Shown: positions 1 through 64,000 of the stretch, in pieces
How the letters are laid out: each line of letters starts with the position of its first letter
How positions within the stretch are numbered: the stretch's first letter is position 1
Assembly: GCA_963714085.1 (NCBI GenBank)
Contig: OY970229.1
Coordinates: 100,849 to 164,848 of the forward strand
Direction of reading: 5' to 3'
DNA: 64,000 nucleotides
Source of the DNA: an uncultured Candidatus Micrarchaeota archaeon
Lineage (GTDB): Archaea; Micrarchaeota; Micrarchaeia; Anstonellales; Bilamarchaeaceae
The notes under the pieces: model-generated
Database searches by the model: none
Seen by the model: the letters and a program-made list of their open reading frames with translations, nothing else
What the model was told of the DNA's origin: nothing
Position numbers and translations under genes: made by a program

Positions 1-2510
1 TGTAGGTGGTGGAGATTATTACAGAACCGAATGGACTGATTGGTGCGAGTCCTGTGATGGTGCCGTTAAGGGATTGCCCTTGTGCGACGGAGGATGGTGA
101 GAGGGTGAGCGGAGCTATGATAGGATTCACTGTCACGTTGAATGACGCATTGGCTGTGTTACCGTAGGGGTCCGTAGCGCTGCAGTTGACCGGGGTGGTC
201 CCTATCGGGAACATTGAGCCGGATGGAGGCACGCATGAGACGTTGATAGATACGTTGTACTCGTCCTTTGCCGTTGGAGCGTATGTCTCGATTGTACCGT
301 TTGAGGTCGCTGTTGTTACGTTTATGTTGGAGATGCCGCTGATCGTTGGCGGGGTCGTGCCTGGGTTCTCTGTCACCCTGAAGGATGCATTGGCCGTATT
401 GCCGTAGATGTCCGTCGCATTGCAGTTGACCGTGGTGTTACCTATCGGGAACAATGAACCGGATACTGGGGTGCATAAGACCGGTACTGATACGTTGTAC
501 TCGTCCTTTGCCGTCGGGCTGTAGGTCACGTTGTTCGTCAGGTTGGTTGCGGTATTAGTTATATTGGAGATCCCTGAGATGGTCGGCGGGGTCGTGCCTG
601 GGTTCTCTGTCACCCTGAAGGATGCATTGGCCGTATTGCCGTAGATGTCCGTCGCATTGCAGTTGACCGTGGTGTTACCTATCGGGAACAATGAACCGGA
701 TACTGGGGTGCATAAGACCGGTACTGATACGTTGTACTCGTCCTTTGCCGTCGGGCTGTAGGTCACGTTGTTCGTCAGATTGGTTGCTGTCTGGGTGATG
801 TTGGAGATGCCGCTGATCGTTGGCGGGGTCGTGCCTGGATTCTCTGTCACTCTGAAGGATGCATTGGCCGTATTGCCGTAGATGTCCGTCGCATTGCAGT
901 TGACCGTGGTGTTACCTATCGGGAACAATGAACCGGATACTGGGGTGCATAAGACCGGTACTGATACGTTGTACTCGTCCTTTGCCGTCGGGCTGTAGGT
1001 CTCGGTGGAGCCGGTGTAATTCGTTGCGGTGTCGTTTATGTTAGAGATCCCTGAGATAATCGGTGCCACTGTACCTGGGTTCTCAGTCACGTTGAATGAT
1101 TCATTGGCCTGGTTTCCGTAGATGTCGGTTGCGGTGCAGTTCACCGTGGTGTTTCCTATGGGGAACATCGAGCCTGACACCGGGTTGCATATCACAGGCA
1201 CCGACACGTTGTACTCGTCCGTTGCAGTCGGGCTGTAGGTCACGTTGTTCGTCAGGTTGGTCGCGGTCTGGGTGATGTTGGAGATGCCGCTGATCGTTGG
1301 CGGGGTCGTGCCTGGGTTCTCTGTCACCCTGAAGGATGCATTGGCCGTATTGCCGTAGATGTCCGTCGCATTGCAGTTGACCGTGGTGTTTCCTATGGGG
1401 AACATCGAGCCTGACACCGGGTTGCATATCACAGGCACCGACACGTTGTACTCGTCCGTTGCAGTCGGGCTGTAGGTCACGTTGTTCGTCAGGTTGGTTG
1501 CTGTCTGGGTGATGTTGGAGATGCCGCTGATTGTTGGCGGGGTCGTGCCTGGATTCTCTGTCACTCTGAAGGATGCATTGGCCGTATTGCCGTAGATGTC
1601 CGTCGCATTGCAGTTGACCGTGGTGTTACCTATCGGGAACAATGAACCGGATACTGGGGTGCATAAGACCGGTACTGATACGTTGTACTCGTCCTTTGCC
1701 GTCGGGCTGTAGGTCTCGGTGGAGCCGGTGTAATTCGTTGCGGTGTCGTTTATGTTAGAGATCCCTGAGAAGGTCGGCGGGGTGGTGCCCGGGTTCTCAG
1801 TCACGTTGAATGATTCATTGGCCTGGTTTCCGTAGATGTCGGTTGCGGTGCAGTTCACCGTGGTGTTTCCTATGGGGAACATCGAGCCTGACACCGGGTT
1901 GCATATCACAGGCACTGAGACATTGTATTCATCCTTTGCAGTCGGGCTGTAGGTCTCGGTGGAGCCGGTGTAATTCGTTGCGGTGTCGTTTATGTTAGAG
2001 ATCCCTGAGATAATCGGTGCCACTGTACCTGGGTTCTCAGTCACGTTGAATGATTCATTGGCCTGGTTTCCGTAGATGTCGGTTGCGGTGCAGTTCACCG
2101 TGGTGTTTCCTATGGGGAACATAGAGCCTGACACCGGGTTGCATATCACAGGCACCGACACGTTGTACTCGTCCGTTGCAGTCGGGCTGTAGGTCTCGGT
2201 GGAGCCGGTGTAATTCGTTGCGGTGTCGTTTATGTTAGAGATCCCTGAGATGGTCGGCGGGGTCGTGCCTGGATTCTCTGTCACCCTGAAGGATGCATTG
2301 GCCGTATTGCCGTAGATGTCCGTCGCATTGCAGTTGACCGTTGTGTTACCTATCGGGAACATCGAGCCTGACACCGGGTTGCATATCACAGGCACTGATA
2401 CGTTGTACTCGTCCTTTGCCGTCGGGCTGTAGGTCACGTTGTTCGTCAGGTTGGTTGCTGTCTGGGTGATGTTGGAGATGCCTGAGATTACTGGTGGAAT
2501 TGTGTCCACC
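1..2510 (-). repeat. About 10.5 tandem copies of a 240-bp coding repeat (two alternating subtypes, >90% nucleotide identity) encoding the HYR/Ig-like modules of the giant protein
   Basis: The marker string gggttctctgtcaccctgaaggatgcattggccgtattgccgtagatgtcc... (or the variant gggttctcagtcacgttgaatgattcattggcc...) recurs at about 360, 596, 836, 1075, 1313, 1552, 1791, 2033 and 2273. The period is 238-242 bp. Confidence 0.85.
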
Positions 2511-5500
2511 GTGAAGCTCCTTGTTTCTGAGAAGTTGGTTTCGTTTGCAAGGTCGGTGCAGTTTATGAACCAGTTGTGATAGCCGTCTGCGATGCCTAAA
2601 AGCGGGAAGTCGGTTGCCGTGCTGTTCTGGGTAGTCGCATTCGTCTGGTTCAGGTTCCCGTCCAGGTATAACGAGCAGCTCAGGGTTGGATAATAGTCGT
2701 CGCTCGCATTGAATGCGAAGTCGATCGAACCCGAGTTCGTGATATAGGCATCTGGCGGGAACATGAGGTTGATCGTCGGTATGGTTGTGACATTGTTTTG
2801 CAGTATACCATAGGTGCTTGACGGGATCAGGCCCGTGAAGCCGAGCGTGTCCGCGACGGTGTCGGGGGTGTTGTTCAGCCTGGTCCAGCCTGAGGCGTCG
2901 GACTCCCAGAGCTCGAATTTGGTGTCGTTGTATCCGCTAAGCTCGGAATCCTGCCAGCTCCAGGTAACGGAATCGATGGAAACGCCCGCGCTCTGGTTTT
3001 TTATGTCGACGAATTTGTTGAAACTGATGGGAGCGCTGGCAGGCAGCGCGGTGGAGTTCCTGCTCCAGTTTATCGTGTAGGACTCCCCGCCTGCCGCGAG
3101 GGAATCGTTTATTGATAGCGAGGTGTTGGCCATGGAGCCGGACGGGTCCAGGAAGGTCGTGTTTGCCATGTTGTAGGTGACGCCGTTGTTGCTGTAGGCA
3201 TAGAAGTCGTAGTCGTTCCGGAAGAGCGTGGTGTTCCAGAACTGGTTCCCGGCCGAGCCGCCGAACTGGCTTATTATCGCCATGCCATATGCGGGATTGC
3301 CTGGAGAACCGGTATTGTTGTACGCGCTGTTCCCGATGAACGTATTGCCGTTGGCGTCGAAAAGCCGGAAGCCGTACTGCGTGTTGTTGTACGCGTTGTT
3401 GTAGAGGTAGGTGTCATTGGTGCAGCTGATGGCGAAGCCGTACAGCGTGTTGTTGTACGCGTTGTTCCCGGTGAAGGTGTTGTTCTCGCATGAGATGAGA
3501 TGGAAGCCCTCGCTGCCGCCGGAGACGTTGTTCCCGCTGAAGGAGTTGTTGTTCGCGAGCCCGCCCAGGTAGAAGCCGTAGTCCGCGTTCCCCAAGACGA
3601 CGTTGTCCGTGAACGTGTTGTCGGAGGCGCCGGATTCGATGCGGAATCCGGCATAGGAATCGTTATACACCGTGTTGCCGCTGAAGATGCTGGCCGAAGC
3701 GCCAGAGGCGTAGAAGCCGTTGAAGCACTGGGATACGGAATTGTTGGAATAGACGTTTCCGGTCCCGAGCGAGGCGATGCAGGTATCGGTGTCGTTGTAC
3801 ACGCTATTGTTGGAGATGTCGCCTCCTGAGAGGGAACCCGTGTAAATGCCGTAGTAATAGCCGCTGATTCCTGCGCAGTTCTCCACCGTGACGTTGGTGA
3901 GCGAGCCGTTGATGGCTATGCCGAAGGTCGTCCCTGCGGTGCCGTTGTTGGCTATGCTGTAGCCGTTGCAGTCGAAGACCACGTCGGATGCGGCTATTTT
4001 CACGCAGACCGTGCCGCTCAGCTCCGGAGCGCCGTTCGGCGCCCCGGTGTAGTTCATGTCCTGGGTGTATGTTCCGCTCTCGTTGATGACCGGGCAGTTG
4101 ATGGTGCTGTTCCCGAATATGCCATAGTCGCTTCCAGGAGAGAGATCAGTCAAGGCTAAGGTATCCGAAGAGAGGTCGGGGGTGACGTTCAGCGGGGTCC
4201 AGCCGCTGGAGTTGTACACCCACAGCTGGAAAGTGCTCTGGTCGTATCCGTTGGCTTCCCCATCGGTCCAGCTCCAGACGATGCTGTCGATGGACACCGG
4301 GGGGCTTAACGCGGAGATGTTCACGAACGTCTGGGCGAAGGGCTGGTAGGGGGGCGCGGTCTCGTTGGCCGTCCAGTTTATGGCGTATTCCTCGCCGTTG
4401 TTGACGATGTCGTTGATGCTCAGGTTGGTGAAGTTCTCCATCGAGCCGGTCGGGTTGTCGAAGACGATGCCGGAGAGGTTGATCGTGATAGGGGGGCCGG
4501 AATAATCCGCCACGTCCAGGTCATAGCCGTTGTTGGACAGGTATTGGCCCGTCACAGAGGTCTGGTCGGAGCCCATGGACAAGCCGACATGTGAGTTGTT
4601 GGTAGCGCGGTTGTCATCCATGGAATTATTGGTCCCGGATATCGTGATGCCGGTGTGACCGTTGTTGTCGGCGCTGTTGTTGGACAGGCTGTTGTTGCCG
4701 CCATAGAGCCCGATGCCGTCCCATGCGTTGTTGTCAGCGCTGTTGCCGTACAGGGTGTTGTTGTCGCCACCGAGCCCGATGCCGTCATCCCCGTTGTTGT
4801 CGGCGCTGTTGTTGGACAGGGTGTTGTTGCCGCCACTGAGCCCGATGCCCTCGTAAGACTCGTTGTCGCAGCTGTTGTTCGTGATGTTGTTATTGGAACC
4901 TGTGATCTCAATTCCGAGGTTATTGCCGTCCAAGTCATTATTATATATGGCAGTATTGTCCGTTGGAGGAGAACTGGAGTGGATGCCACCATAACTGTTA
5001 TTGTTGACGCGATTGCCGGATATCGTCTCCTGGCTCGAATTATCGAGCGCGATGGCGTCTTCGTTGTTGTATATGCTGTTGTCATCAAGCGTATTCTGGT
5101 CCGATGAGGAATAGAGGGCGATGGCCGAGTAGCCGCCGTTGGTGAACGTGTTGTTGGCGATGGTATTGTTGCTCGAGGTATCGAGCACGAGGCCGATGTT
5201 GCTGTCGTTGCTCACGCTGTTGTTATACAAGGTATTGTTGTTGCTCCCGAAACCGAAGAAGATGCCGTAATCGTTGTTGTGGTCGATGCTATTGTCGTAT
5301 ATGACATTGTTGCTCGATGAATCGGTGTCGTTATTGTAACCGCCCAGGCCGATGCTGTAATCACTGTCGTAGTCGAGATGGTTGTCGTATATGCGGTTGT
5401 TGTTGGATTTGTTGAGGTATATGCCGTTCGCGTTCGAGAAGCTGTTGTTGGAGAAATCATTGCCATGCAGGGCGTTACTGTCCGATGAATCGAGCACGAT

Positions 5501-6715
5501 GCCGGCACCGCGGTTGTAGTACGCGTTGATGTTCGTGAATTCGCTGCCGTCGGACTGGTTGGCGTAGATGCCGTCTTCGTATCTGGATATCCAGGGGCAG
5601 TTCTCCACCGTGACGTCTGTGAGGGGCCCGACCAGCAGGATGCCGTAGGTGGGGCCGCCGGTGCCGCCATTGGTGATGCTGTGGCCGTTGCAGTTGTAGA
5701 CGACGTCGGAGGCCGTGATCTCCACGCAGGCCGAGCCGGCGAGCGGAGACGCATCGTTCGGTTCACCGACGTAGTCCATGCCCTGGGTATAGGTGCCGCC
5801 CGAGCTGATGACCGGGCAGCCAACGGAGATTATGCCGCCCTGGAGTATGCCGTACTCGCCCGCCGGAGTGAAGTTCGTCAAGGCCAAAGTGTGCGAAGAT
5901 GTGTCCGGGGTCTCGTTCACCACGTACCAATACCCTCCGTAGAGACCGTTCCAGAGGCTGAGGTTGCTCTCGTTGTATCCTAAGGCTTCCGTGGCGGTCC
6001 AGCTCCATACTGCGCTGTCGATCGTCAGCGGGGGGGAGGCGTACAAATCGATGCGCACGAACTTCTGGATGAAAGACTCGCGGGGAGTCGGGGTATCATT
6101 GGCCATCCAGCTGATGGAGAAGCCTCCGACGTCGTTCAAGGTGTCGTTGACGCTCAGATTCGTGTAGTTCTCCATGGTGCCTGAAGGATTATCGAAGATC
6201 ATGCCGGATAGGCTGACCGAGAACGGGTTGCCGATATCGTCATGGACTATCAGGTCGTTGGTGTTGTTGGAGAAGTACTGGCCCTGCACCACGGTCTGGT
6301 CGGAGTCCTGTATATACAATCCGGTATTGGAATTGTTCATTGCTGCGTCATTGATCAGGCTGATGATTGCTGACTGGTAGACGAAGATGCCATTGGAGTA
6401 GCCGGAAATCCCCGGGCAGTTCTGTATCGTGACGTTGCTGACCTCCGAGGGGACCGCGATGCCGTAGGTGGTGCCGCCCGTGCCGTCATTTATTATGTAG
6501 TGGCCGTCGCAGTCTAAGACGACGTCAGAAGCCAAGATCTTCACGCAGGCCAAGCCGCCATCGGGCATCTCTGAAGCGCTGTTGGGGGCTCCGGTCAGGT
6601 CCGCCGTCAGCGTGTAAGAGTCAGAGGCGCTTATCACCTGGCAGCTTCCGATTCCGGTCGGGTACGATACGCCCATCAGGAGCAGGAACACCACGAGGAC
6701 AAAAATGGATTTCAT
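1..6715 (-). CDS. Giant secreted surface/adhesin-like protein, partial (C-terminus beyond position 1). Domain order: signal peptide, three NosD-like right-handed beta-helix modules each followed by a WSW-containing beta domain, then at least 10 tandem 80-aa HYR/Ig-like repeats.
   Basis: My own translation of the minus strand gives an uninterrupted frame from ATG at 6715..6713 (MKSIFVLVVFLLLMGVSYPTGIGSCQ...) to position 1, more than 2,230 aa. The motif C[VT][KE]I.ASDVV.[DN]C[DN]G[HY]SI.N.GTGG.TYGI recurs three times. Stretches of NNS/NNT beta-helix rungs (NosD/pectin-lyase-like) follow. The repeat unit ...TVNCNATDIYGNTANASFRVTENPG... is HYR-like. N-x-S/T sequons are abundant. It is absent from the supplied ORF track only because no stop lies inside the window. 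A TATA-like ATTAATAAAG sits about 25-35 nt upstream. Confidence 0.8.
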   Translation of the reverse strand, partial: MKSIFVLVVFLLLMGVSYPTGIGSCQVISASDSYTLTADLTGAPNSASEMPDGGLACVKILASDVVLDCDGHYIINDGTGGTTYGIAVPSEVSNVTIQNCPGISGYSNGIFVYQSAIISLINDAAMNNSNTGLYIQDSDQTVVQGQYFSNNTNDLIVHDDIGNPFSVSLSGMIFDNPSGTMENYTNLSVNDTLNDVGGFSISWMANDTPTPRESFIQKFVRIDLYASPPLTIDSAVWSWTATEALGYNESNLSLWNGLYGGYWYVVNETPDTSSHTLALTNFTPAGEYGILQGGIISVGCPVISSGGTYTQGMDYVGEPNDASPLAGSACVEITASDVVYNCNGHSITNGGTGGPTYGILLVGPLTDVTVENCPWISRYEDGIYANQSDGSEFTNINAYYNRGAGIVLDSSDSNALHGNDFSNNSFSNANGIYLNKSNNNRIYDNHLDYDSDYSIGLGGYNNDTDSSSNNVIYDNSIDHNNDYGIFFGFGSNNNTLYNNSVSNDSNIGLVLDTSSNNTIANNTFTNGGYSAIALYSSSDQNTLDDNSIYNNEDAIALDNSSQETISGNRVNNNSYGGIHSSSPPTDNTAIYNNDLDGNNLGIEITGSNNNITNNSCDNESYEGIGLSGGNNTLSNNSADNNGDDGIGLGGDNNTLYGNSADNNAWDGIGLYGGNNSLSNNSADNNGHTGITISGTNNSMDDNRATNNSHVGLSMGSDQTSVTGQYLSNNGYDLDVADYSGPPITINLSGIVFDNPTGSMENFTNLSINDIVNNGEEYAINWTANETAPPYQPFAQTFVNISALSPPVSIDSIVWSWTDGEANGYDQSTFQLWVYNSSGWTPLNVTPDLSSDTLALTDLSPGSDYGIFGNSTINCPVINESGTYTQDMNYTGAPNGAPELSGTVCVKIAASDVVFDCNGYSIANNGTAGTTFGIAINGSLTNVTVENCAGISGYYYGIYTGSLSGGDISNNSVYNDTDTCIASLGTGNVYSNNSVSQCFNGFYASGASASIFSGNTVYNDSYAGFRIESGASDNTFTDNVVLGNADYGFYLGGLANNNSFSGNNVSGGSEGFHLISCENNTFTGNNAYNNTLYGFAISCTNDTYLYNNAYNNTQYGFRLFDANGNTFIGNSAYNNTGSPGNPAYGMAIISQFGGSAGNQFWNTTLFRNDYDFYAYSNNGVTYNMANTTFLDPSGSMANTSLSINDSLAAGGESYTINWSRNSTALPASAPISFNKFVDIKNQSAGVSIDSVTWSWQDSELSGYNDTKFELWESDASGWTRLNNTPDTVADTLGFTGLIPSSTYGILQNNVTTIPTINLMFPPDAYITNSGSIDFAFNASDDYYPTLSCSLYLDGNLNQTNATTQNSTATDFPLLGIADGYHNWFINCTDLANETNFSETRSFTVDTIPPVISGISNITQTATNLTNNVTYSPTAKDEYNVSVPVICNPVSGSMFPIGNTTVNCNATDIYGNTANASFRVTENPGTTPPTISGISNINDTATNYTGSTETYSPTATDEYNVSVPVICNPVSGSMFPIGNTTVNCTATDIYGNQANESFNVTENPGTVAPIISGISNINDTATNYTGSTETYSPTAKDEYNVSVPVICNPVSGSMFPIGNTTVNCTATDIYGNQANESFNVTENPGTTPPTFSGISNINDTATNYTGSTETYSPTAKDEYNVSVPVLCTPVSGSLFPIGNTTVNCNATDIYGNTANASFRVTENPGTTPPTISGISNITQTATNLTNNVTYSPTATDEYNVSVPVICNPVSGSMFPIGNTTVNCNATDIYGNTANASFRVTENPGTTPPTISGISNITQTATNLTNNVTYSPTATDEYNVSVPVICNPVSGSMFPIGNTTVNCTATDIYGNQANESFNVTENPGTVAPIISGISNINDTATNYTGSTETYSPTAKDEYNVSVPVLCTPVSGSLFPIGNTTVNCNATDIYGNTANASFRVTENPGTTPPTISGISNITQTATNLTNNVTYSPTAKDEYNVSVPVLCTPVSGSLFPIGNTTVNCNATDIYGNTANASFRVTENPGTTPPTISGISNITNTATNLTNNVTYSPTAKDEYNVSVPVLCTPVSGSLFPIGNTTVNCNATDIYGNTANASFRVTENPGTTPPTISGISNINVTTATSNGTIETYAPTAKDEYNVSINVSCVPPSGSMFPIGTTPVNCSATDPYGNTANASFNVTVNPIIAPLTLSPSSVAQGQSLNGTITGLAPISPFGSVIISTTY

Positions 6716-6780
6716 ATTGCCCCTATCGGAATTAACTTTATTAATGTTGCTCATCGAGCACCCGGCATCGCGACGCAGCC

Positions 6781-7497
6781 CTAGAGCTTCAAATCCTTGG
6801 CCAATCGCACGACCTGGAAGAGCTCGTTGAGCTTCTCGTAGTCGGATATCCTGCCGATGTCGAACCATACGTCGTCGAAGACGTAGGGCGCGATGCGCTC
6901 GCCCTTCTCGAGCATGCGGGGGAAGACGCTCTTCGCGAAGTCCTCCTTCTCGCGGATGTAGCCGAAGACCTCGGGCTCGAACACGTACATGGCCACGTTG
7001 TAGTTCTCCTGCAGCAGGGGCTTCTCCTTGAACGATTTTATGCCGTGAGCGTCGACCTCCGCGACCCCGTACTCTATTGGGAGCATGTGCTTGAGCAGCG
7101 CGATGGTCGCGACCGCCTTCTCTTTCTTATGGTGCTCCACCATGGCCTTGAGGTCTATGTTCGTGATATGGTCGCCCATGACCACCAGGAAGGTCTCGCT
7201 GATCTTCCCCCTGCATGGCAGTATGGAGCCCGCGGTGCTGAGCGGCTCCTTCTCCACCGAGTACTCTATCTTGACGCCGGAGTCCTTCCCGTCCCCGAAA
7301 TAACCCTCTATCTGCTCGTGCTTGTAGCCGACCGTGAGCACCAGGTCCTTGAAGCCGTTCCTCTTCAGGTTCTCTATCACGTACCAGAGTATCGGCTTCC
7401 CCCCGACCATGAGCATCGGTTTCGGCGTGTAATATGTGTACGGCTTGAGCCGGGTGCCTTCCCCACCGCAGAGTACGAATGCCTTCATTTCAATCAC
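6781..7497 (-). CDS. Sugar-phosphate nucleotidyltransferase (NTP-transferase family; glucose-1-P thymidylyl/uridylyl or mannose-1-P guanylyltransferase-like)
   Basis: The N-terminus is LCGGEGTRLKPYT, a G-G-x-G-T-R-L nucleotide-binding signature. The 238-aa length fits the family. It lies immediately upstream of the giant glycoprotein gene and on the same strand. Confidence 0.8.
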   Translation of the reverse strand: MIEMKAFVLCGGEGTRLKPYTYYTPKPMLMVGGKPILWYVIENLKRNGFKDLVLTVGYKHEQIEGYFGDGKDSGVKIEYSVEKEPLSTAGSILPCRGKISETFLVVMGDHITNIDLKAMVEHHKKEKAVATIALLKHMLPIEYGVAEVDAHGIKSFKEKPLLQENYNVAMYVFEPEVFGYIREKEDFAKSVFPRMLEKGERIAPYVFDDVWFDIGRISDYEKLNELFQVVRLAKDLKL

Positions 7498-7501
7498 CTT
7501 G

Positions 7502-8119
7502 TCATCTTAGCAGGAAAAAACCTATTAATGCTCCGGTGAGCGAGCACACGAAGTTCGTGGTGCCCTTGGTGCCCAGCCCCCTCTCCTCCAGGACCCCGAA
7601 TAGGCTGTCCACCAGGGAGCCGGCGAACCCGGCGAGCCCTATGAATAGCGCGACGCTCGCGTTTATGTCGAACACGTACATGGCGCAGAACCCTATGGCG
7701 GTCGCCCCGGCCAGCGATGCGACGGTCCCCATGAGCGTGATCGCGCCGCTCCGGCCGGGCTTGGCGGGCTTCATGGTCGCCAGGTCCACGGGGTTCCCGC
7801 CCAGCACGCCGATCTCGGATGCGAACTTGTCCGCGGTCACGGCCGCCACGCAGCAGAGGTACGGCATCGGACCGATGGCCGGGTTGATCAGCGCGAGCAC
7901 GGTCGGCAGGAAGCCGTTCGAGAGCACGTTCTCCCAGCCGCGCTCGTGCTCGTAGATGCCCATTTCGCGCTTTGATTCGTGCTCGTAGCCGGTAACCGCG
8001 AGCGCGAGCACGAAGAAGACGAGCATGAGCGCCAGGTACGGCGCGCCCCCGCTCCAGAATATGAGGATGCCCATGGCCACCGCGAGGATTATGCCCTCCT
8101 TGTCAAGCGGCCTGGCCAC
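7502..8119 (-). CDS. DUF92/TIGR00297-family polytopic membrane protein
   Basis: 205 aa. It has multiple hydrophobic helices and Gly-rich segments (GAITLMGTVASLAGATAIGF). The gap to the downstream nucleotidyltransferase is 4 nt on the same strand. Confidence 0.6.
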   Translation of the reverse strand: MARPLDKEGIILAVAMGILIFWSGGAPYLALMLVFFVLALAVTGYEHESKREMGIYEHERGWENVLSNGFLPTVLALINPAIGPMPYLCCVAAVTADKFASEIGVLGGNPVDLATMKPAKPGRSGAITLMGTVASLAGATAIGFCAMYVFDINASVALFIGLAGFAGSLVDSLFGVLEERGLGTKGTTNFVCSLTGALIGFFLLR

Positions 8120-8147
8120 CCGTTCACCTTTTGGGACTAAGAAAAGA

Positions 8148-8456
8148 TCATTTGACCAGCGTTATCTCGATGGCCGAGACCTTGGACAGCGAGCCGTCCT
8201 CGGAGGTCAGCTCCTCGGTCGAGATGTTGATGCCCTTGAGCTGGGCGTTCGGCATGAACCTGTGCCTCACGATCTCCGCGACGTCCACGGCCCTGGAGAT
8301 CAGCTTGCCCCTGGCCTTGACCGAGACCTCGTTCGCGCCGTTGTTGAACTGGGTCACGACCGCCAGCACGTAGCCCATCGCGCTTTTCTTCCCGACGTAG
8401 ACTATGTTGTCGTCCCTTCTCCGTTCTGGCAATTCTTCCTGCGCTTCGGTTTCCAT
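8148..8456 (-). CDS. albA: Chromatin protein Alba (DNA/RNA-binding)
   Basis: [21 protein letters not shown]...[24 protein letters not shown] matches the Alba core. The true start is the internal Met (METEAQ...) of the 216-aa track ORF. The upstream extension of that ORF overlaps the abcE1 promoter and gene. Confidence 0.85.
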
Positions 8457-8541
8457 TGAAATACCCCCCTGCTCGTTGATGAAGTCGTAGAACTTAGCTA
8501 AGACAAGTAATTTAAAGGTTTGTCCGGTCCAATCCACTCTT

Positions 8542-10308
8542 ATGCCTACGAGAATCGCAGTGATAGACAGGAACATCTGCATCAGGGCCAAGTGCGGGTA
8601 CCTCTGTGCCAAGGTCTGCCCGCCGAACAGGATGGGGGAGGAATGCATCACCGTGGAGAAGGAGAGCGACTTCCCGGTCATATCCGAGGAGCTCTGCATA
8701 GGCTGCGGGCTCTGCGTGAAGAAGTGCCCTGTCAGCTGCATCACCATCATAAACCTCGCCGGCGAGCTGGAGGACCCGATATACCAGTACGGCATCAACG
8801 CCTTCAGGCTCTACGGGCTCCCGCTGCCCAAGGAGGGCGGCGCGGTGTCGCTCGTGGGCAAGAACGGCATAGGGAAGACGACCGCGATCAGGCTGCTGAG
8901 CAGGCAGCTGAGGCCGAATTTCGCGTCCTTCGGAACCGAACTCACGGACGCCCAGATGCTGGGGAAGCTGTCCATGGAGGTGCGCCGCTATTTCGAGGGG
9001 CTGACCGGCGAGCTGAGGATAAGCTCCAAGCCGCAGTACATAGACAGGATAAGGGAGCTCTCCAAGGGGACCGTGCGCACCCTGCTCAAGAGCTCCAAGG
9101 CCGGCGATGCGAAGATAGAGGAGGCGGTGAGGACATTCGCACTTGACGAGATACTCTCGCGCCGCATCTCCCAGCTGAGCGGCGGGGAGCTGCAGAAGGC
9201 CGCCATCGCGACCGCCTGGCTCAAGGACGCGGACATCTACTATTTCGACGAGGTGACCAATTACCTCGACATAGAGGAGCGCCTGCGCATGGCGGTGATA
9301 CTCCGGGACCTTGCCGAGCGCAAGAGCGTGCTCATGGCGGAGCACGACCTCACGATACTGGATTATGTCAGCACCTACGTATATCTCTTGTATGGCGAGG
9401 AGAACACCTACGGTGTGGTCTCCCACGTGAAGAACGCCCGCTCCGGGATAAACGAGTACCTGGGCGGCTTCCTCAAAGACGAGAACGTCAGGTTCCGCGA
9501 CATCGAGATAGAGTTCAGCAGGCACAGCGAGTCCGAGATAAAGACCGCCGCGGTGCTCAAGTACGAGCCGCTCTCCAAGTCCTTCGGCAGCGGAGGCGGG
9601 TTCTCATTCACGTCGGATGCGGGCGAGCTGAGGAAGGGGGAGATACTCGGCCTGGTGGGCAAGAACGCCTTGGGGAAATCGCTCTTCGTCAAGATGCTCG
9701 CGGGCGTGGAGAAGCCGGATTCCGGCCTGGCGATAAGCAAGAAGGTCTCCTACAAGCCGCAGTACATATCCGCGGAGGAGGTCCAGGTGCAGGAGATGTT
9801 CGCGTCGCGGAAGATAGAAGGCGCGGTGTTCGAGGAGGCCAAGAGGAGGCTGAAGCTCGGCCCGCTCATGGAGAAGAAACTGACCGAGCTCTCCGGAGGG
9901 GAGTTGCAGCGGGTCGCGTGCACGCTCGCGCTCAGCCAGGAGGCGGACATCTATCTTTTCGACGAGCCGAGCGCGTTCCTTGACATCGAGCAGAGGTTCG
10001 AGTTCGCGAAGCTGCTCCGCAGCGTGATAAGCGAGTCGGAGAAAGCCGCGTTCGTGGTCGACCACGACATCGTGTTCGTGGACGCGATCGCGAACAGATT
10101 GGTTGTTTTCGACGGCCACAGCTCTGTGAAAGGACATGCGTCCAAGCCCATGGACAAGCGCGAGGGCATGAACGGGTTCCTGAAAGTCGCGGGCGTGACC
10201 ATGAGGCGCGACAAGGACACGAACCGGCCGAGGATAAACAAGCCCGGGAGCCAGCTGGACGCCGAGCAGAAGGCCGCTGGCGAGTACTTCTATTTCGAGA
10301 GGAAATGA
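8542..10308 (+). CDS. abcE1: ABCE1/RNase L inhibitor-type ribosome-recycling ATPase (N-terminal 4Fe-4S ferredoxin-like domain plus twin ABC cassettes)
   Basis: The N-terminus has [17 protein letters not shown] and [12 protein letters not shown] cysteine clusters. Two Walker A motifs ([17 protein letters not shown]) and two LSGGELQ signatures are present. The 588-aa length is typical. Confidence 0.9.
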
Positions 10309-10315
10309 GCCGGGT

Positions 10316-11158
10316 TCAATAGAAGCGTATGTCGGTCAAAAGTGTATTGCCCATCTGCCCGAGGGATACGGTCACCCTGCCATCGCCAAGGCCGAACTCC
10401 CTCTGTTCGCCGACATGCAGGCCGAAATGCCTCGCGTAGGGGACGTCCGGGGTCGGGTGCCCGAAACAAAGGCAGAAACCCCTGTCTTCCTTATGCGCTT
10501 GGGGATCCACGTAGAACAGTATGTATCCCTGGCCCGCATTCGTGACCGCTCTGTTCTCGATGCGGAACATGGCGCCGCCCTGCATGATGAAGAACCCGTG
10601 GCCAAGGTCGCCAAGCCTGACATTGGAGGGGCTTTCCACGAGCAGCTGGTTTGAAAGGACGGCGCTGCGCCTTGCCGCCGCATCGTCCGTTTTCACCGGC
10701 GTCGCTTCGCGGGACGAGAATCTAGGGATCACGGTTGCTGCCGGTTCCCCCACCTCGGCCTCCATGAGGCCGTGTTTTCCGGAAACCTTTATCAGCAGCC
10801 CCTCGTCGGAAACAAACGAGAAACTCCCCCCGCCGAGGCTCACTCCGCCGCACTCCTGGGTGGTGCCTGAGGCAGTATGCTGGATCCTGAACTGCGGATG
10901 GCCATGCAAGCTATTGAGGACGATGGAGCATGAGGGGATTATCCCCATGACATCCCCTTCCCGGGAGGCCGACGTGAACAGGCTGACCTTGCGTCCGACC
11001 AGATGCGCCGCATCCTCAGTGGCGGCGGGGACCGGGGCGGCCTGCGGATCGCTGCGCCCGAATGTCCTCACGCTGGATCGGAGTGCGGCTCCAAGTCTGG
11101 CGACGGCGTCGCCATCACTGTGCGGGGTCGGGACGGTTTTCTGGGTTGGGTTGACCAT
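10316..11158 (-). CDS. Hypothetical protein (weak metallophosphoesterase-like motif order; function not assigned)
   Basis: 280-aa ORF with balanced composition. The opposite-strand ORF 10521..11219 is S/P-rich junk. The motifs LHGH, GDLGHG and GHPT are only suggestive. Confidence 0.45.
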   Translation of the reverse strand: MVNPTQKTVPTPHSDGDAVARLGAALRSSVRTFGRSDPQAAPVPAATEDAAHLVGRKVSLFTSASREGDVMGIIPSCSIVLNSLHGHPQFRIQHTASGTTQECGGVSLGGGSFSFVSDEGLLIKVSGKHGLMEAEVGEPAATVIPRFSSREATPVKTDDAAARRSAVLSNQLLVESPSNVRLGDLGHGFFIMQGGAMFRIENRAVTNAGQGYILFYVDPQAHKEDRGFCLCFGHPTPDVPYARHFGLHVGEQREFGLGDGRVTVSLGQMGNTLLTDIRFY

Positions 11159-11254
11159 AGATCATCGTATTGATTGTGTTCCAAAGTATATAAAAAAGTA
11201 TCTTTTGTGGGAATCGTGACTTCGAAATATAAATGTTACTACTTATGATATATC

Positions 11255-12298
11255 TTGATTACTATGCGGAGAAACACACCTGTTACAATATCCAAGACAT
11301 CCATGATAGCCTTGTCCGTCGCCGCGCTCACGGTTTTCGGGGCCTGGAAGGCCGGCGCCGATCCCGATCATGCCAAGAAGCCGGACCCGGTCCAGAAAGC
11401 GGCGGATGTCCCTGCCGCAACGCTCACCCCGGAGCACTGCACCGTCCATCCCGAGCTCGAGCTCTACGCGGGCAAGCGGAAGCTGGACCCGAAGCTCGTG
11501 CGCGCCGTGGCCATAGCGGAGAGCAACCTGGACGCATGCGCGGCCGCACGCGCAGGAAGCAGCTGGGGCCCGAACTGCTATTCGCTCGGCTATGATTATG
11601 TGCCTGACCCGGAGTCCAGATGCAACAACGCCTCCGAGAGCCCGGGACAGGCCGGCTCGCCCCTCTGGCGCTACTGCGGCCTGGGGCTCATGCAGACCCT
11701 GGAGCCCCCTTACACTTTCTGGCCCGCACTAGTTCCGGACGGGAAATACGGCCCGTACAGCTCCGGCGGCCAGAAGCAGCTCTTCCAGGAGGCGCAGCTC
11801 AGAGGCAGGATGAGCTTCCTGCTGGACGCGAAGGCGTGCTCGCCAGCGTTCAATCCGTTCAATCCGGAGCACTCCGCCTGCCTGGGGACCCACAAGCTCG
11901 CGGCAGCCATGGACGGGGCGGGGAAGCTGGCTGAGTCCAGCACGCAGGAGCTCGGGAATCCTGGCCTGGCGGCAACGAAAGCGATAACGGCGTATCTCGC
12001 GCTGCACTACTACTACGGCGACGGCGGCTATGCCCAGGGCTGGATAGCCGAGTTCGGAAGGCGCCGCGCGCAGACAAAGGAGTTCTGCGACAGGAAAGCT
12101 AGGAAGAAGGACCCGGTATGCGTGGAGCGGAAAATCTCCGCGCGCCCGGAATGCTACGGCATGGACGATTTCATCGCGTTCGTGCGGGAGTGCAGGTTCC
12201 GGGACGGCCCGGGGCAGAGCGAAGCGCCGTTCTACGGGGACTACGGCTCTAAGGTCCTCTCCGTGGCCAGGGGATTGGAGAACACCTGCGGGAAATAG
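11255..12298 (+). CDS. Secreted lysozyme-like / lytic transglycosylase (SLT family 1)-domain protein
   Basis: N-terminal hydrophobic anchor or signal (MIALSVAALTVFGAW). AIAESNLDACA carries the catalytic Glu-Ser. GLGLMQT is the GLMQ motif. AITAYLAL resembles the AYNAG region. The protein is Cys-rich. Confidence 0.55.
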   Translation: MITMRRNTPVTISKTSMIALSVAALTVFGAWKAGADPDHAKKPDPVQKAADVPAATLTPEHCTVHPELELYAGKRKLDPKLVRAVAIAESNLDACAAARAGSSWGPNCYSLGYDYVPDPESRCNNASESPGQAGSPLWRYCGLGLMQTLEPPYTFWPALVPDGKYGPYSSGGQKQLFQEAQLRGRMSFLLDAKACSPAFNPFNPEHSACLGTHKLAAAMDGAGKLAESSTQELGNPGLAATKAITAYLALHYYYGDGGYAQGWIAEFGRRRAQTKEFCDRKARKKDPVCVERKISARPECYGMDDFIAFVRECRFRDGPGQSEAPFYGDYGSKVLSVARGLENTCGK

Positions 12299-12396
12299 GA
12301 GCGGGAGGCTGCTTTTTAGTTTGTGCTCTTTATGTGTAAATTAGTGGAAAGGAAGGTTTATAATATGTTTATGCCTTACCTATAAATGGCGCAGTC

Positions 12397-14220
12397 ATGG
12401 GATCCAAACTCAGAAGTGATGCTAGAGGCAACGACACCAGGCCTAGCGCCAGCCCGGACATCTCAGCTGCGATAAGGGCATCAAAAAGAGGACCTGATAG
12501 GAACAGCGCCGCATTCAATGACGATTCCAGATTGGTAGTCAACGCAGGCAAGATAACGACCTTGATCACGGACCTCGACCGTACACTCTGGGAGGGTGTT
12601 CTCGCAGAGAAGCAGAAGGTGAGGGTAAACGACGAGTACTACGACTTTTTGAGATCGTTGCATAGAAAAGGGATAACTGTATTTGCCGTATCGAAGAACG
12701 ACGAAGAGGAGGTAAATGCGGCATTTGACAGGCTGGCGATAGACAAGGGATTGTTCACTGCGGTCATCGCGAACTGGGATCCGAAATATTTAACGATAGA
12801 GAGGCTTGTCCAGTGCACCGGATTAAGGCCTGAAACCGTCGTATTGGTAGATGATAATCCATTGGAAAGGACCGAGGTGAAGGCCCGGACTCCGCAGATA
12901 TACTGCATTGATAGTTCCAATTGGGATGTGTTACGCGGAGTCCCGTATATCATGCGGCGCAGGAACCAGGCATCGAGCGAGATACGGTCCAGGGCCAACC
13001 GCTACAAAACCGCCATCTATGCCTCGGATTCGAGACTCCGGGCTGCTGATGACGCCGAATTTTACCGGGGATTGAAAAGAGAGATCAGCATCGGCCAGAT
13101 AGGCGTGGATGATATCGGCCGTTATACCCGCCTGCTGGTGGAGACGCATCGCATCAACTTCAATCCAGGGAAATTCGCTGAGTACGGCGCAGCGCTGGAA
13201 TATCTGCACGAAAGGTTGAACGCGGGGGACAGGTTATTCGCGATTTCCACCAAAGAGCGCGGCATGTCATTGGGGCTCACCGGGGCCCTGGTCGTGCATC
13301 ACGAAAACGGCCGGGCCCGGATTACCGACGGGACCTTTTCCTGCGGCATAATCGGCAGGGATTTCGAGCAGAGGTCCATCCTTGCGTTGATTGAGATCCT
13401 GAAACGGGAGGCCGTAGCCACGCTCGAGGTCTGCGTGACCCCCACAGGGACGAACAAGCGGATGAAAGACATACTGGTCAGCCTTGGTTTTTCGGAAGAA
13501 AGACAAGAAGATGGCAAAATCATATACTCGATGGATATCACGCACTACGCACCCAAAGAGACTTATGGCTGGATCGCATTGAGCACCGAAGCTCCGGAAT
13601 TGGACTATGAGGGTCATCCTGCGGTAATCGGATTTTTCGATGCGCACGTCAAGCCGCTGATCCGGGAAAGATCCAACCTGGTGAACATCGGTTCAAGCCG
13701 CGGGGAGGTCCTGGGTTTCCTTCAAGATGACGTCCGGGAGGAGTTTGACCGGTTTTTAGCTGCCAGAAAGGCGAATTATCTGAAGATAGACAAAATCGCA
13801 TACCCGGGCGAGGATAACATTGTCGCTGACGCAGAGGATCTCAAGGGAATCGTACCCAACAGAAGCCAGGACCTGGTGATGGCAGTCGAATTGCTCGAGC
13901 ACACGGAGCATTTCTGGCTGGTGATAAACGAGATGAACAGGATTGCCAAACAGGACGGCCTCATATTCCTGACCGTGCCCTCGTTCAACTATCCGAAACA
14001 TGAATACCCTATTGATCTCTGGCGTATCGGCCCCGAAACAATCTCCAAATTTTTCCCTCCCGCATATTTCGAGACCTTGCGTCTTGAGACCGAAGGGATG
14101 GAAAAGAGCCCGAGGAGAACGATGATCCTCGTGAGAAAATTAAAGGACGGGTCCCCGGAGCAAGGCATGCCTGAAGGGGGAAGAACAAACTGGAAAACGG
14201 GATTGACTCTTTTCCCCTGA
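12397..14220 (+). CDS. FkbH-like multidomain protein: HAD-IIIC phosphatase-like N-domain, GNAT-like middle domain, and a C-terminal SAM-methyltransferase-like domain
   Basis: LITDLDRTLW is HAD motif I (DxDxT). VSKND and VDDNP give HAD motifs II and III. LEVCVTPTGTNKRMKDILVSLGF is GNAT-like. VMAVELLEHTEHFWLVINEMNRIAKQDGLIFLTVP is a class-I MTase post-II/III-like region. Confidence 0.55.
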   Translation: MGSKLRSDARGNDTRPSASPDISAAIRASKRGPDRNSAAFNDDSRLVVNAGKITTLITDLDRTLWEGVLAEKQKVRVNDEYYDFLRSLHRKGITVFAVSKNDEEEVNAAFDRLAIDKGLFTAVIANWDPKYLTIERLVQCTGLRPETVVLVDDNPLERTEVKARTPQIYCIDSSNWDVLRGVPYIMRRRNQASSEIRSRANRYKTAIYASDSRLRAADDAEFYRGLKREISIGQIGVDDIGRYTRLLVETHRINFNPGKFAEYGAALEYLHERLNAGDRLFAISTKERGMSLGLTGALVVHHENGRARITDGTFSCGIIGRDFEQRSILALIEILKREAVATLEVCVTPTGTNKRMKDILVSLGFSEERQEDGKIIYSMDITHYAPKETYGWIALSTEAPELDYEGHPAVIGFFDAHVKPLIRERSNLVNIGSSRGEVLGFLQDDVREEFDRFLAARKANYLKIDKIAYPGEDNIVADAEDLKGIVPNRSQDLVMAVELLEHTEHFWLVINEMNRIAKQDGLIFLTVPSFNYPKHEYPIDLWRIGPETISKFFPPAYFETLRLETEGMEKSPRRTMILVRKLKDGSPEQGMPEGGRTNWKTGLTLFP

Positions 14221-14389
14221 TACGGCATCTTGGCATGCGGAACCGCGCCGCCGGACGGCATATTCAAGAATCAACGCAACACATACTTTTCTATAATTTA
14301 CGTTGATCCGAGAAAAAGGCGTTTAGCGCCCCTTCCGCGCTCCTGCCACGAAAAAAAAGCTTATAAAACTAGTCTGAGTAAGCCCCCCA

Positions 14390-15100
14390 ATGGCCGGAAT
14401 AACGCTCATCCTCGCTTTCATCGCGGGCGTCGTCTCGTTCCTCAGCCCGTGCGTCCTGCCGCTCATACCGGCATACCTCACCTTCCTGGCAGGCACTACG
14501 GTGCAGAAGACGTATTCCCCGAAGATACGGACCGAGATATTCCTGAGCAGCGTCTCGTTCGTGCTCGGCTTCTCGGTCTTGTTCTCCATCCTGGGCATAT
14601 TGCTCCAGAGCGTCCTGTCCAAGTTCGCGTACTCCGTGCTCACCTACCTGAGCTACATCGGCGGCGCCGTGATAATCTTCTTCGGCCTGATGATGATAGG
14701 CTTGATAGAGATACCCGCGCTGTCCATCGAGCACAAGGTCAAGGTGGAGCGGACGAACATATCTTACATCACGTCATTCATCTTCGGGGCCGCATTCGCG
14801 GTGGGCTGGACCCCGTGCGTGGGCGCGGTGCTGGGCAGCATCCTCACGCTGGCGATAACCCAGCCAGGGTCCTCGTTCCCGCTCATGCTCAGCTACTCCG
14901 TAGGGTTGGGCGTTCCGTTCCTGCTGGTCGGGCTTTTCGTGTCCCAGGCGTCCAGGGCCATACAGTACATCGGCCCGTACCTGAAGTGGCTCAACCTGAT
15001 CTTCGGGATCGTACTCATAATACTCGGGATCCTCGTCTTCACCCAGACCCTGCCCCTGGTGGCTAACATAGGGTTCCTCAACGACTGGCTCCTCAAGTGA
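14390..15100 (+). CDS. ccdA: Cytochrome c-type biogenesis / thiol-disulfide transmembrane electron transporter CcdA (DsbD family)
   Basis: LSPCVLPLIPAYL and the WTPCVGAVLG signature. Six predicted TM helices. A leaderless-type TATA (GCTTATAAAA) lies about 28 nt upstream. Confidence 0.9.
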   Translation: MAGITLILAFIAGVVSFLSPCVLPLIPAYLTFLAGTTVQKTYSPKIRTEIFLSSVSFVLGFSVLFSILGILLQSVLSKFAYSVLTYLSYIGGAVIIFFGLMMIGLIEIPALSIEHKVKVERTNISYITSFIFGAAFAVGWTPCVGAVLGSILTLAITQPGSSFPLMLSYSVGLGVPFLLVGLFVSQASRAIQYIGPYLKWLNLIFGIVLIILGILVFTQTLPLVANIGFLNDWLLK

Positions 15101-15104
15101 TTCT

Positions 15105-16229
15105 ATGAAAGCCAACGACCCGGTGACAATAGTAATAGCGATCCTGATCATCATCGCCGCCATACTGTTCATCAGGTGGACCGGCGCAGGCGCGGTGGTG
15201 ACCACGCCGGTGGTGAACACGGTGGCTAACGGCATCGGCAACGCCCTGAACGTGACTTCCAACCAAAGCGCGGTCGGCGAGGGCTCCCTGTTCCAGAAGG
15301 CGCCGGAGCTCACGGGGATATCCGGCTACATAAACGCTCCGAGCAATCTCACCATCGCGAGCCTCGGGGGCGACGTGGTGCTCGTGGATTTCTGGACCTA
15401 CTCGTGCATAAACTGCATACGCACCCTCCCCTACCTGGAGGCGTGGGAGCAGAAGTACGGCCCCATGGGCTTCGTCATAATAGGCGTGCAGTCCCCTGAA
15501 TTCGAGTTCGAGAAGGATTTCAACAACGTCCAGGCGGCGGTCACGAAGTACAACATCACCTATCCGGTCGTGCTGGACAACGACCACGCGACCTGGAACG
15601 CGTACCAGAACCTCTACTGGCCCGAGGATTACCTGGTGGACGCCGACGGCTACATAAGATACACCCACATCGGCGAGGGCGACTATGACACCACGGAGTC
15701 GGAGATCCAGCAGCTGCTCATGGAGAGGAACCAGAACGCGTCGCCGGGCGGGATCGTGGCGAGCAACATCAGCGCGAACTACGACCTCTCTAAAATCGGC
15801 ACCCCGGAGATATATCTGGGCTATTCCTTCGCAAGGCAGCCCATCGGCAACCCGCAGGGCTTCGTGCGGGACCAGGTCGTGGACTATTCCATCCCCCAGG
15901 CCATGCAGACCAATGTCGTCTATTTCTCCGGGTCCTGGCTGAACAACCCGGACAACATGGAGCTCTCTTCGGACACCGGCAAGATAATCCTGACATACTA
16001 CGCGAAGAACGTGAACATCGTGGCCGGAGGGAACGGCACACTCAACCTCCTGCTGGACGACGCCGCGCCGTCCCCTGACCAGTACGGCCTGGACGATGCG
16101 AATGGGACCGTGACCGTGAACCAGGAGCGGCTCTACAGTTTGATAGACGACACGGGCTACAACCAGAGGACGCTGGAGATAGATGCCACTGGGAAAGGAT
16201 TCAGGATTTACACATTCACGTTCGGCTAG
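15105..16229 (+). CDS. Membrane-anchored extracytoplasmic thioredoxin-fold thiol:disulfide oxidoreductase (TlpA/ResA-like) with a C-terminal beta-rich domain
   Basis: N-terminal TM helix. VVLVDFWTYSCINCIRTLPYL contains the CxxC (C-I-N-C) redox motif of redoxins. It starts 5 nt after ccdA. Confidence 0.8.
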   Translation: MKANDPVTIVIAILIIIAAILFIRWTGAGAVVTTPVVNTVANGIGNALNVTSNQSAVGEGSLFQKAPELTGISGYINAPSNLTIASLGGDVVLVDFWTYSCINCIRTLPYLEAWEQKYGPMGFVIIGVQSPEFEFEKDFNNVQAAVTKYNITYPVVLDNDHATWNAYQNLYWPEDYLVDADGYIRYTHIGEGDYDTTESEIQQLLMERNQNASPGGIVASNISANYDLSKIGTPEIYLGYSFARQPIGNPQGFVRDQVVDYSIPQAMQTNVVYFSGSWLNNPDNMELSSDTGKIILTYYAKNVNIVAGGNGTLNLLLDDAAPSPDQYGLDDANGTVTVNQERLYSLIDDTGYNQRTLEIDATGKGFRIYTFTFG

Positions 16230-16265
16230 GCCGCGGATCGGGCCCGTCTTTTTGCCTTCGATGCG

Positions 16266-17189
16266 TCAAACCGACAGCCTATCCAGCGTATCGCAGATTA
16301 TCTCGAGCGACTCCTTGAAGGTTTCTTCGTTCAGGATGGAACCGGGCAGTATGTAGGCCGCCCGTTCGTTGGTTATATTGAATAACGCCCATTGTCCGTC
16401 AAAACGCGTGCTTCTCCAAAGAATCGAGTACATCCCGAGCTTGTCGATGCGCTGGTAGATGTCCTCCAGGCCGGCGGCCACCATCCGCTCTTTGCTGTCG
16501 AAGATCATCTTCGGATCCCTTCCCGATCTGTTCGGGGTCTTGATGCTCAATCCGACGCTTTGGCCCAAGCCGCTCGGGGTGAACAGCTGGATATTGAAAT
16601 CCCGTCCCCTGTAAGCGCCATCCCATCCGGTCGCGACCTTGGCAAAACCGTTTTTTTGCAGGACCGGTTCTATCGAAGACGCCGCGGTATCTTTTGATTT
16701 TTTAGCCTCGGCGCTGAGAACGAAGAATAGCAAGACCGCTATCGGGATTATGAATCCGATGAGGATGTAACCGGATTGGGTGGTGAAGAGGGTGGAAGCG
16801 AGCCGTGATTGGTCCGGTGCATCGGGATTCACGAGGATTCCGATTTCGGACTCTCCGGTGTTCGCATTCGTTGTGCCTCCGACCTCGCCTACGAACTGGA
16901 TGGTGGACGGTGCGACATCGCTTGAGCAGCAATGGCCCGAATACTGGTTTTCGTTATAGGGATAAGCGTAGGTCATATTGACTATGTGCGAGCAGGATCC
17001 GTGCGTATCGCAGTTTGAAATCGCGTTTTCATCGAAGTGGGTGACCGTCGCATTGACTGGTCTCCAGGTGCTGAGGATGACATAGTCGGAATACAGCGAC
17101 TGTACGCCGATGAAGATGAAGCAGAGGCCTATGAGCACCGCGAGACAGATTACGTACTTTGCGTAGTACGGCATTGCCATGGCCAGCAT
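16266..17189 (-). CDS. Hypothetical membrane protein (two TM segments, Cys/His-rich extracytoplasmic loop)
   Basis: 307-aa ORF with hydrophobic N-terminal and central helices. No recognisable catalytic motif. Confidence 0.5.
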   Translation of the reverse strand: MLAMAMPYYAKYVICLAVLIGLCFIFIGVQSLYSDYVILSTWRPVNATVTHFDENAISNCDTHGSCSHIVNMTYAYPYNENQYSGHCCSSDVAPSTIQFVGEVGGTTNANTGESEIGILVNPDAPDQSRLASTLFTTQSGYILIGFIIPIAVLLFFVLSAEAKKSKDTAASSIEPVLQKNGFAKVATGWDGAYRGRDFNIQLFTPSGLGQSVGLSIKTPNRSGRDPKMIFDSKERMVAAGLEDIYQRIDKLGMYSILWRSTRFDGQWALFNITNERAAYILPGSILNEETFKESLEIICDTLDRLSV

Positions 17190-17251
17190 AGGGACTGGTT
17201 ATTATTTTAAGGTTTGGCACGCCACCGGGATTGAGCCGGCCATGCCAAGCT

Positions 17252-18178
17252 CTACCGCTTCTTCTGCAGCCACTCGTACGCGCAATACGAGGCCAGCACC
17301 GCCTCCCCTGCGCCCACTATCGCCTGCTTGAACACCGTGTCCGCGACGTCGCCGCACGCGTACACGCCAGGGACGCTCGTCTCCGCGCGCCTGTTGATCA
17401 TGATCTCTCCTTTTTCGTTGAGCTTGGCACCCAGCTGCTTCGCGAGCTCGGAGTTCGGAGTCCTCCCGATCTCCACGAACACGCCGTCCACCTTGAAGTC
17501 ATGAGAGCCGTTGTACGGCTTGTCCAGGACGAGATTCTCGAGCCGCCCCTTCCCAGCGAACTCCTTCACGTTCGTCTTGTTCATTATCTCTATCTTGCTG
17601 TTCGCCATCGCGCGCTCGAGGTTGACCGGCTCCGCGCGCACCTTCTCGCCCCTGTAGATGATGTAGACCTTCTTCGCCCATTGCGTGAGCAATAAAGCCT
17701 CCTTGACCGCGGAGTCGCTCCCGCCTATCACCGCTATGCTCTTGTCCCTGTAGAAGACCCCGTCGCAGAGCGCGCAGGTGTGCACGCCCTTGTTCTCCAG
17801 CTCGGTCTCGCCCGGGATGCCCATCTTGCGCGTGGCGCTGCCTGTCGCGAGTATGAGCGCCCTGGAGGAGTATGTTTTGCCCTCGGCGTCCGTGACCGTG
17901 AACCCGTCCTTGGTCTTCTCGGCCTTGACCGCCTTCGCATCCACGATCTCCGGCTTGTACTCGTTGGCGTGCTGCTCTATGTTATTGGCCAGGTCCATGC
18001 CGTTGATGGACTTTATGCCGGGCCAGTTCGTGACGTGGTTGGTGAGGATTATCGTGCCGCCACGGCTCTCCGCTATGACGAGCGTGCTCAGCTTCAGCCT
18101 GCCGCAGTACATGGCCGCGGAGAAACCCGCGACCCCGCCCCCGATGATGGCGATGTCGTATTCCATGCGCTCACGCAA
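17252..18178 (-). CDS. trxB: Thioredoxin-disulfide reductase (NADPH/FAD)
   Basis: DIAIIGGGVAGFSAA is the FAD GxGxxG motif. CALCDG is the redox-active CxxC. AVIGGSDSAVKEAL is the NADPH site. An alternative start is the Met at 18166. Confidence 0.9.
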   Translation of the reverse strand: MRERMEYDIAIIGGGVAGFSAAMYCGRLKLSTLVIAESRGGTIILTNHVTNWPGIKSINGMDLANNIEQHANEYKPEIVDAKAVKAEKTKDGFTVTDAEGKTYSSRALILATGSATRKMGIPGETELENKGVHTCALCDGVFYRDKSIAVIGGSDSAVKEALLLTQWAKKVYIIYRGEKVRAEPVNLERAMANSKIEIMNKTNVKEFAGKGRLENLVLDKPYNGSHDFKVDGVFVEIGRTPNSELAKQLGAKLNEKGEIMINRRAETSVPGVYACGDVADTVFKQAIVGAGEAVLASYCAYEWLQKKR

Positions 18179-18434
18179 GGCCGAGCGCCTTCTTTATCGC
18201 CGGCTGGTTGAAGCCGATTATCACGTCCTTGTCTATCAGGATGACCGGGATGCCGGTCTGGCCGGAGACCTGCTGGACCTCGGCCGCGTACTTCTGGTTC
18301 ACGCCCACGTCCCTCATCTCGAACTTTATCTTGTTCGCGTTGAGGAAATCCATGGCCTTGTGGCACCAGGGGCACCATTCCGCCGAATAGACGATCACCT
18401 TTTTCTCCGCAGCTTTTTTTTCCGCCATAAACAC
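18171..18434 (-). CDS. Glutaredoxin/NrdH-like small redoxin
   Basis: 87 aa with VIVYSAEWCPWCHKA (CPWC active site) and a thioredoxin-fold C-terminus GIPVILID. It overlaps the trxB start by 8 nt. Confidence 0.85.
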   Translation of the reverse strand: MFMAEKKAAEKKVIVYSAEWCPWCHKAMDFLNANKIKFEMRDVGVNQKYAAEVQQVSGQTGIPVILIDKDVIIGFNQPAIKKALGLA

Positions 18435-18499
18435 TACCTCTCTGTCCGTGTTTAGGCTAGCTATATTTTAAAACCTGTTACTGAGGTTCGTTCCGACTG

Positions 18500-18545
18500 G
18501 CGGCGAAAAATCGCGGAATAAAAAAAATGAAGAAATGCCTGGCCT
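18500..18545 (-). terminator. Hairpin (GCCTG-GCCT-CAGGC) followed on the minus strand by an oligo-T tract, located 3' of the GH19-like gene
   Basis: The minus-strand reading is ...gcctgaggccaggcatttcttcattttttttattcc. A hairpin followed by a T run is an archaeal-style terminator. Confidence 0.4.
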
Positions 18546-19312
18546 CAGGCAAAAGACGTTGCGTATATGTCCCTCCTCGAGTTCAGGTAGGCCAGCAGCG
18601 CGCTCGTTTTGGCCGGGTTGTTCTTGAACAGAGCGAGATATGCGTTCGCCTTGTTCTGGAAATCGTTCGCATACGCATCTCCGCCGTTTATCGCCTTTCC
18701 GACCGACCAGTAGCTCTTGGATTGCGCCAGGGATACCAGTCCCTTCCCCTTATAATACGCCACGAATATCTTCGCTGCGTAATTCGGCTGCAGGGCCTTG
18801 ATCTGGGGGCACACCGCCGCGTTGGTCGCAGTGCACTTCCACTGGTTTTTGCATCCACATACGTTGGTCTGTGGCGTCGAGGTGCCGATACAGTCAGAGC
18901 CGCAGTACGTCTGATAATTGTACTTGTGCGTTATCTGTATGTAGCCCCTGCCTTTGTAATCAACGCCTCCGTCATAGGGCGTCGATCTGCACGCGCCGTT
19001 GATCTTGTAGGTGCATCCCGGCCCCATGCCGTAATCCCCGTTCTCCTCGCCAGGCACATAGCCTATCCCTCCAACCTCCTTATCCAGCGTCGCCATGGTC
19101 GCGGCAAGCAGTTCTGGAGTCATGCTCATCCCGTTGTCGTTGAACGACAGGGAGATTGACCGCAACGCGGTTTGCAAATTCGCGTTCGAGGTCGAGCCAT
19201 GATTGAACAGCGCAGGGAAGTCGCTGCTTCCCGTGTACGCAAATGCCGCCCCCGCCATCTGGCATAAGACCAGGATGGCAAACACCAGTCCGAATCTTTT
19301 CATGGTTTTCAT
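18545..19312 (-). CDS. Secreted glycoside hydrolase family 19-like (chitinase/lysozyme-like) protein
   Basis: Signal peptide MKTMKRFGLVFAILVLCQMAGAAFA. DYKGRGYIQITHKYNY matches the GH19 GRGPIQL(S/T)WNYNY core. The mature protein is Cys-rich. The track ORF starts 12 codons further upstream (19348). Confidence 0.6.
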   Translation of the reverse strand: MKTMKRFGLVFAILVLCQMAGAAFAYTGSSDFPALFNHGSTSNANLQTALRSISLSFNDNGMSMTPELLAATMATLDKEVGGIGYVPGEENGDYGMGPGCTYKINGACRSTPYDGGVDYKGRGYIQITHKYNYQTYCGSDCIGTSTPQTNVCGCKNQWKCTATNAAVCPQIKALQPNYAAKIFVAYYKGKGLVSLAQSKSYWSVGKAINGGDAYANDFQNKANAYLALFKNNPAKTSALLAYLNSRRDIYATSFA

Positions 19313-19335
19313 AGATACCACGTAATCATCTGGGA

Positions 19336-20010
19336 GTGCCGGGTGCATTAGGCTGGCGCCGCTGTCGGACGGCCCCAGACCGCTTCCTGGCCGCTGTGGA
19401 GCGGTGGCAGGATGATATTCTTGCGTGCCATCAGCATATCATGGCAAGGGGCGAGGCGGCGGGCGCAAGGCTCATGGAGGTGTCGGACCGGCTCGTCGGG
19501 ATACGCGCCGGCATCCGGAGGCCGAACGTGGAATCCAAGATACGCGTGCTTAGGGAGAAGGTGCGCAGGATCGCGTCCGGGCGCTGCACCGCGGAGCAGG
19601 CGGACAGGTTGATTGAGATACTCTGCCTTCCGGTGGACCTGGATTTCCGCCAGAGGATGGAACTCGAGTCGTTCGACGCCGCGAGCCTGGCGAAGAAGAG
19701 CCTGGCTCTCGCGGAGCTGATGGCCTGCACCCCGGAGCTCGGGGCGCTCCAGTTCTGGCGGCCCGGCCTTGGCCCGGCGGCCCTGGGGGGCGCGGACGCG
19801 AAAAAGAGGATGTCCAGGCTGAGGCTCATGCCAGAGGTAAGGCGAAGGAAGAAGGATCGCATATTCCGCATGTTGAAGATCCCGGCATCCGTGGAGACGC
19901 TAGTCCATGACATAGAGCGCGATTACATGGTCCTTGACGAATGCCGGAAGCTCGAGGAGAAAATCGACCATTGCCTTTCGAAGATAAAGGAAAACCTGGC
20001 GCGGCTTTAA
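19336..20010 (+). CDS. Hypothetical protein
   Basis: 224-aa ORF divergent from the GH19-like gene. The C-terminal half is protein-like (charged, helical). The N-terminus is uncertain. Confidence 0.4.
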   Translation: MPGALGWRRCRTAPDRFLAAVERWQDDILACHQHIMARGEAAGARLMEVSDRLVGIRAGIRRPNVESKIRVLREKVRRIASGRCTAEQADRLIEILCLPVDLDFRQRMELESFDAASLAKKSLALAELMACTPELGALQFWRPGLGPAALGGADAKKRMSRLRLMPEVRRRKKDRIFRMLKIPASVETLVHDIERDYMVLDECRKLEEKIDHCLSKIKENLARL

Positions 20011-20055
20011 GCCTTCAGGGCGCTTTTTAAACTGTATTACTAAAAATGTTAAAGT

Positions 20056-21378
20056 ATGGCTGCAACGCCTAGGTGCGGGCTTCAGATACCGAAAAGATGC
20101 CCCGAATGGCTCCACATCCCCAGCGATACCGCGGCATGGCATAGCAAGAGGCCGTGGGTCGACCGGCCGGAATGCGACTATTACGACTGGGCCAGGGGCG
20201 TGCGCTCCGCCGACGCCGCACACCAGCTGGCGCACAGGAGCTTCGAATCGCTTTTCAGCCTCAGCCTCCGCGAGGTTGCGGACAGGCACGCCCAGGTGGC
20301 AGAAGAAGTGCGGGGAAAGATCTGCAGCGCGTTCAACAGGAACCCGGCGAACAGCGTCAGGCCCGAGCACGTCGTTCTGGGGCAAAGCATCTCCGAGCTG
20401 TCCAATCTGGCCGCGTATCTGCTGTTCTTGAGCTTCCAGAAATTCTGCATTCCGGAGGAAGGCAGGTACACGTATCAGCAGTTTTTCAACGCATTATACC
20501 TTCCAGCCGAGGTGGCGAGAAAAAAGGCCACGCAACAGGTTTTCCGCGTCAATGCCGGTTATCCGTTCTATGAGTACAAACCTGAAAAAATCGAAGCATG
20601 CGGAGGCAATCCTTACGACTGCTATTGCGACTTCAGCCGTATGGCGGCTGGCAGGGAACTGCCCATAAGCGCATGGGAACTCGCTACCCGGGAGGTTTCC
20701 CATGACGGTTTTTGTTCGTGCGTCCATCACAAGCGAATGCCACGCATCGATAAAGAACCGGAAGGCATTTTTAGATTTGGCGACGGGGCGCATGTGAGCA
20801 ATTTTTCCGAGATTGACCTCGCGCGATGGGACGCGTTATTCGGCAGTTTCGGAAAGTTTTTGGGCGGGGAACCGCTTGCCTTTGCGATAATGAGCGACCG
20901 GATGCTCGATCATCTGGAAAAATCCGGGCACGGGCTCAGAAAAATCGCAGGCCAATTCGCACCAGAAGCAGGTTTAGGTGCGGATTGCACCGAAACCGCC
21001 CATTGGATATCTTTGCCGGAATTGGAGGCTGCGAATGCCGTTTTGGGCCATTATCTGTCTTTGCCGCAACTGCCCATGCATTATGCATATTCTCATTGCG
21101 CCACGTCTGGCAGTTACTATGAAGGTTACGCGCGGCTGCTCAGGGTCGTTTCGGAATCATTCGCCGAATACAAGGGCCTCGGAATAGGCTATATCGAAAA
21201 TGCATGTGACAATCCAGTTTGTTGGTCCTACAGGTTCCGGGTGTCATTTTCACAGTACCAGGCTGTGGACCCCGAACGGGCCAGGAAGATGCTCGATGAC
21301 GCCAATCAGGTCTATCAGCATTTGAGGACCCGGGAAGCGTTGGAGAGGAAAGTGCTATGGGTTCCGAAATCCGAATAG
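20056..21378 (+). CDS. Divergent paralogue of the 22107..23798 protein (degenerate PLP-dependent class-V aminotransferase fold plus shared C-terminal domain)
   Basis: GSFGKFLGGEPLAFAIMSD and CTETAHWISLPELEAANAVLG align with NSSKALGGEPTVGMCYVSD and AAGCAHWVSLPELFSLYATIE of the convergent gene. Confidence 0.5.
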   Translation: MAATPRCGLQIPKRCPEWLHIPSDTAAWHSKRPWVDRPECDYYDWARGVRSADAAHQLAHRSFESLFSLSLREVADRHAQVAEEVRGKICSAFNRNPANSVRPEHVVLGQSISELSNLAAYLLFLSFQKFCIPEEGRYTYQQFFNALYLPAEVARKKATQQVFRVNAGYPFYEYKPEKIEACGGNPYDCYCDFSRMAAGRELPISAWELATREVSHDGFCSCVHHKRMPRIDKEPEGIFRFGDGAHVSNFSEIDLARWDALFGSFGKFLGGEPLAFAIMSDRMLDHLEKSGHGLRKIAGQFAPEAGLGADCTETAHWISLPELEAANAVLGHYLSLPQLPMHYAYSHCATSGSYYEGYARLLRVVSESFAEYKGLGIGYIENACDNPVCWSYRFRVSFSQYQAVDPERARKMLDDANQVYQHLRTREALERKVLWVPKSE

Positions 21379-22110
21379 CTACCTCATCACCCTCATTATG
21401 TCGCTCATTATCGGCATGAGCTTTCGCTCCGACTTCCTGAGCAGCTCCGCGGCAGTGCTTTCGCTTATGCCGAGCTTCGCGCCCAGCTCCTGGAGGCTTA
21501 CCTTCTTCGGTTCCTCATAATATCCGTACCTGCACGCAAGGTCGAACAGCTCGTACTGGCGCGGCGTGAGGAGCTCTGACGCGGATTTGAGCTGGAGGTA
21601 GCCGCTGGAAGAGAATATGTCGAAATTGACCTTCTCCTTCGTAGTTATGAACCTCTTGGACTTGAGCCTTATGTCGTAGTTGCCCTCCACAATCTCCAGG
21701 AATTTCCGGTAGTTATGGTAGCTCGGCGCGAAGAGCGTGACCACGTCCGTGCCGTTCTGGCTGTAGGTCGGCTGGAGCCATGCAACCCCCGAGCTTGCGA
21801 GCTTTGGGGCAGTGGATATGCAGTTGTCCGCTCGTATCGCGACCCAGCTCGTCCGCTCGCCCTTCTGGACCACCCGCACCTCCCTTACCTCCTTCAATGA
21901 CCTGGACCGCTCCAGCATCCCCGCAAGCTCGTCGCTGCCTATCTCGAACAGGTTGGTTACGGTGTTCCTGTCGCTGGACAGCGTCATCAGCCACCGTATC
22001 TTGATGCCGTGGAGCCTTTCGCTGGCGTCGCAGCTGACGCACTTATGGACCTGCTCCAGTTCCACGATCAGAGGCGATTCCCCCATGACCCTGTTTTCGT
22101 CTTTTTTCAT
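21379..22110 (-). CDS. HTH_10 (Bat-type) family archaeal transcription regulator
   Basis: C-terminal LTPRQYELFDLACRYGYYEEPKKVSLQELGAKLGISESTAAELLRKSERKL is the HTH_10 DNA-binding domain. Confidence 0.8.
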   Translation of the reverse strand: MKKDENRVMGESPLIVELEQVHKCVSCDASERLHGIKIRWLMTLSSDRNTVTNLFEIGSDELAGMLERSRSLKEVREVRVVQKGERTSWVAIRADNCISTAPKLASSGVAWLQPTYSQNGTDVVTLFAPSYHNYRKFLEIVEGNYDIRLKSKRFITTKEKVNFDIFSSSGYLQLKSASELLTPRQYELFDLACRYGYYEEPKKVSLQELGAKLGISESTAAELLRKSERKLMPIMSDIMRVMR

Positions 22111-23798
22111 TTATTAACCTTCCCCCGCTCTGGAGCGATGCGCGCCTCGGCTGCATTCCGTATGGCCTGGTCGCCATGATAGCCGGCTACTGCCCGCAAC
22201 AGCCACTCGTCCTGCGTGGATTGGACCAGTGCCATCGCCCGGCTCGGCTCTGCGAAGAAAATCGCATCGAGCTTCTCGAGATTTTTCATGATTCTGCCGT
22301 CATTTTTTCTATTCACGGAGGCGTCTTCGATCAGGCCCCTCTCTAGGGAATATGCAAGCCTGCTTGCCAAACCCCTCACATGCTCGATGCTGTGCTCCGG
22401 GGACAAGCTTATCCTGATAGCATACGCCACGTACAAGAAACCTGTGAGCACGGGCCTGCCCGAAATGTCGTGCTCGGACAGGTTCTCGAATGTTATCGCG
22501 TATGGTGCCATGTCCTTCCTGAACGTGATTTTCAGCTCGAAATCCATCGATTGGTATCCGGGGTCGTTCTTCATGATCGCGAAACTGACGAAATGGGGCG
22601 CTGAATCCACCGAAGGAAGCCGGATGCCCGACCAGGCAGCATTGAACGAAAACACCGCCGCGCAGAGATAGTCCTTGAGCTTCTTCATCTGCCTAGCCCG
22701 CTCTTCCACATCCAGGCTTTCTATCGTAGCATACAGGGAAAACAACTCGGGCAACGATACCCAGTGCGCGCATCCTGCCGCGTCCTTCGGTCCCACTGCC
22801 AGGCTGGTTTCAGGGCTGAACTGGAACGCGATCCTCGGCCAGGATGTCCTCGGCAGCTCCTTCTCCATGATGCCGAGTACCTCGTCGCTGACATAGCACA
22901 TGCCGACGGTGGGCTCTCCGCCGAGTGCTTTCGATGAGTTCATCACCACCACATCGCCTAATTCAGCGGCCTTGAACCTCAATGCTCCGACAGAATGGCT
23001 GGCATCGACGATATGCAGCCACACGGGCCCGATCCTTTCTATCTCCTGCCAAATCGCCCGGAGGTCTTTCTCACCGCTAATTCGGTTGACGTGCGAGCAG
23101 TACGCCACGTTCGGCCCGCCACCGAGTTTTCCAGCCGCAGGTCTGCCACTCGGGGGCATGGGGCTCCGATGCAGGTCGGCATCCGAAACATACTCGAATT
23201 CCCCCGTTATTTCAGACGAACCGGTATTCGTGACGAATTTCAAACCAAACCGCTCTCTGAAGTGACGCATTTCTGCGATATCGTCGAAACTCCGCAACAG
23301 CTGGTCCTTTGCCCCGAAATTCTGGAAGGTCAGCCTGTCCGCGGTCCGGCGATTCTCCGTTACAAATATCTCAAGAGCATTGAATTCGCTGCGATCAGCA
23401 ACAAGGTTGTATCTTCTTTGCCGCCCCAGGCTCAACAGTACGGGTATCAATGTCCGCATCGCAGAATTCCCGAAAAAGATATTCCTGGGTTCGCATTCCA
23501 AAAGCTCTGCCATTCGTTTCCGCGCTGCTTCCGCAAGATTAAATCCGCCGCTTGCAACCGCCGCGGCCCCCTTTTCACTAAGCAGCCTGGGTGTTATGTC
23601 ATTGTAATATTCAAGAGCCGCCTCATGGCCCGCGTCGCTTCCCCGTATGCCGGAAGCAACATCGAAATACCATTTCATCGGTATGTCATTTGGATCGCGG
23701 CCGTGTTTTTGTGTTCTGTCGAGAAGGGGCGTTTCGCTCGCCGTTGCGCTATGCTGCCAGCGCTCTTTGTGTTTCCACAGCCCCTGACTCTTAAACAT
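22107..23798 (-). CDS. PLP-dependent class-V aminotransferase-fold enzyme (cysteine desulfurase/epimerase-like) with a C-terminal extension of about 200 aa
   Basis: WLHIVDASHSVGALRFKAAELGDVVVMNSSKALGGEPTVG is the class-V core with the PLP-lysine in the SSK motif. Its start overlaps the stop of the HTH_10 gene (ATGA). Confidence 0.6.
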   Translation of the reverse strand: MFKSQGLWKHKERWQHSATASETPLLDRTQKHGRDPNDIPMKWYFDVASGIRGSDAGHEAALEYYNDITPRLLSEKGAAAVASGGFNLAEAARKRMAELLECEPRNIFFGNSAMRTLIPVLLSLGRQRRYNLVADRSEFNALEIFVTENRRTADRLTFQNFGAKDQLLRSFDDIAEMRHFRERFGLKFVTNTGSSEITGEFEYVSDADLHRSPMPPSGRPAAGKLGGGPNVAYCSHVNRISGEKDLRAIWQEIERIGPVWLHIVDASHSVGALRFKAAELGDVVVMNSSKALGGEPTVGMCYVSDEVLGIMEKELPRTSWPRIAFQFSPETSLAVGPKDAAGCAHWVSLPELFSLYATIESLDVEERARQMKKLKDYLCAAVFSFNAAWSGIRLPSVDSAPHFVSFAIMKNDPGYQSMDFELKITFRKDMAPYAITFENLSEHDISGRPVLTGFLYVAYAIRISLSPEHSIEHVRGLASRLAYSLERGLIEDASVNRKNDGRIMKNLEKLDAIFFAEPSRAMALVQSTQDEWLLRAVAGYHGDQAIRNAAEARIAPERGKVNK

Positions 23799-23851
23799 GT
23801 TTTAATTTATGTCAACAAAAGCTTAAAAACTCGCTTGAAGATAGTCTAACC

Positions 23852-24433
23852 ATGATAGCCGGGCTCGACCTTGCGGGAAGCGGAATGCGCGATACCGGGT
23901 ACTGCCTGCTTGATGGCAGGAAAGCGAAGGTAGCGATACTGCACAGCGACAGGGACATACTCGCCGCGCTCAGGAGCGACAGGCCGGACATCGTGGCGAT
24001 AGACGCCCCGCTCTCGCTCCCCAAAGGCAGGAGGAGCATAGACGTGCGCGACGCTCACCATTTCCGCGGATGCGACCTGGAGCTGCGCAAGCTGGGCATA
24101 CGCTTTTTCCCCATCACATTGGGACCCATGCGCATGCTCACCAAAAGGGGCATGTCGCTGAAAAAGAAGATCGCCCGCGCGCTTCCGAAGGCCCGCGTGA
24201 TCGAGGCGTATCCCGGGGCGGCCTACGACCTGCTCGGAGCGGAGCGCAAAAACAAGAAGGCGATACGCTCGCTTTTCCGAAAATACGCGCTCACGCTTCC
24301 TGGACGCCCGCTTTCGCAGGACGAGCTGGACGGAGTCTGCTGCGCGCTGGTCGGGAGGATGTTCGCGGAAGGGGATGCGGTCGAGATAGGCGACAAGAAG
24401 GAGGGGACCATCATAATACCGAAAGCCAAATGA
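23852..24433 (+). CDS. DUF429-like RNase H-fold protein
   Basis: IAGLDLAGSGMRDTGYCLLDG...IVAIDAPLSLP resembles YqgF/DUF429-type nuclease-fold openings. Confidence 0.4.
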   Translation: MIAGLDLAGSGMRDTGYCLLDGRKAKVAILHSDRDILAALRSDRPDIVAIDAPLSLPKGRRSIDVRDAHHFRGCDLELRKLGIRFFPITLGPMRMLTKRGMSLKKKIARALPKARVIEAYPGAAYDLLGAERKNKKAIRSLFRKYALTLPGRPLSQDELDGVCCALVGRMFAEGDAVEIGDKKEGTIIIPKAK

Positions 24434-24457
24434 ATGCCTTCGCGATGCAGAATCGCT

Positions 24458-25699
24458 TCATCGCGAATATTTTTCCCGTATCTCATTGACCGCGGTCTCG
24501 AAGTGGCTCACATGGACCGGCCCGTGGCGGTACGCCTTTCCGGAATAGGTCTCGCGCGTGTCGCTCCAGCCGCCCAGGTGCCCGTTGCTGTTGAACGCCA
24601 GGAGGTCCAATGCGTTATTGAACATGCGGAGGGACGCTGGCGAGGCCATCATTCTCATATAAGCGGCCGCATCCGGGAAGTACACGAGCGCGCCGCCCGT
24701 GCTGAAGTCCGGGCAGCCGTAATCCCCAGGCACTCCCTGGATCCCCTGCCCGTCCCCTGGGAAGATATCGTACACGGACATGGGATGGCGTCCGGCCAGG
24801 GCGTGCGCCACGTCCTCGTTGATGACGACCTTGGGCTTTCCAGATGCCGCGGCGTAGATCCCTCCGAAGGCGAACGCTTCCAGGTCGCAGTACTCCCTGG
24901 GGTAGCATCCGTCCATGGAGTCGTGCATGAAGAATATGTCGGTTTTCAATGCGATGCCATGGGGGACGTGGAGCGGAAGCGCGTCGTTCTTTTCCACGAA
25001 CACGTATCTCACGGTCGCGGGTTTCCCGAAGACCTCGAGTTCGAAAACAGCGCCGCCGTCGCTCTTGTGGAAATCCTTTTGCACTATGTACGGCGCGATG
25101 AGGAGCTTCGCGAATTCCTCGGCAAACTCTTCCGCGTGGGCTTTGAGCTCGGTGAAAGTGTACGAAACCCTGACATCCGCTATCCGCTGCAGCATGAGCC
25201 CGAATTGTAGCACCGCGATGTGCGTCCCTGCCGCGGGATACGTTATATCGACCGTGTCCCCGCTTTTGAGGCCGAGGAAGCGCACCATGTCGGCATAGGG
25301 GAGCCTGGAGATGGTCTCGAGCGAGTTCATGGGCGCGCCATCCATCCTTATGCGGCTGAAATGCTTCAGGAAATCCGGGTTCTCCAGGGAACAGATGTCC
25401 GTGCTTCCGGACGATCCTTTCTTGCATTTTTCCATCTGCCCGCCCGCGGGTCTTTCCGCGGCCAGAGCCTGGGAAGACGGGGTTTTTTGCTCCTGATGCC
25501 GCTTGTTTCCTTTCGACATCAATTTGAAGAAGGCCGAACTCAGCGGGCCATGGTCACGTGTTCCGTCCGAGGCTGGTTTGAGCGAGCACGCGCCCGATGC
25601 AAGGGCGCCTCCCAGAGCGAGGAGCGGAAGATATCTAGCCAGCTTGCGCTGCAGGCGCCCGGTTCGGGCTCTCTCTGGCTGCATCTGGCGGACAGGCAT
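24458..25699 (-). CDS. Secreted hypothetical protein with a lipobox-type signal peptide
   Basis: LLALGGALASGACS is L-A-S-G-A-C after a hydrophobic stretch. 413 aa. The overlapping plus-strand ORFs are antisense artefacts. Confidence 0.5.
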   Translation of the reverse strand: MPVRQMQPERARTGRLQRKLARYLPLLALGGALASGACSLKPASDGTRDHGPLSSAFFKLMSKGNKRHQEQKTPSSQALAAERPAGGQMEKCKKGSSGSTDICSLENPDFLKHFSRIRMDGAPMNSLETISRLPYADMVRFLGLKSGDTVDITYPAAGTHIAVLQFGLMLQRIADVRVSYTFTELKAHAEEFAEEFAKLLIAPYIVQKDFHKSDGGAVFELEVFGKPATVRYVFVEKNDALPLHVPHGIALKTDIFFMHDSMDGCYPREYCDLEAFAFGGIYAAASGKPKVVINEDVAHALAGRHPMSVYDIFPGDGQGIQGVPGDYGCPDFSTGGALVYFPDAAAYMRMMASPASLRMFNNALDLLAFNSNGHLGGWSDTRETYSGKAYRHGPVHVSHFETAVNEIREKYSR

Positions 25700-25859
25700 A
25701 TAGTATAATATGGTTAGAAGTGTTTAAAAATAAGACTTTGTGGCCATATCTCCGGGCAGGTACGCGATCCGGATCCGGACGGACTAAATCGGCTCGCTTA
25801 GCTAAAGATTATAAAAAGATTCAATTCATGTATGAGCAACATATAATGGGAGTGAGCAT

Positions 25860-26807
25860 ATGGCAAACGCAATTGGAGGCATGCCTCTTCAGCACAGTAC
25901 GCGCAAGGACGTGATAAGCGTCGGATGGAGACCGGCAGTGGAACGCCGATTTGACGCGAACCGGTACAGGCCGATCACCGGATGCATCGAAAAGCTGGAC
26001 CGCGGCAAGTCGTTGGTAGTGAAGGCCGCGTTCGAGATGGACCCGAATGGATGGACGGGTTATGACTATCACCTGGGCACAGCAATAAACCGCACCGAGC
26101 GCCACTCGGGCGGAGGCTTCATGCAGCTGGAGTGCATGGAAGACGGGATAAAGGCCGTTGATTTGCTGCAGCAGGTCTACGACCTGTGCGCCCTTCTCTC
26201 CCATCCGCGGATCTGGTACGACCAGTCCTGGTTCAGGGCCTCGCGCGGGGAATACGCCATCGAAGAGGCCAGGGCCGTGCTCAGCATCGAGAAATCCGAT
26301 CCGGTCTTCGGCAGGCGTGATAGGACATTCGCCGGAGCCTATTATCCGAGCCGTGCCAAGATCCTGAGGATCATAGAAAGGCTTACGACGCCCGAGGCGC
26401 AGGATGACATAACCGCCATGGTGGACATGAGGCGCATGATAAACTTCGACTCGTTCTGCATCTCCACGCACCCTGGAAGGACCGACGATGGCAAGAATTG
26501 GGAGCTCGCGCATGAGAAGATGGCCGCGAGGGCGATCTGGTACATGAGGAACAACCCCTGGCTGGAGACCTGCTGGGAGCACTGGATGGACGTATCCGGG
26601 CCGCTCGATATGCCGAGACCCTACGCCTCCATCAATGAGCTCGGCATGCTGGATAGGACCGACAGGCTCAAACTCCTCGTCCCATTGCTGAGCCTGCTGA
26701 AAAAGGACCAGAGCATACACCTGGTCAAGGCGAATACGTCGGTGCAGTCGTACCTGGTTGACATCACGGGCAAAGACAGGCTGGATGGAGACCATCAGCG
26801 AAAGTGA
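25860..26807 (+). CDS. Hypothetical protein A1 (first of two tandem paralogues)
   Basis: 315 aa. It shares HxGGGFMxLxCxEGGIxAxxLLxxVYDLCAxLxHPRIWYxxxxxxxxRGEYAIEEARAVL and INFDSFCISTHPGRTDxGKNWELAxEKMAAR with A2. Confidence 0.6.
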   Translation: MANAIGGMPLQHSTRKDVISVGWRPAVERRFDANRYRPITGCIEKLDRGKSLVVKAAFEMDPNGWTGYDYHLGTAINRTERHSGGGFMQLECMEDGIKAVDLLQQVYDLCALLSHPRIWYDQSWFRASRGEYAIEEARAVLSIEKSDPVFGRRDRTFAGAYYPSRAKILRIIERLTTPEAQDDITAMVDMRRMINFDSFCISTHPGRTDDGKNWELAHEKMAARAIWYMRNNPWLETCWEHWMDVSGPLDMPRPYASINELGMLDRTDRLKLLVPLLSLLKKDQSIHLVKANTSVQSYLVDITGKDRLDGDHQRK

Positions 26808-26811
26808 CGCT

Positions 26812-27708
26812 ATGAAAAACACGGCTGAAAGGGAGTTTCTCGGATGCAGCAAGCGCGGGGATGCGATAAGCATCGGATGGAGAGCGAAGGACCGTGAGCC
26901 CATCATCGAATTCATCAAAAGCCCGGGCACCCCCCTGGAAGTGAAGATGGCGTTCGAGGTGGACGGCCGGAGCAAGAAAAGACATGATTATCGCTCGGCC
27001 AAAACAACGGACTGCCCGGATGCCCACTTGGGCGGCGGGTTCATGAGGCTCAAGTGCGTGGAAGGCGGGATAACGGCCGCGGAACTGCTACGGCCGGTCT
27101 ACGACCTGTGCGCCTGGCTCCCCCATCCGCGGATCTGGTACGAGCGGTACATCTGGCCCGAGCCAATGCGCTCCCGCGGGGAATACGCCATCGAAGAGGC
27201 CAGGGCCGTGCTCGGTCATGGGCAATCGAAAGCGATCTTCGGCAGCCGGGAATTCGCCGGGGTGTTTTACCCCAGCTACGCCAAGGTCCTGGGCATCCTG
27301 GAAGAGTTTACCACGCCCGGGGAAGAAGCGAATGATGAAATAACGAGGATGATCAACTTCGACTCGTTCTGCATCTCCACGCACCCCGGAAGGACCGACG
27401 CTGGCAAGAACTGGGAGCTCGCGCAGGAGAAGATGGCCGCGAGGGTCATCTGGTACATGAAAAACAATCCTTTCGCGAACAGCGGCTTTGACCGCTGGCT
27501 GGACATAGTGGGGCCGCTGGAGATGCCAGACGGCTTCCATTCCATCGATGAGCTGGGCAAGCTGGATGGGGCCGACAGGTTCCACCTCCTCGTCTCAGTG
27601 CTGAGCATGCTGAAGGGGGACGACAGGCTGCACCTAGTCAGGACAGGGATACCGGTGGAGCTCTACCTCAACGGCGTGATAACCAGGCACAGGCCGGGCG
27701 ACGACTGA
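26812..27708 (+). CDS. Hypothetical protein A2 (paralogue of A1)
   Basis: The start was moved to the MKNTAE Met by alignment with A1. It lies 4 nt after the A1 stop, so they form an operon. Confidence 0.6.
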   Translation: MKNTAEREFLGCSKRGDAISIGWRAKDREPIIEFIKSPGTPLEVKMAFEVDGRSKKRHDYRSAKTTDCPDAHLGGGFMRLKCVEGGITAAELLRPVYDLCAWLPHPRIWYERYIWPEPMRSRGEYAIEEARAVLGHGQSKAIFGSREFAGVFYPSYAKVLGILEEFTTPGEEANDEITRMINFDSFCISTHPGRTDAGKNWELAQEKMAARVIWYMKNNPFANSGFDRWLDIVGPLEMPDGFHSIDELGKLDGADRFHLLVSVLSMLKGDDRLHLVRTGIPVELYLNGVITRHRPGDD

Positions 27709-27735
27709 TCCTGCGTGGAGGATCAGGCCCGAAGT

Positions 27736-27797
27736 GAATGTGTCAAAAGAAGGTAAGACATAATTTTATAAAAGGTTTTCAGCAATAGATAACGATG
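27736..27797 (+). promoter_or_regulatory. Conserved promoter/leader element with TATA box TTTTATAAAA about 22 nt upstream of the B1 ATG. It is repeated upstream of B2.
   Basis: gaatgtgtcaaaagaaggtaagacataattttataaaaggttttcagcaatagataacgATG is about 85% identical to 29062..29126. Confidence 0.55.
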
Positions 27798-29036
27798 GCA
27801 GAAGGACCAGTTCATTCACCTCCAATCGCAAGGCCGGCTGCGCCCAGGACGCTGTTGGATGTCGTCAAACGCCACGCGCCAGAGATCCACGAGCGCATCG
27901 CAGGGCCGAGAAATCCGGAACTTGATGCGCTCTCCTATATCGTGAAACGGGCCATGGCCTCCCAAAGCGAGGACGACCCCGCGCTGAGGTCGCAGATACA
28001 CTCGCTGCCGCCGGAATCCATCGCGACGATACTGCTCAAAGCATACCGGCCCAAAGAGAGCTACGCCATAATGATGAGCGGCCCGGAGATCATCGAGTTC
28101 ATCGCCCGCTGGAAAGGGGACGCGGAGAGCATCCCATCGCCCTGGCCCGCGTGGTTTATCCCGAGCCGGCCAGCTTGCGGGGAAACAAGACCCGGTTCTT
28201 TGCAGTCATTCGCGGAATTTGTGGAGAGATGGCATGCTGAACCGAAGCCCGGATGCGACGCGGACCCCGAGGTGGCGTCCTCCGAGTTTTCGGCTGTTTT
28301 CGCCAATGTCCTGAAAGGCGTGGAAAGCCTGGCCGCCAGGAACTCCGGACTGCTCGCGGGGCTGGCCGCGGACGCGTGCGAGTTCATCGCCTGCCTCCTG
28401 GCCACGCAGCCGGAAGCCGCGGCCGCACGTTTCGTGATTACGGACATGTTGATCGCGGATAAGCGCACCATCTCGGATATGCAGCCCGAGGGAACGTATG
28501 CCGACATCGGTTGCGGAATGAGCGGCGTCGCCTGCATGCATGCGCTGGACAGGCGGCTTGTGCTGGTCGACAATGACGCGCTGATGACCGGGATCCTCGC
28601 GTCATACGCGCGGAGGACGGGCAGGGGGAATGCGGAGGTCAGGAACACGGACATCACCTCGGGCACCTGCGATGAGGGCTCGTTGGGATTGGCGAACGTG
28701 GAATACGTGCTCCATTACCTGTCCGAGGGGCAGATAGTCGATGCGATACGCAATCTGGCCCCTGCGCTCGCGGACAACGGGCTGATGCACATATGGGAAC
28801 CCGAGGAAGGATGCTGCAGATTCGAGAGCCCGGAGAAGATAAACGCGATAAGAATGGGGCTGGCGGGGAGCGGCCTTTTTTTCTTTGAGAGGAGGATAGA
28901 ACTGCGTTCCATCTGGTCGCCCTTGGTCAGGTCGAAATGGGACGTCGAGTTCGTCGCCGCGAGGAGAAGGGAGGAGCTTGAGAGGGCGATGGCTGTGCGG
29001 GATTCGGCGTTGCAGTCGCAGGATCCGGATCCTTAG
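27795..29036 (+). CDS. Class-I SAM-dependent methyltransferase B1 with an N-terminal helical (dimerisation-like) domain
   Basis: YADIGCGMSGVACMHAL is motif I. LVLVDND is the motif II acidic loop. EYVLHYL is motif III. Confidence 0.6.
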   Translation: MAEGPVHSPPIARPAAPRTLLDVVKRHAPEIHERIAGPRNPELDALSYIVKRAMASQSEDDPALRSQIHSLPPESIATILLKAYRPKESYAIMMSGPEIIEFIARWKGDAESIPSPWPAWFIPSRPACGETRPGSLQSFAEFVERWHAEPKPGCDADPEVASSEFSAVFANVLKGVESLAARNSGLLAGLAADACEFIACLLATQPEAAAARFVITDMLIADKRTISDMQPEGTYADIGCGMSGVACMHALDRRLVLVDNDALMTGILASYARRTGRGNAEVRNTDITSGTCDEGSLGLANVEYVLHYLSEGQIVDAIRNLAPALADNGLMHIWEPEEGCCRFESPEKINAIRMGLAGSGLFFFERRIELRSIWSPLVRSKWDVEFVAARRREELERAMAVRDSALQSQDPDP

Positions 29037-29061
29037 CCGCGCGCCGGAGAATTCAAAACCA

Positions 29062-29126
29062 ACCCGGACGATATGTGTCCAAAAACGGTAAGACATAATT
29101 TTATAAAAGGTTTCCGCCAATAGATG
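29062..29126 (+). promoter_or_regulatory. Second copy of the conserved TATA-containing promoter element (upstream of B2)
   Basis: gatatgtgtccaaaaacggtaagacataattttataaaaggtttccgccaatagatgataATG. Confidence 0.55.
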
Positions 29127-30287
29127 ATAATGGCGATCATACGCACTGCCCATTCCACTCCAGGCCCAGCGCAATCCAAGCCGGAAGCCGTCCGCGCACC
29201 GGGGATACTCGAGCCCATCATCGGGCAGAGGAGGCGGGGGCTGGACGAACTCTCCAGCGCGGTGAAGAGCGCCATCGCTTCCCAGCGCGGGGTGGATTCC
29301 ACACTGAGGGAGCAGATAGACTCGCTGTCTCCGGCATGCGTCGCAATGATCCTGCTCGGCACATACCGGCCCAGGGAGACTCATGAGCTTGGCATCAAAG
29401 ACCCGGAAGTCATGGCGTTCGTGGCTCGCTGGAAATGGGGCGGGGAGAGCGTCCAGCTGCCTCTGCCCCGGCTCGATGAGACTTCCGGTGAAGGGGACAT
29501 AGGAAAAGTTTTGGATTTCATCAAGGTCATGGCGGCAAAATCGGCTTTTTTCAACGAGGTCGTGGAAAGGATCGGAAAGCTGACCGCGAGGAACACCGGA
29601 CTCCTGAGGAGGATAGCCGCGGACGCTGGCGAGTTCCTCTCCTGTTTCCTGACAGAGCAGCCCGAAGCCGCTGGCTCGCAGTTCAGTTTCGAGGAGGTGT
29701 CGTTCGTGAACAAGCTGCGGATATCCTCCATACAGCCGGAAGGGGTTTTCGCGGACATCGGCTGCGGCGAGGACGGCCTCATCTGCGTGGACGTATTGGA
29801 CAGGCCGCTCCTGCTCACGGACAAGAACGCGCTGGTGACCGGGATGCTCGCGTCCTATTCGTCGAGACAGGGCAGGGAGGACGTGGACGTCAGGACCGAC
29901 GACATCGTTTCAACGTCGTACGAACCCGGCTCCCTGGGACTGATCAACATGCAGCTCGTGCTGCATTACCTTTCCGAAAGGCGGATAGCGCGTGCGATAG
30001 GCAACCTGGCCCCCGCGCTCGCGTACAACGGGCTGATGCACATAGTGGAACCGGAAGCGGGATGCTGCGGCTTTGACAGCCCTGGGAAGATAAGCGTGAT
30101 AAGGAGGGAGCTCAGAAGGCACGGCCTTTTCGTGGCTGAGGGGCTGATGGAAGAGAGGAACCACCCTTCGTGCCGGTTGGAAAAGCGGTCCATCGTGGAG
30201 ATCGTCGCCGCGAGGAGGGAGGAGGACTTCGGGAGAACCTCGGCCACCAGGGATCCGGACGGGTCCTGGAAGCTTGGCGAAAGTTAA
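29124..30287 (+). CDS. Class-I SAM-dependent methyltransferase B2 (paralogue of B1)
   Basis: FADIGCGEDGLICVDVL and LLLTDKN are present. It is collinear with B1 but strongly diverged. Confidence 0.6.
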   Translation: MIMAIIRTAHSTPGPAQSKPEAVRAPGILEPIIGQRRRGLDELSSAVKSAIASQRGVDSTLREQIDSLSPACVAMILLGTYRPRETHELGIKDPEVMAFVARWKWGGESVQLPLPRLDETSGEGDIGKVLDFIKVMAAKSAFFNEVVERIGKLTARNTGLLRRIAADAGEFLSCFLTEQPEAAGSQFSFEEVSFVNKLRISSIQPEGVFADIGCGEDGLICVDVLDRPLLLTDKNALVTGMLASYSSRQGREDVDVRTDDIVSTSYEPGSLGLINMQLVLHYLSERRIARAIGNLAPALAYNGLMHIVEPEAGCCGFDSPGKISVIRRELRRHGLFVAEGLMEERNHPSCRLEKRSIVEIVAARREEDFGRTSATRDPDGSWKLGES

Positions 30288-30306
30288 AAAAGCATGACGG
30301 GGTTAG

Positions 30307-31236
30307 GTGAGCAGTGGTGAAATGCCCCCTGCCAAAAAAATCTGGATGAACGGTAAGTTTGTGAACTGGAAGGACGCTCATGTCCACGTGCTCACCCACG
30401 CGCTCAACTACGGGACCGCGATATTCGAGGGCATACGATGCTACGACACGCCCGACGGACCGGCCGTGTTCAGGCTGAAAGACCATCTTCATCGGCTGCA
30501 CGACGGCATAAAGTCGTACGAGTTCGAGTTCGACTTATCGATAGATAAGATGTCCGCCAACGTGAAGAAGCTGATACGCATCAACAAGCTCAGGTCCTGC
30601 TACATCAGGCCGATATGCTATGTGTCCAGGGTCGGCATCGGGCTCGACACTAGGGGCTCGTCCTACGGATTCGCGGTCACCGCGATCCCCTTCGGCAAGT
30701 ACTACGGAACCAAGTCCGACAATGGCATCACAGCAATGGTCTCGAGCTGGAGGAGGATAAAGGCCACGATACTCTCCCCGCACGTGAAGGCGAGCGCGAA
30801 CTACATGAACTCCGTGCTCGCGAAAAAAGAGGCCATGGAAGAAGGTTTCGACGAGGCGGTGATGCTCAGCGACGAGGGCCACGTGTCCGAGGGCACGGGC
30901 GAGAACATCTTCGTGGTCAAGGACGGCGCGCTCTACACCCCGCCGCTCTACGACGCGGTCCTGGCCGGCATAACCAGGGACTCGCTGATGAAGGTCGCGA
31001 GGGACATGGGGATAGCGGTCTACGAGCAGTCCATGCTCAGGGACGAGCTTTACACCGCGGACGAGGTCTTCCTGAGCGGCACCGCGGCGGAGATAACCCC
31101 GGTCAACCAGGTGGACCACCGGAGGATATCCAAGGGCCCGGGCCCCATGACGAAAAAGCTCAAGGACACGTTCTTCAATATAGTGAACGGCAAGGACGAG
31201 AGATACATGAACTGGCTGGACTACGTGGGGAAGTAG
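30307..31236 (+). CDS. ilvE: Branched-chain amino acid aminotransferase
   Basis: IWMNGKFVNWKDAHVHVLTHALNYGTAIFEGIR and the class-IV PLP fold core. 309 aa. Confidence 0.85.
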   Translation: MSSGEMPPAKKIWMNGKFVNWKDAHVHVLTHALNYGTAIFEGIRCYDTPDGPAVFRLKDHLHRLHDGIKSYEFEFDLSIDKMSANVKKLIRINKLRSCYIRPICYVSRVGIGLDTRGSSYGFAVTAIPFGKYYGTKSDNGITAMVSSWRRIKATILSPHVKASANYMNSVLAKKEAMEEGFDEAVMLSDEGHVSEGTGENIFVVKDGALYTPPLYDAVLAGITRDSLMKVARDMGIAVYEQSMLRDELYTADEVFLSGTAAEITPVNQVDHRRISKGPGPMTKKLKDTFFNIVNGKDERYMNWLDYVGK

Positions 31237-31265
31237 GCCGGTTCCAAGCCAGAATGATCCGCGAG

Positions 31266-32264
31266 TCAGTCCGGCTGTGTGTTATTCAATGTGACCAGTA
31301 TCGTCCTGACCGCCGTGACGTTGTTGGCGTTGTCATTGATATACAGGGTCACTTCCGAAGGCATCTGTGCGGCCCCCAGGTCGAATAGGGCAGTGCCCTT
31401 GACCTCGGCTTCGGGTTCGATGATTCCGCTCTGGAAAGTGCCGCCGTCGACAGCGTACTGGTTGTTGTTATAGTCCACTATCCTCATGTCGGAATCGAAG
31501 AGGTACGTCGGCTGGCTTCCGCGGTTCGTGACCTGCAGGTCGAGCCGGATGTACCGCTCGGTGGCCGCGGGCTGCACCTCCTGGTAATACCCTGCCCGGA
31601 CGACCGTGAAATCCAGGCCGAGGTTGGTCAGCTCCACATACCTGTTCTGGAGGACCGAGGCGTTCAGGTAGGTGTCCTCGGGCGTCAGCACATAGACCGC
31701 GCAGGCGGAGCCGTTGAGCACGTATCCGCTCGGGCAGCCGCAGGCCCCTGGGTTGTCCGTCAGCGTGCCGTTGTGGCATTGCTCGGGCTTGGTGATGCTG
31801 CACTGGCCGGAGAGCGTGCCGTCGGAGCACCTGAGCAGGCACGTGTCCTCGTAGGCATCAGAATTCGCCGGGCATCCGCACCTGCTGGCCTTCTCCACGA
31901 GATTGAGGTTGAGATCGCAGAACATGGGCTTGTCCGTGGCGCACGCGAGCTGCTTGGTCCCGTCGCTGCACGTACCGCTGGATACGTTGGCTGCCTTCAC
32001 CGGGGGGCATTCGGACGGGTTGTCCACGGTCGAATTGTCCGGGCACACGTATTTAGTCACGCTGGCGTTCTGCGCTGGCGCCTGCGGAGGACAGTTGGCC
32101 AGGTTCGTGACGATCGTCCCGTCCGGGCACGCATACGTCTGCACCGGCGCCTGGGGCTGGACCGTCTGGTTAGCCGGAGCCTGGCTTTGCATCGTGCAGC
32201 CAGAGACGAGGATCCCCATAAGGAGCAATACGCACACCACGAGGTTCGATGTTGTCGGTTTCAT
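31266..32264 (-). CDS. Cys-rich secreted glycoprotein/lipoprotein, hypothetical
   Basis: The signal with LVSGC is lipobox-like. Many CP..C pairs and N-x-T/S sequons. The C-terminal beta domain is unassigned. Confidence 0.5.
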   Translation of the reverse strand: MKPTTSNLVVCVLLLMGILVSGCTMQSQAPANQTVQPQAPVQTYACPDGTIVTNLANCPPQAPAQNASVTKYVCPDNSTVDNPSECPPVKAANVSSGTCSDGTKQLACATDKPMFCDLNLNLVEKASRCGCPANSDAYEDTCLLRCSDGTLSGQCSITKPEQCHNGTLTDNPGACGCPSGYVLNGSACAVYVLTPEDTYLNASVLQNRYVELTNLGLDFTVVRAGYYQEVQPAATERYIRLDLQVTNRGSQPTYLFDSDMRIVDYNNNQYAVDGGTFQSGIIEPEAEVKGTALFDLGAAQMPSEVTLYINDNANNVTAVRTILVTLNNTQPD

Positions 32265-32371
32265 GATACCATAAAGAAGTCAAGCGATTTAAATGTAACG
32301 TACGCCCTTTCCGGGCCCGCAGCACCGCCACTTTTTAAAACCCAACTAACCTAACCCCATAACTTAGCGAT

Positions 32372-32485
32372 GGGGTCATGGGCTAACCTGGTAGACTGAA
32401 GCCTTCGGGTGGAGCTTCTGACTTGCAAAAAAAGTCCGAGCTTCAGTAAAAGGCTTTGATCTGTGTTCAAATCACAGTGACCCCA
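32372..32485 (+). tRNA. Intron-containing tRNA candidate (probable tRNA-Pro, anticodon CGG; about 41-nt intron near the anticodon loop)
   Basis: Acceptor GGGGTCA / TGACCCC has 7 bp complementarity. The T-arm is canonical: CTGTG-TTCAAAT-CACAG. The D-loop AACCTGGTA carries G18G19. The anticodon stem AAGCC/GGCTT brackets TTCGGG plus 41 extra nt. Exact splice sites are unresolved because the bulge-helix-bulge is not canonical under my fold. Confidence 0.45.
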
Positions 32486-32542
32486 ATTCCTATTTCTCTC
32501 CGTCCGCACCCAAAAGCTATTTTAACCAGTTTCAAGCCTAAT

Positions 32543-33766
32543 ATGCGCATGCAGCTCACCCCGAAGATATCGAAACTGAGCCCCGAGCTCATGGAAAGCT
32601 TCATCGAACTGGGCAGGAAGCTCGGCATGGAAGTCACCACCAATACGTCGATCGCGTTCTTCGAGCTGGAGGACATAGAGAACGCGAAGGTCCGCAAGCA
32701 CGCGGAGAAGCTGCTCAAGAAGGCCGAGGAGGAGGTCAACGCGCTCTCGGCCTCGAGGCTGTCCGGGATGCAGGAGGAGCGCGTGCCGGCCATGCGGCAG
32801 GACAAGCTGCGGCGGGTCCTTCCGGGAGTGCGCGAGGAGCCGGCCAGGCCGTCCAGGCAGGCCGAGATCGTGGAGGAGTCGAGGATGCGCCTGCTGCAGG
32901 GGAACAGAAAATTCGTCTCCGAGTCCGGCGCGTTCCGCGCAGCCCCGGAGCCCACGGAATACAACGCCATAGTAATAACATGCAGCGATGCGAGGTGCGA
33001 GATAACCAGGGTCGAGGACTACGGCAGCGGCATGCTGGTGCTCCAGGTCGCTGGGAACGTGGTTTGCGACGAGGTCAAGGACGCGCTCTCGAAACTCGCC
33101 AAGGGGGGCGAGATCATAGTGTGCGGCCATGAGGACTGCGGCGCGTGCAAGGCCAAGAAGGACAAGCCTGCTGCGAGCGACGGGCTGCTCGGCAGCGTGA
33201 GGATAGAGCGCAAGGGCACGGACGACATATTCGGTGCCAACGCGCTCAACCAGGCGGACATCATCGCGGCACTTCCGGAGGTCCGGGCGAAGAACGCCAA
33301 GGTCAGCACCGTCCTTCTGGACAGCAGGAGGCTCTCGCTCCTCTCCGGGGACCCCCACGGTTTCGTGGAGCAGCTGCAGACCAGCTCCATGGCGCTCATG
33401 CGCGAGGACAGGGCGGCCGGCAAGAAGCTCTCGCACCAGAGAGCGCACACGATAGTCATCGCGGACCCGCTGGACCTTGGCAGGTTCACCAATCCGCGCA
33501 GGATATTCGGCGCGGGCAAGAACGAAATCTTCGTAGTGAGCGCGGTGAATGGGAAGTTCAGCCCCGAGGCCATCGGCAGCATAGAATACGCGCTCTCCCA
33601 CGTGGAGGGCCTGAAGGATACGCCGCACATCGTGATACTGCACACGAACAAGGAGATAGCGGACGAGATGGAGAGGGTGCTCAGGAGGAAGCTAGGCACC
33701 AGGTGGCTGGGCATGACCATCATGGTGTACAATCCGAAGAGCGGCGAGGCCAACATAGCGATTTAA
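32543..33766 (+). CDS. Beta-class carbonic anhydrase-like protein with a second degenerate repeat of the fold
   Basis: ITCSDARCE is the CxDxR motif and CGHEDCGACKA is HxxC, the zinc ligands of beta-CA. The start was moved to the MRMQL Met at 32543. ATTTTAAC is TATA-like about 25 nt upstream. Confidence 0.55.
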   Translation: MRMQLTPKISKLSPELMESFIELGRKLGMEVTTNTSIAFFELEDIENAKVRKHAEKLLKKAEEEVNALSASRLSGMQEERVPAMRQDKLRRVLPGVREEPARPSRQAEIVEESRMRLLQGNRKFVSESGAFRAAPEPTEYNAIVITCSDARCEITRVEDYGSGMLVLQVAGNVVCDEVKDALSKLAKGGEIIVCGHEDCGACKAKKDKPAASDGLLGSVRIERKGTDDIFGANALNQADIIAALPEVRAKNAKVSTVLLDSRRLSLLSGDPHGFVEQLQTSSMALMREDRAAGKKLSHQRAHTIVIADPLDLGRFTNPRRIFGAGKNEIFVVSAVNGKFSPEAIGSIEYALSHVEGLKDTPHIVILHTNKEIADEMERVLRRKLGTRWLGMTIMVYNPKSGEANIAI

Positions 33767-33799
33767 ATACAGTTCGCCACGTAATATAACTATATACAA

Positions 33800-34546
33800 G
33801 TGATTCTTATGGTCCCAAACCCGAATAGCGGACGCGCTTACGCGTTCATCAACTGCACGAAGCCCAAGAGCGACGTCGAGTGGATAGCGAACGACATAAG
33901 GGGAATGTTCGCGCAGGAGATACCGCTGCTAGAGCGCATGACCCTGAAAGTGAACCGGGGCCTCACGTTCCTGAGCGCCAGGGGGCGGATGGTCGAGGCG
34001 AAGTCCGAGCTGCTCAAGGTCGTGCGCGATGCCGAGGCCAGGTGCGCGCTGTTCACGAAGAGGGAAGAGGACGAGCTGATAAAACCCGTGCGCGCCTGTG
34101 ACCCTGCGATGGCATTGGTCGAACCCCAGGGCCCCATGGCGATAGACGCGAGGGTCTTCGCAAGCATCCGTCGCCGTGCCGCCTCAGACCTCTACGCGAT
34201 CCGCGCCTCGCTGCCGAACACGCCGAACAAGACCGTGGCCGACGAGCTAGCGGCGATAGTGAACCAGATGTACCAATCCCCGTTATACTCGGAAGGCGAG
34301 AGGTTCTGGGGGATAATAGCGTATCTCGATGAGGGATCGTTCACAGTTCCTATCAAGTCATTGATCGACGGGCCGGTGTCTGAATTCGATTCCCTCCTTC
34401 TCCGCGCCATTAACGCCGGGAAGGGAGCTGCAAACGTGGAGGAGAGGGGCGCATTCGCTGGTAAGGATGGCAGGGAGTACTCGTTCGAAAAACAAGGCGA
34501 CGATCTGATCATCTGCAAGAAGAGGGCGTACGTGCTCCGCGAGTGA
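33800..34546 (+). CDS. Hypothetical protein
   Basis: 248-aa ORF with protein-like composition. The antisense ORFs are Ser-rich. Confidence 0.45.
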   Translation: MILMVPNPNSGRAYAFINCTKPKSDVEWIANDIRGMFAQEIPLLERMTLKVNRGLTFLSARGRMVEAKSELLKVVRDAEARCALFTKREEDELIKPVRACDPAMALVEPQGPMAIDARVFASIRRRAASDLYAIRASLPNTPNKTVADELAAIVNQMYQSPLYSEGERFWGIIAYLDEGSFTVPIKSLIDGPVSEFDSLLLRAINAGKGAANVEERGAFAGKDGREYSFEKQGDDLIICKKRAYVLRE

Positions 34547-34572
34547 AGATTTTTAATCGCCAGCGCTGATTC

Positions 34573-34791
34573 TTGACCATGGACAGGCCAATCCTCGGTC
34601 CCGGGACGCAGATGCGCATGGTCGGCAGGACCAACAGCATCGAAGAAGCCAATTTAATCGCCGAGCGCTACGAGGCCGAGGGCTACGAGACGCAGATAGT
34701 GAAGAAAAAGCAGGCCTCGCTTACGATATACGAGGTCTGGGCCGGGAAGAAGCCGGACGTTTTCACGGGCGCGCCGAATCAGCGTATGTAG
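34573..34791 (+). CDS. Small hypothetical protein (72 aa)
   Basis: Balanced composition. It sits in an intergenic slot between convergent genes. Confidence 0.3.
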   Translation: MTMDRPILGPGTQMRMVGRTNSIEEANLIAERYEAEGYETQIVKKKQASLTIYEVWAGKKPDVFTGAPNQRM

Positions 34792-35126
34792 GGCATCGGC
34801 ATGGGCGCCAGCTGCGGCGCGGATTCCGCCTTGCTCTTCCTCTTGCTGTATTCCTTGCCGAATTCGTCCCATATCTGTTTGCCCAGTTCCCCGCGCACGA
34901 TCTTGGTCACCACCATGCGCCTCTGGGGCGAGTTGGGCGCCAGGGGCGAATAGTCCGCGATGATGTAGTCCTTCTCCCGGATGTCCTTGGCTATCCTCCT
35001 GTCCACTTCGAGGAGGAGCAGGTTCTCGTCCCACATCTTCACCATGGCCTGGACGGACTTGTCCGCGCTGATTATGCCCTTGCCCTTGGGCAGCACTATT
35101 TTCATGACCTTGCCTATATGGAACAT
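34779..35126 (-). CDS. Small hypothetical protein (115 aa), possibly nucleic-acid binding
   Basis: MFHIGKVMKIVLPKGKGIISADKSVQAMVKMWDENLLLLEV... with a Lys-rich C-terminus. The start was chosen at the internal Met. The upstream part of the track ORF is Arg/Pro-rich and unlikely to be coding. Confidence 0.4.
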   Translation of the reverse strand: MFHIGKVMKIVLPKGKGIISADKSVQAMVKMWDENLLLLEVDRRIAKDIREKDYIIADYSPLAPNSPQRRMVVTKIVRGELGKQIWDEFGKEYSKRKSKAESAPQLAPMPMPYIR

Positions 35127-35254
35127 TCTCGCACCTCGTAGAAGAAACGGAGATAGGGTATTTAAACAAATGTCTTGCAGGAAAGAAGCTCCCCTTCTCC
35201 TCCAGCCGAAGCATTCCGCAAGCAATTTAAACCTGAAGAGGGCTAGCCATAGCG

Positions 35255-35908
35255 ATGGACCAGGACAGGATCGTGCTCGACAAGAAGGCGTTCGGCGCCC
35301 TGGCGGTCGACTCAAGGGTGAAGCTGCTCAAGGCGCTCACCTTGCGCAGGAAGATGCTGACGGAACTCGCGGCAGAGCTCAAGCTCTCCGCATCGGCCAC
35401 CAAGGAGCACCTGGACACGCTGGTGGAGGCCGGCCTGATCGAGAAATTCGACGAGGGCCACAAGTGGAAGTACTACGCGCTCACAAGGAAAGGCGCGGGC
35501 ATAGTCACGCCTGACAGGGAGATAAAGGTCTGGGTGATACTCGGCATCTCCATAATCGGGCTCATCCTCTCGTCCTTGCTCATGCTCAACTCGCTGCCCG
35601 CCAGCGCGACGATGCAAGCGCCGCAGGTCGCGACGGCAGCGGTGCCGGCTCCCGCGGCCGTAGAGGCGCCCGGGACCAATGCGCAGGCCGGGCCGAGCCT
35701 TGGGACCACTGCCATAGAGATCACCAACACGAGCGTCGGGGCGGCCGAGGCAGCTGCGAACAACGTGTCCGCGGAGGTCGTCCCAGAGGGCCTCGCGGCG
35801 CCGCTCGAAGGCAATCCGCCGTTTTCGCCCTACATGGCGCTGTCCGCGCTCTGCGCGCTCGTCGCGGCCGTGTGCGTGGTCTACCTCGTCATAGACAGGA
35901 TGCGCTGA
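35255..35908 (+). CDS. ArsR-type winged-helix regulator fused to a membrane-spanning C-terminal region
   Basis: The N-terminal wHTH is RVKLLKALTLRRKMLTELAAELKLSASATKEHLDTLVEAGLIEK. Two hydrophobic segments follow, separated by an Ala/Pro-rich linker. Confidence 0.65.
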   Translation: MDQDRIVLDKKAFGALAVDSRVKLLKALTLRRKMLTELAAELKLSASATKEHLDTLVEAGLIEKFDEGHKWKYYALTRKGAGIVTPDREIKVWVILGISIIGLILSSLLMLNSLPASATMQAPQVATAAVPAPAAVEAPGTNAQAGPSLGTTAIEITNTSVGAAEAAANNVSAEVVPEGLAAPLEGNPPFSPYMALSALCALVAAVCVVYLVIDRMR

Positions 35909-35923
35909 AACGAATATTTTTAT

Positions 35924-36736
35924 ATGTGCGCTGCGTTAGCCCTGATTATGGCGGGCGAAGATCTCTGTTGCATGGGCATATTCCTGGCAGGCATAGTGGT
36001 CTTCGTGATCATCCCCGCGTTCGTGCGGATAATCTACGACTACCAGAAGGGCCTCGTGCTGACATTGGGCAAATTCTCCGGCATGCGCAACAGCGGGGTC
36101 CAGATCATAATCCCGCTGCTCCAGAGCCTGCGCGTCGTGGACCTGCGGATACAGACCATAGACATCCCCAAGCAGGAGGTCCTCTCCAAGGACAACGTGA
36201 GCGCGTTCATAAACGCGGTCGTCTATTTCAAGATAGTGAACCCCGAGGTCGCGGTCTTCAACGTCCAGGACTACCGGGCCGCGGTGTACCAGCACAGCCA
36301 GACCGCGATAAGGGACGTGGTCGGGAGCAGGACGCTGGACCAGCTCCTCATGGACCGCAAGTCCATATCAGACTCCATCTCGACCGCGGTGGACAAGGAC
36401 GCCCAGGGCTGGGGTGTGGACATAACCGGCATCAAGATACAGGACATCGTGCTCCCTGACACCATGAAGCGCGCAATGGCCAGGCAGGCGCAGGCTGAGA
36501 GGGAGAAGCGCGCGTCCATCATAGTGGCCGAGGGAGAGAACATGGCCGCCGAGAAGCTGGCTCTCGCGGCGAAGATACTGAGCGAATCGCCGGGCGCCAT
36601 GCACCTGCGCACGCTGCAGATGGTGTCCAGCATCTCCGCGGACAAGACCAATGTGATGAACTTCGTGCTACCGATAGAAGGGGTGCAGATCCCGGACCGG
36701 CCCGAGCCGAAGGTGGAGGCCAAGCCCAAGAAGTGA
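35924..36736 (+). CDS. SPFH/Band-7 (stomatin/prohibitin-like) membrane protein
   Basis: N-terminal TM helix followed by the Band-7 core KQEVLSKDNVSAFINAVVYFKIVNPEVAVFNV...AQAEREKRA. Confidence 0.8.
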   Translation: MCAALALIMAGEDLCCMGIFLAGIVVFVIIPAFVRIIYDYQKGLVLTLGKFSGMRNSGVQIIIPLLQSLRVVDLRIQTIDIPKQEVLSKDNVSAFINAVVYFKIVNPEVAVFNVQDYRAAVYQHSQTAIRDVVGSRTLDQLLMDRKSISDSISTAVDKDAQGWGVDITGIKIQDIVLPDTMKRAMARQAQAEREKRASIIVAEGENMAAEKLALAAKILSESPGAMHLRTLQMVSSISADKTNVMNFVLPIEGVQIPDRPEPKVEAKPKK

Positions 36737-36740
36737 TGCT

Positions 36741-37442
36741 ATGGTATTCACGATCATAAACCAGTACGAGAAGGGCGTCCGGTTCATGCTGGGCAAGTAC
36801 GACAAGGTGCTCGAGCCGGGATTCGCCTGGAACATCCCGTTCTTCCACAGCGTCCGCACGCTGGACATGCGCGTGAAAACCATTCCCATACAGCCGCAGG
36901 AGGCCATGACCAAGGACAACGTGCCGGTCAAGATCGCCGCCGTGGTCTACTACAAGATAGTGGACCCGCTCAAAGTCGTCATGGCCATCTACGACTACAA
37001 CTTCGCGATCGCGCAGTACGCCCAGACCGCGGTCCGGGACGTCATAGGCAACAACGAGCTGGACTTCGTCCTGGCCGACCGCGACAAGATAGCCGACGAG
37101 ATAGAGAAGCTCGTGGACGTGGAGACCACTGCCTGGGGGGTGGACGTGTCCGCGATAAAGCTCCAGGACATAGAGCTCCCTGAGGACATGAAGCGCGCCA
37201 TGGCCAAGCAGGCCGAAGCGGAAAGGGAGAAGCGCGCGACCATAATCCTGAGCGAGGGGGAGTTCCAGTCCGCGAACAACTACGCCGAGGCGGCGAGGAA
37301 GCTCTCCTCCATACACGGGGCGCTCCACCTGAGGACGCTCCAGACGCTCGCGACCAACGTGTCGTCCGAGGATTCGCCCACGCACCTGTGGCTGCTGCCC
37401 ACCCAGATAATGAAGTTCTTCGAGAGCTGGGGAAGGAAGTAG
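36741..37442 (+). CDS. SPFH/Band-7 family protein (paralogue of the upstream gene)
   Basis: PQEAMTKDNVPVKIAAVVYYKIVDPLKVVMAI...AEAEREKRA. It starts 5 nt after the upstream stop. Confidence 0.8.
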   Translation: MVFTIINQYEKGVRFMLGKYDKVLEPGFAWNIPFFHSVRTLDMRVKTIPIQPQEAMTKDNVPVKIAAVVYYKIVDPLKVVMAIYDYNFAIAQYAQTAVRDVIGNNELDFVLADRDKIADEIEKLVDVETTAWGVDVSAIKLQDIELPEDMKRAMAKQAEAEREKRATIILSEGEFQSANNYAEAARKLSSIHGALHLRTLQTLATNVSSEDSPTHLWLLPTQIMKFFESWGRK

Positions 37443-37544
37443 GTTCCTGGTTCTTCCAATTTTTTCTTCTATCCAGTCCGTTCCAATCCGGATATTGTCG
37501 CTATTTACGGTAAAAAGGTAAGGTTTAAATAGATGGAATGAGTA

Positions 37545-37973
37545 ATGAATCCGGTAATGCTCATGGCAAAAAAGACTTTAGAATACCAAAACCAGAGGAC
37601 CCGGAGGGACGGCGCGACCGTGCATTCAAGCCTGACCGGGCGGTTTTTCAAGACTGCAGACGTCCGGGTCGACTACCCCCGGAACCTTTCGGTCCATGCG
37701 GTATTGACGAAAAGCCCTCTTCACCGCGAAATGATCGCGGCCGTCGCCACGGTATCGGGCAAATCCGCGGCCAATGGAACTGCTGTGGTGGGCGAGATAC
37801 AAAAAACCAAGTGGCCGCGTTCACCAGACGGCTATCATGCTCTAGCGTATGAGATCGCCATCCCCGATATAGCCGGTAAAAAAATCAACGGCCAGGCGGT
37901 GAGACGGGCGATAATGACGGCGGTCAGCGAATTGATAGAAGCGTATCTGGAATTCGAAACGCACGCTGAATGA
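37545..37973 (+). CDS. Hypothetical protein (142 aa)
   Basis: ORF with protein-like composition. No motif recognised. Confidence 0.35.
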   Translation: MNPVMLMAKKTLEYQNQRTRRDGATVHSSLTGRFFKTADVRVDYPRNLSVHAVLTKSPLHREMIAAVATVSGKSAANGTAVVGEIQKTKWPRSPDGYHALAYEIAIPDIAGKKINGQAVRRAIMTAVSELIEAYLEFETHAE

Positions 37974-38010
37974 ATCATTCAGAAAACCCCATTCTTTCAT
38001 CGGGATTAAA

Positions 38011-38652
38011 TTGTTTTTGCATCATCATACCTACATGGATCAAGTGCGGGTCCGGCTCGTCTATCCGGGTTTCCTCTCAGAGAGGTACGTGAGGGCCGCC
38101 CAGGAGGGGCTCCGGTCATTCGAGAAATTCGGCGCCCTGGTGGAAAACAGGTGCGCGATGGATGGGGCCGCGTTCAGGGGGCTCAGATACCCGGGCCTGG
38201 TGCGCAGGATAGCACTGGCGGAGCACGACATACATTTCAGCCGCCTGAAGAGGCCGCATGACCATCCCTGGAACGCCTTCGGTATCGCGATCACGCCCCA
38301 TTTCCTGTTACTGTCAGACGACACCATGGACAGGTTCTCCGGATTCGCAGGATACCAGACGCTGGGGGTCGTTTCGCTCGCAGTGCCGCTGCGGCTCGAG
38401 GAGCCGGGCCCTGCCATCACCGCCATGGTCAAGTGCCAGGCGGGCAGGCTGCTGATCCCGTTGCCGGACGAAAAAGAACCTCCTGGGCCCGACAACAAAC
38501 CTGCGGGCTGCCATGATGATTGCCTGATGCAGCCAATCGGCGGTTTTTTCGATTTCGTAGACCGGGTCGTGGCCCGCGACCTGGATTTCTGCGAAGCGTG
38601 CAAAGGCGCCATAAGCAGGACGATAGTGCGGCTGAGCCATGGCATGAACTGA
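38011..38652 (+). CDS. Hypothetical protein, possibly an inactive archaemetzincin-like fold (C-terminal Cys cluster GCHDDCLMQ...FCEACK, but no HExxH)
   Basis: The C-terminal C..C......C..C spacing resembles the archaemetzincin zinc-ribbon. The catalytic HExxH is absent. Confidence 0.3.
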   Translation: MFLHHHTYMDQVRVRLVYPGFLSERYVRAAQEGLRSFEKFGALVENRCAMDGAAFRGLRYPGLVRRIALAEHDIHFSRLKRPHDHPWNAFGIAITPHFLLLSDDTMDRFSGFAGYQTLGVVSLAVPLRLEEPGPAITAMVKCQAGRLLIPLPDEKEPPGPDNKPAGCHDDCLMQPIGGFFDFVDRVVARDLDFCEACKGAISRTIVRLSHGMN

Positions 38653-38658
38653 TTTCCG

Positions 38659-39633
38659 CTAGGCCCTCAGGTACATCGCGAGCATCACTACGGCGACGAG
38701 CGCCTCGAGCCCCATGAAGAAGAACACCAGGTTGCGCTCGGTTATGCCGTTGAACGCCTTCATGACGAGCTGGCAGAAGCCGCGGACCTTGCCTTCGAGC
38801 GGGTAGAGCTTCCCGTCACGGTATTCGCCCCACCACTTGCTCGAGGGGAACCGGTTGTACGCCTTGATGAAGAAGTCGATGACATACGGGATCATGAGTA
38901 TGGCGCCCGCGGTGTCGAAGTTCCCGATTATCACGGCGGCCGCGAGCGCCGCGCCTATCGTGAGGTTGCCCACGTCGCCTGGGAACACGCTGGAGGGGTT
39001 CTTGTTGAACACCATGAACGCGGCCAGGGCCGCCATCATGGATATTGATATGAGCGCCATGTCGGTCGAGCCGTGCGCCACTGCGAGTATGGTCATTGCC
39101 CCGAATACCACGATGCCCATGCCGGCCTCCAGGCCGTTGAAACCTGCGAGCATGTTCGTGAGGTTGGACGCGACCGCCACGCCGACCGGTATGAGCACCA
39201 GGATGTAGAAGACGCCGAAATTCACCACCCCGATGAGCGGGATGAGCAGCGTGGTCTTTCCCGTGGCCTTTACCGCGACCAGCGGGATGGCGGCGAACAG
39301 CGGGAGGAACGCCTTGTACTTCTGGGGTATGTCTATGAGGTCGTCCACCACGCCTATGAACGCGACCGAGTGTATCGTTATGAGAGCGGCGAGGAGCTTG
39401 ATAAGGTCGAACTGGAAACCGAGGAAGGTGTTGAAGCATATGGCGAGCAGGATGCCGCCCGTGAACCCGGCGACTATCGATATGCCGCCCATCTCAGCCA
39501 CTTCCGGCCTGTCAGGCTTGTTCACGTCCCTGCCAGTGATGCCGAAGCGTTTCAGGCGCGGTATCAGGAAGTGCGAGAGCACGAGCGTGGCGAGGAAGGA
39601 TACGACGGCGATGGCGAGGTAGTATAGGAGCAT
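38659..39633 (-). CDS. aglH: UDP-GlcNAc:dolichyl-phosphate GlcNAc-1-phosphate transferase (MraY/WecA/GPT family, AglH-like)
   Basis: IGVVDDLIDI (the DDxxD Mg site) and NMLAGFNGLE signature. About 10 TM helices. The start was moved to MLLYYLAIA. Confidence 0.85.
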   Translation of the reverse strand: MLLYYLAIAVVSFLATLVLSHFLIPRLKRFGITGRDVNKPDRPEVAEMGGISIVAGFTGGILLAICFNTFLGFQFDLIKLLAALITIHSVAFIGVVDDLIDIPQKYKAFLPLFAAIPLVAVKATGKTTLLIPLIGVVNFGVFYILVLIPVGVAVASNLTNMLAGFNGLEAGMGIVVFGAMTILAVAHGSTDMALISISMMAALAAFMVFNKNPSSVFPGDVGNLTIGAALAAAVIIGNFDTAGAILMIPYVIDFFIKAYNRFPSSKWWGEYRDGKLYPLEGKVRGFCQLVMKAFNGITERNLVFFFMGLEALVAVVMLAMYLRA

Positions 39634-39637
39634 CGGA

Positions 39638-40906
39638 TCACTTCTTCGAGCGTATCCCCTCAAGGACCTCCTTGGCGAAGTCCGAGCCGAAGTTCTTCTT
39701 CTCAGCGAGCTCCGCGGCGACCGCGTCTATCTCCTGGGGGGTCTGCGCCCCGGCTATCACCGCGACGTTCTTCGCATGGAGCTTCATGTGGCCGGCCTGT
39801 ATGCCGACGCTGCTCAATGCGGCCAGCGCGGCGAAGTTGTTCGCGAGGCCGACGCACGCGCACGCCATGGCCAGTTCCTTGGACGTCTTTATCCCGGCTA
39901 TCTTGAGCGCGATCCTGGCTGTCGGGCTGGAGTTCACCGCGCCTCCGACCGTGGCGACCGCCATCGGCAATTCGATGCTTCCGAGCAGGTCGCCCTTCTC
40001 CGTCGCCTCGTAGCGCGTCAGCGGATGGTACTCGCCCATGGACGCGTAGGCGTGCGCCCCGGCCTCCACGGCGCGCCAGTCGTTGCCGGTCGCGAGCACG
40101 ACCGCGTCTATCCCGTTCATCACGCCCTTGTTGTGGGTCGCGCAGCGGTAGATGTCGGCTTTCGCGAGCTCGTAGCCGTCCAGGATGCCCTCGACGACCT
40201 TGTCGCCGATGACGCCCTTCTTCCAGACCGCGGACGCGCGGACCTTGCGCTTCACCGCGAGGTTCGTGATTATGCGCAGGCACACCCTGCCGTTCGTGAG
40301 CGTCGCGAGGGTCGGGGCCACGCCCTCGAGAGTGGTGTTCACCATGTTCGCGCCCATCGCGTCGCTCACGTTTATGTCGAACTCCACGAGCAGCATCTTC
40401 CCCCTCCGGGTCTCGAGCGCCCTCTCGCGGAAGCCGAGCACCTTGCCTCCCCACCTCTCGTGGGGCTTCATGTACTCGGCGGCTATCTTGATTATCTCGT
40501 GCCTGTTCGTGTCCAGGTTCCTGATCGCCAGGTCCATGTCAGGCACGTCCATGAGCTGCACCTGGCCTGTCATCACCGGCTCCTCGGCCTCTGCCTTGAA
40601 CCCCTCGGGCAGGCAGAGCTTGGCCGCCCTGCACGCCGCTGCTATCACCGAGGGCTCCTCCAGAGCCATGGGGATGACCAAAGACTTGCCGTTTATCTTG
40701 AAATTAGTAGCCATGCCGAGCGGCAGGTGGACCGCGCCTATCACGTTCTCCACCATCCGGTCCGCTAATTCCGGCTTGAGCGCGCCCATGTCGCTGAGCG
40801 CTGCCATCTCCTCGTCCGAGACGCCGGAATTCTCCTTTATCAGCTTCCGCCTCTCCGGAATAGTGAGCTTGTAAAAGCCTGAAAAGTCAGCCATGGTGCG
40901 ATTCAT
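39638..40906 (-). CDS. hmgA: Hydroxymethylglutaryl-CoA reductase (class I, NADPH)
   Basis: ELPMAVATVGGA, GANMVNTTLEGVAP and DAMGANMV-type motifs. The start is at MNRTMADF. The 160 codons upstream in the track ORF are Arg/Ala/Pro-rich and non-coding. Confidence 0.9.
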   Translation of the reverse strand: MNRTMADFSGFYKLTIPERRKLIKENSGVSDEEMAALSDMGALKPELADRMVENVIGAVHLPLGMATNFKINGKSLVIPMALEEPSVIAAACRAAKLCLPEGFKAEAEEPVMTGQVQLMDVPDMDLAIRNLDTNRHEIIKIAAEYMKPHERWGGKVLGFRERALETRRGKMLLVEFDINVSDAMGANMVNTTLEGVAPTLATLTNGRVCLRIITNLAVKRKVRASAVWKKGVIGDKVVEGILDGYELAKADIYRCATHNKGVMNGIDAVVLATGNDWRAVEAGAHAYASMGEYHPLTRYEATEKGDLLGSIELPMAVATVGGAVNSSPTARIALKIAGIKTSKELAMACACVGLANNFAALAALSSVGIQAGHMKLHAKNVAVIAGAQTPQEIDAVAAELAEKKNFGSDFAKEVLEGIRSKK

Positions 40907-40917
40907 CTCCAAAGAAG

Positions 40918-41373
40918 TTATAAACTGTAGCTGTCCTCGAGTTTTTTCAGCGCTGCGTCTATGTTCCCGAACGCGGAATCCGCCTTGCGGAAGTAGAAAT
41001 CGCGGAACAGGGAGTTGAGGCTCTTGCCCTCGTCCTCCGAAAGCGCGTAGCGCCCCTTCTTCCTTGTGAGCATGCCCGCGTTCTTGAGCCTCAGCAGGTG
41101 GTAGTACACCGCCTTGGCGTTCGGCTTGGCGCGCGTCTCTGCCTCCAGCCGGTCGAGTATGTCCTTGGTGGTCGGCGACTCCTTCCTCACGTGGAAATAC
41201 AGCAACGCGTCGAACACGTCGAGGAGCAGCGTCCTGGACTCGTTTGGCAGTATGAGCCCCAGCGAGAGCGCGACCCAGCGCACCAGCGACTTCCGCGCGA
41301 GCAGCACGTCCTGGGGGAGCGCCATGTCCCGCAGCACGAGCTCCGACCTTATGAGCCTTGATTCTGGAATCAT
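40918..41373 (-). CDS. Winged-helix (MarR/PadR-like) transcription regulator
   Basis: YYHLLRLKNAGMLTRKKGRYALSEDEG is a recognition helix plus wing. It lies upstream of hmgA on the same strand, with an 11-nt gap. Confidence 0.55.
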   Translation of the reverse strand: MIPESRLIRSELVLRDMALPQDVLLARKSLVRWVALSLGLILPNESRTLLLDVFDALLYFHVRKESPTTKDILDRLEAETRAKPNAKAVYYHLLRLKNAGMLTRKKGRYALSEDEGKSLNSLFRDFYFRKADSAFGNIDAALKKLEDSYSL

Positions 41374-41449
41374 GTTTGAATCTCCATGCCATACAATAAA
41401 AACCTTATCAATCACGTTAGTAACCAGATGGAAGGCGGGTTTTGAGAAA

Positions 41450-41821
41450 ATGGTCAACTTCGACGTTGTGACGCATCCGGACGTGGTGTTCGCCTATTCC
41501 CCTAATTATGTCGAGAGCACGATAAAGGTGAGCAACCCGGTCGGCGAGGCGTCCTGGGCAGAGGCCGACGTCTACGTCCCGAGCAAATTGTCCCTCAGCC
41601 CTGACAGCATGCTCAGGAAGGGGAGGATACGCGTCGGCGTGGTGGAGAAGAGCGAGACCAGGGAGAAGGCCGTGCGCATATACGCGAACCCGTATACCAG
41701 CCCCCAGGTCTACAGGTGCAAGATCGTGCTCTACATCTACAGCAAGGACGGCGTCATCGCCTCGCGGCTGGAGAAGGCGATGGACATACGGTGCGAGATG
41801 AAGAAGGCCGACACGATCTGA
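41450..41821 (+). CDS. Hypothetical protein (123 aa)
   Basis: MVNFDVVTHPDVVFAYSPNYVESTIKVSNPVGEASWAEADVYVP... The upstream part of the 235-aa track ORF is antisense to the regulator gene and Ser-rich. Confidence 0.4.
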   Translation: MVNFDVVTHPDVVFAYSPNYVESTIKVSNPVGEASWAEADVYVPSKLSLSPDSMLRKGRIRVGVVEKSETREKAVRIYANPYTSPQVYRCKIVLYIYSKDGVIASRLEKAMDIRCEMKKADTI

Positions 41822-41824
41822 TCC

Positions 41825-42328
41825 TCACTTAGCCGGGCGCCTGGAGCGGCGTGCGTAGCTCTTCGCGTAATCCTTCTTCGTGTTGAACTGTATCAATGAT
41901 TCCGTCTGGGCCACGGTGTCGAACGTCCTCAGGTATCCGAATATGAAGTCGCTCAGCTCGTCGTTGTCCCGCACGCGCACCTTTATCAGGAAGTCGAACT
42001 GGCCCCCGGTCACGGCCATGTCCTCCACTGCCTCCTGCTTCGGCGCGTCCTCGAGCAGCTCGTTGTAGTCGGTGCCCGCCTTGCACCGGATCAGGATGTA
42101 TGCGATCGTCTTCTTCCCCAGTTTCTCGTAGTCCAGGACCGTGACGAACTTCTTGATTATGCCCTCCTTGATGAGCTTCTTGAGGCGCCGGTTCACGGTC
42201 GCGACGGGTATGCCGGTCTTGCGCCCGATCTGCCTGCTGGATAATCTCGCGTTGTCCTTTATCGCATCTATTATCTCCAGGTCTATCCGGTCGGGTTCCA
42301 TAATTTGATTCATTTGTACCATACGCAT
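41825..42328 (-). CDS. lrp: Lrp/AsnC family transcription regulator
   Basis: The HTH is DLEIIDAIKDNARLSSRQIGRKTGIPVATVNRRLKKLIKEGII. The C-terminal RAM domain has FDFLIKVRVRD. The start may be the internal MEPDR Met (42298). Confidence 0.85.
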   Translation of the reverse strand: MRMVQMNQIMEPDRIDLEIIDAIKDNARLSSRQIGRKTGIPVATVNRRLKKLIKEGIIKKFVTVLDYEKLGKKTIAYILIRCKAGTDYNELLEDAPKQEAVEDMAVTGGQFDFLIKVRVRDNDELSDFIFGYLRTFDTVAQTESLIQFNTKKDYAKSYARRSRRPAK

Positions 42329-42431
42329 TATAAAATATGCTGCTTTTGCGCCTTTTGAGCCATTTTCGTGAGGAATAATTTATATAACTCATCCAAAGCA
42401 TGAGTTGGATTATGAAAAAGGAGGTGGGGAT

Positions 42432-43985
42432 ATGGTTTTGCTGAGCGAACTGAAAAAAAAGCGGGGATCCAACGATACGGGATCGCAGAGCCGGGTTCCG
42501 CCGGGAAACTCCCTGGAGCGCGATCGGAATTATGTTAGATTCGTCAAATTGCCCACGAGCCTGCTCAACGAACCTGCGACTGGAAGCGCTGCGAAACCGA
42601 CGAAGGAGACGCTTAACGCAGAGCTCCTGGATGCCGTCGAGGCGAGGAATCTCAATGCCGTGAAAAGGGCGCTGGACGGCGGGGCGGATCCCAACACGAA
42701 GGGCTTCATGGGGCGTTCGGTATGGAATATCGCCGATGGCAACGGCTACGGAGAGATCGCAGACGAATTGAAGAGCCGCGGGGCCATCACCGCTCCAGAC
42801 GAGCCAGGACGTGAGATCCCGGACTCCACGGTCCAGCAGCTTTGCATAAAGAGCCTGTTGCAAACGCCGCAACCTCCGGCTGCACCGTCCCTTGCTGCGG
42901 AACCGCCGATGTGCCTGACTCCTGCGCCGGTGGGCGCGGTGAGCGAGGACGGGGACGACGAAGCCGGCATATACAGGTTCGGGGCGCTCCGCAGAACGCT
43001 CAGAGAACTGGCATCGAGCAGGATGACGGCACTTTATACTGGACTGATGGCTGGGATACTCGGCTTGGCTGCCGCCCATGGAATCTCGAACAAGATCGAC
43101 GAACACCGCTCCGCGAAAGCCGAGATGGTGGGCCGGAAGGCCCCGGAAGCGTCTGCCCGGGCCGAGAAACCAAAGGCTCCGATAACTGAGCAGGAACTGA
43201 GGGCGAACAACAAAAAGCTCATCGATGCGGTGCGGGGAGGCGATGAGGGTTCCGCATGGGGCGCTTACCAAGACGGGGTGAGCAGGGAAGCGGTGAACGA
43301 AGCACGGCGGCTCGCTGCGTTGGGTAAGAACGAGAAGATGCTGAAATTAACATATGATATACGCGAGCGTATGCGCGTCCTGGATCCGGACCAGGCCAAA
43401 CCGCAGTACGATGGGAAAAATGAGAACAACGCAGACCTCATCAGGGCCGCGCATCCGGTGCTAATCCCCAGGGATACCTACTGGGACTGGAAGACCGGCC
43501 CCATAAAGCGCGCTCTGAGTAAGGGAACGAGCAAGGAAGCGTTGTCCGACGCACTGCTGACGGTTACGGCGTACAATCCACCAGACAGGTTGAAGCCCGC
43601 CAGGATGGAGATCGCGTACCTGATCGCGCAGCGCATGGAGCCGATGGCCGAACCCGGAGCCAAGGCGGAAGGGAAACCGAAGGACCCGCAGCAGGCTGAG
43701 CCGAAGGAGGCTTCTCGTGCCCAGCCGGTTCCAAAAACCCCAGGGGCATCGCTCGCGCCCGGAGAGAAACAGGAGCTGCGCGGATCTTACGGCATCAACA
43801 TGCCCGGGGGGAAGGCAGCCGAGAGCCAGCATGCGGCGACGGCCCGGGGCAGGGCGCTCACGCCCGGAGAGAAGCAGAAGCTGCGCGAAGAGCTCGGCGA
43901 TGCCATGAAACGGGACGATGGGGAGGCAGTTAATAGGATACTGAAAAAAGCCGGTTTGGGTTCCCGGATACCTACGGCTGAGTAG
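42432..43985 (+). CDS. Ankyrin-repeat-containing membrane protein (Pro/Ala/Lys-rich low-complexity C-terminal half)
   Basis: An SD-like AAGGAGGTG lies 5 nt before the ATG at 42432. LNAELLDAVEARNLNAVKRALDGGADPNTKGFMGRSVWNIA is an ANK repeat. MTALYTGLMAGILGLAAAHG is a TM helix. Confidence 0.6.
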   Translation: MVLLSELKKKRGSNDTGSQSRVPPGNSLERDRNYVRFVKLPTSLLNEPATGSAAKPTKETLNAELLDAVEARNLNAVKRALDGGADPNTKGFMGRSVWNIADGNGYGEIADELKSRGAITAPDEPGREIPDSTVQQLCIKSLLQTPQPPAAPSLAAEPPMCLTPAPVGAVSEDGDDEAGIYRFGALRRTLRELASSRMTALYTGLMAGILGLAAAHGISNKIDEHRSAKAEMVGRKAPEASARAEKPKAPITEQELRANNKKLIDAVRGGDEGSAWGAYQDGVSREAVNEARRLAALGKNEKMLKLTYDIRERMRVLDPDQAKPQYDGKNENNADLIRAAHPVLIPRDTYWDWKTGPIKRALSKGTSKEALSDALLTVTAYNPPDRLKPARMEIAYLIAQRMEPMAEPGAKAEGKPKDPQQAEPKEASRAQPVPKTPGASLAPGEKQELRGSYGINMPGGKAAESQHAATARGRALTPGEKQKLREELGDAMKRDDGEAVNRILKKAGLGSRIPTAE

Positions 43986-44004
43986 CCGCGCGGGGTTTAC
44001 GGAT

Positions 44005-45609
44005 ATGGCCAGGCATAAGGCCGGAAGGCTCGGCTTCCAGCAATCACGCATGGTTACGCCCCCTGCAGGCGCTTTCAGTCCGTATCTGGCAGGGCCGGAC
44101 ACGGGGATGCGGACCGGCGCGCCTCACGGATCCGTGCCGGCGAAGCGCTTGTGGAGGCGCCGCATGCTCGGCCCGGTCGCCGGCCTCATGCTGGGCGCGC
44201 TTTTTGTTTGCGGGATACAGGGCGGGGCGCAGGGGCGCACGCACCATGGGATGCGCGCGGACGGCCTGCTTTCCGAGGCTCTTGTCATGGCGGTAATGGA
44301 CAAACATGCCGCCATAGCGGAGATGCTCCTCAAGCGCGGGGCGGATGCGAACGCAACCGGTCCTTTCAACAAGACCGTCCTGATGTGGGCTGCGGAAAAC
44401 GGGGATGTAGAGACGGTGAACCTGCTCTTGGACCGCAATGTCGACGTGAACCTCAAGGACACCTGGTTCAGCGGCACCGCGCTGATGCGGGCCGCGGAGA
44501 GGGGCCACGGCGAGATCGTGGACCTGCTGCTGAGCAACTATGCGGATGTCAATGCCAGGAACAAGAACGGCGATACCGCGCTGACCTTGGCGGTCAGAAG
44601 CGGGAGTCCGAGGGTGGTGAACAGCCTGATCGTCGGAGGGGCAGAGATAGACGCCAAGAACGCCAACTGGGACACCGCACTGGGCCTGGCGGTGAAGAAG
44701 CCGGACGAGGCCCTCGTAGACCTGCTGCTGAGGAAGGGGGCAGACCCCAACGTGAGGGACAGATCCGGCGTCAGCCTGCTTGAGATCGCCTCTGCGACCG
44801 GGGACAGGAGGGATGTCACGCTGCTGATACGGAACGGGGCCCGCGTAGATCCGAATCTGAAGGACACGGTCACCATGTGGAACGCCTACCAGAAGAGGAG
44901 GACGGCGATAGAGCGGTCCGAGAAGCCTGGACTGGGCGAGAAAGACGACGGGGAGACCGCGCTCAAGCGCGCGTACGGAGAGCTGGTCATAGGCGAGAAA
45001 GAGGCGCTGGAATTGCACGAGAGGTTCGGGATAGAGGAGTTCGACAGGTATCCCAAAGGGGTGCTCGAGAGCATGTACGCTAACCTCGGCAGGCAGGCCG
45101 CCAGGCCGCCCATCCTCCACGTAGTCGCGAGATCGGATTACAGCGGCGCGGTCTATGACTACATCGGCTGGGTGTTCAAGCTGGACCATTACAAGGCGTT
45201 CATAGCCGAAGCGGAAAGCGTGGTGGACCTACGGTCCCGGGTGAGGTATACCGCAGAGACCTACGGCAGGATCGAGTCGATGGTGCTTGGGGGCCATGGC
45301 GAGAAGGACAGGATACAGCTCGGATACAAGGAGAATGGAGGAATCCTCACGCTGCGCGATGAGAACGACATCGCGCAGCTGAAGCCGTATTTCGTGAGCA
45401 ATCCGACCATCGTGATCGACGCGTGTTCGACCGGGGAAGACGAGATGGCCATAGCCGCCATGTTCTCGAGGGCGCTCGATGCGACCGCGTTCGCACCGGT
45501 CGCGGTCGCGGAGTTCCGTGGATGCGAAGTGGACGACCAGGGAAGGATAACCGGGGCGCGCTTCGACGTGCCGACCGCCAAGTTCGTGAGCGGCAAGCTG
45601 GTGAAGTGA
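44005..45609 (+). CDS. Ankyrin-repeat protein with a C-terminal CHAT/caspase-like (C14-fold) peptidase domain
   Basis: At least five ANK repeats (GADANATGPFNKTVLMWAAENGDVETVNLLL..., TALMRAAERGHGEIVDLLL..., DTALTLAVRSG...). A C-terminal His motif VLGGHGEKDRIQLG and Cys motif IVIDACSTGED match the GHG...L.L.D / D-A-C-x-G dyad of CHAT/caspases. The N-terminus has a hydrophobic segment. Confidence 0.55.
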   Translation: MARHKAGRLGFQQSRMVTPPAGAFSPYLAGPDTGMRTGAPHGSVPAKRLWRRRMLGPVAGLMLGALFVCGIQGGAQGRTHHGMRADGLLSEALVMAVMDKHAAIAEMLLKRGADANATGPFNKTVLMWAAENGDVETVNLLLDRNVDVNLKDTWFSGTALMRAAERGHGEIVDLLLSNYADVNARNKNGDTALTLAVRSGSPRVVNSLIVGGAEIDAKNANWDTALGLAVKKPDEALVDLLLRKGADPNVRDRSGVSLLEIASATGDRRDVTLLIRNGARVDPNLKDTVTMWNAYQKRRTAIERSEKPGLGEKDDGETALKRAYGELVIGEKEALELHERFGIEEFDRYPKGVLESMYANLGRQAARPPILHVVARSDYSGAVYDYIGWVFKLDHYKAFIAEAESVVDLRSRVRYTAETYGRIESMVLGGHGEKDRIQLGYKENGGILTLRDENDIAQLKPYFVSNPTIVIDACSTGEDEMAIAAMFSRALDATAFAPVAVAEFRGCEVDDQGRITGARFDVPTAKFVSGKLVK

Positions 45610-45642
45610 TTCTTCGGATATCCGAACGTTGATGCCACGGAA

Positions 45643-45894
45643 GTGACCATCATGGGAACTGGGGCGGGTGGACGGCGGGGCAGGTACATCGGGATAATGC
45701 GGCGGCTGGAAGAGGGATACGGCGCCGTGAAAACCATGGAGGGCTACGAGGCGGTCTTCAGGGAGCAGCTGGGTGCGGTGAGGCGCATGAGGGACAGGAA
45801 GGCGCTGAGAAGGCTGGATGCCTGCATCAATTCCGTCCTGAACGCCAGGAAGGAGGCGCTGGACAGGGTGTCGCAGAGGGCCAAAAAACCGTGA
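45643..45894 (+). CDS. Small hypothetical protein (83 aa)
   Basis: Helical, Arg/Glu-rich. It is followed immediately by an inverted repeat and T-tract. Confidence 0.35.
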   Translation: MTIMGTGAGGRRGRYIGIMRRLEEGYGAVKTMEGYEAVFREQLGAVRRMRDRKALRRLDACINSVLNARKEALDRVSQRAKKP

Positions 45895-45913
45895 CCCGGA
45901 CCGGTTTTTTCGG
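45881..45913 (+). terminator. Near-perfect inverted repeat CCAAAAAACCG(n9)CGGTTTTTTCGG forming a hairpin with a T-run (bidirectional terminator-like)
   Basis: Read directly. It overlaps the stop codon of the small ORF. Confidence 0.4.
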
Positions 45914-46139
45914 CGTTGGAAGTGTCCCTGATACAAACATTTATATATTTCGCGTTTGTTACCAACCATCCCCATGTGAAAAGTTGTGCAGGTGACCAGT
46001 ATGTTCGGTTGGATATTGAAGACGAATTGGGATATAGGAAGGATAATGAGGTACTACAGGCAGCACAGGCGCATGCGCTCCTGAATCTGCCGATCTTCAT
46101 TCTTTTTTCCGTTCTTCCAGCCTTGCCCTTACGCGATTT

Positions 46140-46880
46140 TCACGCCGTGGTCCTGCGGTCTCCGGTGAGCCTCAGTTTCTCCGCCAGCAGCGGGACGCGG
46201 AGCGTCTTCACGCCCCTCGGATGGCTGCGGCAATTGGTGTCCGTATCCACGATTGCGCCGTGCTGTATATGGTCCAGCGCATCGAGAAGCTTCGCTTTCG
46301 CGGGCTTGTCGTGCCCCAGCCTCTCCATATTCCTCTGCAGCGCAGGGACCGCGATGGCATCGAACCTCTCCTCGCGGGAATCGAGCTCGGAGCGGGGCCA
46401 GTCCAGACGCACGGCCCTCACCAGCTCGGCGCATCTCTGCGCGATGATCGGCTCGTCCGAGAGGCCGTTTATGACCACTTCCATCTCGCCATCGGTCCTG
46501 CGCAATCCCCTCTGCAACGCGGTCTCCAGCGCGCCCAGCGCCGCCAGCCTCAATCCCGCTTCATCCGGAGCCGTCTTTTCCCCGGCGTAGCGCACGACCG
46601 TCCGCATCACCCCGGCGGATTCAAGGAGGCTCATCGCCGGCAGGTAGTCCCGGGCGGAATCGATGCTTTCCATCTCTCCGGTCGGCGCGTCCATCTGCCC
46701 GATCCGCGTGTCCATCTCCCTGAGGACGAAGGCCTTGCCGGAAGCGTCCAGGGCCAGCTCGGACAGCGCCTTGAGGAGCTGCGTGGCCGAAGCGCTGCGG
46801 ACCGCGAGCTCGAAATCGCCCTCGAAATAGGGTCTGACCGTTTCCCATGGATGTTTGTAAAAATTCTTCAGATATTCCAT
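46140..46880 (-). CDS. Hypothetical helical protein
   Basis: The N-terminus MEYLKNFYKHPWETVRPYFEGDFELAV is protein-like. Overlapping plus-strand ORFs are R/P/H-rich antisense artefacts. Confidence 0.45.
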   Translation of the reverse strand: MEYLKNFYKHPWETVRPYFEGDFELAVRSASATQLLKALSELALDASGKAFVLREMDTRIGQMDAPTGEMESIDSARDYLPAMSLLESAGVMRTVVRYAGEKTAPDEAGLRLAALGALETALQRGLRRTDGEMEVVINGLSDEPIIAQRCAELVRAVRLDWPRSELDSREERFDAIAVPALQRNMERLGHDKPAKAKLLDALDHIQHGAIVDTDTNCRSHPRGVKTLRVPLLAEKLRLTGDRRTTA

Positions 46881-46967
46881 AATCTGACCTCGTTGAAATA
46901 ATCATTATAACGATGGTATTAAAAATGCAATCTTGTGACGAGCTGCGGCGGATTTCAACCCGGGTTT

Positions 46968-47363
46968 TCACGCTTCTATCCTTCCCTTGTCGGCGTCCAC
47001 TTCGACCCGCATCCCGTCCTTGAGTTCCTTGAAGACGTCCTTCTCGGGCTTGTCCACCATGGGTATCTTCGAGATTATGGCGCCCACCGCGATTATCGGC
47101 TCGGCCGAGACGTTTATTATGGCCGCCGGAGCCTTGCCGTTCTTCGCGAGCTGGAGCATGACGTACGAGCCGACCGTGGAGCCCTTGCCGTTCGGGAAGA
47201 CCAGCACCTTGCCTGCGACGTTCTTCCCTTCCAGGGGATGGCCCTTCTCGATGATGACGCCGGTCTCCGGGTCCACGCCGCCGAGGAATCCTATCGGCGC
47301 GTGGCTGATGAGCGCCTCGCCCGAGGCCTTGCCGCGCGATATGCTCCTGGCCTTGATGTCCAT
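46968..47363 (-). CDS. Phosphomevalonate dehydratase small subunit (AcnX-type, DUF126)
   Basis: MDIKARSISRGKASGEALISHAPIGFLGGVDPETGVI...VLVFPNGKGSTVGSYVM is the DUF126 core. The start was moved to the internal Met. ATGA overlap with the upstream membrane-protein gene. Confidence 0.75.
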   Translation of the reverse strand: MDIKARSISRGKASGEALISHAPIGFLGGVDPETGVIIEKGHPLEGKNVAGKVLVFPNGKGSTVGSYVMLQLAKNGKAPAAIINVSAEPIIAVGAIISKIPMVDKPEKDVFKELKDGMRVEVDADKGRIEA

Positions 47364-47923
47364 CAGTATCCCCTTAGCGCCTTCAGCGCCATCAGGAGCG
47401 GGTTGATGGCGAAGATTATGTTGAGCACGACCCATATCGCCGCCACGTCGTGCTTGTCGTAGTAGTAATCCACGAACGAATACAATGCGATGACCAGACT
47501 GCCCACGCCGAGTAACAGCCCGAAGTACAACGGATGCGCGGTGGCATCCGTCGCGAAACCGGCCCCTACGAGGAGCAGCCCCGCGCTGGACACGATGCCC
47601 CATGCGCCGCTATCATATTTTTTGGTCAATCGCAGATAGATTATCCCCACCAGGGCCGCGCCCAGGAGCACGGCGTATTTGACCACGTCGCTGATCGCCA
47701 GGAAGGCGAACATGGAGCCGAGGCTGATGACGATCTCCAGGACGAACAGGGTCCCCTGCCTGCCCAGGTACGCGCATAGGGTCAGCATGAGCGCCCCGAT
47801 GACGAACAGTGACCGCTGCAGCAGCGATGCCGGCTCGGAGACCACCCCGATCAGCAGCAGTATCATCGCGCTTATCCCGATATAAAGAACCAGGATGTCC
47901 GTCCCTTTTGGTGTTGGCCTCAT
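47363..47923 (-). CDS. Hypothetical polytopic membrane protein inserted between the two dehydratase subunit genes
   Basis: 186 aa with about 6 hydrophobic helices. Confidence 0.55.
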   Translation of the reverse strand: MRPTPKGTDILVLYIGISAMILLLIGVVSEPASLLQRSLFVIGALMLTLCAYLGRQGTLFVLEIVISLGSMFAFLAISDVVKYAVLLGAALVGIIYLRLTKKYDSGAWGIVSSAGLLLVGAGFATDATAHPLYFGLLLGVGSLVIALYSFVDYYYDKHDVAAIWVVLNIIFAINPLLMALKALRGY

Positions 47924-47927
47924 AGAA

Positions 47928-49109
47928 TCACCTGAACAGTATGTCTTCCAGATCGCCGAACGCGACCTTCTGCTTGCAGAGGTTCGGGAGGTAGGCGGCC
48001 GCCTTGCCGGAGTTCGTGCCGGTCACGACGTGGCCCATCTCCTCCAGCGGGCAGACCACCATGCAGGTGTCCGCGACTATCAGGCCGCCCGCGCCTTCTA
48101 TCGCCTTCCTGTAGCCGAGCCTGTCAGCCTCCTTCCTGAGCTTCCCGGACGTGCACACCCAGAACTCGCAGGTGGGCTTCCTTTCGGAGACGAGCTCCGC
48201 GACCTCTTTGATCTCTTCGAGCGATGCGTGCGGGCATCCTATGGTCACCAGATCCGGCTTGAGGCCGCTGTCCAGCCCCTTCCTGGAAGCGGACAGGTCC
48301 GCCTCCGTGAATTCGATGCGCTGCGCGTCCTGCGCAACGCTCCATTCAGGAGTGATGCCTTCCATGAAGAACAGCGGCACGGAGCCCGTGGCTGCCATGG
48401 ACGCGCCCAGGACTTTCAGCATGTGCTCGCCCGCTCTCTTTATCCCGCGGAACGCGGGATACTTGTTCTTCGCCATCTTGCCCACTGCGGAACCTATGGC
48501 GCCGAAATCCGCCATGGACTTGAGCTCGCAGCGCACGTCAATGAGTACGTCCGCCACGCGGTTCTCCTCCATATGGAGGCCGTAATACGGCGTCACTCCG
48601 CATATGGCCGCAGCCAATGCGCTCGGCCCGCCCTCGCGGTTCGTCCTCGCCCCGAGCACGGAGTTCGCGAACGCTATGGCGCTGGATTCTGACCATGCCA
48701 CGTGCTCGCCCTTCCCCGGGCGTATGCCTATGAAATACGGCGCGCAGGTGCAGGTCTTCATTATGCCCATGCTGGAGTACGCGTCCAGTATGGCTATCTG
48801 TTTTTTCGCGAAATCCTCCGGTATCTTCATCTCCCTCCACTGCTCCCTGTCCATTCCGGCGGGATTCAGGAACGATGGAACAACGGTCTTCGCGCCCTTG
48901 GAGGAGAGATCCTGGAGGTATTCCAATCCAGCGTCTCCGATCGTCTTGTACGATACTCCGGCTATCTGGGCGCTGGTGACCGGGATCATTTTTTGCGCGC
49001 CGTATATGTTGCCCAGTGCGACGAGGATCTCCATGGACTGCCGTGCGGCCTCGCCCAGTTCACCGTCATACATCTTCTGCTCTTGCTTCTTTAGGAGCAT
49101 CGGGTCCAC
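47928..49109 (-). CDS. Phosphomevalonate dehydratase large subunit (aconitase X catalytic domain, DUF521)
   Basis: AcnX signatures KTCTCAPYF and DTCMVVCP (cysteine ligands). 393 aa. It is adjacent to the UbiD/UbiX homologues as in archaeal alternative mevalonate pathway clusters. Confidence 0.8.
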   Translation of the reverse strand: MDPMLLKKQEQKMYDGELGEAARQSMEILVALGNIYGAQKMIPVTSAQIAGVSYKTIGDAGLEYLQDLSSKGAKTVVPSFLNPAGMDREQWREMKIPEDFAKKQIAILDAYSSMGIMKTCTCAPYFIGIRPGKGEHVAWSESSAIAFANSVLGARTNREGGPSALAAAICGVTPYYGLHMEENRVADVLIDVRCELKSMADFGAIGSAVGKMAKNKYPAFRGIKRAGEHMLKVLGASMAATGSVPLFFMEGITPEWSVAQDAQRIEFTEADLSASRKGLDSGLKPDLVTIGCPHASLEEIKEVAELVSERKPTCEFWVCTSGKLRKEADRLGYRKAIEGAGGLIVADTCMVVCPLEEMGHVVTGTNSGKAAAYLPNLCKQKVAFGDLEDILFR

Positions 49110-49110
49110 A

Positions 49111-50418
49111 TCAGATATAGCGGCTGGGGTCGACGGCCATCCACCCCGCCTTGTCGAAGTTCTTGCCGTGCGCCACCAGCGGCTTCGTGGCGTCCACGCC
49201 CATCTTCGTGGTCGCGTAGGTGTGCGGGTCCGCGCTCGGGTCCAGCGACGAGCCCTTCTCGTTCCTCTTTATGAGCAGGGACTTGTCCGCTTGCACCCTT
49301 GTCGCGATCGCCCATTCCACGGACGAGGGGTCGTAGATGTCTATGTCTTCGTCCACTATCACCACGTGCTTGAGGGACTTGTGGCCGTGGAACGCGGCCT
49401 CTATGGCCTTCCTGCCGTCGTCGTCGCCCCTCTTCCTTATGGAGACCACAGCGTGGAGCCAGGAGCACCCGCCCGGGGTGATGTTGACGCCCCTGCAGTC
49501 GCAGACCTTGCCCACTTCGTTGAATATCGTCGGCTCCCTCGGCATGCCCATGAGGAGCTTGTGCTCCAGGGCGCCGGGAAGCAATGCGTGGAATATCGGG
49601 TCCTTGCGGTGATGCATCTTCGTTATCTTCATGACCTGCTGCTTGCGCACTATGTCATAGGTCTCCGTGAGGTCTATGAACGGCCCCTCGTCCGCCAGCT
49701 CGTTCGTTATCCTCCCCTCGAACGCGAACTCCGCATCGGCCGGGACCTCTATGCCGTTGCCCAGGCGCACTGTGCTCACCGGCGCGAGCGAGTTTGCGAC
49801 CTGGAGCTCGTCCTTCCCCAGCTCCGTGGACGTCGCCCCTGCGAGGAGCACGTTTATCGGAGCGCCCACCACGAACGCGACGTCGAGCTCGCCGCCCGAC
49901 CTTTTCAGGTATTCAGCCAGGTGCCTGGGCAGTATCCTCATGACGACCCTGTCCTTCCCTATCACCATCATCCTGTGGAAGGAGCAGTTCCTGCCCAGCC
50001 CGCTGTCGTTGGCGATCACGACCGCGGACGCGAAATACGGGCCGCCGTCCTTTTCGGCATGGAACGGAATCGGGAGCTTGCCCAGATCGACCTCTTTCTC
50101 GGTCACTTCGAGCACCGGGCCGGTGGAGACGACTTTCGGATTCGTCGGATTTTTTATCGCTTCCGCGAGCCTTGGCATGAGCTCCTTCTCCTTTATGCCC
50201 AGGTATCTGCACACCAGCGCGCGCGTGGAGAATAAATTCCCCGCGACCCTCGCGCCGGGATTCTCGGCTATCTTGTCGGTGTAGACCGGCCTTCCGTCCA
50301 GGGCCTTGAGCACGCCTGCGAGCTCCAGCCGCTTCGACACCGGTTTTTTTAGCTCCACGAGCGTCTTCTCCTTCCTCAGGAGGTCTATGAAATCGCGGAA
50401 CGACATCATGCTTTCCAC
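49111..50418 (-). CDS. UbiD-family decarboxylase (probable trans-anhydromevalonate 5-phosphate decarboxylase)
   Basis: UbiD-family length (435 aa) and core motifs. Its start overlaps the ubiX stop by 13 nt. Confidence 0.75.
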   Translation of the reverse strand: MESMMSFRDFIDLLRKEKTLVELKKPVSKRLELAGVLKALDGRPVYTDKIAENPGARVAGNLFSTRALVCRYLGIKEKELMPRLAEAIKNPTNPKVVSTGPVLEVTEKEVDLGKLPIPFHAEKDGGPYFASAVVIANDSGLGRNCSFHRMMVIGKDRVVMRILPRHLAEYLKRSGGELDVAFVVGAPINVLLAGATSTELGKDELQVANSLAPVSTVRLGNGIEVPADAEFAFEGRITNELADEGPFIDLTETYDIVRKQQVMKITKMHHRKDPIFHALLPGALEHKLLMGMPREPTIFNEVGKVCDCRGVNITPGGCSWLHAVVSIRKRGDDDGRKAIEAAFHGHKSLKHVVIVDEDIDIYDPSSVEWAIATRVQADKSLLIKRNEKGSSLDPSADPHTYATTKMGVDATKPLVAHGKNFDKAGWMAVDPSRYI

Positions 50419-50939
50419 CTCTTTCCGATGCTGTGCTTGATACCGAGCTGGTCCAGCACGCGCGCCACCATGAAATCGAGCAGGTCATCTACATCCTTCG
50501 GCTTGCCGTAGAAGCCCGGCGACGCGGGCATTATGACCCCGCCTGCGAGCGTGACTGTCTCCATGTTCCTTATGGTTATGAGCGAATAAGGCGTGTCCCT
50601 CACCACGAGTATGAGCTTCCTCCGCTCCTTGAGGCAGACCTCGGCCGCGCGGGTTATCAGCGAGTTGCCCACTCCGTTCGCGATCTCGCCCAGGGTCTTG
50701 AGCGAGCACGGGCAGACCACCATGGCGTCCGGCGGGTTGGAGCCGGAGGCGTAGGGGCAGCTGAAATCCCTTTCCCCATAATCCGCCCTGGGGAGGGCCA
50801 CGCCTTCGGCCTTGGCGACCTCCTTCGCCCCTGAGCTGACCACGACCGAAACGTCCTGCTTCAGGGCTTTCAACGACCCGAGCAGCGACACCCCGTAAGG
50901 AAGGCCTGACGCTCCCGTGATTGCGAGAAGTATCTTCAT
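50406..50939 (-). CDS. ubiX: Flavin prenyltransferase UbiX (prenyl-FMN synthase)
   Basis: MKILLAITGASGLPYGVSLL is the flavoprotein N-terminus. 177 aa. Confidence 0.85.
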   Translation of the reverse strand: MKILLAITGASGLPYGVSLLGSLKALKQDVSVVVSSGAKEVAKAEGVALPRADYGERDFSCPYASGSNPPDAMVVCPCSLKTLGEIANGVGNSLITRAAEVCLKERRKLILVVRDTPYSLITIRNMETVTLAGGVIMPASPGFYGKPKDVDDLLDFMVARVLDQLGIKHSIGKRWKA

Positions 50940-50977
50940 GACTGTTTTCTGCCTCAGAAGGCTTAAAAAAACCCCTT

Positions 50978-51748
50978 TTGCATGCTTATTCCATGAAACT
51001 GCTCAAACTGGGGGGCTCTGTGATAACCCGGAAGTCGGGATGGCGCGAGGCGGACCTCAAGGCGATAGAGGCGCTGGCGGACGTCGTGGCCTCGGCATGG
51101 AAGAAGTCCGAGCGCGACTGGGTGCTCGTGCACGGGGCAGGCTCGTTCGGCCACCCGCTGGTCGTCAAGTACGGCATCAACGACGGCGTGAAGAACGCTG
51201 CGCAGAAGCTCGGGTTCGCGATGACGCACGAGGCATGCTCGGAATTGTCCGTGCTCGTCGTCGGAACGCTCAACAGCGCCGGAATGCCCGCGGTGCCGGT
51301 TCCGCCCGCCATGGTGATAACCTCCAAGAACAGGCGCATACACTCATTCAACACGAAAGTGGTCGACGATTACCTGAAATCCGGGTACGTGCCAGTGCTT
51401 TTCGGGGACATGGTCCCCGACATAGAGCTCGGCGGCTCGGTGTGCTCCGGGGACCAGATAATATCCTACCTGGGCAAGGCTGCGGAGCGCATACTCCTAG
51501 CCACGAACGTGGACGGGGTGCTCGACGACAAGGGAAAGGTCATTGAGCAGATAACGGGCAGGAACTTCGCGGACGTCTCGCGGCATTTCAAGTCCGCGGA
51601 AGGCGACGTCACCGGGGCAATGGCAGGCAAGATAAAGGAATTGCTCGAGCTTGATACTCCTTCTTACGTGGTCAACGGGCTGAAGCCTGAGCGCGTGGAG
51701 GCGCTCATGCTCGGGAAGAGGGCGGTCTGCACCGAGATAAGGAAATGA
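50978..51748 (+). CDS. ipk: Isopentenyl phosphate kinase (amino-acid-kinase fold)
   Basis: LLKLGGSVIT (the glycine-rich loop) and VLVHGAGSFGHP. 256 aa. It is divergent from the ubiX operon. Confidence 0.8.
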   Translation: MHAYSMKLLKLGGSVITRKSGWREADLKAIEALADVVASAWKKSERDWVLVHGAGSFGHPLVVKYGINDGVKNAAQKLGFAMTHEACSELSVLVVGTLNSAGMPAVPVPPAMVITSKNRRIHSFNTKVVDDYLKSGYVPVLFGDMVPDIELGGSVCSGDQIISYLGKAAERILLATNVDGVLDDKGKVIEQITGRNFADVSRHFKSAEGDVTGAMAGKIKELLELDTPSYVVNGLKPERVEALMLGKRAVCTEIRK

Positions 51749-51787
51749 TGAACACAAAATGTAATCATTTATAAGATAATCCCATCA
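51713..51787 (+). repeat. 75-nt segment (last 12 codons of ipk plus a TATA-containing promoter) duplicated at 53149..53223 with 3 mismatches
   Basis: cgggaagagggcggtctgcaccgagataaggaaatgatgaacacaaaatgtaatcatttataagataatcccatca versus cgggaagaaggcggtctgcaccgggataaggaaatgacgaacacaaaatgtaatcatttataagataatcccatca. Confidence 0.9.
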
Positions 51788-51798
51788 TAACTTTTTTC

Positions 51799-53133
51799 AT
51801 GCCAGAGACAGCAACCGCCAGGGTTATTTTTGCGCCTAAGGCCAGCCGCGCTGTCCCGCCCAGGCGCTGCAAGCCGCATTTCTTCGCATGCCAGACAGAG
51901 GGCATACGCAAGCAGCCAAGGGGCGCCGGCAAAACCCGCAGGAAAGCCCTTCTGAACAGCGAGCTGGCAGGCCTCTGGGAGTTCGCTAAGAAGAGAAAGG
52001 CGACCATCTCGAAGAAAGAGGAGGCGGAGATGTTCGGGATATACCTGCGCGTGGTCAGGCGCATGCAGGAGCTGAAGCATCTGCGGGAAAGGTGGAACGG
52101 ACCCGTGAAACAGGAGCTCGTGCGCCTTTCCGAGGCGAAGGAGCTTGCGGAGAGGGTGGTCGCGAGCAGAGGGGACATGAGATACCTCAGGGAACTCGCT
52201 GCAGAGAAGAGGCGGTCGCTCGAGAAAGAGGAGGAATACGCCGTCTTCCGGATTTATAGGCGGGTGCTCCCCCGCATGATGAACCTCGGGAAGGGAGGCA
52301 TTGCAGCGAACGCGGAACACGGACTCGTGGCTCAGGAGATGGAGCGGCTTTCCGAGGCGAAAAGGCTTGCCGAGACCATAATCATCCAGACCATGGAAAA
52401 GCAGTTCTGGATGACAGCCAAATACGTGATCCACCCCTCGGTCATAGAAAAATCAGACCTCGTTCAGGAGGCCTGCATGGCTGTAGTAAGAAGAGCTATG
52501 CGCACCTTTGACCCTGACCAGGACTGCAGAATCTCCACGTACTGCCAGTTAGGGATAACGCGGGCCATGAAACGCGCGGTTCAGAATCAGGGGAAGACCA
52601 TCAGGATCCCGTGCAATACGTACACCATAAGCGCCAAGGTCAACAGAGCTTACATGGAATGCCGCAAATCTGGCTACGAGCCGACCGCGCAGGAGATAGC
52701 TGATCTTGCCGGACTCGACCTGAAGAAGGTCGTGAGATGCCTCGAAATGCCGGATACGCTCAGCATGGACGTTAGGCCAGAGGACAGGCTTGCATTAATC
52801 GATACGATTCCGGACAATGGCATGGATCCGCTGGAGACGCTTGTCAACGCTGAGGTGGGAAGCGTGGTGGAGACGCTCCTTGGGAAACTGAGGCCCGACC
52901 AGCGCAGGATATTGTGCATGAGGCAGGGCCTGGGCTGCAAAGAGCACACGTTGAAGGAGATCGCAGAAGTAGATGGATGCAGCGGCGAGAACATAAGGCA
53001 GAAGCTGTTCAAGATAGCGAGAAGGATACGCAATGCGAACAAGGCGCTGCTGCGCGAGTACCAGGGCTATGGCCCCGATGACGAAGCGCCATCCCATGAA
53101 CCCGGAGAGCAGGCCAGCGCCGGGCAGCGGTAG
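51799..53133 (+). CDS. Bacterial-type sigma-70 family protein (regions 2, 3 and 4 present) with a novel N-terminal extension of about 200 aa containing two internal repeats
   Basis: DLVQEACMAVVRRAMRTFDPDQDCRISTYCQLGITRAMKRAVQNQGKTIRIP is region 2.1-2.4 including the RTIRIP box. SGYEPTAQEIADLAGLDLKKV is region 3.0. LRPDQRRILCMRQGLGCKEHTLKEIAEVDGCSGENIRQKLFKIARRIR is region 4. The conserved WW of region 2.3 is replaced (YCQLGITR). Confidence 0.8.
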   Translation: MPETATARVIFAPKASRAVPPRRCKPHFFACQTEGIRKQPRGAGKTRRKALLNSELAGLWEFAKKRKATISKKEEAEMFGIYLRVVRRMQELKHLRERWNGPVKQELVRLSEAKELAERVVASRGDMRYLRELAAEKRRSLEKEEEYAVFRIYRRVLPRMMNLGKGGIAANAEHGLVAQEMERLSEAKRLAETIIIQTMEKQFWMTAKYVIHPSVIEKSDLVQEACMAVVRRAMRTFDPDQDCRISTYCQLGITRAMKRAVQNQGKTIRIPCNTYTISAKVNRAYMECRKSGYEPTAQEIADLAGLDLKKVVRCLEMPDTLSMDVRPEDRLALIDTIPDNGMDPLETLVNAEVGSVVETLLGKLRPDQRRILCMRQGLGCKEHTLKEIAEVDGCSGENIRQKLFKIARRIRNANKALLREYQGYGPDDEAPSHEPGEQASAGQR

Positions 53134-53148
53134 CCTGCCATCATGCCC

Positions 53149-53223
53149 GGGAAGAAGGCGGTCTGCACCGGGATAAGGAAATGACGAACACAAAATGTAA
53201 TCATTTATAAGATAATCCCATCA
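53149..53223 (+). repeat. Second copy of the 75-nt ipk-3'-end/promoter element
   Basis: See 51713..51787. It encodes a remnant ...GKKAVCTGIRK* of the ipk C-terminus. Confidence 0.9.
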
Positions 53224-53234
53224 AATGAATTCTC

Positions 53235-54578
53235 ATGCTCGCAGCAGAAACGGCCAGGCGCACTCATATCCAATCAGCCGGCACGGCCCGTCCTGGACGC
53301 AAAGCATTGAGGCTCGTCGCGTGCGAGACGGAGACGATCCGCAAGCATCCAGCCAACATCAACGGGGCCCGCGGGAAGCCGCTGTCTGCGAAGGAGATGA
53401 GATACCTCGAAAGGCTCGCTGCAGAAAGGAAGGAGGTCATCGGGAAAAAGGATGAGGCCGAGGTATCCGCGATATACCTGCGCGTGGTCTGGCGCATGGA
53501 GGAGCTGCAGGCGAAGCGGGCCACCAGGGCCGTGAGACTCGAACTCGAGCAGCTCTCCAATGCCAAGGGGCTTGCCGAGGGAATGGTCGTGAACGAGGCC
53601 GAGCTGCGGCAGCTCCGGGAAATCGCGGCGGAGAGGGCCAAGACGCTCGAGCCAGGAGTGGAACGGTACATCTGCACCATCTATCGGCGCGTGCACCCCC
53701 GCCTCATGAGTCTCAAGGAGGTCAACGAGGCGCAGAAAAAGATACCCGGGCAGCAGGGCTGCAAGGCCGAAAAGGAGCCCGGGCTCATCGAACGGGAGAT
53801 CAAACGGCTCGCAGAGCCGAAGAGGCTTGTCGAGGATATAGTCACCACCGGGTTGAACGCGTTATTCTATGACAGGGCCCGGCGCATCTTAAGGTACCCT
53901 GATTCCATAGAGCGGTGCGATCTCGTCAATGAAACCAAGATTGCTGTCATAAATAACGTCATGCCCCGTTTTGATCCGACCCTCGGTTACAGGCTGTCCA
54001 CGTACTGCAACTTGCCGATGAACCGGGTCATGGTACGCTACGTACAGACTCATAAGAGGGATATCAGGTGGCCGGTCTACATATGCGAGGCGATAGGCAG
54101 GTTGAGCAAGGCTTCGCAACTGCGCCGGAACCTGGAAGGCAGGGAACAGAGCATCGAAGAAATAAGGAAAACCACGGATCTCCCCCCGAGCGTGATCGCA
54201 GCGTGCATGAGAGCGCCGCAAACGGTCAGCCTGAGCGAAAAGCTGCGCCACGGTGAAGGGAAGAAGCGGATCGACCGTATCGAGGATACAAGCAGCGTGA
54301 ATCCGCTGGACGCGGTTTTCGATAGCAAAGCGAAGGATCTGGTGAACGAGTGCCTCGACGTACTCAGCCCGAGGTATGCGAGGATAATGCGCATGAGATA
54401 CGGCCAGGACCAGACGCTCGACGCGATCGCTGACCGGGAGGGCATATCAAGAGAGAGGGTGAGGCAGATACTGGCCAAAGCCTTGAGGACGCTGCGCAGG
54501 AAGAATAGGATGAAGCTGTGCGATTTCTACGGGGGCAAACCGCCCTGTTACGACCAGCAGGCTAATCTTGAGATGTAG
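53235..54578 (+). CDS. Second sigma-70 family paralogue (more divergent), with the same N-terminal repeat architecture
   Basis: DLVNETKIAVINNVMPRFDPTLGYRLSTYCNLPMNRVMVRYVQTHKRDIRWPVY is region 2. LSPRYARIMRMRYGQDQTLDAIADREGISRERVRQILAKALRTLRR is a canonical region 4.2 HTH. Confidence 0.8.
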   Translation: MLAAETARRTHIQSAGTARPGRKALRLVACETETIRKHPANINGARGKPLSAKEMRYLERLAAERKEVIGKKDEAEVSAIYLRVVWRMEELQAKRATRAVRLELEQLSNAKGLAEGMVVNEAELRQLREIAAERAKTLEPGVERYICTIYRRVHPRLMSLKEVNEAQKKIPGQQGCKAEKEPGLIEREIKRLAEPKRLVEDIVTTGLNALFYDRARRILRYPDSIERCDLVNETKIAVINNVMPRFDPTLGYRLSTYCNLPMNRVMVRYVQTHKRDIRWPVYICEAIGRLSKASQLRRNLEGREQSIEEIRKTTDLPPSVIAACMRAPQTVSLSEKLRHGEGKKRIDRIEDTSSVNPLDAVFDSKAKDLVNECLDVLSPRYARIMRMRYGQDQTLDAIADREGISRERVRQILAKALRTLRRKNRMKLCDFYGGKPPCYDQQANLEM

Positions 54579-54640
54579 GCGGGCGCTGGAGAGCAGGGCC
54601 TGAACCAAAACCATAAATATCACCAGCCAGATAACCGCTC

Positions 54641-55306
54641 ATGAACAAAAAGGCGCTCGCGTCCATGGGCTGGATAATCCGGACCATGAGCACCGAAGCC
54701 GGAAAAAGAAATCCTCCGGTCAACAAGGTGGACAGGATAACCCGCAGCAGCCCGTTCCGCGCGCTCGTCTTCACGATCCTTTCAGCGAGGACGAAGGACG
54801 CGAACACCATCGCCGCGGCGGGAAGGCTGCTCGAAAAAGCACCGACCCCGAAAGCGCTCGCGCGCATGCAGATAAAGAAAATAGAAAAACTCGTGCATTC
54901 TTCCGGATTCTACAGGATGAAGGCCAGGAACCTCTCCGCCATGGCGAAGATGCTTCTGACGGATTTCAACGGCAAGGTCCCGTCCGATATCGAGAGCCTG
55001 GTGCGCCTGCCGGGCGTAGGAAGGAAGACCGCTAACATCTTATTGGTCTATTCCTTCGGCAAGGACGCCATTCCGGTGGACACCCACGTGCACAGGATAA
55101 GCAATAGGCTGGGCATAGTGAGAACGAAGACGCCGGAGAAAACGGAGAAGGCGCTCATGTCCGCGGTCCCGAAGAGGCTCTGGAAACCGCTAAACCACGC
55201 GTTCGTGTCCTACGGCCAGACCATATGCCTGCCCAGGAACCCGAAGTGCAGGGAGTGCAAACTGAACAGGGTATGCTGGAGAATCGGCGTGCGCTCCGGT
55301 ATATAA
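54641..55306 (+). CDS. nth: Endonuclease III-type DNA glycosylase/AP lyase (HhH-GPD with 4Fe-4S loop)
   Basis: LPGVGRKTANILL is the HhH. The C-terminus is C-x6-C-x2-C-x5-C (CLPRNPKCRECKLNRVC). Confidence 0.85.
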   Translation: MNKKALASMGWIIRTMSTEAGKRNPPVNKVDRITRSSPFRALVFTILSARTKDANTIAAAGRLLEKAPTPKALARMQIKKIEKLVHSSGFYRMKARNLSAMAKMLLTDFNGKVPSDIESLVRLPGVGRKTANILLVYSFGKDAIPVDTHVHRISNRLGIVRTKTPEKTEKALMSAVPKRLWKPLNHAFVSYGQTICLPRNPKCRECKLNRVCWRIGVRSGI

Positions 55307-55460
55307 CGGTTTATGCTGAAATCAGACCAGGTGTATAAGATGAAAGTGCCTGCCAGCCACATAAAGCACATGAAAGACAAAAGGAAGTTCAACGAGAGCA
55401 AGGCTTATCTTGAGACGAAGAGGGACATGAACAAGCGCAGGAAGCGCAGGGACTGAGCAG

Positions 55461-56570
55461 TCACGGAAGGCAGTTTATCGGCGGCATCTTTCGCGCCGGC
55501 TCGAACGAGTCCCCGATCAAGCCTGCGAACACCCGGGCACCTTTGATTTCGACGCTACGGAGAACCGAAACCAATGGCGCATCGGCCGGGTTCTTCGGAT
55601 TCTCCGCGATCCGCTCTATGCCGCGGGCGAAGAGCTCGTTCTCGTATATCCCGTTCAGCTGGGCCCGCAGGGACGCGAGCTCCTCCAGAGGCAGCTCAGG
55701 CACGGAGACCTCGGAGCCGAGGGAGCCGATCAGCCGCTTGAATTCCCGGAGGCCGCCCAGGACGCCATCGATATTCCCCATGGTGGAATCGACGTATCCC
55801 TTGAAATCCACCGAAGGGTCCGGCTTGTCGATCTCGGCGTCGAGGGCCTTGGTGGATTCGTTCCAGGCCATCAGAAGGTTGCCGGTCCGGACCAGGACCA
55901 CGGCGCAGGATCGCAATGTTCTGGCATCCATGGACTCGCCACCGGAGTCGTCTATGGCGTCCATGCGCTCTTTTACCTTATCGTGCGAATCGAAGAAGGC
56001 GCGGATCAGCCGGCCTTCGATTTCCATGGAGCTCTTCATGAACACGGAGAACGTGTCGAACAGATACCCTTCGAAGACCAGCTCAGACGTGGCGCTGGGC
56101 GTGGTCCTGTCCAGGGCTTGGGCAGCACGCTTCCGGTCGTCGCATCCCATGCGCTCCCAGAGGTAGTGACCCACCTCATGGTCCACGGCGCTGTTTAAGA
56201 TGCGTTGGTCGTAGGTTATCTCGAAAGACGCGACCCGGCCGTCATCCTTGAAGCTGATCCGTCCCTCTAAAGACTGGAGCTTTCTGAGGTAAGCGGCCTC
56301 GGGCTCAGGCATGCGTCTCAAAATGGAGTCCGAAACCGCCCTCGGGACCAGGGAGACGGCGGGTATGGCGTCCGCCACCGGCTGGGGCCATCGCCCAAGC
56401 TCGCGCTCCACCGAGCCGCCGCGGCGTATGCCCTCGCACCGGGCATGCAGGGTCCCGAGCTCCTCCCTGATGGACCTTCTCTCCGCCATTATCGAAAGGC
56501 ATTCGCGGGTCGCGGTAGCGGTAAGCGCCGTGATGGCGACTGCTGCGATGATGCGATTGCGCGGCTTCAT
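55461..56570 (-). CDS. Secreted putative zinc metallopeptidase (HExxH)
   Basis: Signal peptide MKPRNRIIAAVAITALTATA. AVDHEVGHYLWERMGCDD carries HEVGH. Confidence 0.45.
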   Translation of the reverse strand: MKPRNRIIAAVAITALTATATRECLSIMAERRSIREELGTLHARCEGIRRGGSVERELGRWPQPVADAIPAVSLVPRAVSDSILRRMPEPEAAYLRKLQSLEGRISFKDDGRVASFEITYDQRILNSAVDHEVGHYLWERMGCDDRKRAAQALDRTTPSATSELVFEGYLFDTFSVFMKSSMEIEGRLIRAFFDSHDKVKERMDAIDDSGGESMDARTLRSCAVVLVRTGNLLMAWNESTKALDAEIDKPDPSVDFKGYVDSTMGNIDGVLGGLREFKRLIGSLGSEVSVPELPLEELASLRAQLNGIYENELFARGIERIAENPKNPADAPLVSVLRSVEIKGARVFAGLIGDSFEPARKMPPINCLP

Positions 56571-56608
56571 GCGCTTATATTAATCACGACTATTTATAAC
56601 TCACGCGG

Positions 56609-57517
56609 CTAGACCACGGTTGTGTAGAACGCATCGTAGCCGATCTTCTTTATCGCCCGGATTATCTGCTCCGCGTGCTCCTGGTCCTTGGCCAGCGCGA
56701 TGCAGCATCCACCGCCGCCCCCGCCCGTCAGTTTGGCGCCGAGCGCGCCGGCGTCCAGCGCGGCCCTGTTTATCCTGTCGTTGTCCTCGATGGAGACGCC
56801 CAGCTCCGAGAGGAGCGACTGGTTCTGGTTCATTATCTTGCCGAACGCCTCGAGCTTCCCCCTCTCCAGGTCCGCCTTGGCGTTGTGGCAGAGCTCGCGC
56901 GCCTCGTCGAGAAGCTGCTGGAACCCGTCCTCGTCCTTCTCCTTGAACTCGTTGACAAACGCGACCATCTTCGCGGTCGCGCCGAACTTGCCCGTCATGC
57001 CCACGGCCAGGTGCAGGGGCAGGCCGAGCTGGAAGCGGTCCAGCACGTTGTCCGAGTAGGACTTGCCCTTCGTGAACATGATCACTCCCCCGTAGGTCGC
57101 CATGGCGTTGTCTATGCCGCTCGGGTTCCCGTGGAACACCTTCTCGCCCTCGTACGCGAAGCGGTTGACCTGCGCGTCGTTAAGGTCCAGGTGGTGGACA
57201 TAGGACATGTAGCGGACCAGCGCAACGGAGAACGCCGCGGACGAGCCCAGGCCCCCGTAGGTCGGCAGGTCGCTCTCCATGAAGACCTTGTACTTCTGCT
57301 TTATCCCCATGGCGTCGAGGATCGCGGCTATGGCGCGCCTGCTGATCTCCGGTACAACGTGGACGTCCGTGGATATGTCGTTGACCTGCGCCTCCTCGGC
57401 CCAGACGATCGCGCTGTTGGATATGCCCGCGGCTATCGCCGGGCTTCCGTGCACCACGAAGTGCTCCCCGCAGAGTATGATCTTCCCGTAGCCTATGCCT
57501 TTGACCATTGTAATCAC
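56609..57517 (-). CDS. mvk: Mevalonate kinase (GHMP kinase)
   Basis: GKIILCGEHFVVHG N-terminal motif. The GHMP motif is PTYGGLGSSAAFSVAL. Confidence 0.9.
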   Translation of the reverse strand: MITMVKGIGYGKIILCGEHFVVHGSPAIAAGISNSAIVWAEEAQVNDISTDVHVVPEISRRAIAAILDAMGIKQKYKVFMESDLPTYGGLGSSAAFSVALVRYMSYVHHLDLNDAQVNRFAYEGEKVFHGNPSGIDNAMATYGGVIMFTKGKSYSDNVLDRFQLGLPLHLAVGMTGKFGATAKMVAFVNEFKEKDEDGFQQLLDEARELCHNAKADLERGKLEAFGKIMNQNQSLLSELGVSIEDNDRINRAALDAGALGAKLTGGGGGGCCIALAKDQEHAEQIIRAIKKIGYDAFYTTVV

Positions 57518-58413
57518 GCCTTCGCTTTCCTTCCCCTCACCTTCGGGGGCTTTATGTCCGGATACGCGGACGAGAGCATCTCCGGGCTCGCGTAGGGCTT
57601 GAACCCCACTGTTTCGAACGTCTTGCAGATAACGTACGCGTCTGAGAGCCGCTCGCCCTTGAGCTCGGGCAGTATCACGCCCAAAGCTTCCACGAGGTTG
57701 CCGTAGGCCCTCCTTTTGCCGGACGCGGCCTTCGCGACCAGTGCGTCGTCCTTGACGGTCCCGCTCAGATCGAACGCCTTGTTCGCGGCGGTGTGGACCG
57801 CGCTCGCGAGCAGCGCGGAGACCTCGTAGTCCTTCACGTTATCCAGCCCGAGCTTCTTGATGCTTATCCAGCTCTTGTACTTGCCTACGAACATGATGAC
57901 GTCCCCGGCCTCCTCCTTGCTCGGGACGATGGACGTCTTGGCTATGGAATCGCCCATGCGGAAGCTCACCTTCGCCTCCGTGAGCAGCAGGTTGAAGAAG
58001 CAGGATTCGGCTGCAGGGAGTAATTGGATACGACCGGCATAAGCATTAAAACTCTTATCCTGGGCGATATTTATCGTCCCCCCATAGACAGGGCCTTGGC
58101 AGAATTTTTTCAGTTCCTCCTTGATTTGGCTCTGCGGACGGGATTTCAGGAACGCGATGACCGCCTTCAATCCTGTGCCGGACGGCTTGGCGTACGCCCT
58201 TATCCCCGCGACGTCTATGCCCGAGAGCGCGAACGCGTAAGGTTCGGCCGCGTCGCACACCGCGCCCAGCACCTTCGCGACCTCCGAGTCGTCAGCGGAC
58301 GCGAGCCCGTAGCGCAGCTCCTTCCGAAAATCCTTGTACGCCCCGGAGAGTATTATCTCGTCTTCGCCTTCCATCTTCCTGCCTCCGAATATGGATAGGA
58401 AGATGCCACGCAC
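57514..58413 (-). CDS. Hypothetical protein co-transcribed with mvk (4-nt overlap)
   Basis: 299 aa, no motif recognised. Its position immediately upstream of mvk suggests an isoprenoid-related role, but this is unsupported. Confidence 0.45.
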   Translation of the reverse strand: MRGIFLSIFGGRKMEGEDEIILSGAYKDFRKELRYGLASADDSEVAKVLGAVCDAAEPYAFALSGIDVAGIRAYAKPSGTGLKAVIAFLKSRPQSQIKEELKKFCQGPVYGGTINIAQDKSFNAYAGRIQLLPAAESCFFNLLLTEAKVSFRMGDSIAKTSIVPSKEEAGDVIMFVGKYKSWISIKKLGLDNVKDYEVSALLASAVHTAANKAFDLSGTVKDDALVAKAASGKRRAYGNLVEALGVILPELKGERLSDAYVICKTFETVGFKPYASPEMLSSAYPDIKPPKVRGRKAKA

Positions 58414-58483
58414 AATAATAAAAATCTACCCTTATAACAAAGACTGAAACAGCAGTCCACAGCGAGTGATGGGTTTTATTCAG

Positions 58484-58555
58484 GCCCTCGTAGCGCAGTG
58501 GTAGCGCGCGTCCTTGGTAAGGACGAGGTCACGAGTTCAAATCTCGTCGAGGGCT
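58484..58555 (+). tRNA. tRNA-Thr (anticodon GGU)
   Basis: Cloverleaf folded by hand. Acceptor GCCCTCG/CGAGGGC. D-arm GCGC-AGTGGTA-GCGC. Anticodon arm CGTCC-TTGGTAA-GGACG. T-arm ACGAG-TTCAAAT-CTCGT. Discriminator U. No encoded CCA. A T-rich tract follows. Confidence 0.9.
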
Positions 58556-58631
58556 TACTCCAGAACCAAACATGGGATGTTTTTGTTGGACGGCAGAGAG
58601 AAATTAAATATCTTTAGCAAGTAAGGAAAGT

Positions 58632-58991
58632 GTGGAAGAAAAAATTGAAGTGGCTGCGTTTCTGAAGTTACTCAAGCAGAAAACGAGAGATATAGTGTAT
58701 ACCAGGCACTCAATAGTCCAGGCCAGAAAAAGGAATCTGATCGGGGCAGAATTGGATAAGATAGATACGTTTGAATCAGACATCCAGAACACCCCGTATC
58801 TTGTTGTTGAGCAAGTCTCTGAACATCCCGATGAGCGCAAGTTTAAGGTCTTCTATCGGTCGCCAGTCGGGGGATTCTTATGCTATGTGTTTGCGTTGGA
58901 CGGGCAGATACGCGTTATAACTGCGCGCAGGGAAACGAAAAGCCTGCAAAAGAAGATTTTTAAAATAGAAAAGGAGAAAGGATATAGATGA
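58632..58991 (+). CDS. DUF4258-like putative toxin (GTG start)
   Basis: 119 aa. It lies immediately upstream of, and overlaps by 4 nt, a DUF2283-type gene. The locus is low-GC, next to the tRNA. Confidence 0.45.
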   Translation: MEEKIEVAAFLKLLKQKTRDIVYTRHSIVQARKRNLIGAELDKIDTFESDIQNTPYLVVEQVSEHPDERKFKVFYRSPVGGFLCYVFALDGQIRVITARRETKSLQKKIFKIEKEKGYR

Positions 58992-59317
58992 TGAAAAACA
59001 TAGAGTATGATTCCGATGCTGATGCGATCGCAGTACACGTAAGAAGGGAAAAATCAGACATAACCGCAGAGCTAACTGAGCACATCTCAATAGATATGAC
59101 TAACGGCGGGAAGGTTGTTGGTCTTGAGATACTGGATGCAAGTGAAGAGATTTCAAAACTGTTCGGCAGGATTGTCGGTAAAAAGGAAATCCAGCACCTA
59201 TTGTGCCAGGTAATCCAAAAACCCAACGACCAGTATCTGGTACAGTTCAAATCGCCCCAAAACAACCAGCTCGCTAATTTGTTGATTCCATTATACCGGA
59301 GCCCTTTAATCGCATAG
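58988..59317 (+). CDS. DUF2283-family putative antitoxin
   Basis: NIEYDSDADAIAVHVRREKSDITAELTEHISIDMTNGGKVVGLEILDASEEI matches the DUF2283 pattern (YD.eaDalyI...g.vvGiEIl.AS). Confidence 0.55.
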   Translation: MMKNIEYDSDADAIAVHVRREKSDITAELTEHISIDMTNGGKVVGLEILDASEEISKLFGRIVGKKEIQHLLCQVIQKPNDQYLVQFKSPQNNQLANLLIPLYRSPLIA

Positions 59318-59453
59318 ATTTCCATCGCACGAACAAGGAACTTGAACCCGGAGTACATATTCCGTCGAGGGCTTTTTCCATTCAAACCCCGTATTTTCCG
59401 GCATGACGAACCATTTTAAACACTAAAAGCCATAATGGCATACGTGAACTTGA

Positions 59454-60011
59454 ATGAAAACACTGGCCATAAAGCGTGATCCGTTCAAAGCGCCCAAGGG
59501 GATGGAGAGCGTATACGCGATCGTGCGCCAGCAGCAGAAGCGCGAGATGCTGCGCCTCGAGCCCGAGGCGCGCCTCGAATGCGCGCTGGCGGAGAGGCAG
59601 CTTGGAGACGCGGCGGCGGCAGAGCGGAAAAGCGCCGCGAAGACCCTCGGGAAGCTGCGTTATCTGCATTCTTTCGAGCCGCTCCTGCATGCCCTCGCAA
59701 GAGAAAACGCGCCGGGCGACGAAGGCCGGGCGGTGAAGGCCGCCATGCTCAAGGCCCTCCGGAACATCGGTTCCGACCATTGCTGCCATATTGCGCTGGA
59801 GGTCGGGCGCGTGCCGCTCAGGGACTTCGCCATGGCGCACCTGGACGACCACGTGCTCGTGGGAAGCGCCCTCAATGCACTGGCATCGACCTGCTTGAGG
59901 TGCGAATCGCTCGCGGACATGGAAAAAGTCATGAAGGCCGCGGATGAGAAAGGATATAGAGAGACCGGTATCGCGGCGGGCAGCATCTGGCTCGATACTT
60001 TGAGAGACTGA
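59454..60011 (+). CDS. HEAT/PBS-lyase-like repeat protein (paralogue 1 of 3)
   Basis: Repeats of the form ERKSAAKTLGKLRYLHSFEPLLHALARENAPGDEGRAVKAAMLKALRNIGSDH. A conserved upstream leader is present (see finding). Confidence 0.6.
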   Translation: MKTLAIKRDPFKAPKGMESVYAIVRQQQKREMLRLEPEARLECALAERQLGDAAAAERKSAAKTLGKLRYLHSFEPLLHALARENAPGDEGRAVKAAMLKALRNIGSDHCCHIALEVGRVPLRDFAMAHLDDHVLVGSALNALASTCLRCESLADMEKVMKAADEKGYRETGIAAGSIWLDTLRD

Positions 60012-60016
60012 TACCT

Positions 60017-61057
60017 ATGCCAACTTCATCCTTCAGACATCCCGGGCCCAAATCCCCTCCACCGATCGGATTGGAGCGCGAGCGCGCGATCCTGCGCTAT
60101 GCGCACGAGCGGGAGATGTGCCGGCTCCAGGGCCGGAACGGGATCTTGCAGGTCCGGGCGCAGAACAGGCTGTGGAGCGGAGTGGCGGCAGCGCGGAAGA
60201 GCGCCGCCAGGATCCTCGGGCGCCTGCGTTTCATCTATTCCTACGAGCCGCTCGTACAAGCCCTCGCCCGCGAATGCAAGTCCGGCGACGAAGGCAGCGC
60301 AGTGAAGGCCGCGATGCTGAAAAGCCTTGACAAGATCGGCTCCGAGCACTGCGGCCAGAAGACGCTCACTACCGGGCGCGAGCCGCTCAACGAGTTCATC
60401 ATGGCGCACCTGGACGACCACGTGCTCGTGAGAGCCGCCCTCAAGGCGTTGAGATGGACCGGCTCATTCGACGATACGATCCAGGACACGCGCAGTATCG
60501 AGGAGGCGGCCAGGGCTGCAGGATACGAAAAGAGCGCCGGTGTCGCGAGCAAGATCTATCTCGGCCGGATAGAGGCTGGGGCTGAGCTCACCCGGGCAGA
60601 GGCGGAGGTTTTACTTAGAAGCGCCGTGGCGGCAGAACGGAAGCGCGCCGCGAACAACCTCGGGCGACTGCATGATCTCCGTTCCTACCAACCGCTGCTC
60701 AATGCCCTTGCCCAGGAAAGCGGGCCCGCCTTCGGAAACCGGGAGGTGAAGGCCGCCATACTGGAAGCGCTTGAGAGCATCGGCGGAGAGCACGCCGGCC
60801 AGGCGGCGCTCGGTGCAGGGCGTGAGCCGCTCAAGAGGTTCAGCATGGCGCACCTGGACGACGCCGGACTGGTGAGGGCCGCCTTGGAAGCGTCGGGATG
60901 GACGGTTTCCATCACGGGGGACGCGATCCACGACCTGGACGAGGTCAAGGAAGCGGCGAGAAGCGCTGCAGCCAAAGGTGGCCCAGATGCGGAAAAATAC
61001 AGGGCGACTGCCACTGAGGCAACAGATATCTATTTCGACTGGATAAGATCCCGCTGA
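60017..61057 (+). CDS. HEAT/PBS-lyase-like repeat protein (paralogue 2; two tandem units)
   Basis: Unit 1 is RKSAARILGRLRFIYSYEPLVQALARECKSGDEGSAVKAAMLKSLDKIGSEH. Unit 2 is RKRAANNLGRLHDLRSYQPLLNALAQESGPAFGNREVKAAILEALESIGGEH. It starts 5 nt after paralogue 1. Confidence 0.6.
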   Translation: MPTSSFRHPGPKSPPPIGLERERAILRYAHEREMCRLQGRNGILQVRAQNRLWSGVAAARKSAARILGRLRFIYSYEPLVQALARECKSGDEGSAVKAAMLKSLDKIGSEHCGQKTLTTGREPLNEFIMAHLDDHVLVRAALKALRWTGSFDDTIQDTRSIEEAARAAGYEKSAGVASKIYLGRIEAGAELTRAEAEVLLRSAVAAERKRAANNLGRLHDLRSYQPLLNALAQESGPAFGNREVKAAILEALESIGGEHAGQAALGAGREPLKRFSMAHLDDAGLVRAALEASGWTVSITGDAIHDLDEVKEAARSAAAKGGPDAEKYRATATEATDIYFDWIRSR

Positions 61058-61133
61058 GACGCCCCGGGGCTTGGCCCGTCAAGAACGCAAGGTATTTAAA
61101 CACCAAAAGCCATAATAACATACGTGATAATGA

Positions 61134-61685
61134 ATGGGACAGGTAGCCGTCAAACGTCGTGAATCCAGAACGCCGCCTCCTGAAGGATTGGCGCGCGCGA
61201 TTCTGCGCGCACAACAAGAGCGGCAGCTGCGGCGCCTGGAGCCCGATGCGGGAGTTCAACGTGCCGGGGCCGAGAGCCTGCTGAAAGAAGGCACGACTGC
61301 GCAAAGGATAAGCGCCGCGGCCAGCCTCGGGAATCTGCGTTTTCTCTGCTCTTTCGAGCCCCTGCTCAATGCCCTCGCACGCGAAAGCGAACCTGGCTTC
61401 GGAGACCGGAGGGTGAAAACCGCCATACTCCAGGCTCTTGATAATGTCGGTTCCGAGCACGCCGGCCAGACGGCGCTCAGGACAGGGCATGAGCAGCTCA
61501 GGGGATTCATCAATGCGCATCTGTCCGACCCTGAACTCGTGGGAAAGGCCATGAAGGCGTTGGCATGGACTGGCAACAGGGCGGAGTCTATCCACGACGC
61601 GGACGACATCAAAAAGGCGGCTAGGAAGGCCGGATATAAAAGTACCGCCAGTGCGGCGAGCGCCGCCTATTTCAGCAGGATATGA
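61134..61685 (+). CDS. HEAT/PBS-lyase-like repeat protein (paralogue 3)
   Basis: QRISAAASLGNLRFLCSFEPLLNALARESEPGFGDRRVKTAILQALDNVGSEH. It is preceded by a second copy of the leader element. Confidence 0.6.
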   Translation: MGQVAVKRRESRTPPPEGLARAILRAQQERQLRRLEPDAGVQRAGAESLLKEGTTAQRISAAASLGNLRFLCSFEPLLNALARESEPGFGDRRVKTAILQALDNVGSEHAGQTALRTGHEQLRGFINAHLSDPELVGKAMKALAWTGNRAESIHDADDIKKAARKAGYKSTASAASAAYFSRI

Positions 61686-62626
61686 GCCGATTCCGGCTTG
61701 CCGCCTGCGCTCCGCATGATATCGAATATCCTTTTCTTCACTTCGTCATAGCCCACGGCAAGGAGGAATCTGTCGACTACTTCTGCCTTGAATTGCGCGC
61801 CGCGCTCACTCCGCGCGTCTTCCATGGCATCATCGAAAGATTTCACGCCGTGGTCGTATATCCTGTCGGACGTCATGGTGTCCAGGGCATCGCAAAAGCA
61901 GGTGATTGACGCACCGATGGATATGCCGCCTCTCTTGATCTTGCCCGGATACCCTTCACCATCATCCCTCTCATGATGGTGTAAAACGATGTCGGCTATC
62001 GTGTCACGGTGCGCGGGATCGATGCCGGCAAGCGAAGCGAAGACCGCGAGCAGGATGGCCCCGCCATAAATCGGATGCATGTTGATGATGCTGATTTGCG
62101 GTTTTGTCAGCGTTTCATCCTCGCGCAGGATGTGCCCCGGCACCGCAGCCTTCCCGATGTCGTGCATCAGAGCCCCGAGCAGCTGCAAGGCGCGTTCCGA
62201 CTCGTTCACAGACATCTGGTCCAGCAGCATCTCGGCGTATTGCATGGTGCGGTGCTGATGGCCGTAATAGCCGAAGCACGTCCTTTCAGCGATGTCTAGA
62301 AGCGGGATCAGCAGTTTGGCTGCCGCATCGACCGTCCTTTCGTCCCAGATGGTATCGCCCAGTGCGCGGAAATCATGGTCCATGGCTCCGAGAATGGGCA
62401 GCCTGCTGCTCATGGCCTTGGAGATGAACCCGCTGTTCCTGCCCCTGTCGCCCCTCTTGGTGAGCCAGGTCGTGTCATCTGCGTTCTCCCTGACACCCGG
62501 GATCTGTTTAGCCTGGACGATGCGGATGACGGGCTCGACCAGACCAGCGAAGTCCGTCGAGATCTTCTGTCCCATGGTTTCCATGGTTTTAAGATTCGGA
62601 CGGGAGGGCTTCTGTGAAACGCGCAT
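61667..62626 (-). CDS. HD-GYP domain phosphohydrolase (cyclic-dinucleotide phosphodiesterase family)
   Basis: LMHDIGKAAVP is the HD motif. VLHHHERDDGEGYPGK is HHExxDGxGYP. No receiver domain. Confidence 0.75.
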   Translation of the reverse strand: MRVSQKPSRPNLKTMETMGQKISTDFAGLVEPVIRIVQAKQIPGVRENADDTTWLTKRGDRGRNSGFISKAMSSRLPILGAMDHDFRALGDTIWDERTVDAAAKLLIPLLDIAERTCFGYYGHQHRTMQYAEMLLDQMSVNESERALQLLGALMHDIGKAAVPGHILREDETLTKPQISIINMHPIYGGAILLAVFASLAGIDPAHRDTIADIVLHHHERDDGEGYPGKIKRGGISIGASITCFCDALDTMTSDRIYDHGVKSFDDAMEDARSERGAQFKAEVVDRFLLAVGYDEVKKRIFDIMRSAGGKPESAHILLK

Positions 62627-62729
62627 CTGTCTGCACCTGGGCCATATGGTGTTTTATAGTAAATAAATGTGTAATAGTATTTTTAAAGTAGTGGGGTGAT
62701 GCATGCCTGGGAGGCGTGCCGCGCCGAGC

Positions 62730-63701
62730 TCACTGCACGAGCTCGTACACCACGGTGATGGAGCTGCTCATCTGCGTGGTGGTCGGGAAGATCTCGGTCG
62801 GCACTGCGGGAGGCGCTGCGGTCCCTGCGGACTGATACGCGTAGACCGGATATACCGGGTAGTAGTTCGGGTTCACGGAGATTATCTTGCCGAGGCTCGC
62901 GCCCAGCCCGCTGGCGATGTCCTCCCCCTTGGTCTTGGCGTTCGCCGCGGCCTCTGCCTGGAGCTCGGAATCCACCGTATTGCTCATCGCGTCGCTCACG
63001 GAGAAGTAAACGTAATCCACGGATGTCGAGTTCGAGGCTTTCAGCGCGGCGTCCACATATGCGCCGCCATCGCTCGTATTCGCGCTCTGGACCTCTATGG
63101 ACTGGACGGTCTCGTATCCGACTATCGCGCAGCTGCCCAGGGTCTGGCATGGAACTGGCGGAGACGGTACTGGATAACCCGGGGAGACTATCACTCCGGA
63201 AGATGTCGTGCCTGAGGCTCCGGAAGAGGTGCCGGTTCCAGAGACGGCTTCGGGCACCGGAGCGGAACCTTCGCTCGCGCCGTTCGACGGGACAGCCACT
63301 CCGCTGCCGTACGAGTAGTATTGCTGGGTGTAGCAGGAGGAGCAGGACTGGTTGTAGACCGGGGACGTGTAATACGAGACGGTCTGTATCTCCGACTCGT
63401 TCAATCCGGCAGCGAGCAGGGTCGCCTTCACCGCCGCGGTCTGCGCGGCGTTGTCCGACTGCGAGCTCGATGTGTCGTTATCGATAGTGGTTATCGTCAG
63501 CCCGACGTCGATGACGTCCGGGGACACGGTCTGCGACGCCTCGCCGGTGACGGTTATCGTCGCCGGCTGCGCGCTCAGGTTCGTCTGGTTGGCTGGCGGG
63601 ACAACAATTGTGGCCGGAGCCTTGGCCAGGTAATAAGTGAGCCCTGCGGTCAGCAGGACGACAATTATGATCCCCACGACAAGCATCGAGTTTTCAGCCA
63701 T
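62730..63701 (-). CDS. Membrane-anchored SIMPL/DUF541-domain protein
   Basis: N-terminal TM helix. ITVTGEASQTVSPDVIDVGLTITT is the DUF541 opening. Ser/Thr/Gly-rich linker. Confidence 0.55.
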   Translation of the reverse strand: MAENSMLVVGIIIVVLLTAGLTYYLAKAPATIVVPPANQTNLSAQPATITVTGEASQTVSPDVIDVGLTITTIDNDTSSSQSDNAAQTAAVKATLLAAGLNESEIQTVSYYTSPVYNQSCSSCYTQQYYSYGSGVAVPSNGASEGSAPVPEAVSGTGTSSGASGTTSSGVIVSPGYPVPSPPVPCQTLGSCAIVGYETVQSIEVQSANTSDGGAYVDAALKASNSTSVDYVYFSVSDAMSNTVDSELQAEAAANAKTKGEDIASGLGASLGKIISVNPNYYPVYPVYAYQSAGTAAPPAVPTEIFPTTTQMSSSITVVYELVQ

Positions 63702-63772
63702 TTTTATCTCCGCATGGCTAACGCAGCGGATATTTAAATGATGAAGGAATTGCTTCGGCCGGCGCCGAAAGC

Positions 63773-64000
63773 CTAGTCCGCGATGGAGATGTACCCGTCT
63801 TCGGCCAGCTTCTTAAGCTCGACGCGGATCGCGTGCATGAGGAACGCGTGCTTCGTTCCGAGCTCGTCCGCTGGCGCGTTGTCGAGGGAGCGGTTGTCGC
63901 TCAGCATGCTGTACGCGCTTGCGAGATGGCCCAGCGCATCGACGCATACGACCAGTTGCGGAATCGGCGTGCTCAGGTGCTCAGCCAGGATCGCATGGAT
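63773..64000 (-). CDS. C-terminal fragment of an unknown protein (gene continues beyond the window end)
   Basis: The open minus-strand frame ...LKKLAEDGYISIAD* ends at the TAG at 63775..63773. Confidence 0.4.
   Translation of the reverse strand: MHAILAEHLSTPIPQLVVCVDALGHLASAYSMLSDNRSLDNAPADELGTKHAFLMHAIRVELKKLAEDGYISIAD

Follow-up and report, generated by a model that had tools for sequence, protein, structure and literature searches.

A divergent GH19-like gene in a Micrarchaeota-like archaeon and its archaea-only clade of putative peptidoglycan hydrolases

The window, a stretch of 64,000 nucleotides analysed as a whole, had been read in the first-pass annotation as archaeal DNA; the ABCE1 gene at 8542..10308, whose named best hits are only Micrarchaeota/Bilamarchaeum, agrees and places the organism with the Micrarchaeota. 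The open reading frame under study lies on the minus strand and is present exactly as first annotated, with an ATG start and 267 residues. Its features are listed below; residue numbers are those of the 252-aa protein unless the 267-aa numbering is given.

18545..19348, minus strand: longest open reading frame, ATG at 19348, stop codon TGA at 18545-18547, 267 aa
18545..19303, minus strand: likeliest coding sequence (P0001), 252 aa, beginning MKRFGL; from the gene callers' start and the start of the homologue alignment
19238..19303, minus strand: predicted Sec-type signal peptide MKRFGLVFAILVLCQMAGAAFA, cleavage after AFA; from hydropathy and homologue context
18578..19237, minus strand: GH19-like (lysozyme-fold) catalytic domain, residues 23-242; from hhalign, AF2, Foldseek and PHROG
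19076..19078, minus strand: Glu76 (Glu91 in 267-aa numbering), predicted catalytic proton donor, in ATLDKEVGG
19043..19045, minus strand: Glu87 (Glu102), predicted catalytic base, in VPGEENG
18914..18961, minus strand: core motif DYKGRGYIQITHKYNY, residues 130-145 in 267-aa numbering, holding Thr125, Gln123 and Asn129/Tyr130
18929-18931, minus strand: Thr125 (Thr140), predicted water-coordinating residue, Thr in 37 of 38 family representatives
18800..18868, minus strand: cysteine-rich, family-specific insertion of 23 residues, TNVCGCKNQWKCTATNAAVCPQI
18520..18527, minus strand: oligo-T run (T8), 18 nt past the stop codon

The open reading frame is a genuine gene and not a chance one, because an identical 252-aa product is encoded in two public assemblies (a 1.57-Mb contig carries one copy and Logan contig L001 another) and because homologues were found: 14 at 51-69 % identity when 5.8 billion proteins were searched by word index, and 43 proteins at E<=1e-30 when a profile was run exhaustively against 1.84 billion representatives. 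An identical copy is present in the Logan assembly of run ERR11594402. Three in-frame ATG codons occur, at 19348, 19312 and 19303; since the gene callers use 19303 and the N-termini of the homologues match that start, the 15 residues upstream of it are probably not translated. Upstream, no sequence could clearly be identified as a TATA box, and the start codon and 5' end are therefore uncertain; a scan for sigma-70 promoters, a bacterial-type signal irrelevant to an archaeon, found nothing. Termination at oligo-T runs is a feature of archaeal transcription, and on this basis the T8 run is likely a terminator that makes the gene a unit separate from the downstream glutaredoxin gene. The other flanking genes encode a thioredoxin reductase and an HTH_10 regulator, and a thioredoxin-like gene is also found among the redox genes adjoining the locus. 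Since this adjacency is not repeated in other loci, no functional link to disulfide formation is claimed; the Methanothrix and Micrarchaeota loci examined share no gene neighbourhood.

The product consists of a putative signal peptide, one domain of about 220 residues and a tail of 10 residues. Its N-terminus resembles a Sec signal peptide: the hydrophobic core, with LVFAILVLCQMAGAA as the maximum Kyte-Doolittle window, follows MK(T)MKR and precedes AFA|YTG, and the homologues likewise begin with a short basic stretch and a hydrophobic core, and all have the same sequence around the cleavage site, A-x-A|Y-[ST]-G. A Sec signal peptide cut after AFA would export a mature enzyme of about 25 kDa with a predicted pI of about 8.8.

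The first-pass annotation had likened the protein to family GH19, an assignment that Pfam misses when given the single sequence and that the family as a whole bears out. Scanned alone, the protein matched Pfam PF00182 over residues 120-155 only (12.3 bits, E=0.14, gathering score 25.5), and no NCBIfam model; phmmer against the PDB was marginal as well, the best hit (E=0.0016) being to a class II chitinase from jack bean, in an alignment that pairs the first catalytic Glu. Taken alone, the Pfam/CAZy-style HMM check that the first-pass annotation proposed would have seemed negative for this sequence. The family profile aligned to the GH19 outgroup in hhalign with a probability of 99.7 % (E=3.6e-27, 171 columns) and recovered 443 proteins at E<=1e-3 among the 1.84 billion representatives. 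Of ten distant hits of the family HMM that were scanned (1e-13 to 1e-7), nine show PF00182, in seven cases with a score that clears the gathering cut-off, and the outgroup member P0055 matches crystal structures of GH19 endolysins at 1e-14 to 1e-11. Against the PHROGs, the window protein by itself hits phrog_181 ("endolysin") at 2.8e-8; endolysins rank above chitinases both by profile and in the PHROGs. The AF2 model built on a 41-sequence alignment (pLDDT 91.3, pTM 0.89), which replaced an earlier one from 14 close relatives (pLDDT 74, Foldseek E about 0.1), has the alpha-helical, bilobal fold of the lysozyme superfamily. Its ten best Foldseek matches in the PDB are all GH19 proteins, with four endolysins first (probability 1.00, TM up to 0.64) and chitinases at ranks 5-8 and 10; the E-values of about 2e-3 and TM-scores of 0.45-0.64 mark the domain as a distant GH19. 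Among the best matches in BFVD, about 28, nearly all are phage GH19 lysins, GH19-type "predicted chitinases" or other lytic enzymes. With profiles, transitive HMM matches, PHROG, fold and catalytic triad in agreement, the reading of the predicted product as a divergent member of GH19 is supported, its homology statistically so by profile methods; neither outcome that the first-pass annotation had named as refuting it, a lack of GH19 matches or a fold without enzymatic function, was observed. The same annotation had called it a second hydrolase beside an SLT-like gene 7 kb away (11255..12298); the GH19-like half of this pair stands, and the pairing itself is weak, the partner falling below the Pfam SLT threshold (E=0.005, 16.8 vs 21.3 bits), lacking PDB and PHROG matches, and having no copies near GH19-like genes in other loci.

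Both catalytic glutamates expected of a GH19 enzyme can be located, together with the threonine. Glu76 aligns with the first catalytic Glu (SHETTG in 1dxj, xEVG/HET in the outgroup) and is Glu in 37/38 family representatives, the clade member P0013 having Ala in its place; Glu87 aligns with the second (PVxE in the outgroup) and is invariant in 38/38 representatives and in 41/41 sequences of the alignment. The GH19 core has been described as G-R-G-x-x-Q-x-T-x-x-x-N-Y, and the same table gives the catalytic roles that are assigned here to Glu76, Glu87 and Thr125 (PMC8547705, Table 1); the residues of the core motif, in the pattern GRGxIQxT...NY, are kept in 36-38 of the 38 representatives. When the 26-position GH19ED core was mapped by hand through a chained alignment, without a reference structure, roughly 19/26 positions conformed (A40, A41, A44, T45, E49, E58, Y106, G123, R124, G125, Q128, T130, N134, Y135, P150, aromatic 167, I186, N187 and G188), and deviations were noted at F42 (Ile/Thr), H48 (Lys), S50 (Val), T183 (Gly) and R196 (Phe); the chained alignment places Ala and Phe at the equivalents of N191 and R196 of the endolysins. 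Since several of these substrate-contact positions deviate, the specificity could differ from that of known GH19 enzymes. Residues specific to the subfamilies have been reported as I33, R109, G118 and L173 for the endolysin subfamily, ELYS, and C97, C105, F/L151, G190, G192 and F/Y222 for the chitinase subfamily, CHIT, with Thr at the water site in 99 % of ELYS vs 10 % of CHIT sequences (PMC8547705). The equivalent of G118 is Gly113, present in 38/38 representatives; a cysteine pair of the clade lies near the CHIT C97/C105 region, in a different register.

The cysteine-rich insertion, together with Cys134 and Cys138 just upstream, accounts for six near-invariant cysteines (conservation 34-38/38). 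It is absent from every GH19 outgroup sequence aligned, and the outgroup proteins match the family HMM as two stretches on either side of it. A further pair, Cys97/Cys105, covaries (C,C in 24 sequences, S,R in 6). The insertion and this pair would probably stabilise an extracellular enzyme, through disulfides or possibly a metal site.

By sequence comparison, the protein belongs to a small, divergent and so far archaea-only clade of about 43 clusters at 50 % identity, whose named members come from DPANN lineages, Methanothrix and another Methanosarcinales MAG. Its nearest homologues are labelled Methanothrix, but a Methanothrix origin of the window is rejected on the evidence of ABCE1; in a crude neighbour-joining tree without support values, the window protein is sister to the Methanothrix group and nested among DPANN sequences, which hints at a gene exchange between DPANN archaea and Methanothrix. 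The literature yielded nothing specific on GH19 in DPANN archaea or Micrarchaeota, or on an association of Micrarchaeota with Methanothrix. Methanothrix too encodes the enzyme with a putative signal peptide, and one Methanothrix homologue, P0002, bears an S-layer (DUF1608) domain. Within the clade, the domain is fused to Amidase_3 (P0024), Peptidase_M23 (P0025, P0033), NlpC/P60 (P0028, P0053) and SLT (P0033) domains, and several members sit inside proteins of >3,000 aa with PKD, CARDB, NosD/beta-helix and disaggregatase-related repeats; no classical chitin-binding module (CBM5/12/18-type) was found in about 28 multidomain members scanned.

Since the clade members scanned lack chitin-binding modules and the domain is fused to amidase, peptidase and SLT domains in some of them, peptidoglycan appears to be the likelier substrate. 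The reading that we favour, at a probability of roughly 65 %, is that of a secreted single-domain GH19-fold enzyme of an archaea-only clade, a muramidase aimed at bacterial peptidoglycan. The analysis shows that the gene is real, establishes its homology, its fold and the conservation of its catalytic residues, and demonstrates the domain fusions of its relatives and the archaeal host. As to secretion, activity, substrate and ecological role, we infer that the enzyme would most likely hydrolyse the beta-1,4 MurNAc-GlcNAc bond by the inverting single displacement of GH19, in which Glu76 would donate the proton, Glu87 would act as the base and Thr125 would hold the attacking water in place. The producer is a Micrarchaeota-like DPANN archaeon without murein of its own, and the enzyme would therefore be aimed outward, at neighbouring bacteria, which it would lyse or strip in order to compete with them or to scavenge nutrients. 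That the window protein lacks a cell-wall-binding domain counts against a muramidase; an anti-bacterial role in DPANN biology is made less obvious by the presence of the clade in free-living Methanothrix, and by the fact that DPANN archaea usually attach to archaea and not to bacteria. A GH19 endolysin with the same active site is a strict muramidase with zero chitin activity (PMC12329726). The first-pass annotation had left the choice between chitinase and lysozyme type open; the evidence leans toward a lysozyme (muramidase) and less toward a chitinase.

The alternative that survives best, although we consider it unlikely, is a chitinase or chitodextrinase that cuts beta-1,4-GlcNAc polymers (environmental chitin or chitobiose-containing glycans) for carbon or nitrogen acquisition. 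GH19 comprises both activities, and its characterised members are mostly chitinases (PMC12329726; PMC8547705); the jack-bean enzyme as best single-sequence match in the PDB and the chitinases among the ten best folds point in the same direction, yet endolysins outrank chitinases by profile, by fold and in the PHROGs. The water site holds Thr and not Ser, the endolysin-specific Gly is present, and the fusion partners in the members scanned are peptidoglycan-specific amidases or peptidases, never CBM5/12/18-type binders. The label "predicted chitinase" (COG3179), which the outgroup relatives carry from their source, is generic and is often found on phage GH19 lysins.

An archaeal surface glycan as the target, with the DPANN enzyme opening the envelope of a host such as a methanogen for attachment or cytoplasmic bridging, seems slightly less probable again. 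The restriction of the clade to DPANN lineages and Methanothrix/Methanosarcinales would suit it, as would the sister position to Methanothrix, which hints at exchange between potential partners, the giant proteins with repeats typical of archaeal surface proteins, the S-layer domain of P0002, and the substrate-contact residues that depart from canonical GH19. The tree, however, carries no support values, the Amidase_3, M23, NlpC/P60 and SLT fusions indicate murein, and Methanothrix itself encodes a version with a signal peptide, which would damage its producer if it acted on the producer's own envelope. To our knowledge, no beta-1,4 GlcNAc/MurNAc wall polymer is known in Methanothrix or in the known hosts of Micrarchaeota. 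In a more specific form, to which we give a slim chance, the clade would be an archaeon-archaeon tool that passes between DPANN symbionts and hosts among the methanogens, such as Methanothrix, is carried in giant DPANN surface proteins, and serves to cut a GlcNAc-containing envelope glycan of the partner; a new specificity would then come from the cysteine-rich insertion and from the changed residues at the substrate contacts. If true, it would be the first case of a glycosidase linked to contact between DPANN cells and their hosts.

That the gene is a viral remnant, a phage or virus endolysin left behind in a cryptic prophage and of no use to the archaeon, is very improbable. The closest characterised relatives are indeed phage endolysins; nevertheless, the gene shows no phage context, whereas phage endolysin genes usually adjoin those for holin, spanin and other phage proteins; it encodes a putative signal peptide in place of a holin partner, its GC content resembles that of its surroundings, and none of nine other window ORFs scanned, the flanking redox and regulator genes included, matches a PHROG. 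The 2.9 million viral contigs of IMG/VR contain a single weak match of 22 residues and thus no viral reservoir, while intact catalytic residues are kept across many archaeal chromosomes in unrelated neighbourhoods. A catalytically dead, lectin-like homologue that only binds glycans has equally little to recommend it: inactive GH19 "chitinase-like proteins" exist (PMC8547705) and P0013 has lost its first Glu, but the window protein retains Glu76, Glu87 and Thr125, and their conservation in 37-38 of 38 representatives indicates selection for catalysis.

Compared with the GH19 endolysins SPN1S endolysin (4ok7), PaGH19Lys (9eoi), KTN6 gp46 (8p8e) and PWe2 (9ms7), which provide the top structural matches by sequence, profile and fold, the putative muramidase shares the predicted bilobal alpha-helical lysozyme-type fold, the Glu...Glu pair on a helix-loop (xE-x8/9-E), the GRGxIQ(I/L)T...NY strand-loop with Thr as water holder, and the INGG motif at the C-terminal end. 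It differs from them in an identity of only about 15-20 %, below the Pfam GH19 cut-off, in the Lys that replaces His before the first Glu, in the equivalents of N191 and R196, which are not conserved, in the 23-residue insertion with up to eight cysteines, and in having a putative signal peptide and a place on an archaeal chromosome outside a phage lysis cassette; the endolysin groups of GH19ED have been described from bacteria and viruses only (PMC8547705). The GH19 chitinases (plant class I/II/IV and bacterial; 1dxj, 3wh1, 1wvv) have the same fold and the same Glu/Glu/Ser-Thr logic, but match less well than the endolysins; the clade members scanned have no chitin-binding module, Thr replaces Ser at the water site, and the second Glu follows 9-10 residues on, as in "loopless" and endolysin types, and not at the 22-residue spacing of plant chitinases.

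Peptidoglycan hydrolases of archaea and murein-degrading proteins of DPANN archaea have been documented (PMC12352652, PMC8204110, PMC9723730). Like the former (PMC12352652) and the giant DPANN murein-transglycosylase proteins (PMC8204110, PMC9723730), the enzyme is archaeon-encoded and putatively secreted, would target a polymer that archaea lack, and belongs to a DPANN-enriched, patchily distributed group with modular shuffling of M23, amidase and SLT domains; its catalytic type is GH19, whereas the tested archaeal examples are M23 and the DPANN giants GH23. The window protein is best taken as a divergent new addition to the archaeal peptidoglycan hydrolases, in keeping with recent descriptions of anti-bacterial wall-degrading enzymes made by archaea. 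Surveys of such enzymes have used Pfam hits, and a wall-binding domain was a further requirement in that of Strock et al. 2025 (PMC12352652); the window protein, with neither a binding domain nor a Pfam match above the cut-off, falls outside the modular-hydrolase definition of Strock et al. 2025 and, as a single domain with a sub-threshold Pfam score, would escape surveys of this type. Since the clade passes below Pfam/CAZy and wall-binding filters, counts of such enzymes in DPANN archaea and methanogens are probably too low. Current knowledge of the GH19 mechanism is unchanged by the clade; as a compact group with conserved catalytic residues, it offers an easily expressed candidate for asking whether DPANN archaea or Methanothrix lyse bacteria, what a cysteine-rich insertion does to the GH19 fold, and whether this gene has moved between DPANN archaea and methanogens, and it is a potential source of unusual lysozymes. 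Some of the clade relatives of the window protein contain several catalytic domains.

The GH19-like protein encoded on the minus strand at 18545..19348 is best supported as a predicted secreted inverting muramidase acting on bacterial peptidoglycan; it would be exported via a Sec signal peptide and, as an inverting glycosidase, would cut the glycan strand of the polymer. The open reading frame is present exactly as in the first-pass annotation, which had proposed a GH19-like secreted hydrolase. It is a genuine gene, because two assemblies, the 1.57-Mb NCBI/ENA contig and one Logan contig, carry a gene call for an identical 252-aa product (P0001) that begins at the third in-frame ATG (nt 19303), and because two large searches recovered homologs: a word-indexed search of 5.8 billion proteins gave 14, at 51-69% identity, and an exhaustive family profile search of 1.84 billion representatives gave 43 proteins at E<=1e-30. 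Residue numbers refer to the 252-aa protein (plus 15 for the 267-aa frame) unless stated.

18545..19348, minus strand: GH19-like open reading frame, ATG start, 267 aa
18914..18961, minus strand: core motif DYKGRGYIQITHKYNY, residues 130-145 of the 267-aa frame, by direct back-translation
Residues 146-168: 23-residue insertion TNVCGCKNQWKCTATNAAVCPQI, placed after the small-lobe strand region and ahead of the C-terminal helices

The N-terminus of the product runs from a basic MK(T)MKR stretch through the hydrophobic segment LVFAILVLCQMAGAA, the hydropathy maximum of the whole protein, to AFA|YTG; the pattern A-x-A|Y-[ST]-G occurs at the same N-terminal point in all aligned homologs, and the hydropathy of the whole sequence reveals no further hydrophobic segment in the mature protein. 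We read this region as a putative Sec signal peptide, which would leave a mature protein of 230 aa (~24.7 kDa, pI 8.8, 8 Cys). A T8 run lies 18 nt past the stop codon, and the glutaredoxin gene downstream has a TATA-like element ahead of it, so that the GH19-like gene looks monocistronic.

A simple HMM scan, the check proposed in the first-pass annotation, fails when taken alone: PF00182 scored 12.3 bits (E=0.14) on the single sequence, below its cut-off of 25.5, and NCBIfam models gave zero matches. Every more sensitive test, in contrast, agrees on GH19. The best phmmer match in PDB was the jack-bean class II chitinase (E=0.0016), with DKEVGG of the window protein opposite SHETTG, the chitinase segment that holds the catalytic proton donor; the top PDB matches of the family profile were all GH19 endolysins (9ms7, 8p8e, 9hnv, 4ok7), with co-linear matching segments. 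Searched against 1.84 billion proteins, the trimmed family profile (A2) retrieved 443 at E<=1e-3; the more distant matches (E 1e-13 to 1e-7), outside the family itself, fell in two stretches on either side of the family-specific insertion, and carried source labels such as "predicted chitinase" or "glycoside hydrolase family 19 protein". PF00182 was found in nine of the ten distant matches scanned, seven of them above the cut-off, and one distant match (P0055) reached 1e-14 to 1e-11 against crystal structures of GH19 endolysins. Aligned by hhalign against an outgroup of 12 bona fide GH19 sequences, the family gave a probability of 99.7% (E=3.6e-27, 171 columns), and the single sequence matched two PHROG families annotated as endolysin (181 at 2.8e-8; 9506 at 1.3e-3). 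The predicted fold points the same way. A first model, based on 14 close homologs, was mediocre (pLDDT 74), with the top five structure matches already GH19; a second, based on 41 sequences including outgroup members, was confident (pLDDT 91.3, pTM 0.89), and its ten best PDB matches were all GH19, led by the endolysins 9ms7, 8p8e, 9eoi and 4ok7 (probability 1.00, TM up to 0.64) and followed by chitinases. In a viral structure library, nearly all of the best ~28 matches were GH19 lysins of phages, "predicted chitinases" of GH19 type or other lytic enzymes. The GH19 identity originally proposed is thus backed by hhalign, the A2 search, PHROG, fold matches and the catalytic residues.

Aligned with MAFFT, family and outgroup remain co-linear across the entire domain. 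Listed for the GH19 shared core, in SPN1S endolysin numbering, are E49 as proton donor, E58 as base and T130 as the water-coordinating residue, together with G123-R124-G125, Q128, N134-Y135 and I186-N187-G188 (PMC8547705), and the aligned elements of the window protein appear to coincide exactly with this list: Glu76 (in ATLDKEVGG) and Glu87 (in LPVEE/VPGEE) stand opposite the first and second catalytic Glu of the outgroup, Thr125 lies within KGRGYIQIT, Asn129/Tyr130 form the NY element and Ile205-Asn206-Gly207 the INGG element. A dead, lectin-like protein has to be weighed here. Both catalytic Glu residues, flagged for checking at the outset, are aligned and kept: among 38 clade representatives Glu87 and G-R-G are present in all 38, and Glu76 and Thr125 in 37 each, with P0013 as the sole exception at Glu76 (Ala); Glu87 is invariant in all 41 family and outgroup sequences. 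By a hand-chained mapping, ~19 of the 26 GH19 core positions conform. The deviations include Lys for His before and Val for Ser after the first Glu, and the equivalents of T183 and R196 are not conserved, nor is that of the endolysin N191, which lies outside the 26-position core; R196 and N191 are substrate-contact positions in GH19. The cysteine-rich insertion occurs in no outgroup sequence, by alignment or profile match. Together with Cys134 and Cys138 it contributes six cysteines, kept in 34-38 of the 38 representatives, which may be paired as three disulfides or may make up a metal site. Cys97 and Cys105 co-vary (C,C in 24 sequences; S,R in 6), as a disulfide would give.

The principal rival for the substrate is a chitinase or other GlcNAc-glycan hydrolase. 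We lean towards peptidoglycan rather than chitin on four lines of evidence: comparisons of profile, PHROG and fold all place endolysins nearer than chitinases; the protein has Thr in the water site as well as the endolysin-specific Gly; within the clade, amidase, endopeptidase and transglycosylase domains specific to murein are repeatedly fused to the GH19-like domain; and the same active-site layout is found in a GH19 endolysin that acts strictly as a muramidase and shows no activity on chitin (PMC12329726). The window protein has the domain in its minimal architecture (putative signal peptide, domain and 10-residue tail). The fusions are to Amidase_3 (P0024, Micrarchaeota, where the next gene encodes a second Amidase_3 protein), Peptidase_M23 (P0025, Nanoarchaeota) and NlpC/P60 (P0028, Woesearchaeota; P0053), and P0033, on a 939-kb contig, combines GH19-like, SLT and M23 domains in one 992-aa chain. 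Other relatives add WD40, TPR, CarboxypepD_reg or S-layer domains, or pair with GDSL hydrolase and NAGPA (P0031, P0036, P0039); in DPANN members P0023, P0026, P0043 and P0050 the domain sits inside giant surface proteins of 3,140-3,316 aa with PKD, CARDB, NosD/beta-helix, TSP3, CBM96 and disaggregatase-related repeats, P0023 also having an alpha/beta-hydrolase (DUF915) segment. The clade members scanned for domains carry no classical chitin-binding module. A further rival is an enzyme targeting the envelope of an archaeal partner. The anti-bacterial reading of the predicted muramidase fits published archaeal work: peptidoglycan hydrolases encoded and secreted by archaea kill bacteria and are especially numerous in Nanoarchaeota (PMC12352652), and giant extracellular murein-transglycosylase proteins of Woese- and Pacearchaeota have been interpreted as means of attacking bacteria or attaching to them (PMC8204110, PMC9723730). 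The presumed role is already documented for archaea in general, and the known GH19 family gains a new and divergent member with structural embellishments; we found no description of this archaeal clade in the literature. The GH19 database paper leaves archaea unmentioned and draws its endolysin groups from bacteria or viruses only (PMC8547705). The survey of Strock et al. relied on a Pfam catalytic match plus a wall-binding domain (PMC12352652), and threshold-based surveys miss enzymes of this kind. The finding extends a recent theme, archaeal peptidoglycan hydrolases, and supplies a tractable test protein, but no new kind of system.

One scan of 185,579 species genomes yielded 11 full-length loci, all archaeal: two Methanothrix MAGs, one Methanosarcinales MAG, MAGs of Micrarchaeota, Nanoarchaeota/Nanoarchaeia and Woesearchaeota, and two unclassified archaeal MAGs (L005, L011). 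Every clade member with a source name is archaeal; a twelfth match, from a Heliobacteriaceae bacterium, was set aside as no clade member (63 residues, 41% identity). The Methanothrix labels are credible, since MC1, DUF1608 S-layer genes and housekeeping genes of archaeal type are among the neighbors; no conserved gene neighborhood is common to the loci compared. In a crude NJ tree with sparse taxon labels the window protein and the Methanothrix group (66-72% identity) come out as sisters, both nested in DPANN sequences; as the tree lacks support values, gene transfer between DPANN archaea and methanogens is no more than hinted at. The Methanothrix copy, in two assemblies (GCA_037128175.1, GCA_964526885.1), is broken near codon 50 into two reading frames (L003, 7950..8656; L016 and L017, 9744..10450), with gene calls covering just the C-terminal 255 aa (P0014, on 16 contigs); this lineage thus has a genuine frameshift or a pseudogene, and the split copy adjoins a toxin-antitoxin-rich stretch (ParE, PIN/MazE, HicAB, Fic).

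8542..10308, plus strand: ABCE1/RLI
11255..12298, plus strand: SLT-like gene, 347 aa, hydrophobic N-terminus, motifs AIAESNLD and GLGLMQT
15105..16229, plus strand: Redoxin/Thioredoxin_10 protein
17252..18178, minus strand: thioredoxin reductase
18171..18434, minus strand: glutaredoxin
21379..22110: HTH_10 regulator
25860..26807 and 26758..27708, both plus strand: two adjacent paralogous open reading frames, ~315 aa each
58483..58556, plus strand: tRNA-Thr (GGT), the sole structured RNA detected in the 64-kb window

The nearest homologs of the window's GH19-like protein are labelled Methanothrix. As host, Methanothrix was rejected on the ABCE1 matches: unnamed metagenomic relatives reach 80-92% identity, and the named best matches are all Micrarchaeota or Candidatus Bilamarchaeum (~67-74%), so the window derives from a Micrarchaeota-like DPANN archaeon. 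The 1.57-Mb contig is large for that group. A phage or prophage remnant is poorly supported, because none of the nine other window ORFs scanned matched PHROG, the GC of the gene region (0.55-0.57) is within the local range, and IMG/VR gave a single 22-residue match. The GH19-like gene is also flanked by hypothetical proteins and a DUF429 gene. Directly downstream of this gene for a cysteine-rich, putatively secreted enzyme lies a thiol-redox cluster (15105..18434); the adjacency is probably coincidental, since it is absent at homologous loci. The SLT-like partner gene 7 kb away, likewise flagged in the first pass, gave only a sub-threshold match to Pfam SLT (E=0.005, 16.8 vs. 21.3 bits, residues 72-102), and it has no PDB match, PHROG match or copy in any fetched locus; for comparison, SLT and GH19-like domains share one polypeptide in P0033. 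Neither of the paralogous ORFs matched Pfam, and 25860..26807, the one scanned against PHROG, had no match there; they share the blocks HPRIWY, GEYAIEEARAVL, MINFDSFCISTHPGRTD and GKNWELA.EKMAAR, and are a tandem duplication.

Follow-up and report, generated by a model that had tools for sequence, protein, structure and literature searches.

A putative membrane-tethered clan CD cysteine peptidase with ankyrin repeats in a conserved archaeal gene cluster

A small conserved gene set of a DPANN-type archaeon encodes a protein, termed P2 here, which might be a cysteine peptidase of MEROPS clan CD (caspase-haemoglobinase fold) that is tethered to the membrane; a probability of roughly 0.5 is given to this reading. 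In P2 (534 amino acids, ORF at 44005 to 45609), an N-terminal anchor is followed by six ankyrin repeats, and a clan CD domain with a Cys/His pair forms the C-terminus. All coordinates refer to the window, i.e. the whole stretch of 64,000 nucleotides that was analysed, and the features are located on its forward strand unless stated otherwise. An earlier note on this DNA had described two ankyrin genes, one of them fused to a CHAT/caspase-like protease domain, as a self-contained module possibly serving defence or host interaction. The observation was confirmed in part and its interpretation is partly supported.

Results

Gene arrangement and genomic context

The interval from 42405 to 45894 contains three co-directional genes in the ORF list, P1, P2 and P3, rather than the two consecutive ankyrin genes reported before; the repeats of P2 are clear, those of P1 marginal. 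P1 and P2 are adjacent, with a gap of 19 nt here and 18 nt in the related locus L004. In three related genomes, one of them labelled Ca. Micrarchaeota, the pair is syntenic and occupies the same place on the chromosome, and the term self-contained module is fair when applied to these two genes. P3 usually accompanies them in the syntenic genomes; its presence and that of an Lrp/AsnC-family transcription regulator vary between related loci. The regulator gene (41825 to 42328, reverse strand; Pfam HTH_24, 4.3e-16, and AsnC_trans_reg, 1.4e-10) is divergent from P1, in an identical position in L004 and in a further related locus, L005. It is considered as context and as a possible candidate regulator of the P1-P2 cluster. 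Besides this regulator, HMG-CoA reductase, aconitase X (AcnX), UbiD and unannotated small proteins are encoded nearby, which places P1 and P2 among mevalonate-pathway and other housekeeping genes. The G+C content of the cluster resembles that of its surroundings.

The C-terminal domain of P2

A clan CD alpha/beta fold of the last approx. 220 residues of P2 (about residues 316 to 534, 44950 to 45606; AF2, Foldseek and HMMER) is strongly supported by the structural model. The AF2 model of this domain (pLDDT 95.3, pTM 0.92) starts with three helices, and an alpha/beta core comes after them. The best Foldseek match in the PDB was Tce1 (9qpe_G, DUF4347; E=7.2e-6, TMt 0.64, 15% identity), followed by legumain (1e-4), SAVED-CHAT (8tl0_D, 2e-4), CED-3, caspase-8 and MALT1 (probability 0.87 to 1.0); the top 13 PDB matches all belong to clan CD (probability 0.98 to 1.0). 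Giant-virus caspase, C14 and clostripain proteins were retrieved from BFVD.

The predicted catalytic histidine, His431 (codon at 45295 to 45297), is part of a GGHG motif within LGGHGEKDRIQLG, and the predicted nucleophile, Cys474 (codon at 45424 to 45426), lies in a DACSTG motif within IDACSTGE; both were assigned from family conservation and alignments. In the model, H431-G432 directly follows strand 104-110 and C474 directly follows strand 144-153 (model numbering, DSSP). An alpha/beta/alpha sandwich with a conserved His-Gly and a conserved Cys at the ends of successive strands, as in clan CD, was found here, and it is strongly supported by the model that this order on adjacent strands corresponds to the dyad arrangement of caspases, legumain, CHAT and C80. 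The two residues hardly vary within the family, in agreement with the dyad motifs noted earlier: the histidine is present in 151 and the cysteine in 149 of the 153 domain copies aligned. Substitutions of either residue occur only in two additional copies of the domain in P0002, which are degenerate, and the other two exceptions for cysteine are truncated copies which end short of its column. R348, D378, E402 and D452 are near-invariant alongside H431 and C474 across several hundred sequence clusters.

In the alignment with the family profile, H431 pairs with a histidine, residue 77 of chain 9qpe_G, and this histidine corresponds to His186 of Tce1 if the 201-residue chain spans Tce1 residues 110 to 310. 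The Tce1 paper in turn places the predicted catalytic histidine of Tce1 on the TcdB dyad (PMC13323088). A single, non-significant hhalign alignment (probability 0.6%) with caspase-3, the sequence of which was verified, matches H431 to His121 and C474 to Cys163. The His-Cys spacing amounts to 43 residues in P2, compared to 45 in the TcdB cysteine protease domain (CPD), 50 in Tce2 and 54 in Tce1.

A protein family without its own profile

The family was defined by an exhaustive HMMER search, which yielded 694 cluster representatives at E<=1e-3, and 54 members were scanned against profiles at E<=0.01, ten of them also individually. The C-terminal domain of P2 has no match in Pfam or NCBIfam (E<=1), CHAT and Peptidase_C14 included. 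An identity as CHAT (PF12770) was rejected, with no match in P2 (E<=1) or in the 54 relatives (E<=0.01), and so was Peptidase C14 (PF00656), likewise unmatched by P2 and the 54 relatives and with the caspase-3 alignment mentioned above. Of the CHAT/caspase-like domain proposed earlier, the clan CD fold is retained in model and Foldseek matches, but the profiles do not bear out the CHAT or C14 family.

The recurrent, weak profile link was DUF4347 (PF14252), matched by half of the sample (27 of 54 members at E<=0.01, best 3.7e-7). These matches cover the His-to-Cys core, approximately profile positions 19 to 128 of 164; in the ten relatives scanned singly DUF4347 scored 16 to 22 bits, against a Pfam cut-off of 24.6, always over the same core. 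P2 itself matched neither PF14252 nor any protease profile. Peptidase_C80 (PF11713) was matched by two of the 54 members (E~5e-4) and not by P2. With the family profile, too, the best PDB match was the DUF4347 protein 9qpe_G.

All family members bearing organism names are Ca. Micrarchaeota. In most of them the domain is fused to the C-terminus of helical rather than ankyrin repeats, and nearly all carry it at the extreme C-terminus (median of 4 residues beyond its end), behind N-terminal regions which are highly variable across the family. Other family members lie singly and in housekeeping contexts. A hydrophobic segment near the N-terminus was found in only 19 of 150 representatives, and a membrane or extracellular setting would therefore be specific to the P2 subfamily.

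Anchor and ankyrin repeats of P2

The exact 534-residue product is present in a public protein collection, and P2 shares 66% identity over residues 16 to 534 with its orthologue in L005 and 42% with that in L004. A hydrophobic segment (residues 54 to 72, 44164 to 44220; hydropathy 1.79) is preceded by KRLWRRR and includes a cysteine shared by the orthologues, Cys69; LMLGAxxVCG is kept in three of them, and the context of Cys69, LFVC, is lipobox-like. Both a signal anchor and a signal peptide are possible readings of the segment, and an N-in, C-out topology is suggested by the hydropathy window together with the positive-inside rule. This segment had been overlooked in the earlier note, in which the ankyrin partner alone was anchored.

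The ankyrin repeats claimed before for the second gene were confirmed: six solid repeats are located at residues 85 to 282 (44257 to 44850) in a register of 33 residues. They were matched by Pfam Ank_2 (E=1e-39), Ank (3.7e-33) and Ank_4 (1.8e-24), and the scores of 135.4 bits for Ank_2 (cut-off 27.3) and 112.1 bits for Ank (cut-off 21.1) place them in PF00023 and PF12796. In the orthologue from L004, 67 aligned residues of this region are missing, corresponding to about two repeats. Conservation within P2 is highest in the C-terminal domain, at 78% and 54% identity; the corresponding values of the ankyrin region are 63% and 53%.

P1, a predicted membrane protein with probable degenerate repeats

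P1 (517 amino acids, ORF at 42432 to 43985) is predicted to be a single-pass membrane protein. Its start is most likely ATG 42432 rather than TTG 42405, because a Shine-Dalgarno sequence, GGAGGTG, is located at 42420 to 42426. Together with the TATA-like TTTATATAA at 42379 to 42387 it was read from the sequence as a putative set of P1 expression signals (42379 to 42426). Besides a helical domain, disordered linkers rich in Pro, Lys and Glu, and a C-terminal helix hairpin, the protein probably includes about two degenerate repeats of the ankyrin type. In the AF2 model, residues 55 to 120, 250 to 405 and 478 to 506 form folded islands and the remainder has a pLDDT below 50.

P1 has no Pfam match at E<=1 and none in NCBIfam or PADLOC, and it scored 0.3 bits with an HMM built on the repeats of P2. 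Its orthologue P0161, however, matches Ank_2 across the aligned region (9.3e-13, 49 bits), and residues 55 to 120 of the model are a confident helix-pair island. Local Foldseek matches comprise DARPins, ANKRA2 and the ankyrin domain of CLPB (52 to 68 aligned columns, rmsd 0.9 to 2.4 Å), with an rmsd of about 1 Å and 31 to 41% identity for DARPins and ANKRA2. Since orthologue match, model island and local superpositions agree, P1 probably carries about two degenerate repeats below profile detection, assigned to residues 58 to 118 (42603 to 42785) from the P0161 match and Foldseek. The earlier description of P1 as an ankyrin protein is therefore backed by its orthologue and its model but not by its own profile search. 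That this partner is membrane-anchored is in line with a single hydrophobic 19-mer (Kyte-Doolittle mean 1.49), a predicted transmembrane segment at residues ~198 to 220 (43023 to 43091), flanked by the motif YRFGALRRT, which is kept in most orthologues. P1 orthologues (39 to 41% identity) adjoin the P2 orthologues in L004 and L005.

P3 and the downstream element

P3 (83 amino acids, ORF at 45643 to 45894) is a small, basic, helical protein starting with either GTG 45643 or ATG 45652. It has no family match in Pfam, NCBIfam or PADLOC. An orthologue with 56 to 64% identity is encoded 5 nt past the P2 stop in L004, and P3 is absent from L005 and from L003 of the same organism, where the sequence from about 45881 onward directly abuts the P2 stop. 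An A6-stem-T6 element in the sequence (45883 to 45910) overlaps the stop codon of P3. Its hairpin (-17.4 kcal/mol, z=+0.7) is no better than shuffled sequences, and a scan for the terminator consensus found nothing after the operon; the strong terminator claimed at this site is thus reduced to a weak hairpin with a T-run. The T6 run is plausible as an archaeal transcription stop signal.

Discussion

Proposed function and alternatives

The cluster probably serves ankyrin-guided proteolysis at the membrane. In P2, Cys474 would act as nucleophile and His431 as general base, and D378 might serve as the Asp completing a D-H-C set of the C80 type. The N-terminal hydrophobic segment would tether the enzyme at the membrane and the six ankyrin repeats would recruit a substrate or partner protein. 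Both the ankyrin part and the protease part are most likely extracellular, because positive charges precede the hydrophobic segment. P1, which is fast-evolving and always encoded just upstream of P2, may be its partner, regulator or substrate. Host interaction is possible for the P1-P2 module.

A different, tentative explanation is cis-acting self-processing, in which the domain would cut its own chain and free the repeats or itself from the anchor, with no other substrate. It would be C80-like, as in MARTX toxins and TcdA/TcdB, and perhaps triggered by an activating signal. The spacing of D378, H431 and C474 resembles that of the TcdB D-H-C set (Asp587/His653/Cys698). The position of the domain at the extreme C-terminus of a variable N-terminal "cargo" is reminiscent of toxin architecture, and there are the weak Peptidase_C80 profile links and the likeness to the TcdB CPD that its authors saw in Tce1, the top structural match. 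Against this, the one relative for which a phenotype is described, Tce2, acts in trans on a eukaryotic cell (PMC13323088), and ankyrin and helical repeats typically bind substrates or partners. Cleavage of a specific partner in trans is weakly favoured over self-processing.

Transamidases, too, have the clan CD fold, and P2 could be a transpeptidase or ligase similar to GPI8 or legumain ligase, or another thiol enzyme, acting at the membrane to modify surface proteins or attach them. Legumain is one of the best matches in structure, and P2 appears to be anchored in the membrane, its catalytic part probably facing the outside. Nothing specific to GPI8 or legumain was seen past the fold, however (9 to 11% identity, rmsd 9 to 10 Å), and most family members have no membrane segment, which makes this activity improbable.

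Still more remote is a role of the cluster in anti-virus defence or abortive infection, where a sensor would switch on a repeat-protease that kills the cell, following the example of Craspase (TPR-CHAT) or SAVED-CHAT. The architecture of repeats plus clan CD domain and the fold similarity to SAVED-CHAT 8tl0_D (E=2e-4) are shared with such systems, and PADLOC matched PDC-M72A and 'Ankyrin'. These PADLOC matches lie on the ankyrin part and leave the protease domain untouched, and no CHAT profile was matched by P2 or its 54 relatives. Sensor, cyclase, SAVED, CRISPR or gRAMP genes were not found in the annotation of the neighbours, which are housekeeping genes. The locus is fixed at one position in three genomes instead of being variably present, its G+C content is like that of its surroundings, and other family members are single in housekeeping contexts. 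The Craspase-like defence suggested earlier found no support, and the genomic context already refutes it, if weakly. A catalytically dead scaffold with a binding role only, suggested by the two extra copies in P0002 that have lost His and Cys, is the least credible explanation, as every invariant residue is retained in P2, and the persistence of His and Cys in practically all members with one copy, despite deep divergence (~30% identity), argues for selection on catalysis.

Comparison with known systems

The reading of P2 as a membrane-tethered clan CD peptidase can be set against several known systems. Legionella Ank/Leg effectors similarly fuse an ankyrin targeting module to an enzymatic domain; the likeness is limited to the generic repeat, with sub-threshold scores of the P2 repeats against the AnkY, AnkH and AnkG models (57 to 72 bits, cut-offs 500 to 600), and P2 has no secretion-system context. 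Caspases, metacaspases and legumain (C14, C13) share the fold with a His-Gly after one strand and a Cys after the next. They differ in that P2 has no PF00656 match, aligns with caspase-3 non-significantly and gives no evidence of a p20/p10 organisation or of dimerisation. CHAT proteins (Craspase TPR-CHAT/Csx29, SAVED-CHAT) have the clan CD fold and likewise combine a protein-binding repeat with a protease; in contrast to them, P2 is unmatched by PF12770, has no CRISPR or CBASS partner gene and contains a domain of about 220 residues, compared to the 478-residue chain of the matched CHAT protein.

C80 peptidases (MARTX, TcdA/TcdB) are defined by activation with inositol hexakisphosphate and cleavage after Leu. 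They belong to the same clan, have a nearly equal His-Cys spacing (45 in TcdB, 43 in P2) and are appended to modular cargo, and the invariant Asp after the first strand in the P2 family is a further similarity. Unlike them, P2 lacks a significant profile match and is encoded by an archaeon with no known eukaryotic host.

Tce1 (PA0256, PDB 9QPE chain G) and Tce2 are H3-T6SS effectors of P. aeruginosa with DUF4347 (PF14252). Tce1 is the nearest solved relative, with a predicted catalytic His186 and without demonstrated activity (PMC13323088). The P2 family is archaeal instead of proteobacterial, contains an additional conserved unit of three N-terminal helices that includes an invariant Arg, and places the domain C-terminal to ankyrin or helical repeats, outside any T6SS/Hcp context; P2 shares only 15% identity with Tce1 and does not match PF14252. 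Nevertheless, Tce1 is the best structural match, DUF4347 is the only recurrent profile link and the HG motif aligns to His186. Both are putative cysteine proteases with a compact core of approx. 200 residues and a His...Cys pair. The P2 domain, which belongs to a large family that has no dedicated model in Pfam or NCBIfam, represents a new family and a new architecture inside a known protease clan.

Gene organization and genomic context

The region 42405-45894 contains three successive open reading frames on the plus strand, designated P1, P2 and P3; the earlier note had described consecutive genes here correctly, but counted two instead of three. P1 is listed from a TTG at 42405. Its true extent is likely 42432-43985 (517 aa), since both GGAGGTG (42420-42426) and a TATA-like TTTATATAA (42379-42387) lie upstream of the ATG at 42432. 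P2 (44005-45609, 534 aa) begins 19 nt past the P1 stop and carries ankyrin repeats and a C-terminal Cys/His domain. A product identical to P2 is present in a public protein collection, and the orthologue at locus L005 aligns with P2 from residue 16 onward, so that the long N-terminus is translated. P3 (45643-45894) encodes 83 aa.

The "strong" terminator formerly placed after the operon is not justified. A consensus scan of the 3' side returned no terminator-like site, and the folding energy of an A6-stem-T6 element (45883-45910), -17.4 kcal/mol, is no better than that of shuffled sequences (z = +0.7). It is plausible that the T6 run serves as an archaeal termination signal. At locus L003, which belongs to the L005 organism, the P2 stop is directly followed by the sequence that begins at about 45881 in the window.

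The cluster is found at the same chromosomal place in three independent genomes, namely the window, L004 (CAILMQ010000013, an uncultured Candidatus Micrarchaeota archaeon) and L005 (a 500-kb JGI contig). L004 was found by a genome-contig scan with the three-orthologue alignment and a further locus, L009, by a metagenome protein scan, while the genome-contig scan with the single P2 domain as query gave no relative. The DNA of L009 is 100% identical to L005, as are the P2 and P1-like proteins of L003; both therefore represent the L005 organism, leaving three independent genomes and not five. The common gene order starts with a glycosyltransferase, HMG-CoA reductase, a small HTH-like protein, a 123-aa protein and Lrp/AsnC (minus strand), and continues with P1, P2 and a 242-246-aa protein (minus strand), beyond which lie genes such as those for aconitase X and UbiD. 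P3 occurs in the window and L004 and is absent from L005, where a NosD-like gene is inserted after P2. Horizontal acquisition of the cluster in recent times was rejected because its G+C content (0.59-0.62) is similar to that of the remaining window and the cluster is syntenic in the relatives.

HMG-CoA reductase (39638-40915), the small and large subunits of aconitase X (46968-47363 and 47928-49109) and a UbiD-family enzyme (49111-50418), all on the minus strand, flank the cluster; in L004, UbiX-like and kinase-like ORFs are next in order. This looks like an archaeal-type mevalonate pathway set interrupted by P1-P2-P3. Three neighbouring proteins are encoded in all three genomes and have no Pfam match: the 242-246-aa protein (46140-46880, minus strand; 52% identity to the L005 orthologue), the 123-aa protein (41450-41821, plus strand; 97% identity over 66 aa) and a protein of 165-179 aa (40918-41457, minus strand).

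Several features were observed besides the cluster itself. The NosD/beta-helix surface-type protein of L005 (12255-14252 of that locus) lies right after P2, and NosD paralogues with 34-46% identity, apparently several in tandem, are encoded on the minus strand at 2500-6650 of the window, about 40 kb upstream. In L005, a segment made up of a P1-like gene and the 3' part of the 123-aa gene has been duplicated (8616-10208; also L003 1-1372). This gave rise to a chimeric ORF of 140 aa and, directly upstream of P2, to a P1 paralogue of 355 aa, in which an ankyrin pair can be recognised and which contains two hydrophobic segments.

The stretch from P3 to the convergent gene (45925-46110) is near-invariant in the three genomes, while the flanking proteins are just 45-70% identical. 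It contains a plus-strand ORF of 27 aa (46001-46084, MFGWILKTNWDIGRIMRYYRQHRRMRS; counterparts at L005 12023-12100 and L004 6802-6885), preceded by a TATA-like TTTATATA (45944-45951) and an AGGTGA Shine-Dalgarno sequence and followed by a hairpin (GGCAGC...GCUGCC) whose tail is rich in T. As the genomes differ by synonymous changes or by the in-frame loss of 6 nt, this ORF is probably an unannotated microprotein gene. A non-coding RNA in the near-invariant 150 nt was considered and rejected: Rfam was empty, folding z-scores were ordinary and the substitutions fit the micro-ORF. When metagenomes were scanned with 26 nt of the conserved intergenic element, no match was obtained.

Predicted membrane anchors and ankyrin repeats of P2 and P1

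The only strongly hydrophobic 19-mer of P2 is found at aa 54-72 (mean hydropathy 1.79). The sequence KRLWRRR precedes it, and an LMLGAxxVCG...HHGMR block kept in all three orthologues comes after it. The segment is read as a putative signal anchor or as a signal peptide with a lipobox-like Cys69, and by the positive-inside rule the part of P2 past it would be extracellular. As had been recognized previously for the second gene, P2 contains ankyrin repeats, six clean 33-residue units at aa 85-282 (Pfam Ank_2, E = 1e-39; Ank, 3.7e-33) compared to four in the L004 orthologue. The NCBIfam and PADLOC matches of P2 (Legionella Ank effectors, MzaA, PDC-M72A) cover the repeat region only and are far under the family cut-offs.

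P1, which had also been described as a membrane-anchored ankyrin protein, has a single hydrophobic segment (aa ~198-220), but no Pfam, NCBIfam or PADLOC match, and an HMM of the P2 repeats scored only 0.3 bits on it. Support for the ankyrin assignment comes from its relatives and from the structural model. The L005 orthologue (P0161), which has one extra repeat, matches Ank_2 with 9.3e-13 over the aligned region, and the L005 paralogue reaches the Ank_4 cut-off. The AlphaFold2 model of P1 has a mean pLDDT of 56 and is confident in three stretches, aa 55-120, 250-405 and 478-506, the remainder being predicted as disordered, and Foldseek retrieved ankyrin proteins only (local matches of 52-68 aligned columns, rmsd 0.9-2.4 Å, 31-41% identity). 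P1 is thus predicted to be a single-pass membrane protein in which approximately two degenerate ankyrin repeats are combined with a helical domain and with linkers rich in Pro, Lys and Glu. Its sequence diverges faster than that of P2, with identities of 39-41% compared to 42-66% for the same genome pairs.

The C-terminal domain of P2 and its family

When aa 290-534 of P2 were used alone, no match was obtained in Pfam or NCBIfam and nothing meaningful in PDB sequences (phmmer). A word-indexed protein homologue search with the C-terminal domain gave no match, and with the family profile it retrieved two proteins only. The family, comprising proteins with a homologue of this domain (aa ~316-534), was therefore defined by an exhaustive HMMER search over 1.84 billion representatives, yielding 694 proteins at E ≤ 1e-3, of which 177 remained at a threshold of 1e-10 and 17 at 1e-30. 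The proteins are about 150 to 2182 aa long and nearly all of them carry the domain at the extreme C-terminus, with a median of 4 residues beyond it. R348, D378, E402, H431, G432, G440, D452 and C474 are invariant in the alignments. The His and Cys motifs pointed out earlier proved to be near-invariant in 153 domain copies (His in 151, Cys in 149), together with Arg (149), Asp378 (148) and Glu402 (152). His and Cys are substituted only in two extra degenerate copies of P0002, while the other two Cys exceptions are copies whose truncation leaves the Cys column uncovered. In P0002 (1291 aa, Logan contig), three domains stand in tandem, of which copies 1 and 2 show T/D and A/A instead of His/Cys and the last is intact, a putative pseudo-protease-plus-protease arrangement.

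All members with an organism name belong to Ca. Micrarchaeota (P0006, P0024, P0142 and the L004 protein), and sampled neighbourhoods look archaeal (archaeal ThrRS editing domain, diphthamide synthase, CDC48, CdvB, PAC2). Ankyrin repeats were found in the three P2 orthologues only (Pfam scan of 54 members). Some members have helical repeats with NPNF-like motifs, at least two motifs occurring in 14 of the 150 members listed, and an N-terminal hydrophobic segment is present in just 19 of these 150. The genome of the window encodes at least one further member, P0060, outside the window. P0060 (L008 971-2560, same 1.57-Mb contig as the window) has neither ankyrin repeats nor a membrane segment; its domain is located mid-protein (aa 145-346 of 529) ahead of a charged coiled-coil-like tail, and TatD and NYN nuclease genes lie beside it. 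In the locus of P0004, a member without ankyrin repeats, an ankyrin-repeat protein of 333 aa (L001 5278-6279) is encoded separately, 2 kb upstream and on the same strand, which may be a coincidence or a split version of the ankyrin-protease pairing. No literature on the family was found and no family model exists. The P2 domain is a new family, with a new ankyrin fusion, inside a well-known protease clan.

The domain had been proposed to be caspase/CHAT-like, which holds for the fold, but not for the family. In the Pfam scan of 54 members, DUF4347 (PF14252) was matched in 27 (best E = 3.7e-7), Peptidase_C80 in 2 and CHAT or Peptidase_C14 in none. Eight of ten members scanned singly matched DUF4347 on the same core (profile ~19-128 of 164) but under the cut-off (16-22 bits compared to 24.6); judged by these profile matches, the family is related to DUF4347 yet separate. 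The AlphaFold2 model of the domain, based on a 34-sequence alignment (pLDDT 95.3, pTM 0.92), shows three N-terminal helices followed by an alpha/beta core, with His431 after strand 104-110 and Cys474 after strand 144-153 (model numbering). The best Foldseek match in the PDB was 9qpe_G (7.2e-6, TMt 0.64), the DUF4347 protein Tce1 of the P. aeruginosa H3-T6SS, followed by legumain (1e-4), activated SAVED-CHAT (8tl0_D, 2e-4), CED-3, coral caspase and caspase-8 (2e-4 to 8e-4) and, at rank 44, MALT1 (1.9e-2). Among viral models, the named matches were giant-virus caspase, C14 and clostripain proteins.

The family profile also matched 9qpe_G best among PDB sequences, with IGGHG...LG on IATHG...LG at chain residue 77, which corresponds to Tce1 His186 if the 201-residue chain is Tce1 110-310. 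Tce1 His186 and Cys240 were placed on the TcdB dyad by the authors of that study (PMC13323088). The sole hhalign alignment of the family profile to caspase-3 (sequence checked against the PDB) is not significant (probability 0.6%) and was used for the His/Cys register only; in it, the first strand is matched, and H431 and C474 fall on His121 and Cys163, respectively. The His-Cys spacing is 43 residues in P2, 42 in caspase-3, 45 in the TcdB CPD, 50 in the DUF4347 effector Tce2 and 54 in Tce1 (values other than P2 and caspase-3 from PMC13323088).

Discussion

The best supported reading of P2 is that of a clan CD cysteine peptidase tethered to the membrane, in which Cys474 would act as nucleophile and His431 as general base. 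D378 may occupy the position of the Asp in the C80 D-H-C set (Asp587/His653/Cys698 in TcdB). The ankyrin repeats would choose the partner. The computations establish the fold, the conserved dyad and the constant adjacency of P1 and P2, and from these the catalysis, topology, substrate and relationship of P2 to P1 are inferred. The main rival is a C80-like self-processing, for which the strictly C-terminal position of the domain beside a variable "cargo" speaks. A CHAT-type defence role, as suggested by the earlier note, is unlikely because of the genomic context: neighbour annotation and PADLOC revealed no defence, CRISPR, cyclase or secretion-system genes adjacent to the cluster, and the PADLOC matches, being ankyrin-driven only, were discarded as a sign of defence.

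Ca. Micrarchaeota are thought to live attached to other archaea, and the membrane-anchored ankyrin peptidase proposed here offers a specific candidate, amenable to cloning, through which the handling of surface or partner proteins by these cells could be studied. A more far-reaching and rather unlikely scenario would be that a large caspase-fold protease family, expanded in Micrarchaeota (DPANN) and fused to interchangeable protein-binding repeats (helical NPNF or ankyrin), provides host-directed effectors of episymbionts, P1-P2 being the surface-anchored version at the host-archaeon contact site and the fast-evolving P1 a co-receptor or substrate. Even if the domain proved to be just an ordinary housekeeping peptidase, the finding would still help to annotate about 700 clusters that are now orphans.

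To our knowledge, very little is known about clan CD proteases in archaea. Members of this clan act as switches in processes as different as cell death (caspases and metacaspases), division (separase), toxin activation (C80 domains) and CRISPR and CBASS immunity (CHAT). Here, a compact and highly conserved Cys/His domain is present in hundreds of sequence clusters without a Pfam or NCBIfam model or a studied member. As an archaeal sister group of DUF4347 and the Tce effectors, the family could help to define their chemistry.

Follow-up and report, generated by a model that had tools for sequence, protein, structure and literature searches.

Tandem sigma-70-family genes at a housekeeping locus of a Micrarchaeota-type archaeon

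An archaeal cell should not need sigma factors, yet bacterial-style sigma-70 genes are present in the genome of an uncultured Candidatus Micrarchaeota archaeon, a small organism of symbiotic type. Two such genes, here called s1 and s2, lie side by side in the window, the 64,000-nucleotide stretch of contig OY970229.1 that was analysed. Are they truly sigma-70 genes, do they belong to the archaeon, and what might they do there? The best explanation is that s1 and s2 are paralogues of a lineage-specific sigma-70 clade resident in Micrarchaeota-type (DPANN) genomes.

The s1 gene (51799..53133) encodes 444 aa and the s2 gene (53235..54578) 447 aa, both on the forward strand, and the proteins share 36% identity from end to end. 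The initial annotation began the pair at 51713, a position inside the 3′ end of the upstream gene ipk, where a repeated upstream element begins; the ATG of s1 is at 51799. The 444-aa form of s1 is recorded identically in NCBI, ENA and Logan, and the 447-aa form of s2 in NCBI and ENA. Both are sigma-70-family proteins with sigma2, sigma3 and sigma4 domains, an identification already made from the letters and confirmed here by the agreement of Pfam, NCBIfam, a PDB profile search and an AF2 model compared using Foldseek. In s1, the sigma2 (residues 216–266), sigma3 (280–346) and sigma4 (360–411) matches occupy positions 52444..53031, and the corresponding region of s2, residues 226–427, occupies 53910..54515. 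Judged by Pfam gathering scores, the expectation of regions 2, 3 and 4 in each protein holds for s1, which exceeds the score for Sigma70_r2, r3 and r4, but in s2 for r4 only (residues 373–421; 54351–54497). Both proteins pass the 42.9-bit cut-off of TIGR02937, the NCBIfam sigma-70 superfamily model, with 59 bits for s1 and 79 bits for s2, and RpoD_Cterm aligns to residues ~217–427 of each (E 4e-26 and 1e-32, respectively). The family profile matched RpoD/SigA chains in the PDB (E ~1e-44), and the AF2 model (pLDDT 78.7) matched SigA, HrdB and RpoD of holoenzyme structures.

The genes look native to an archaeal host. The window encodes ABCE1, HMG-CoA reductase, AcnX with its swivel partner, UbiD, UbiX, IPK and MVK, including a mevalonate pathway of the archaeal kind, and all named top relatives of its ABCE1 are Micrarchaeota or Bilamarchaeum (67–74% identity). 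As the initial annotation proposed, the pair is flanked by ipk, an isopentenyl phosphate kinase gene of the AA_kinase family (50978..51748, forward strand), and by an Nth-type HhH-GPD glycosylase gene (nth; 54641..55306, forward strand), both identified by Pfam and both conserved neighbours. Other native features are a GC content of 0.58–0.59 for s1 and s2, against 0.52–0.62 in 2-kb blocks across the window, with GC3 agreeing with that of neighbouring genes; a leaderless TATA element at −31 of each gene, where many window genes have one at −29 to −31; and ipk–sigma and sigma–nth adjacency in independent assemblies. It is very unlikely that a bacterial-type core polymerase is encoded elsewhere in the 1.57-Mb genome, outside the window analysed.

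Bacterial contamination or an assembly chimera inside an archaeal contig, the outcome against which the initial annotation had warned, is scarcely credible. A 118-nt repeat does break short-read unitigs (L002 and L003) exactly at the promoter core, and because of these breaks it is the window assembly itself that places s1 before s2. However, the ipk–sigma, sigma–sigma and sigma–nth junctions recur in assemblies made independently from other samples and organisms (ENA, JGI, NCBI and Logan), the composition of the sigma genes is like that of their neighbours, and both genes carry archaeal leaderless promoters. A relic of ipk in front of s2 is, furthermore, a record of tandem duplication in place.

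The 118-nt direct repeat, whose copies agree at 86% overall and perfectly over a 37-nt core, forms the upstream element of both genes, and bears out the earlier reading of a shared archaeal-type TATA element. The first copy (51705..51798, forward strand; direct repeat D2) takes in the final 44 nt of ipk (51705–51748), the core (51751–51787) with the TATA element TTTATAAG at 51768–51775, and the 11 nt that run up to the ATG. In the second copy (53141..53234, forward strand), the core (53187–53223) and its TATA element (53204–53211) follow a mini-ORF (53143–53184), a relic of the 3′ end of ipk that no longer functions, and TTTATAAG starts exactly 31 nt upstream of the ATG in both cases. The two copies are 89% identical over 94 nt, and 95% over the first 83 nt, whereas the s1 and s2 coding DNA is only 44–73% identical; the relic documents duplication in place. 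The promoter core, a motif of ~40 nt, was not found elsewhere in the window, and is conserved at seven family loci of both locus types. A consensus scan indicated that it is not a −35/−10 type site. The clade has its own conserved, putative leaderless TATA promoter of archaeal type, which always travels with the family.

Among 1.84 billion proteins, the family has ~10 representatives of non-bacterial type (P0002, P0194–P0198, P0200, P0202 and P0248), and every located member lies in an archaeal-looking gene context, with neighbours including Trm56, geranylgeranyl reductase, RtcB, archease, an aCPSF-like beta-CASP protein and mevalonate-pathway genes. Two syntenic locus types are seen, ipk–sigma(n)–nth and PGM–sigma(n)–PRPP synthetase, and synteny of ipk with sigma genes recurs on the L001, L006, L007 and P0198 contigs. 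Tandem sigma arrays are found in the window and on the L009, L010, L011 and P0198 contigs. Tandem duplication is how the family spreads, at two housekeeping loci. In related genomes the orthologue of s2 is the single sigma gene, or the first, after ipk, and s1 is the more derived paralogue of the pair. All nine full-length members recovered are intact ORFs of ~340–450 aa; the remaining members are fragments at contig ends.

Neither region 1.1 nor region 1.2 was detectable in s1 or s2, which carry a family-specific tail and helical repeats in their place. Across the clade the tail is basic, with a conserved C-E-x-E-T-I-x-K motif. In s1 it spans residues 1–50 (51799..51948, forward strand), where 13 K+R stand against 2 D+E and the aligned motif reads C-x-T-E-x-I-R-K-x-P; third-position changes in the motif are synonymous, indicating purifying selection at the codon level. 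The two-repeat N-terminal domain described in the initial annotation is real by hhalign (R1 against R2: probability 97.6%, E 3e-12) and specific to the family. In s1 the repeats lie at 51949..52383 (R1, 51949–52164; R2, 52165–52383; DNA repeat families D1 and D3) and in s2 at 53382..53843 (R1, 53382–53591; R2, 53592–53843), all on the forward strand, and each duplication is modelled as two three-helix bundles. The helical module is lineage-specific, and is duplicated in one subclade.

The sigma core itself ranges from canonical to derived. P0248 has a near-canonical sigma2, keeping DLVQEGNRGM and YKFSTYATWWIR, and most members retain the aromatic melting residues, the equivalents of H455/E458 and Q406/E407, and the TIRIP linker; one member, L010_b, has lost even that box. 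In the window copies, the WW pair of region 2.3 is replaced by LG in s1 and LP in s2, an absence noticed at the outset; this loss is limited to these copies and close relatives, and WW is kept in most of the family. The window copies also lack GNxGL and equivalents of Q437/T440, while linker boxes are present (KTIRIP in s1 and RDIRWP in s2). In the window copies, the sigma2 residues predicted to melt promoters and read the −10 element have decayed, as has the ‘GNxGL’ stretch of the putative core-binding motif. The predicted helix-turn-helix of sigma4 is retained, and the putative −35-reading residues are canonical in s2 (SRERVRQ, fitting the pattern S-R-E-R-x-R-Q); in s1, region 4.2 has G at residue 584 and N at 586, and N and T stand in for H455 and E458.

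In a comparison of two genomes, dN/dS between s2 and its L001 counterpart was 0.59 overall (0.46 in the repeats and 0.74 in sigma2–4), against 0.07 for ubiX, 0.09 for ubiD and 0.13 for ipk at a similar dS (~0.5). All full-length and domain-level comparisons gave values below 1. The sole exception is a 63-codon N-terminal fragment compared with L007, where the 5′ end of s2 shows a dS of 0.09 and a dN/dS of 1.6, whilst the adjacent ipk genes differ with a dS of 1.25. The intact full-length members and these ratios mark the sigma genes as probably functional but fast evolving.

The most economical reading, which we hold tentatively, is that s1 and s2 are domesticated, sigma-derived DNA-binding regulators. 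The clade would have a bacterial group-1/2 (RpoD-like) sigma factor as its ancestor, and the window proteins have most likely ceased to serve as initiation factors that melt promoters; a role as sequence-specific DNA-binding transcription regulators inside the archaeal cell is more likely. The N-terminal bundles and tail motif may contact a partner, either the archaeal basal machinery or another protein, and the conserved family promoter could be a site of common regulation or autoregulation. Some observations, the result of the consensus scan among them, sit uneasily with domesticated regulators. A sigma-domain dN/dS of 0.6–0.7 is high for a dedicated regulator, and relaxed constraint or a role in conflict would fit equally well. 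Moreover, deeper members keep all of the melting, −10 and extended −10 residues, which a simple helix-turn-helix regulator would hardly account for and which suggests that the ancestral archaeal function of the family still used sigma2 chemistry. The same dN/dS, and the progressive loss of key sigma residues along the family, would suit genes without present function, left over from an ancient bacterial transfer and slowly decaying. We regard this as quite improbable, given the intact full-length members from several organisms, the purifying selection on the tail motif, a promoter more conserved than the coding sequence and the repeated retention of duplicates.

The long-term selection on sigma2 chemistry implied by the residues kept in most members, together with a complete sigma2–3–4 architecture that includes the 3.2 linker and has no large indels, could instead point to a cofactor of archaeal RNA polymerase, with sigma2 docked on the Rpo1 clamp coiled-coil, a universally conserved element, and helping or redirecting the opening of promoters alongside TBP and TFB in the manner of TFE. 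That coiled-coil region serves TFE as well as sigma2. DPANN archaea lack TFE-beta according to a review (PMC7289017), which leaves a conceivable niche for an additional melting factor. Such a cofactor is nevertheless distinctly unlikely: WW and GNxGL are gone from the window copies, fast evolution is unusual for a basal factor, and the bacterial beta flap-tip helix on which sigma4 docks is not known to have an obvious counterpart in archaea. Genetic conflict, in which the genes would have been domesticated from sigma-bearing viruses and mobile elements of DPANN archaea, or traded with them, or would serve the host as decoys or sensors against them, is unlikely but draws on several features: the high dN/dS, recurrent tandem amplification with variable copy number, and the closeness of the s2 5′ end to L007 relative to the ipk genes, which hints at exchange between lineages. 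Genes annotated ‘rpoS’ have been reported in DPANN viruses and a prophage (PMC12647753), and the best PHROG match is the phage sigma family phrog_351. However, no integrase, capsid, terminase or defence gene adjoins any family locus, the housekeeping neighbourhoods are stable in several organisms, an IMG/VR search with the family N-terminal patterns found no relative, the structural search with the N-terminal model gave no viral match, and the scores for the anti-phage protein MzaA, at 66 and 96 bits far short of the 800-bit cut-off, reflect the shared sigma core only. The initial annotation also found attractive the idea of an effector delivered to a bacterial partner, hijacking its core RNA polymerase like phage sigma factors. 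Deep family members do resemble competent sigma factors, and the giant HYR/beta-helix/Ig-like surface protein encoded in the window is consistent with an attached lifestyle. Even so, the effector is very improbable: the proteins have no signal peptide or transmembrane segment (maximum Kyte–Doolittle 19-residue mean, 0.8), a bacterial polymerase could not be run without the WW, GNxGL and −10-reading residues that are missing from the window copies, and a Pfam scan of ~50 window ORFs turned up neither secretion genes nor peptidoglycan hydrolases, the latter adduced in its favour. The hosts known for cultivated Micrarchaeota are themselves archaea, of the Thermoplasmatales.

How do these domesticated regulators, if such they are, compare with known systems? 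Like bacterial group 1/2 sigma-70 factors (RpoD, SigA, HrdB and RpoS), they have the sigma2–sigma3–sigma4 order, with 27–35% identity to primary-like sigmas over the C-terminal ~200 aa, an AF2 model that superposes on sigma in holoenzymes, and a canonical region 4.2 in s2. They differ in being encoded by an archaeon behind an archaeal leaderless TATA promoter, in their N-termini and missing sigma2 residues, and in scoring far under the cut-offs of the RpoD and RpoS equivalog models. TFB and TFE, which do sigma’s job in archaea (reviewed in PMC7289017), invite a functional comparison only; they have no sequence or fold relationship to s1 and s2, and any overlap in function is speculation. MzaA, of the MZA anti-phage system, likewise joins a sigma-70 core to a long non-sigma N-terminal region, and its NCBIfam and PADLOC models match residues ~217–429 of s1 and s2; the match covers the generic core only, and no Mza partners lie nearby. 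Virus sigma factors share the core (phrog_351, E ~1e-32 to 1e-33), and DPANN viruses and a prophage have been associated with divergent, sigma-like auxiliary genes (PMC12647753), but the window family sits in housekeeping synteny without viral genes.

A further parallel shows that the novelty of sigma-70 in archaea was initially overstated, as sigma-70 genes (fam00359) were reported in DPANN archaea by Castelle et al. in 2021 (PMC8204110). Both sets are sigma-70-class DPANN genes for which context excludes mis-binning and no anti-sigma factor was seen. That report stresses Woesearchaeota and does not describe anatomy, and the window clade is set apart from fam00359 by description: it is of Micrarchaeota type, with N-terminal repeats and a graded loss of sigma2 features. 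What is new is a rare, fast-evolving archaeal sigma-70 clade, held at two syntenic loci, often in tandem arrays, and accompanied by a promoter motif of its own.

The two genes, s1 (51799-53133, 444 aa) and s2 (53235-54578, 447 aa), are ORFs on the same strand whose products share 36% identity over their full length, and both belong to the sigma-70 family. Against the NCBIfam sigma-70 superfamily model TIGR02937, which has a curated whole-protein cut-off of 42.9 bits, s1 scored 59.3 bits and s2 79.2 bits, and regions 2-4 of both proteins aligned to the RpoD C-terminal model (E 4e-26 and 1e-32, respectively). In Pfam, s1 cleared the gathering scores of Sigma70_r2 (25.3 bits, gathering score 24), r3 (31.3 bits, gathering score 25.3) and r4 (37.7 bits, gathering score 24.1); s2 cleared that of r4 alone, with 58.1 bits, and its region 2 fell under Pfam detection. 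The evidence for a sigma2 domain in s2 is the alignment of its region 2 to RpoD_Cterm and to sigma factors in the PDB, together with a model that folds as sigma2; sigma3 in this protein is recognized from alignment and model only. A three-sequence family profile matched PDB RpoD and SigA chains across profile positions 229-434 (E ~1e-44), and the all-helical AF2 model of s2 (pLDDT 78.7, with disorder at residues 1-47) was superposed by Foldseek on SigA, HrdB and RpoD from holoenzyme structures. The sigma-70 boxes (KTIRIP and RDIRWP), the region 4.2 HTH and the loss of the WW pair described in the initial annotation are all present in s1 and s2, and the Pfam and NCBIfam cut-offs confirm the sigma-70 domains. 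Both proteins scored far under the 354-bit cut-off of the RpoD equivalog TIGR02393 (92 bits for s1, 113 bits for s2), and far below that of the RpoS equivalog. The anti-phage protein MzaA of the MZA system was rejected as an identity, at 66 and 96 bits versus an 800-bit equivalog cut-off; the PADLOC likeness was restricted to the generic sigma core, and the neighbouring genes are ipk (isopentenyl phosphate kinase) and nth (HhH-GPD glycosylase).

Numbered as in E. coli, the residues on which sigma function depends have fared unequally. The region 2.3 aromatics Y425, F427, Y430, W433 and W434 are replaced by C, I, Y, L and G in s1 and by Y, L, Y, L and P in s2, and the functional promoter-melting set is absent as a complete set from both proteins; WW is retained in the database relatives P0248, P0202 and P0200, and at loci L008, L010 (copy L010_a) and L001 on other contigs. 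The region 2.2 motif D-L-I-Q-E-G-N-x-G-L touches the beta' clamp helices. Its D-L-V-Q/N-E part is retained in s1 and s2, G-N-x-G-L has become A-C-M-A-V in s1 and T-K-I-A-V in s2, and the Q437/T440 equivalents are altered in both. The region 4.2 residues that read the -35 element (R584, E585, R586, R588 and Q589) are fully canonical in s2 (R-E-R-R-Q) and partly altered in s1 (G-E-N-R-Q, with G at 584 and N at 586). P0248 is near-canonical, with DLVQEGNRGM and YKFSTYATWWIR in regions 2.2-2.4, the TVRVP linker, H455/E458 and SRERVRQ. Across the family, the sigma2 determinants have been lost stepwise and sigma4 has been kept.

The N-terminal half is of a different kind. The two internal repeats proposed from the sequence alone were borne out by hhalign, which found two mutually homologous units of 70-87 aa within residues ~50-205 (probability 97.6%, E 3e-12). 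As the deeper members P0198, P0200, P0202 and P0248 have a single unit, the second must have arisen by internal duplication within a subclade. A confident model of the isolated domain shows six helices arranged as two three-helix bundles (pLDDT 80, pTM 0.70). It has no match in Pfam, and the region 1.2 model PF00140 gave no hit even at E<=10. The repeats resemble region 1.2 by eye (RYLRELA...EEE) and by position, and MAFFT set bacterial region 1.2 onto them. However, hhalign against a bacterial region 1.2 alignment returned a probability of <1%, and a region 1.2 HMM scored <=2.5 bits on family N-termini, lower than on shuffled controls; the repeats were thus rejected as a degenerate region 1.2, and such an ancestry is a lead only. 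Ahead of the repeats lies a basic disordered tail with a conserved C-E-x-E-T-I-x-K-x-P motif, which is translated and constrained, because its codons differ synonymously among loci.

The genes reside in an archaeal genome, on a contig of 1,571,539 bp according to the NCBI record. The window encodes ABCE1/RLI, HMG-CoA reductase, AcnX with its swivel subunit, UbiD-like and UbiX-like proteins, isopentenyl phosphate kinase (IPK) and mevalonate kinase (MVK), a set that, ABCE1 aside, is the archaeal mevalonate route, as well as Nth and an HTH_10 regulator. Among the best 120 relatives of ABCE1, all named ones are Candidatus Micrarchaeota, Micrarchaeia or Bilamarchaeum, at 67-74% identity. The sigma genes have a GC content of 0.58-0.59, and match their neighbours in GC and GC3. 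Together with leaderless promoters, these features uphold the archaeal housekeeping context claimed for the pair. The possibility of a chimeric contig, which the initial annotation had raised against itself, can be dismissed: Logan unitigs of run ERR11594402 match 51758-53215 and 53194-56212 with 100% identity and break solely within the perfect 37-nt promoter core, and the ipk-sigma and sigma-nth adjacencies recur with equal layout in contigs from other samples and organisms. The order UbiD-UbiX-IPK-sigma is found at L001 and L006, UbiX-IPK-sigma at L007, and Ank...AcnX-UbiD-UbiX-IPK-sigma(498 aa)-sigma(341 aa)-ORF-Nth-MVK on three P0198-bearing contigs. A provirus or mobile-element location was likewise rejected, as the family genes sit among housekeeping genes in conserved synteny, and a scan of IMG/VR found no relatives. 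No bacterial-type core RNA polymerase or anti-sigma partner was present among the ORFs scanned in the 64-kb window.

Several other features of this neighbourhood deserve mention. ARAGORN and Rfam detected a single RNA gene across the window, a tRNA-Thr(GGU) at 58483-58556 (+). The HMG-CoA reductase ORF (39638-41392, -) has 584 aa with the Pfam domain only from residue 178, so that either the protein has an N-terminal extension of ~175 aa or the ORF was called too long. A 369-aa ORF (55461-56570, -) that separates nth from the mevalonate kinase gene has no match in Pfam, PHROG or PADLOC; the same interval in the syntenic P0198 contigs holds just a 40-aa ORF. Upstream of the mevalonate cluster, a 534-aa ankyrin-repeat protein (44005-45609, +) is also encoded in the syntenic P0198 contig, and the corresponding side of L001 (1-7105) carries an array of HEAT-repeat proteins, so that eukaryote-like repeat proteins border the sigma locus in several relatives. 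A giant ORF of >2,200 aa (2-~6700, -) runs past the window start; the 1,500 residues scanned contain ~10 HYR domains, a right-handed beta-helix/NosD region and a Big_3 Ig-like domain, and the product is probably a surface adhesin. At L008, a gene of >2,973 aa lies ~4 kb from the sigma gene.

The region upstream of the two sigma genes records how the pair arose. A direct repeat of 118 nt (51705-51822 and 53141-53258) takes in the final 44 nt of ipk. The copy before s2 is therefore an ipk relic, indicating tandem duplication of a unit made up of ipk tail, promoter and sigma gene. The relic (53143-53184) can be read as a 13-codon mini-ORF (MPGKKAVCTGIRK and stop), and differs from the real ipk tail at 3/44 aligned positions, making it closer than orthologous ipk tails are across species; this closeness is due either to gene conversion or to an upstream element with a function of its own. 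Over the 94 nt that precede each ATG the copies share 89% identity (95% over the first 83 nt); for the s1 and s2 coding DNA the figure is only 44-73%, and for third-codon positions it is 33-73%. A TATA-type box at about -30 from the ATG marks leaderless archaeal transcripts; many window genes, including that of ABCE1, have a TTTAWA box 29-31 nt ahead of the ATG. The shared archaeal TATA element noted before each sigma gene was found as TTTATAAG at exactly -31 in both cases, and a consensus scan for a bacterial -35/-10 promoter located no site at either upstream copy.

The promoter core, (A/T)A(A/T)CACAAAnTGyAATnnTTTATAAGATAATCCCATCA followed after 11 nt by ATGCTCGC, recurs at seven loci of both locus types, from at least four source assemblies or metagenomes. 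The promoter is thus an attribute of the family, held more tightly than the protein. Shared regulation or autoregulation would be the simplest reading of this conservation, to which gene conversion may contribute. Within the window, no copies of the core that would point to a regulon were found beyond those of s1 and s2. Duplicated promoters occur elsewhere in the window. The neighbouring paralogues 27795-29036, which weakly matches a methyltransferase, and 29124-30287, which has no match in Pfam, share a near-identical promoter (ggtaagacataattttataaaaggttt; 27740-27794 and 29070-29123); here too, a tandem duplication took the promoter with it. An upstream motif, ttTAAACACyAAAAGCCATAATrrCATACGTGA (59400-59453 and 61080-61133), with a TATA-like box at -39, is common to the genes at 59454 and 61134 and appears to be a second pair of family-specific promoters.

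The family is rare. Word-indexed searching across 5.8 billion clusters turned up only s2's own cluster, represented by P0001 (the s2 gene called at a shorter 423 aa), and one relative at 53% identity; the other matches were bacterial primary-like sigmas that aligned with the C-terminal 42-55% of the query at 25-35% identity. When HMMER was run over all 1.84 billion representatives, P0194-P0198, P0200, P0202 and P0248 joined the family. Narrow N-terminal patterns run on GTDB species representatives retrieved no family member, leaving even the window's own genome unmatched, and matched only two bacterial sigmas from Acidimicrobiia, L004 and L005, which lie outside the family. All placeable members lie in an archaeal-looking context, including a second locus type (L008, L010 and L011) with the order phosphoglucomutase-sigma(1-2 copies)-PRPP synthetase-...-DJ-1-ferredoxin-geranylgeranyl reductase. 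Tandem copies are frequent: two in the window, L010 and L011, three in L009, and two to three in the P0198 contigs. On the P0198 contigs (ERZ1426824 and others), the second sigma copy and nth are separated by a 337-aa gene with no Pfam hit, possibly a third member of the family in a more degenerate state.

A neighbour-joining tree of the sigma2-4 core joined s2 to its L001 orthologue at 86% bootstrap and placed s1 outside the pair. Since an s2-like gene directly follows ipk in both L001 and L007, s1 is either an older paralogue lost by L001 or a fast-diverging duplicate. The nine pre-defined members did not separate as a bipartition (11/100 bootstraps). P0248, which proved to be a family member, groups with P0202, and the two attach beside bacterial sequences, away from the other seven; inclusion of P0248 alone would consequently not be expected to give a clean split.

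Between the window and L001, the neighbouring genes are under strong constraint, with dS and dN/dS values of 0.46 and 0.07 for ubiX, 0.69 and 0.09 for ubiD, and 0.55 and 0.13 for ipk. The corresponding values for s2 are 0.52 and 0.59 (0.46 in the repeats and 0.74 in sigma2-4), and the sigma genes evolve 5-9 times faster than their neighbours. They are nevertheless constrained, because the ORFs are intact and dN/dS is below 1. The 5' end of s2 is anomalous: over the first 63 codons (53235-53423 versus L007:1726-1914) the differences are mostly non-synonymous, with dS 0.09 and dN/dS 1.6 in this small sample, and the ipk gene beside the L007 sigma gene differs from that of the window with dS 1.25 and 64% aa identity. 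This suggests exchange or recombination between lineages. Possible alternatives are strong constraint at the nucleotide level and a chimeric contig of 1.9 kb joined via the conserved promoter.

Our data are consistent with a model in which the window copies would act as sigma-derived DNA-binding regulators within the archaeal cell, with the N-terminal bundles and tail motif as a putative partner interface and the family promoter as a candidate shared control site. Family identity, archaeal residence, a native promoter and tandem amplification characterize both genes, as does the lack of an export signal in s1 and s2 (maximum hydropathy 0.8, net basic). The initial annotation was right in its observation of sigma-70 features and in part in its interpretation, its proposal of a host-directed effector having no support. 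That the genes are decaying relics is argued against by their intact ORFs and conserved promoter. A conflict- or virus-related role would fit the rapid evolution and amplification, and DPANN viral 'rpoS' genes have been reported (PMC12647753); however, the loci are without mobile-element context.

That the proteins are true cofactors of the archaeal RNA polymerase is an attractive idea, favoured by the melting residues retained in deep family members and otherwise unsupported. In its full form, a DPANN lineage would have taken up a bacterial-type sigma, multiplied it and put it to work with the archaeal RNA polymerase as an alternative or auxiliary initiation-melting factor that binds the clamp coiled-coil and acts alongside TBP and TFB, with the window copies as specialized derivatives. 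We regard this combination as improbable; if true, it would be the first sigma factor working with a non-bacterial multisubunit polymerase.

Sigma-70-class genes (protein cluster fam00359) have been reported in DPANN, mainly in Woesearchaeota, in a study that ruled out mis-binning, saw no anti-sigma factors and did not settle the mechanism (Castelle et al. 2021; PMC8204110). Among open-access papers and preprints, we found none on the Micrarchaeota clade, its N-terminal module, loci or promoter. The s1/s2 family adds to an oddity already known in DPANN, and does so with its own archaeal promoter and members that range from near-canonical to strongly derived. As the family is small, well delimited and equipped with a candidate cis-element, the question of its function is directly testable. 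Bacterial transcription initiation is defined by sigma factors, and archaeal initiation by TBP, TFB and TFE; a vertically maintained, amplified archaeal sigma-70 family represents a natural experiment in which both systems are mixed. Should its members be plain DNA-binding regulators, they would show the domestication of a basal bacterial factor after cross-domain transfer, and should any of them touch the archaeal polymerase, the textbook split between the two initiation systems would change.
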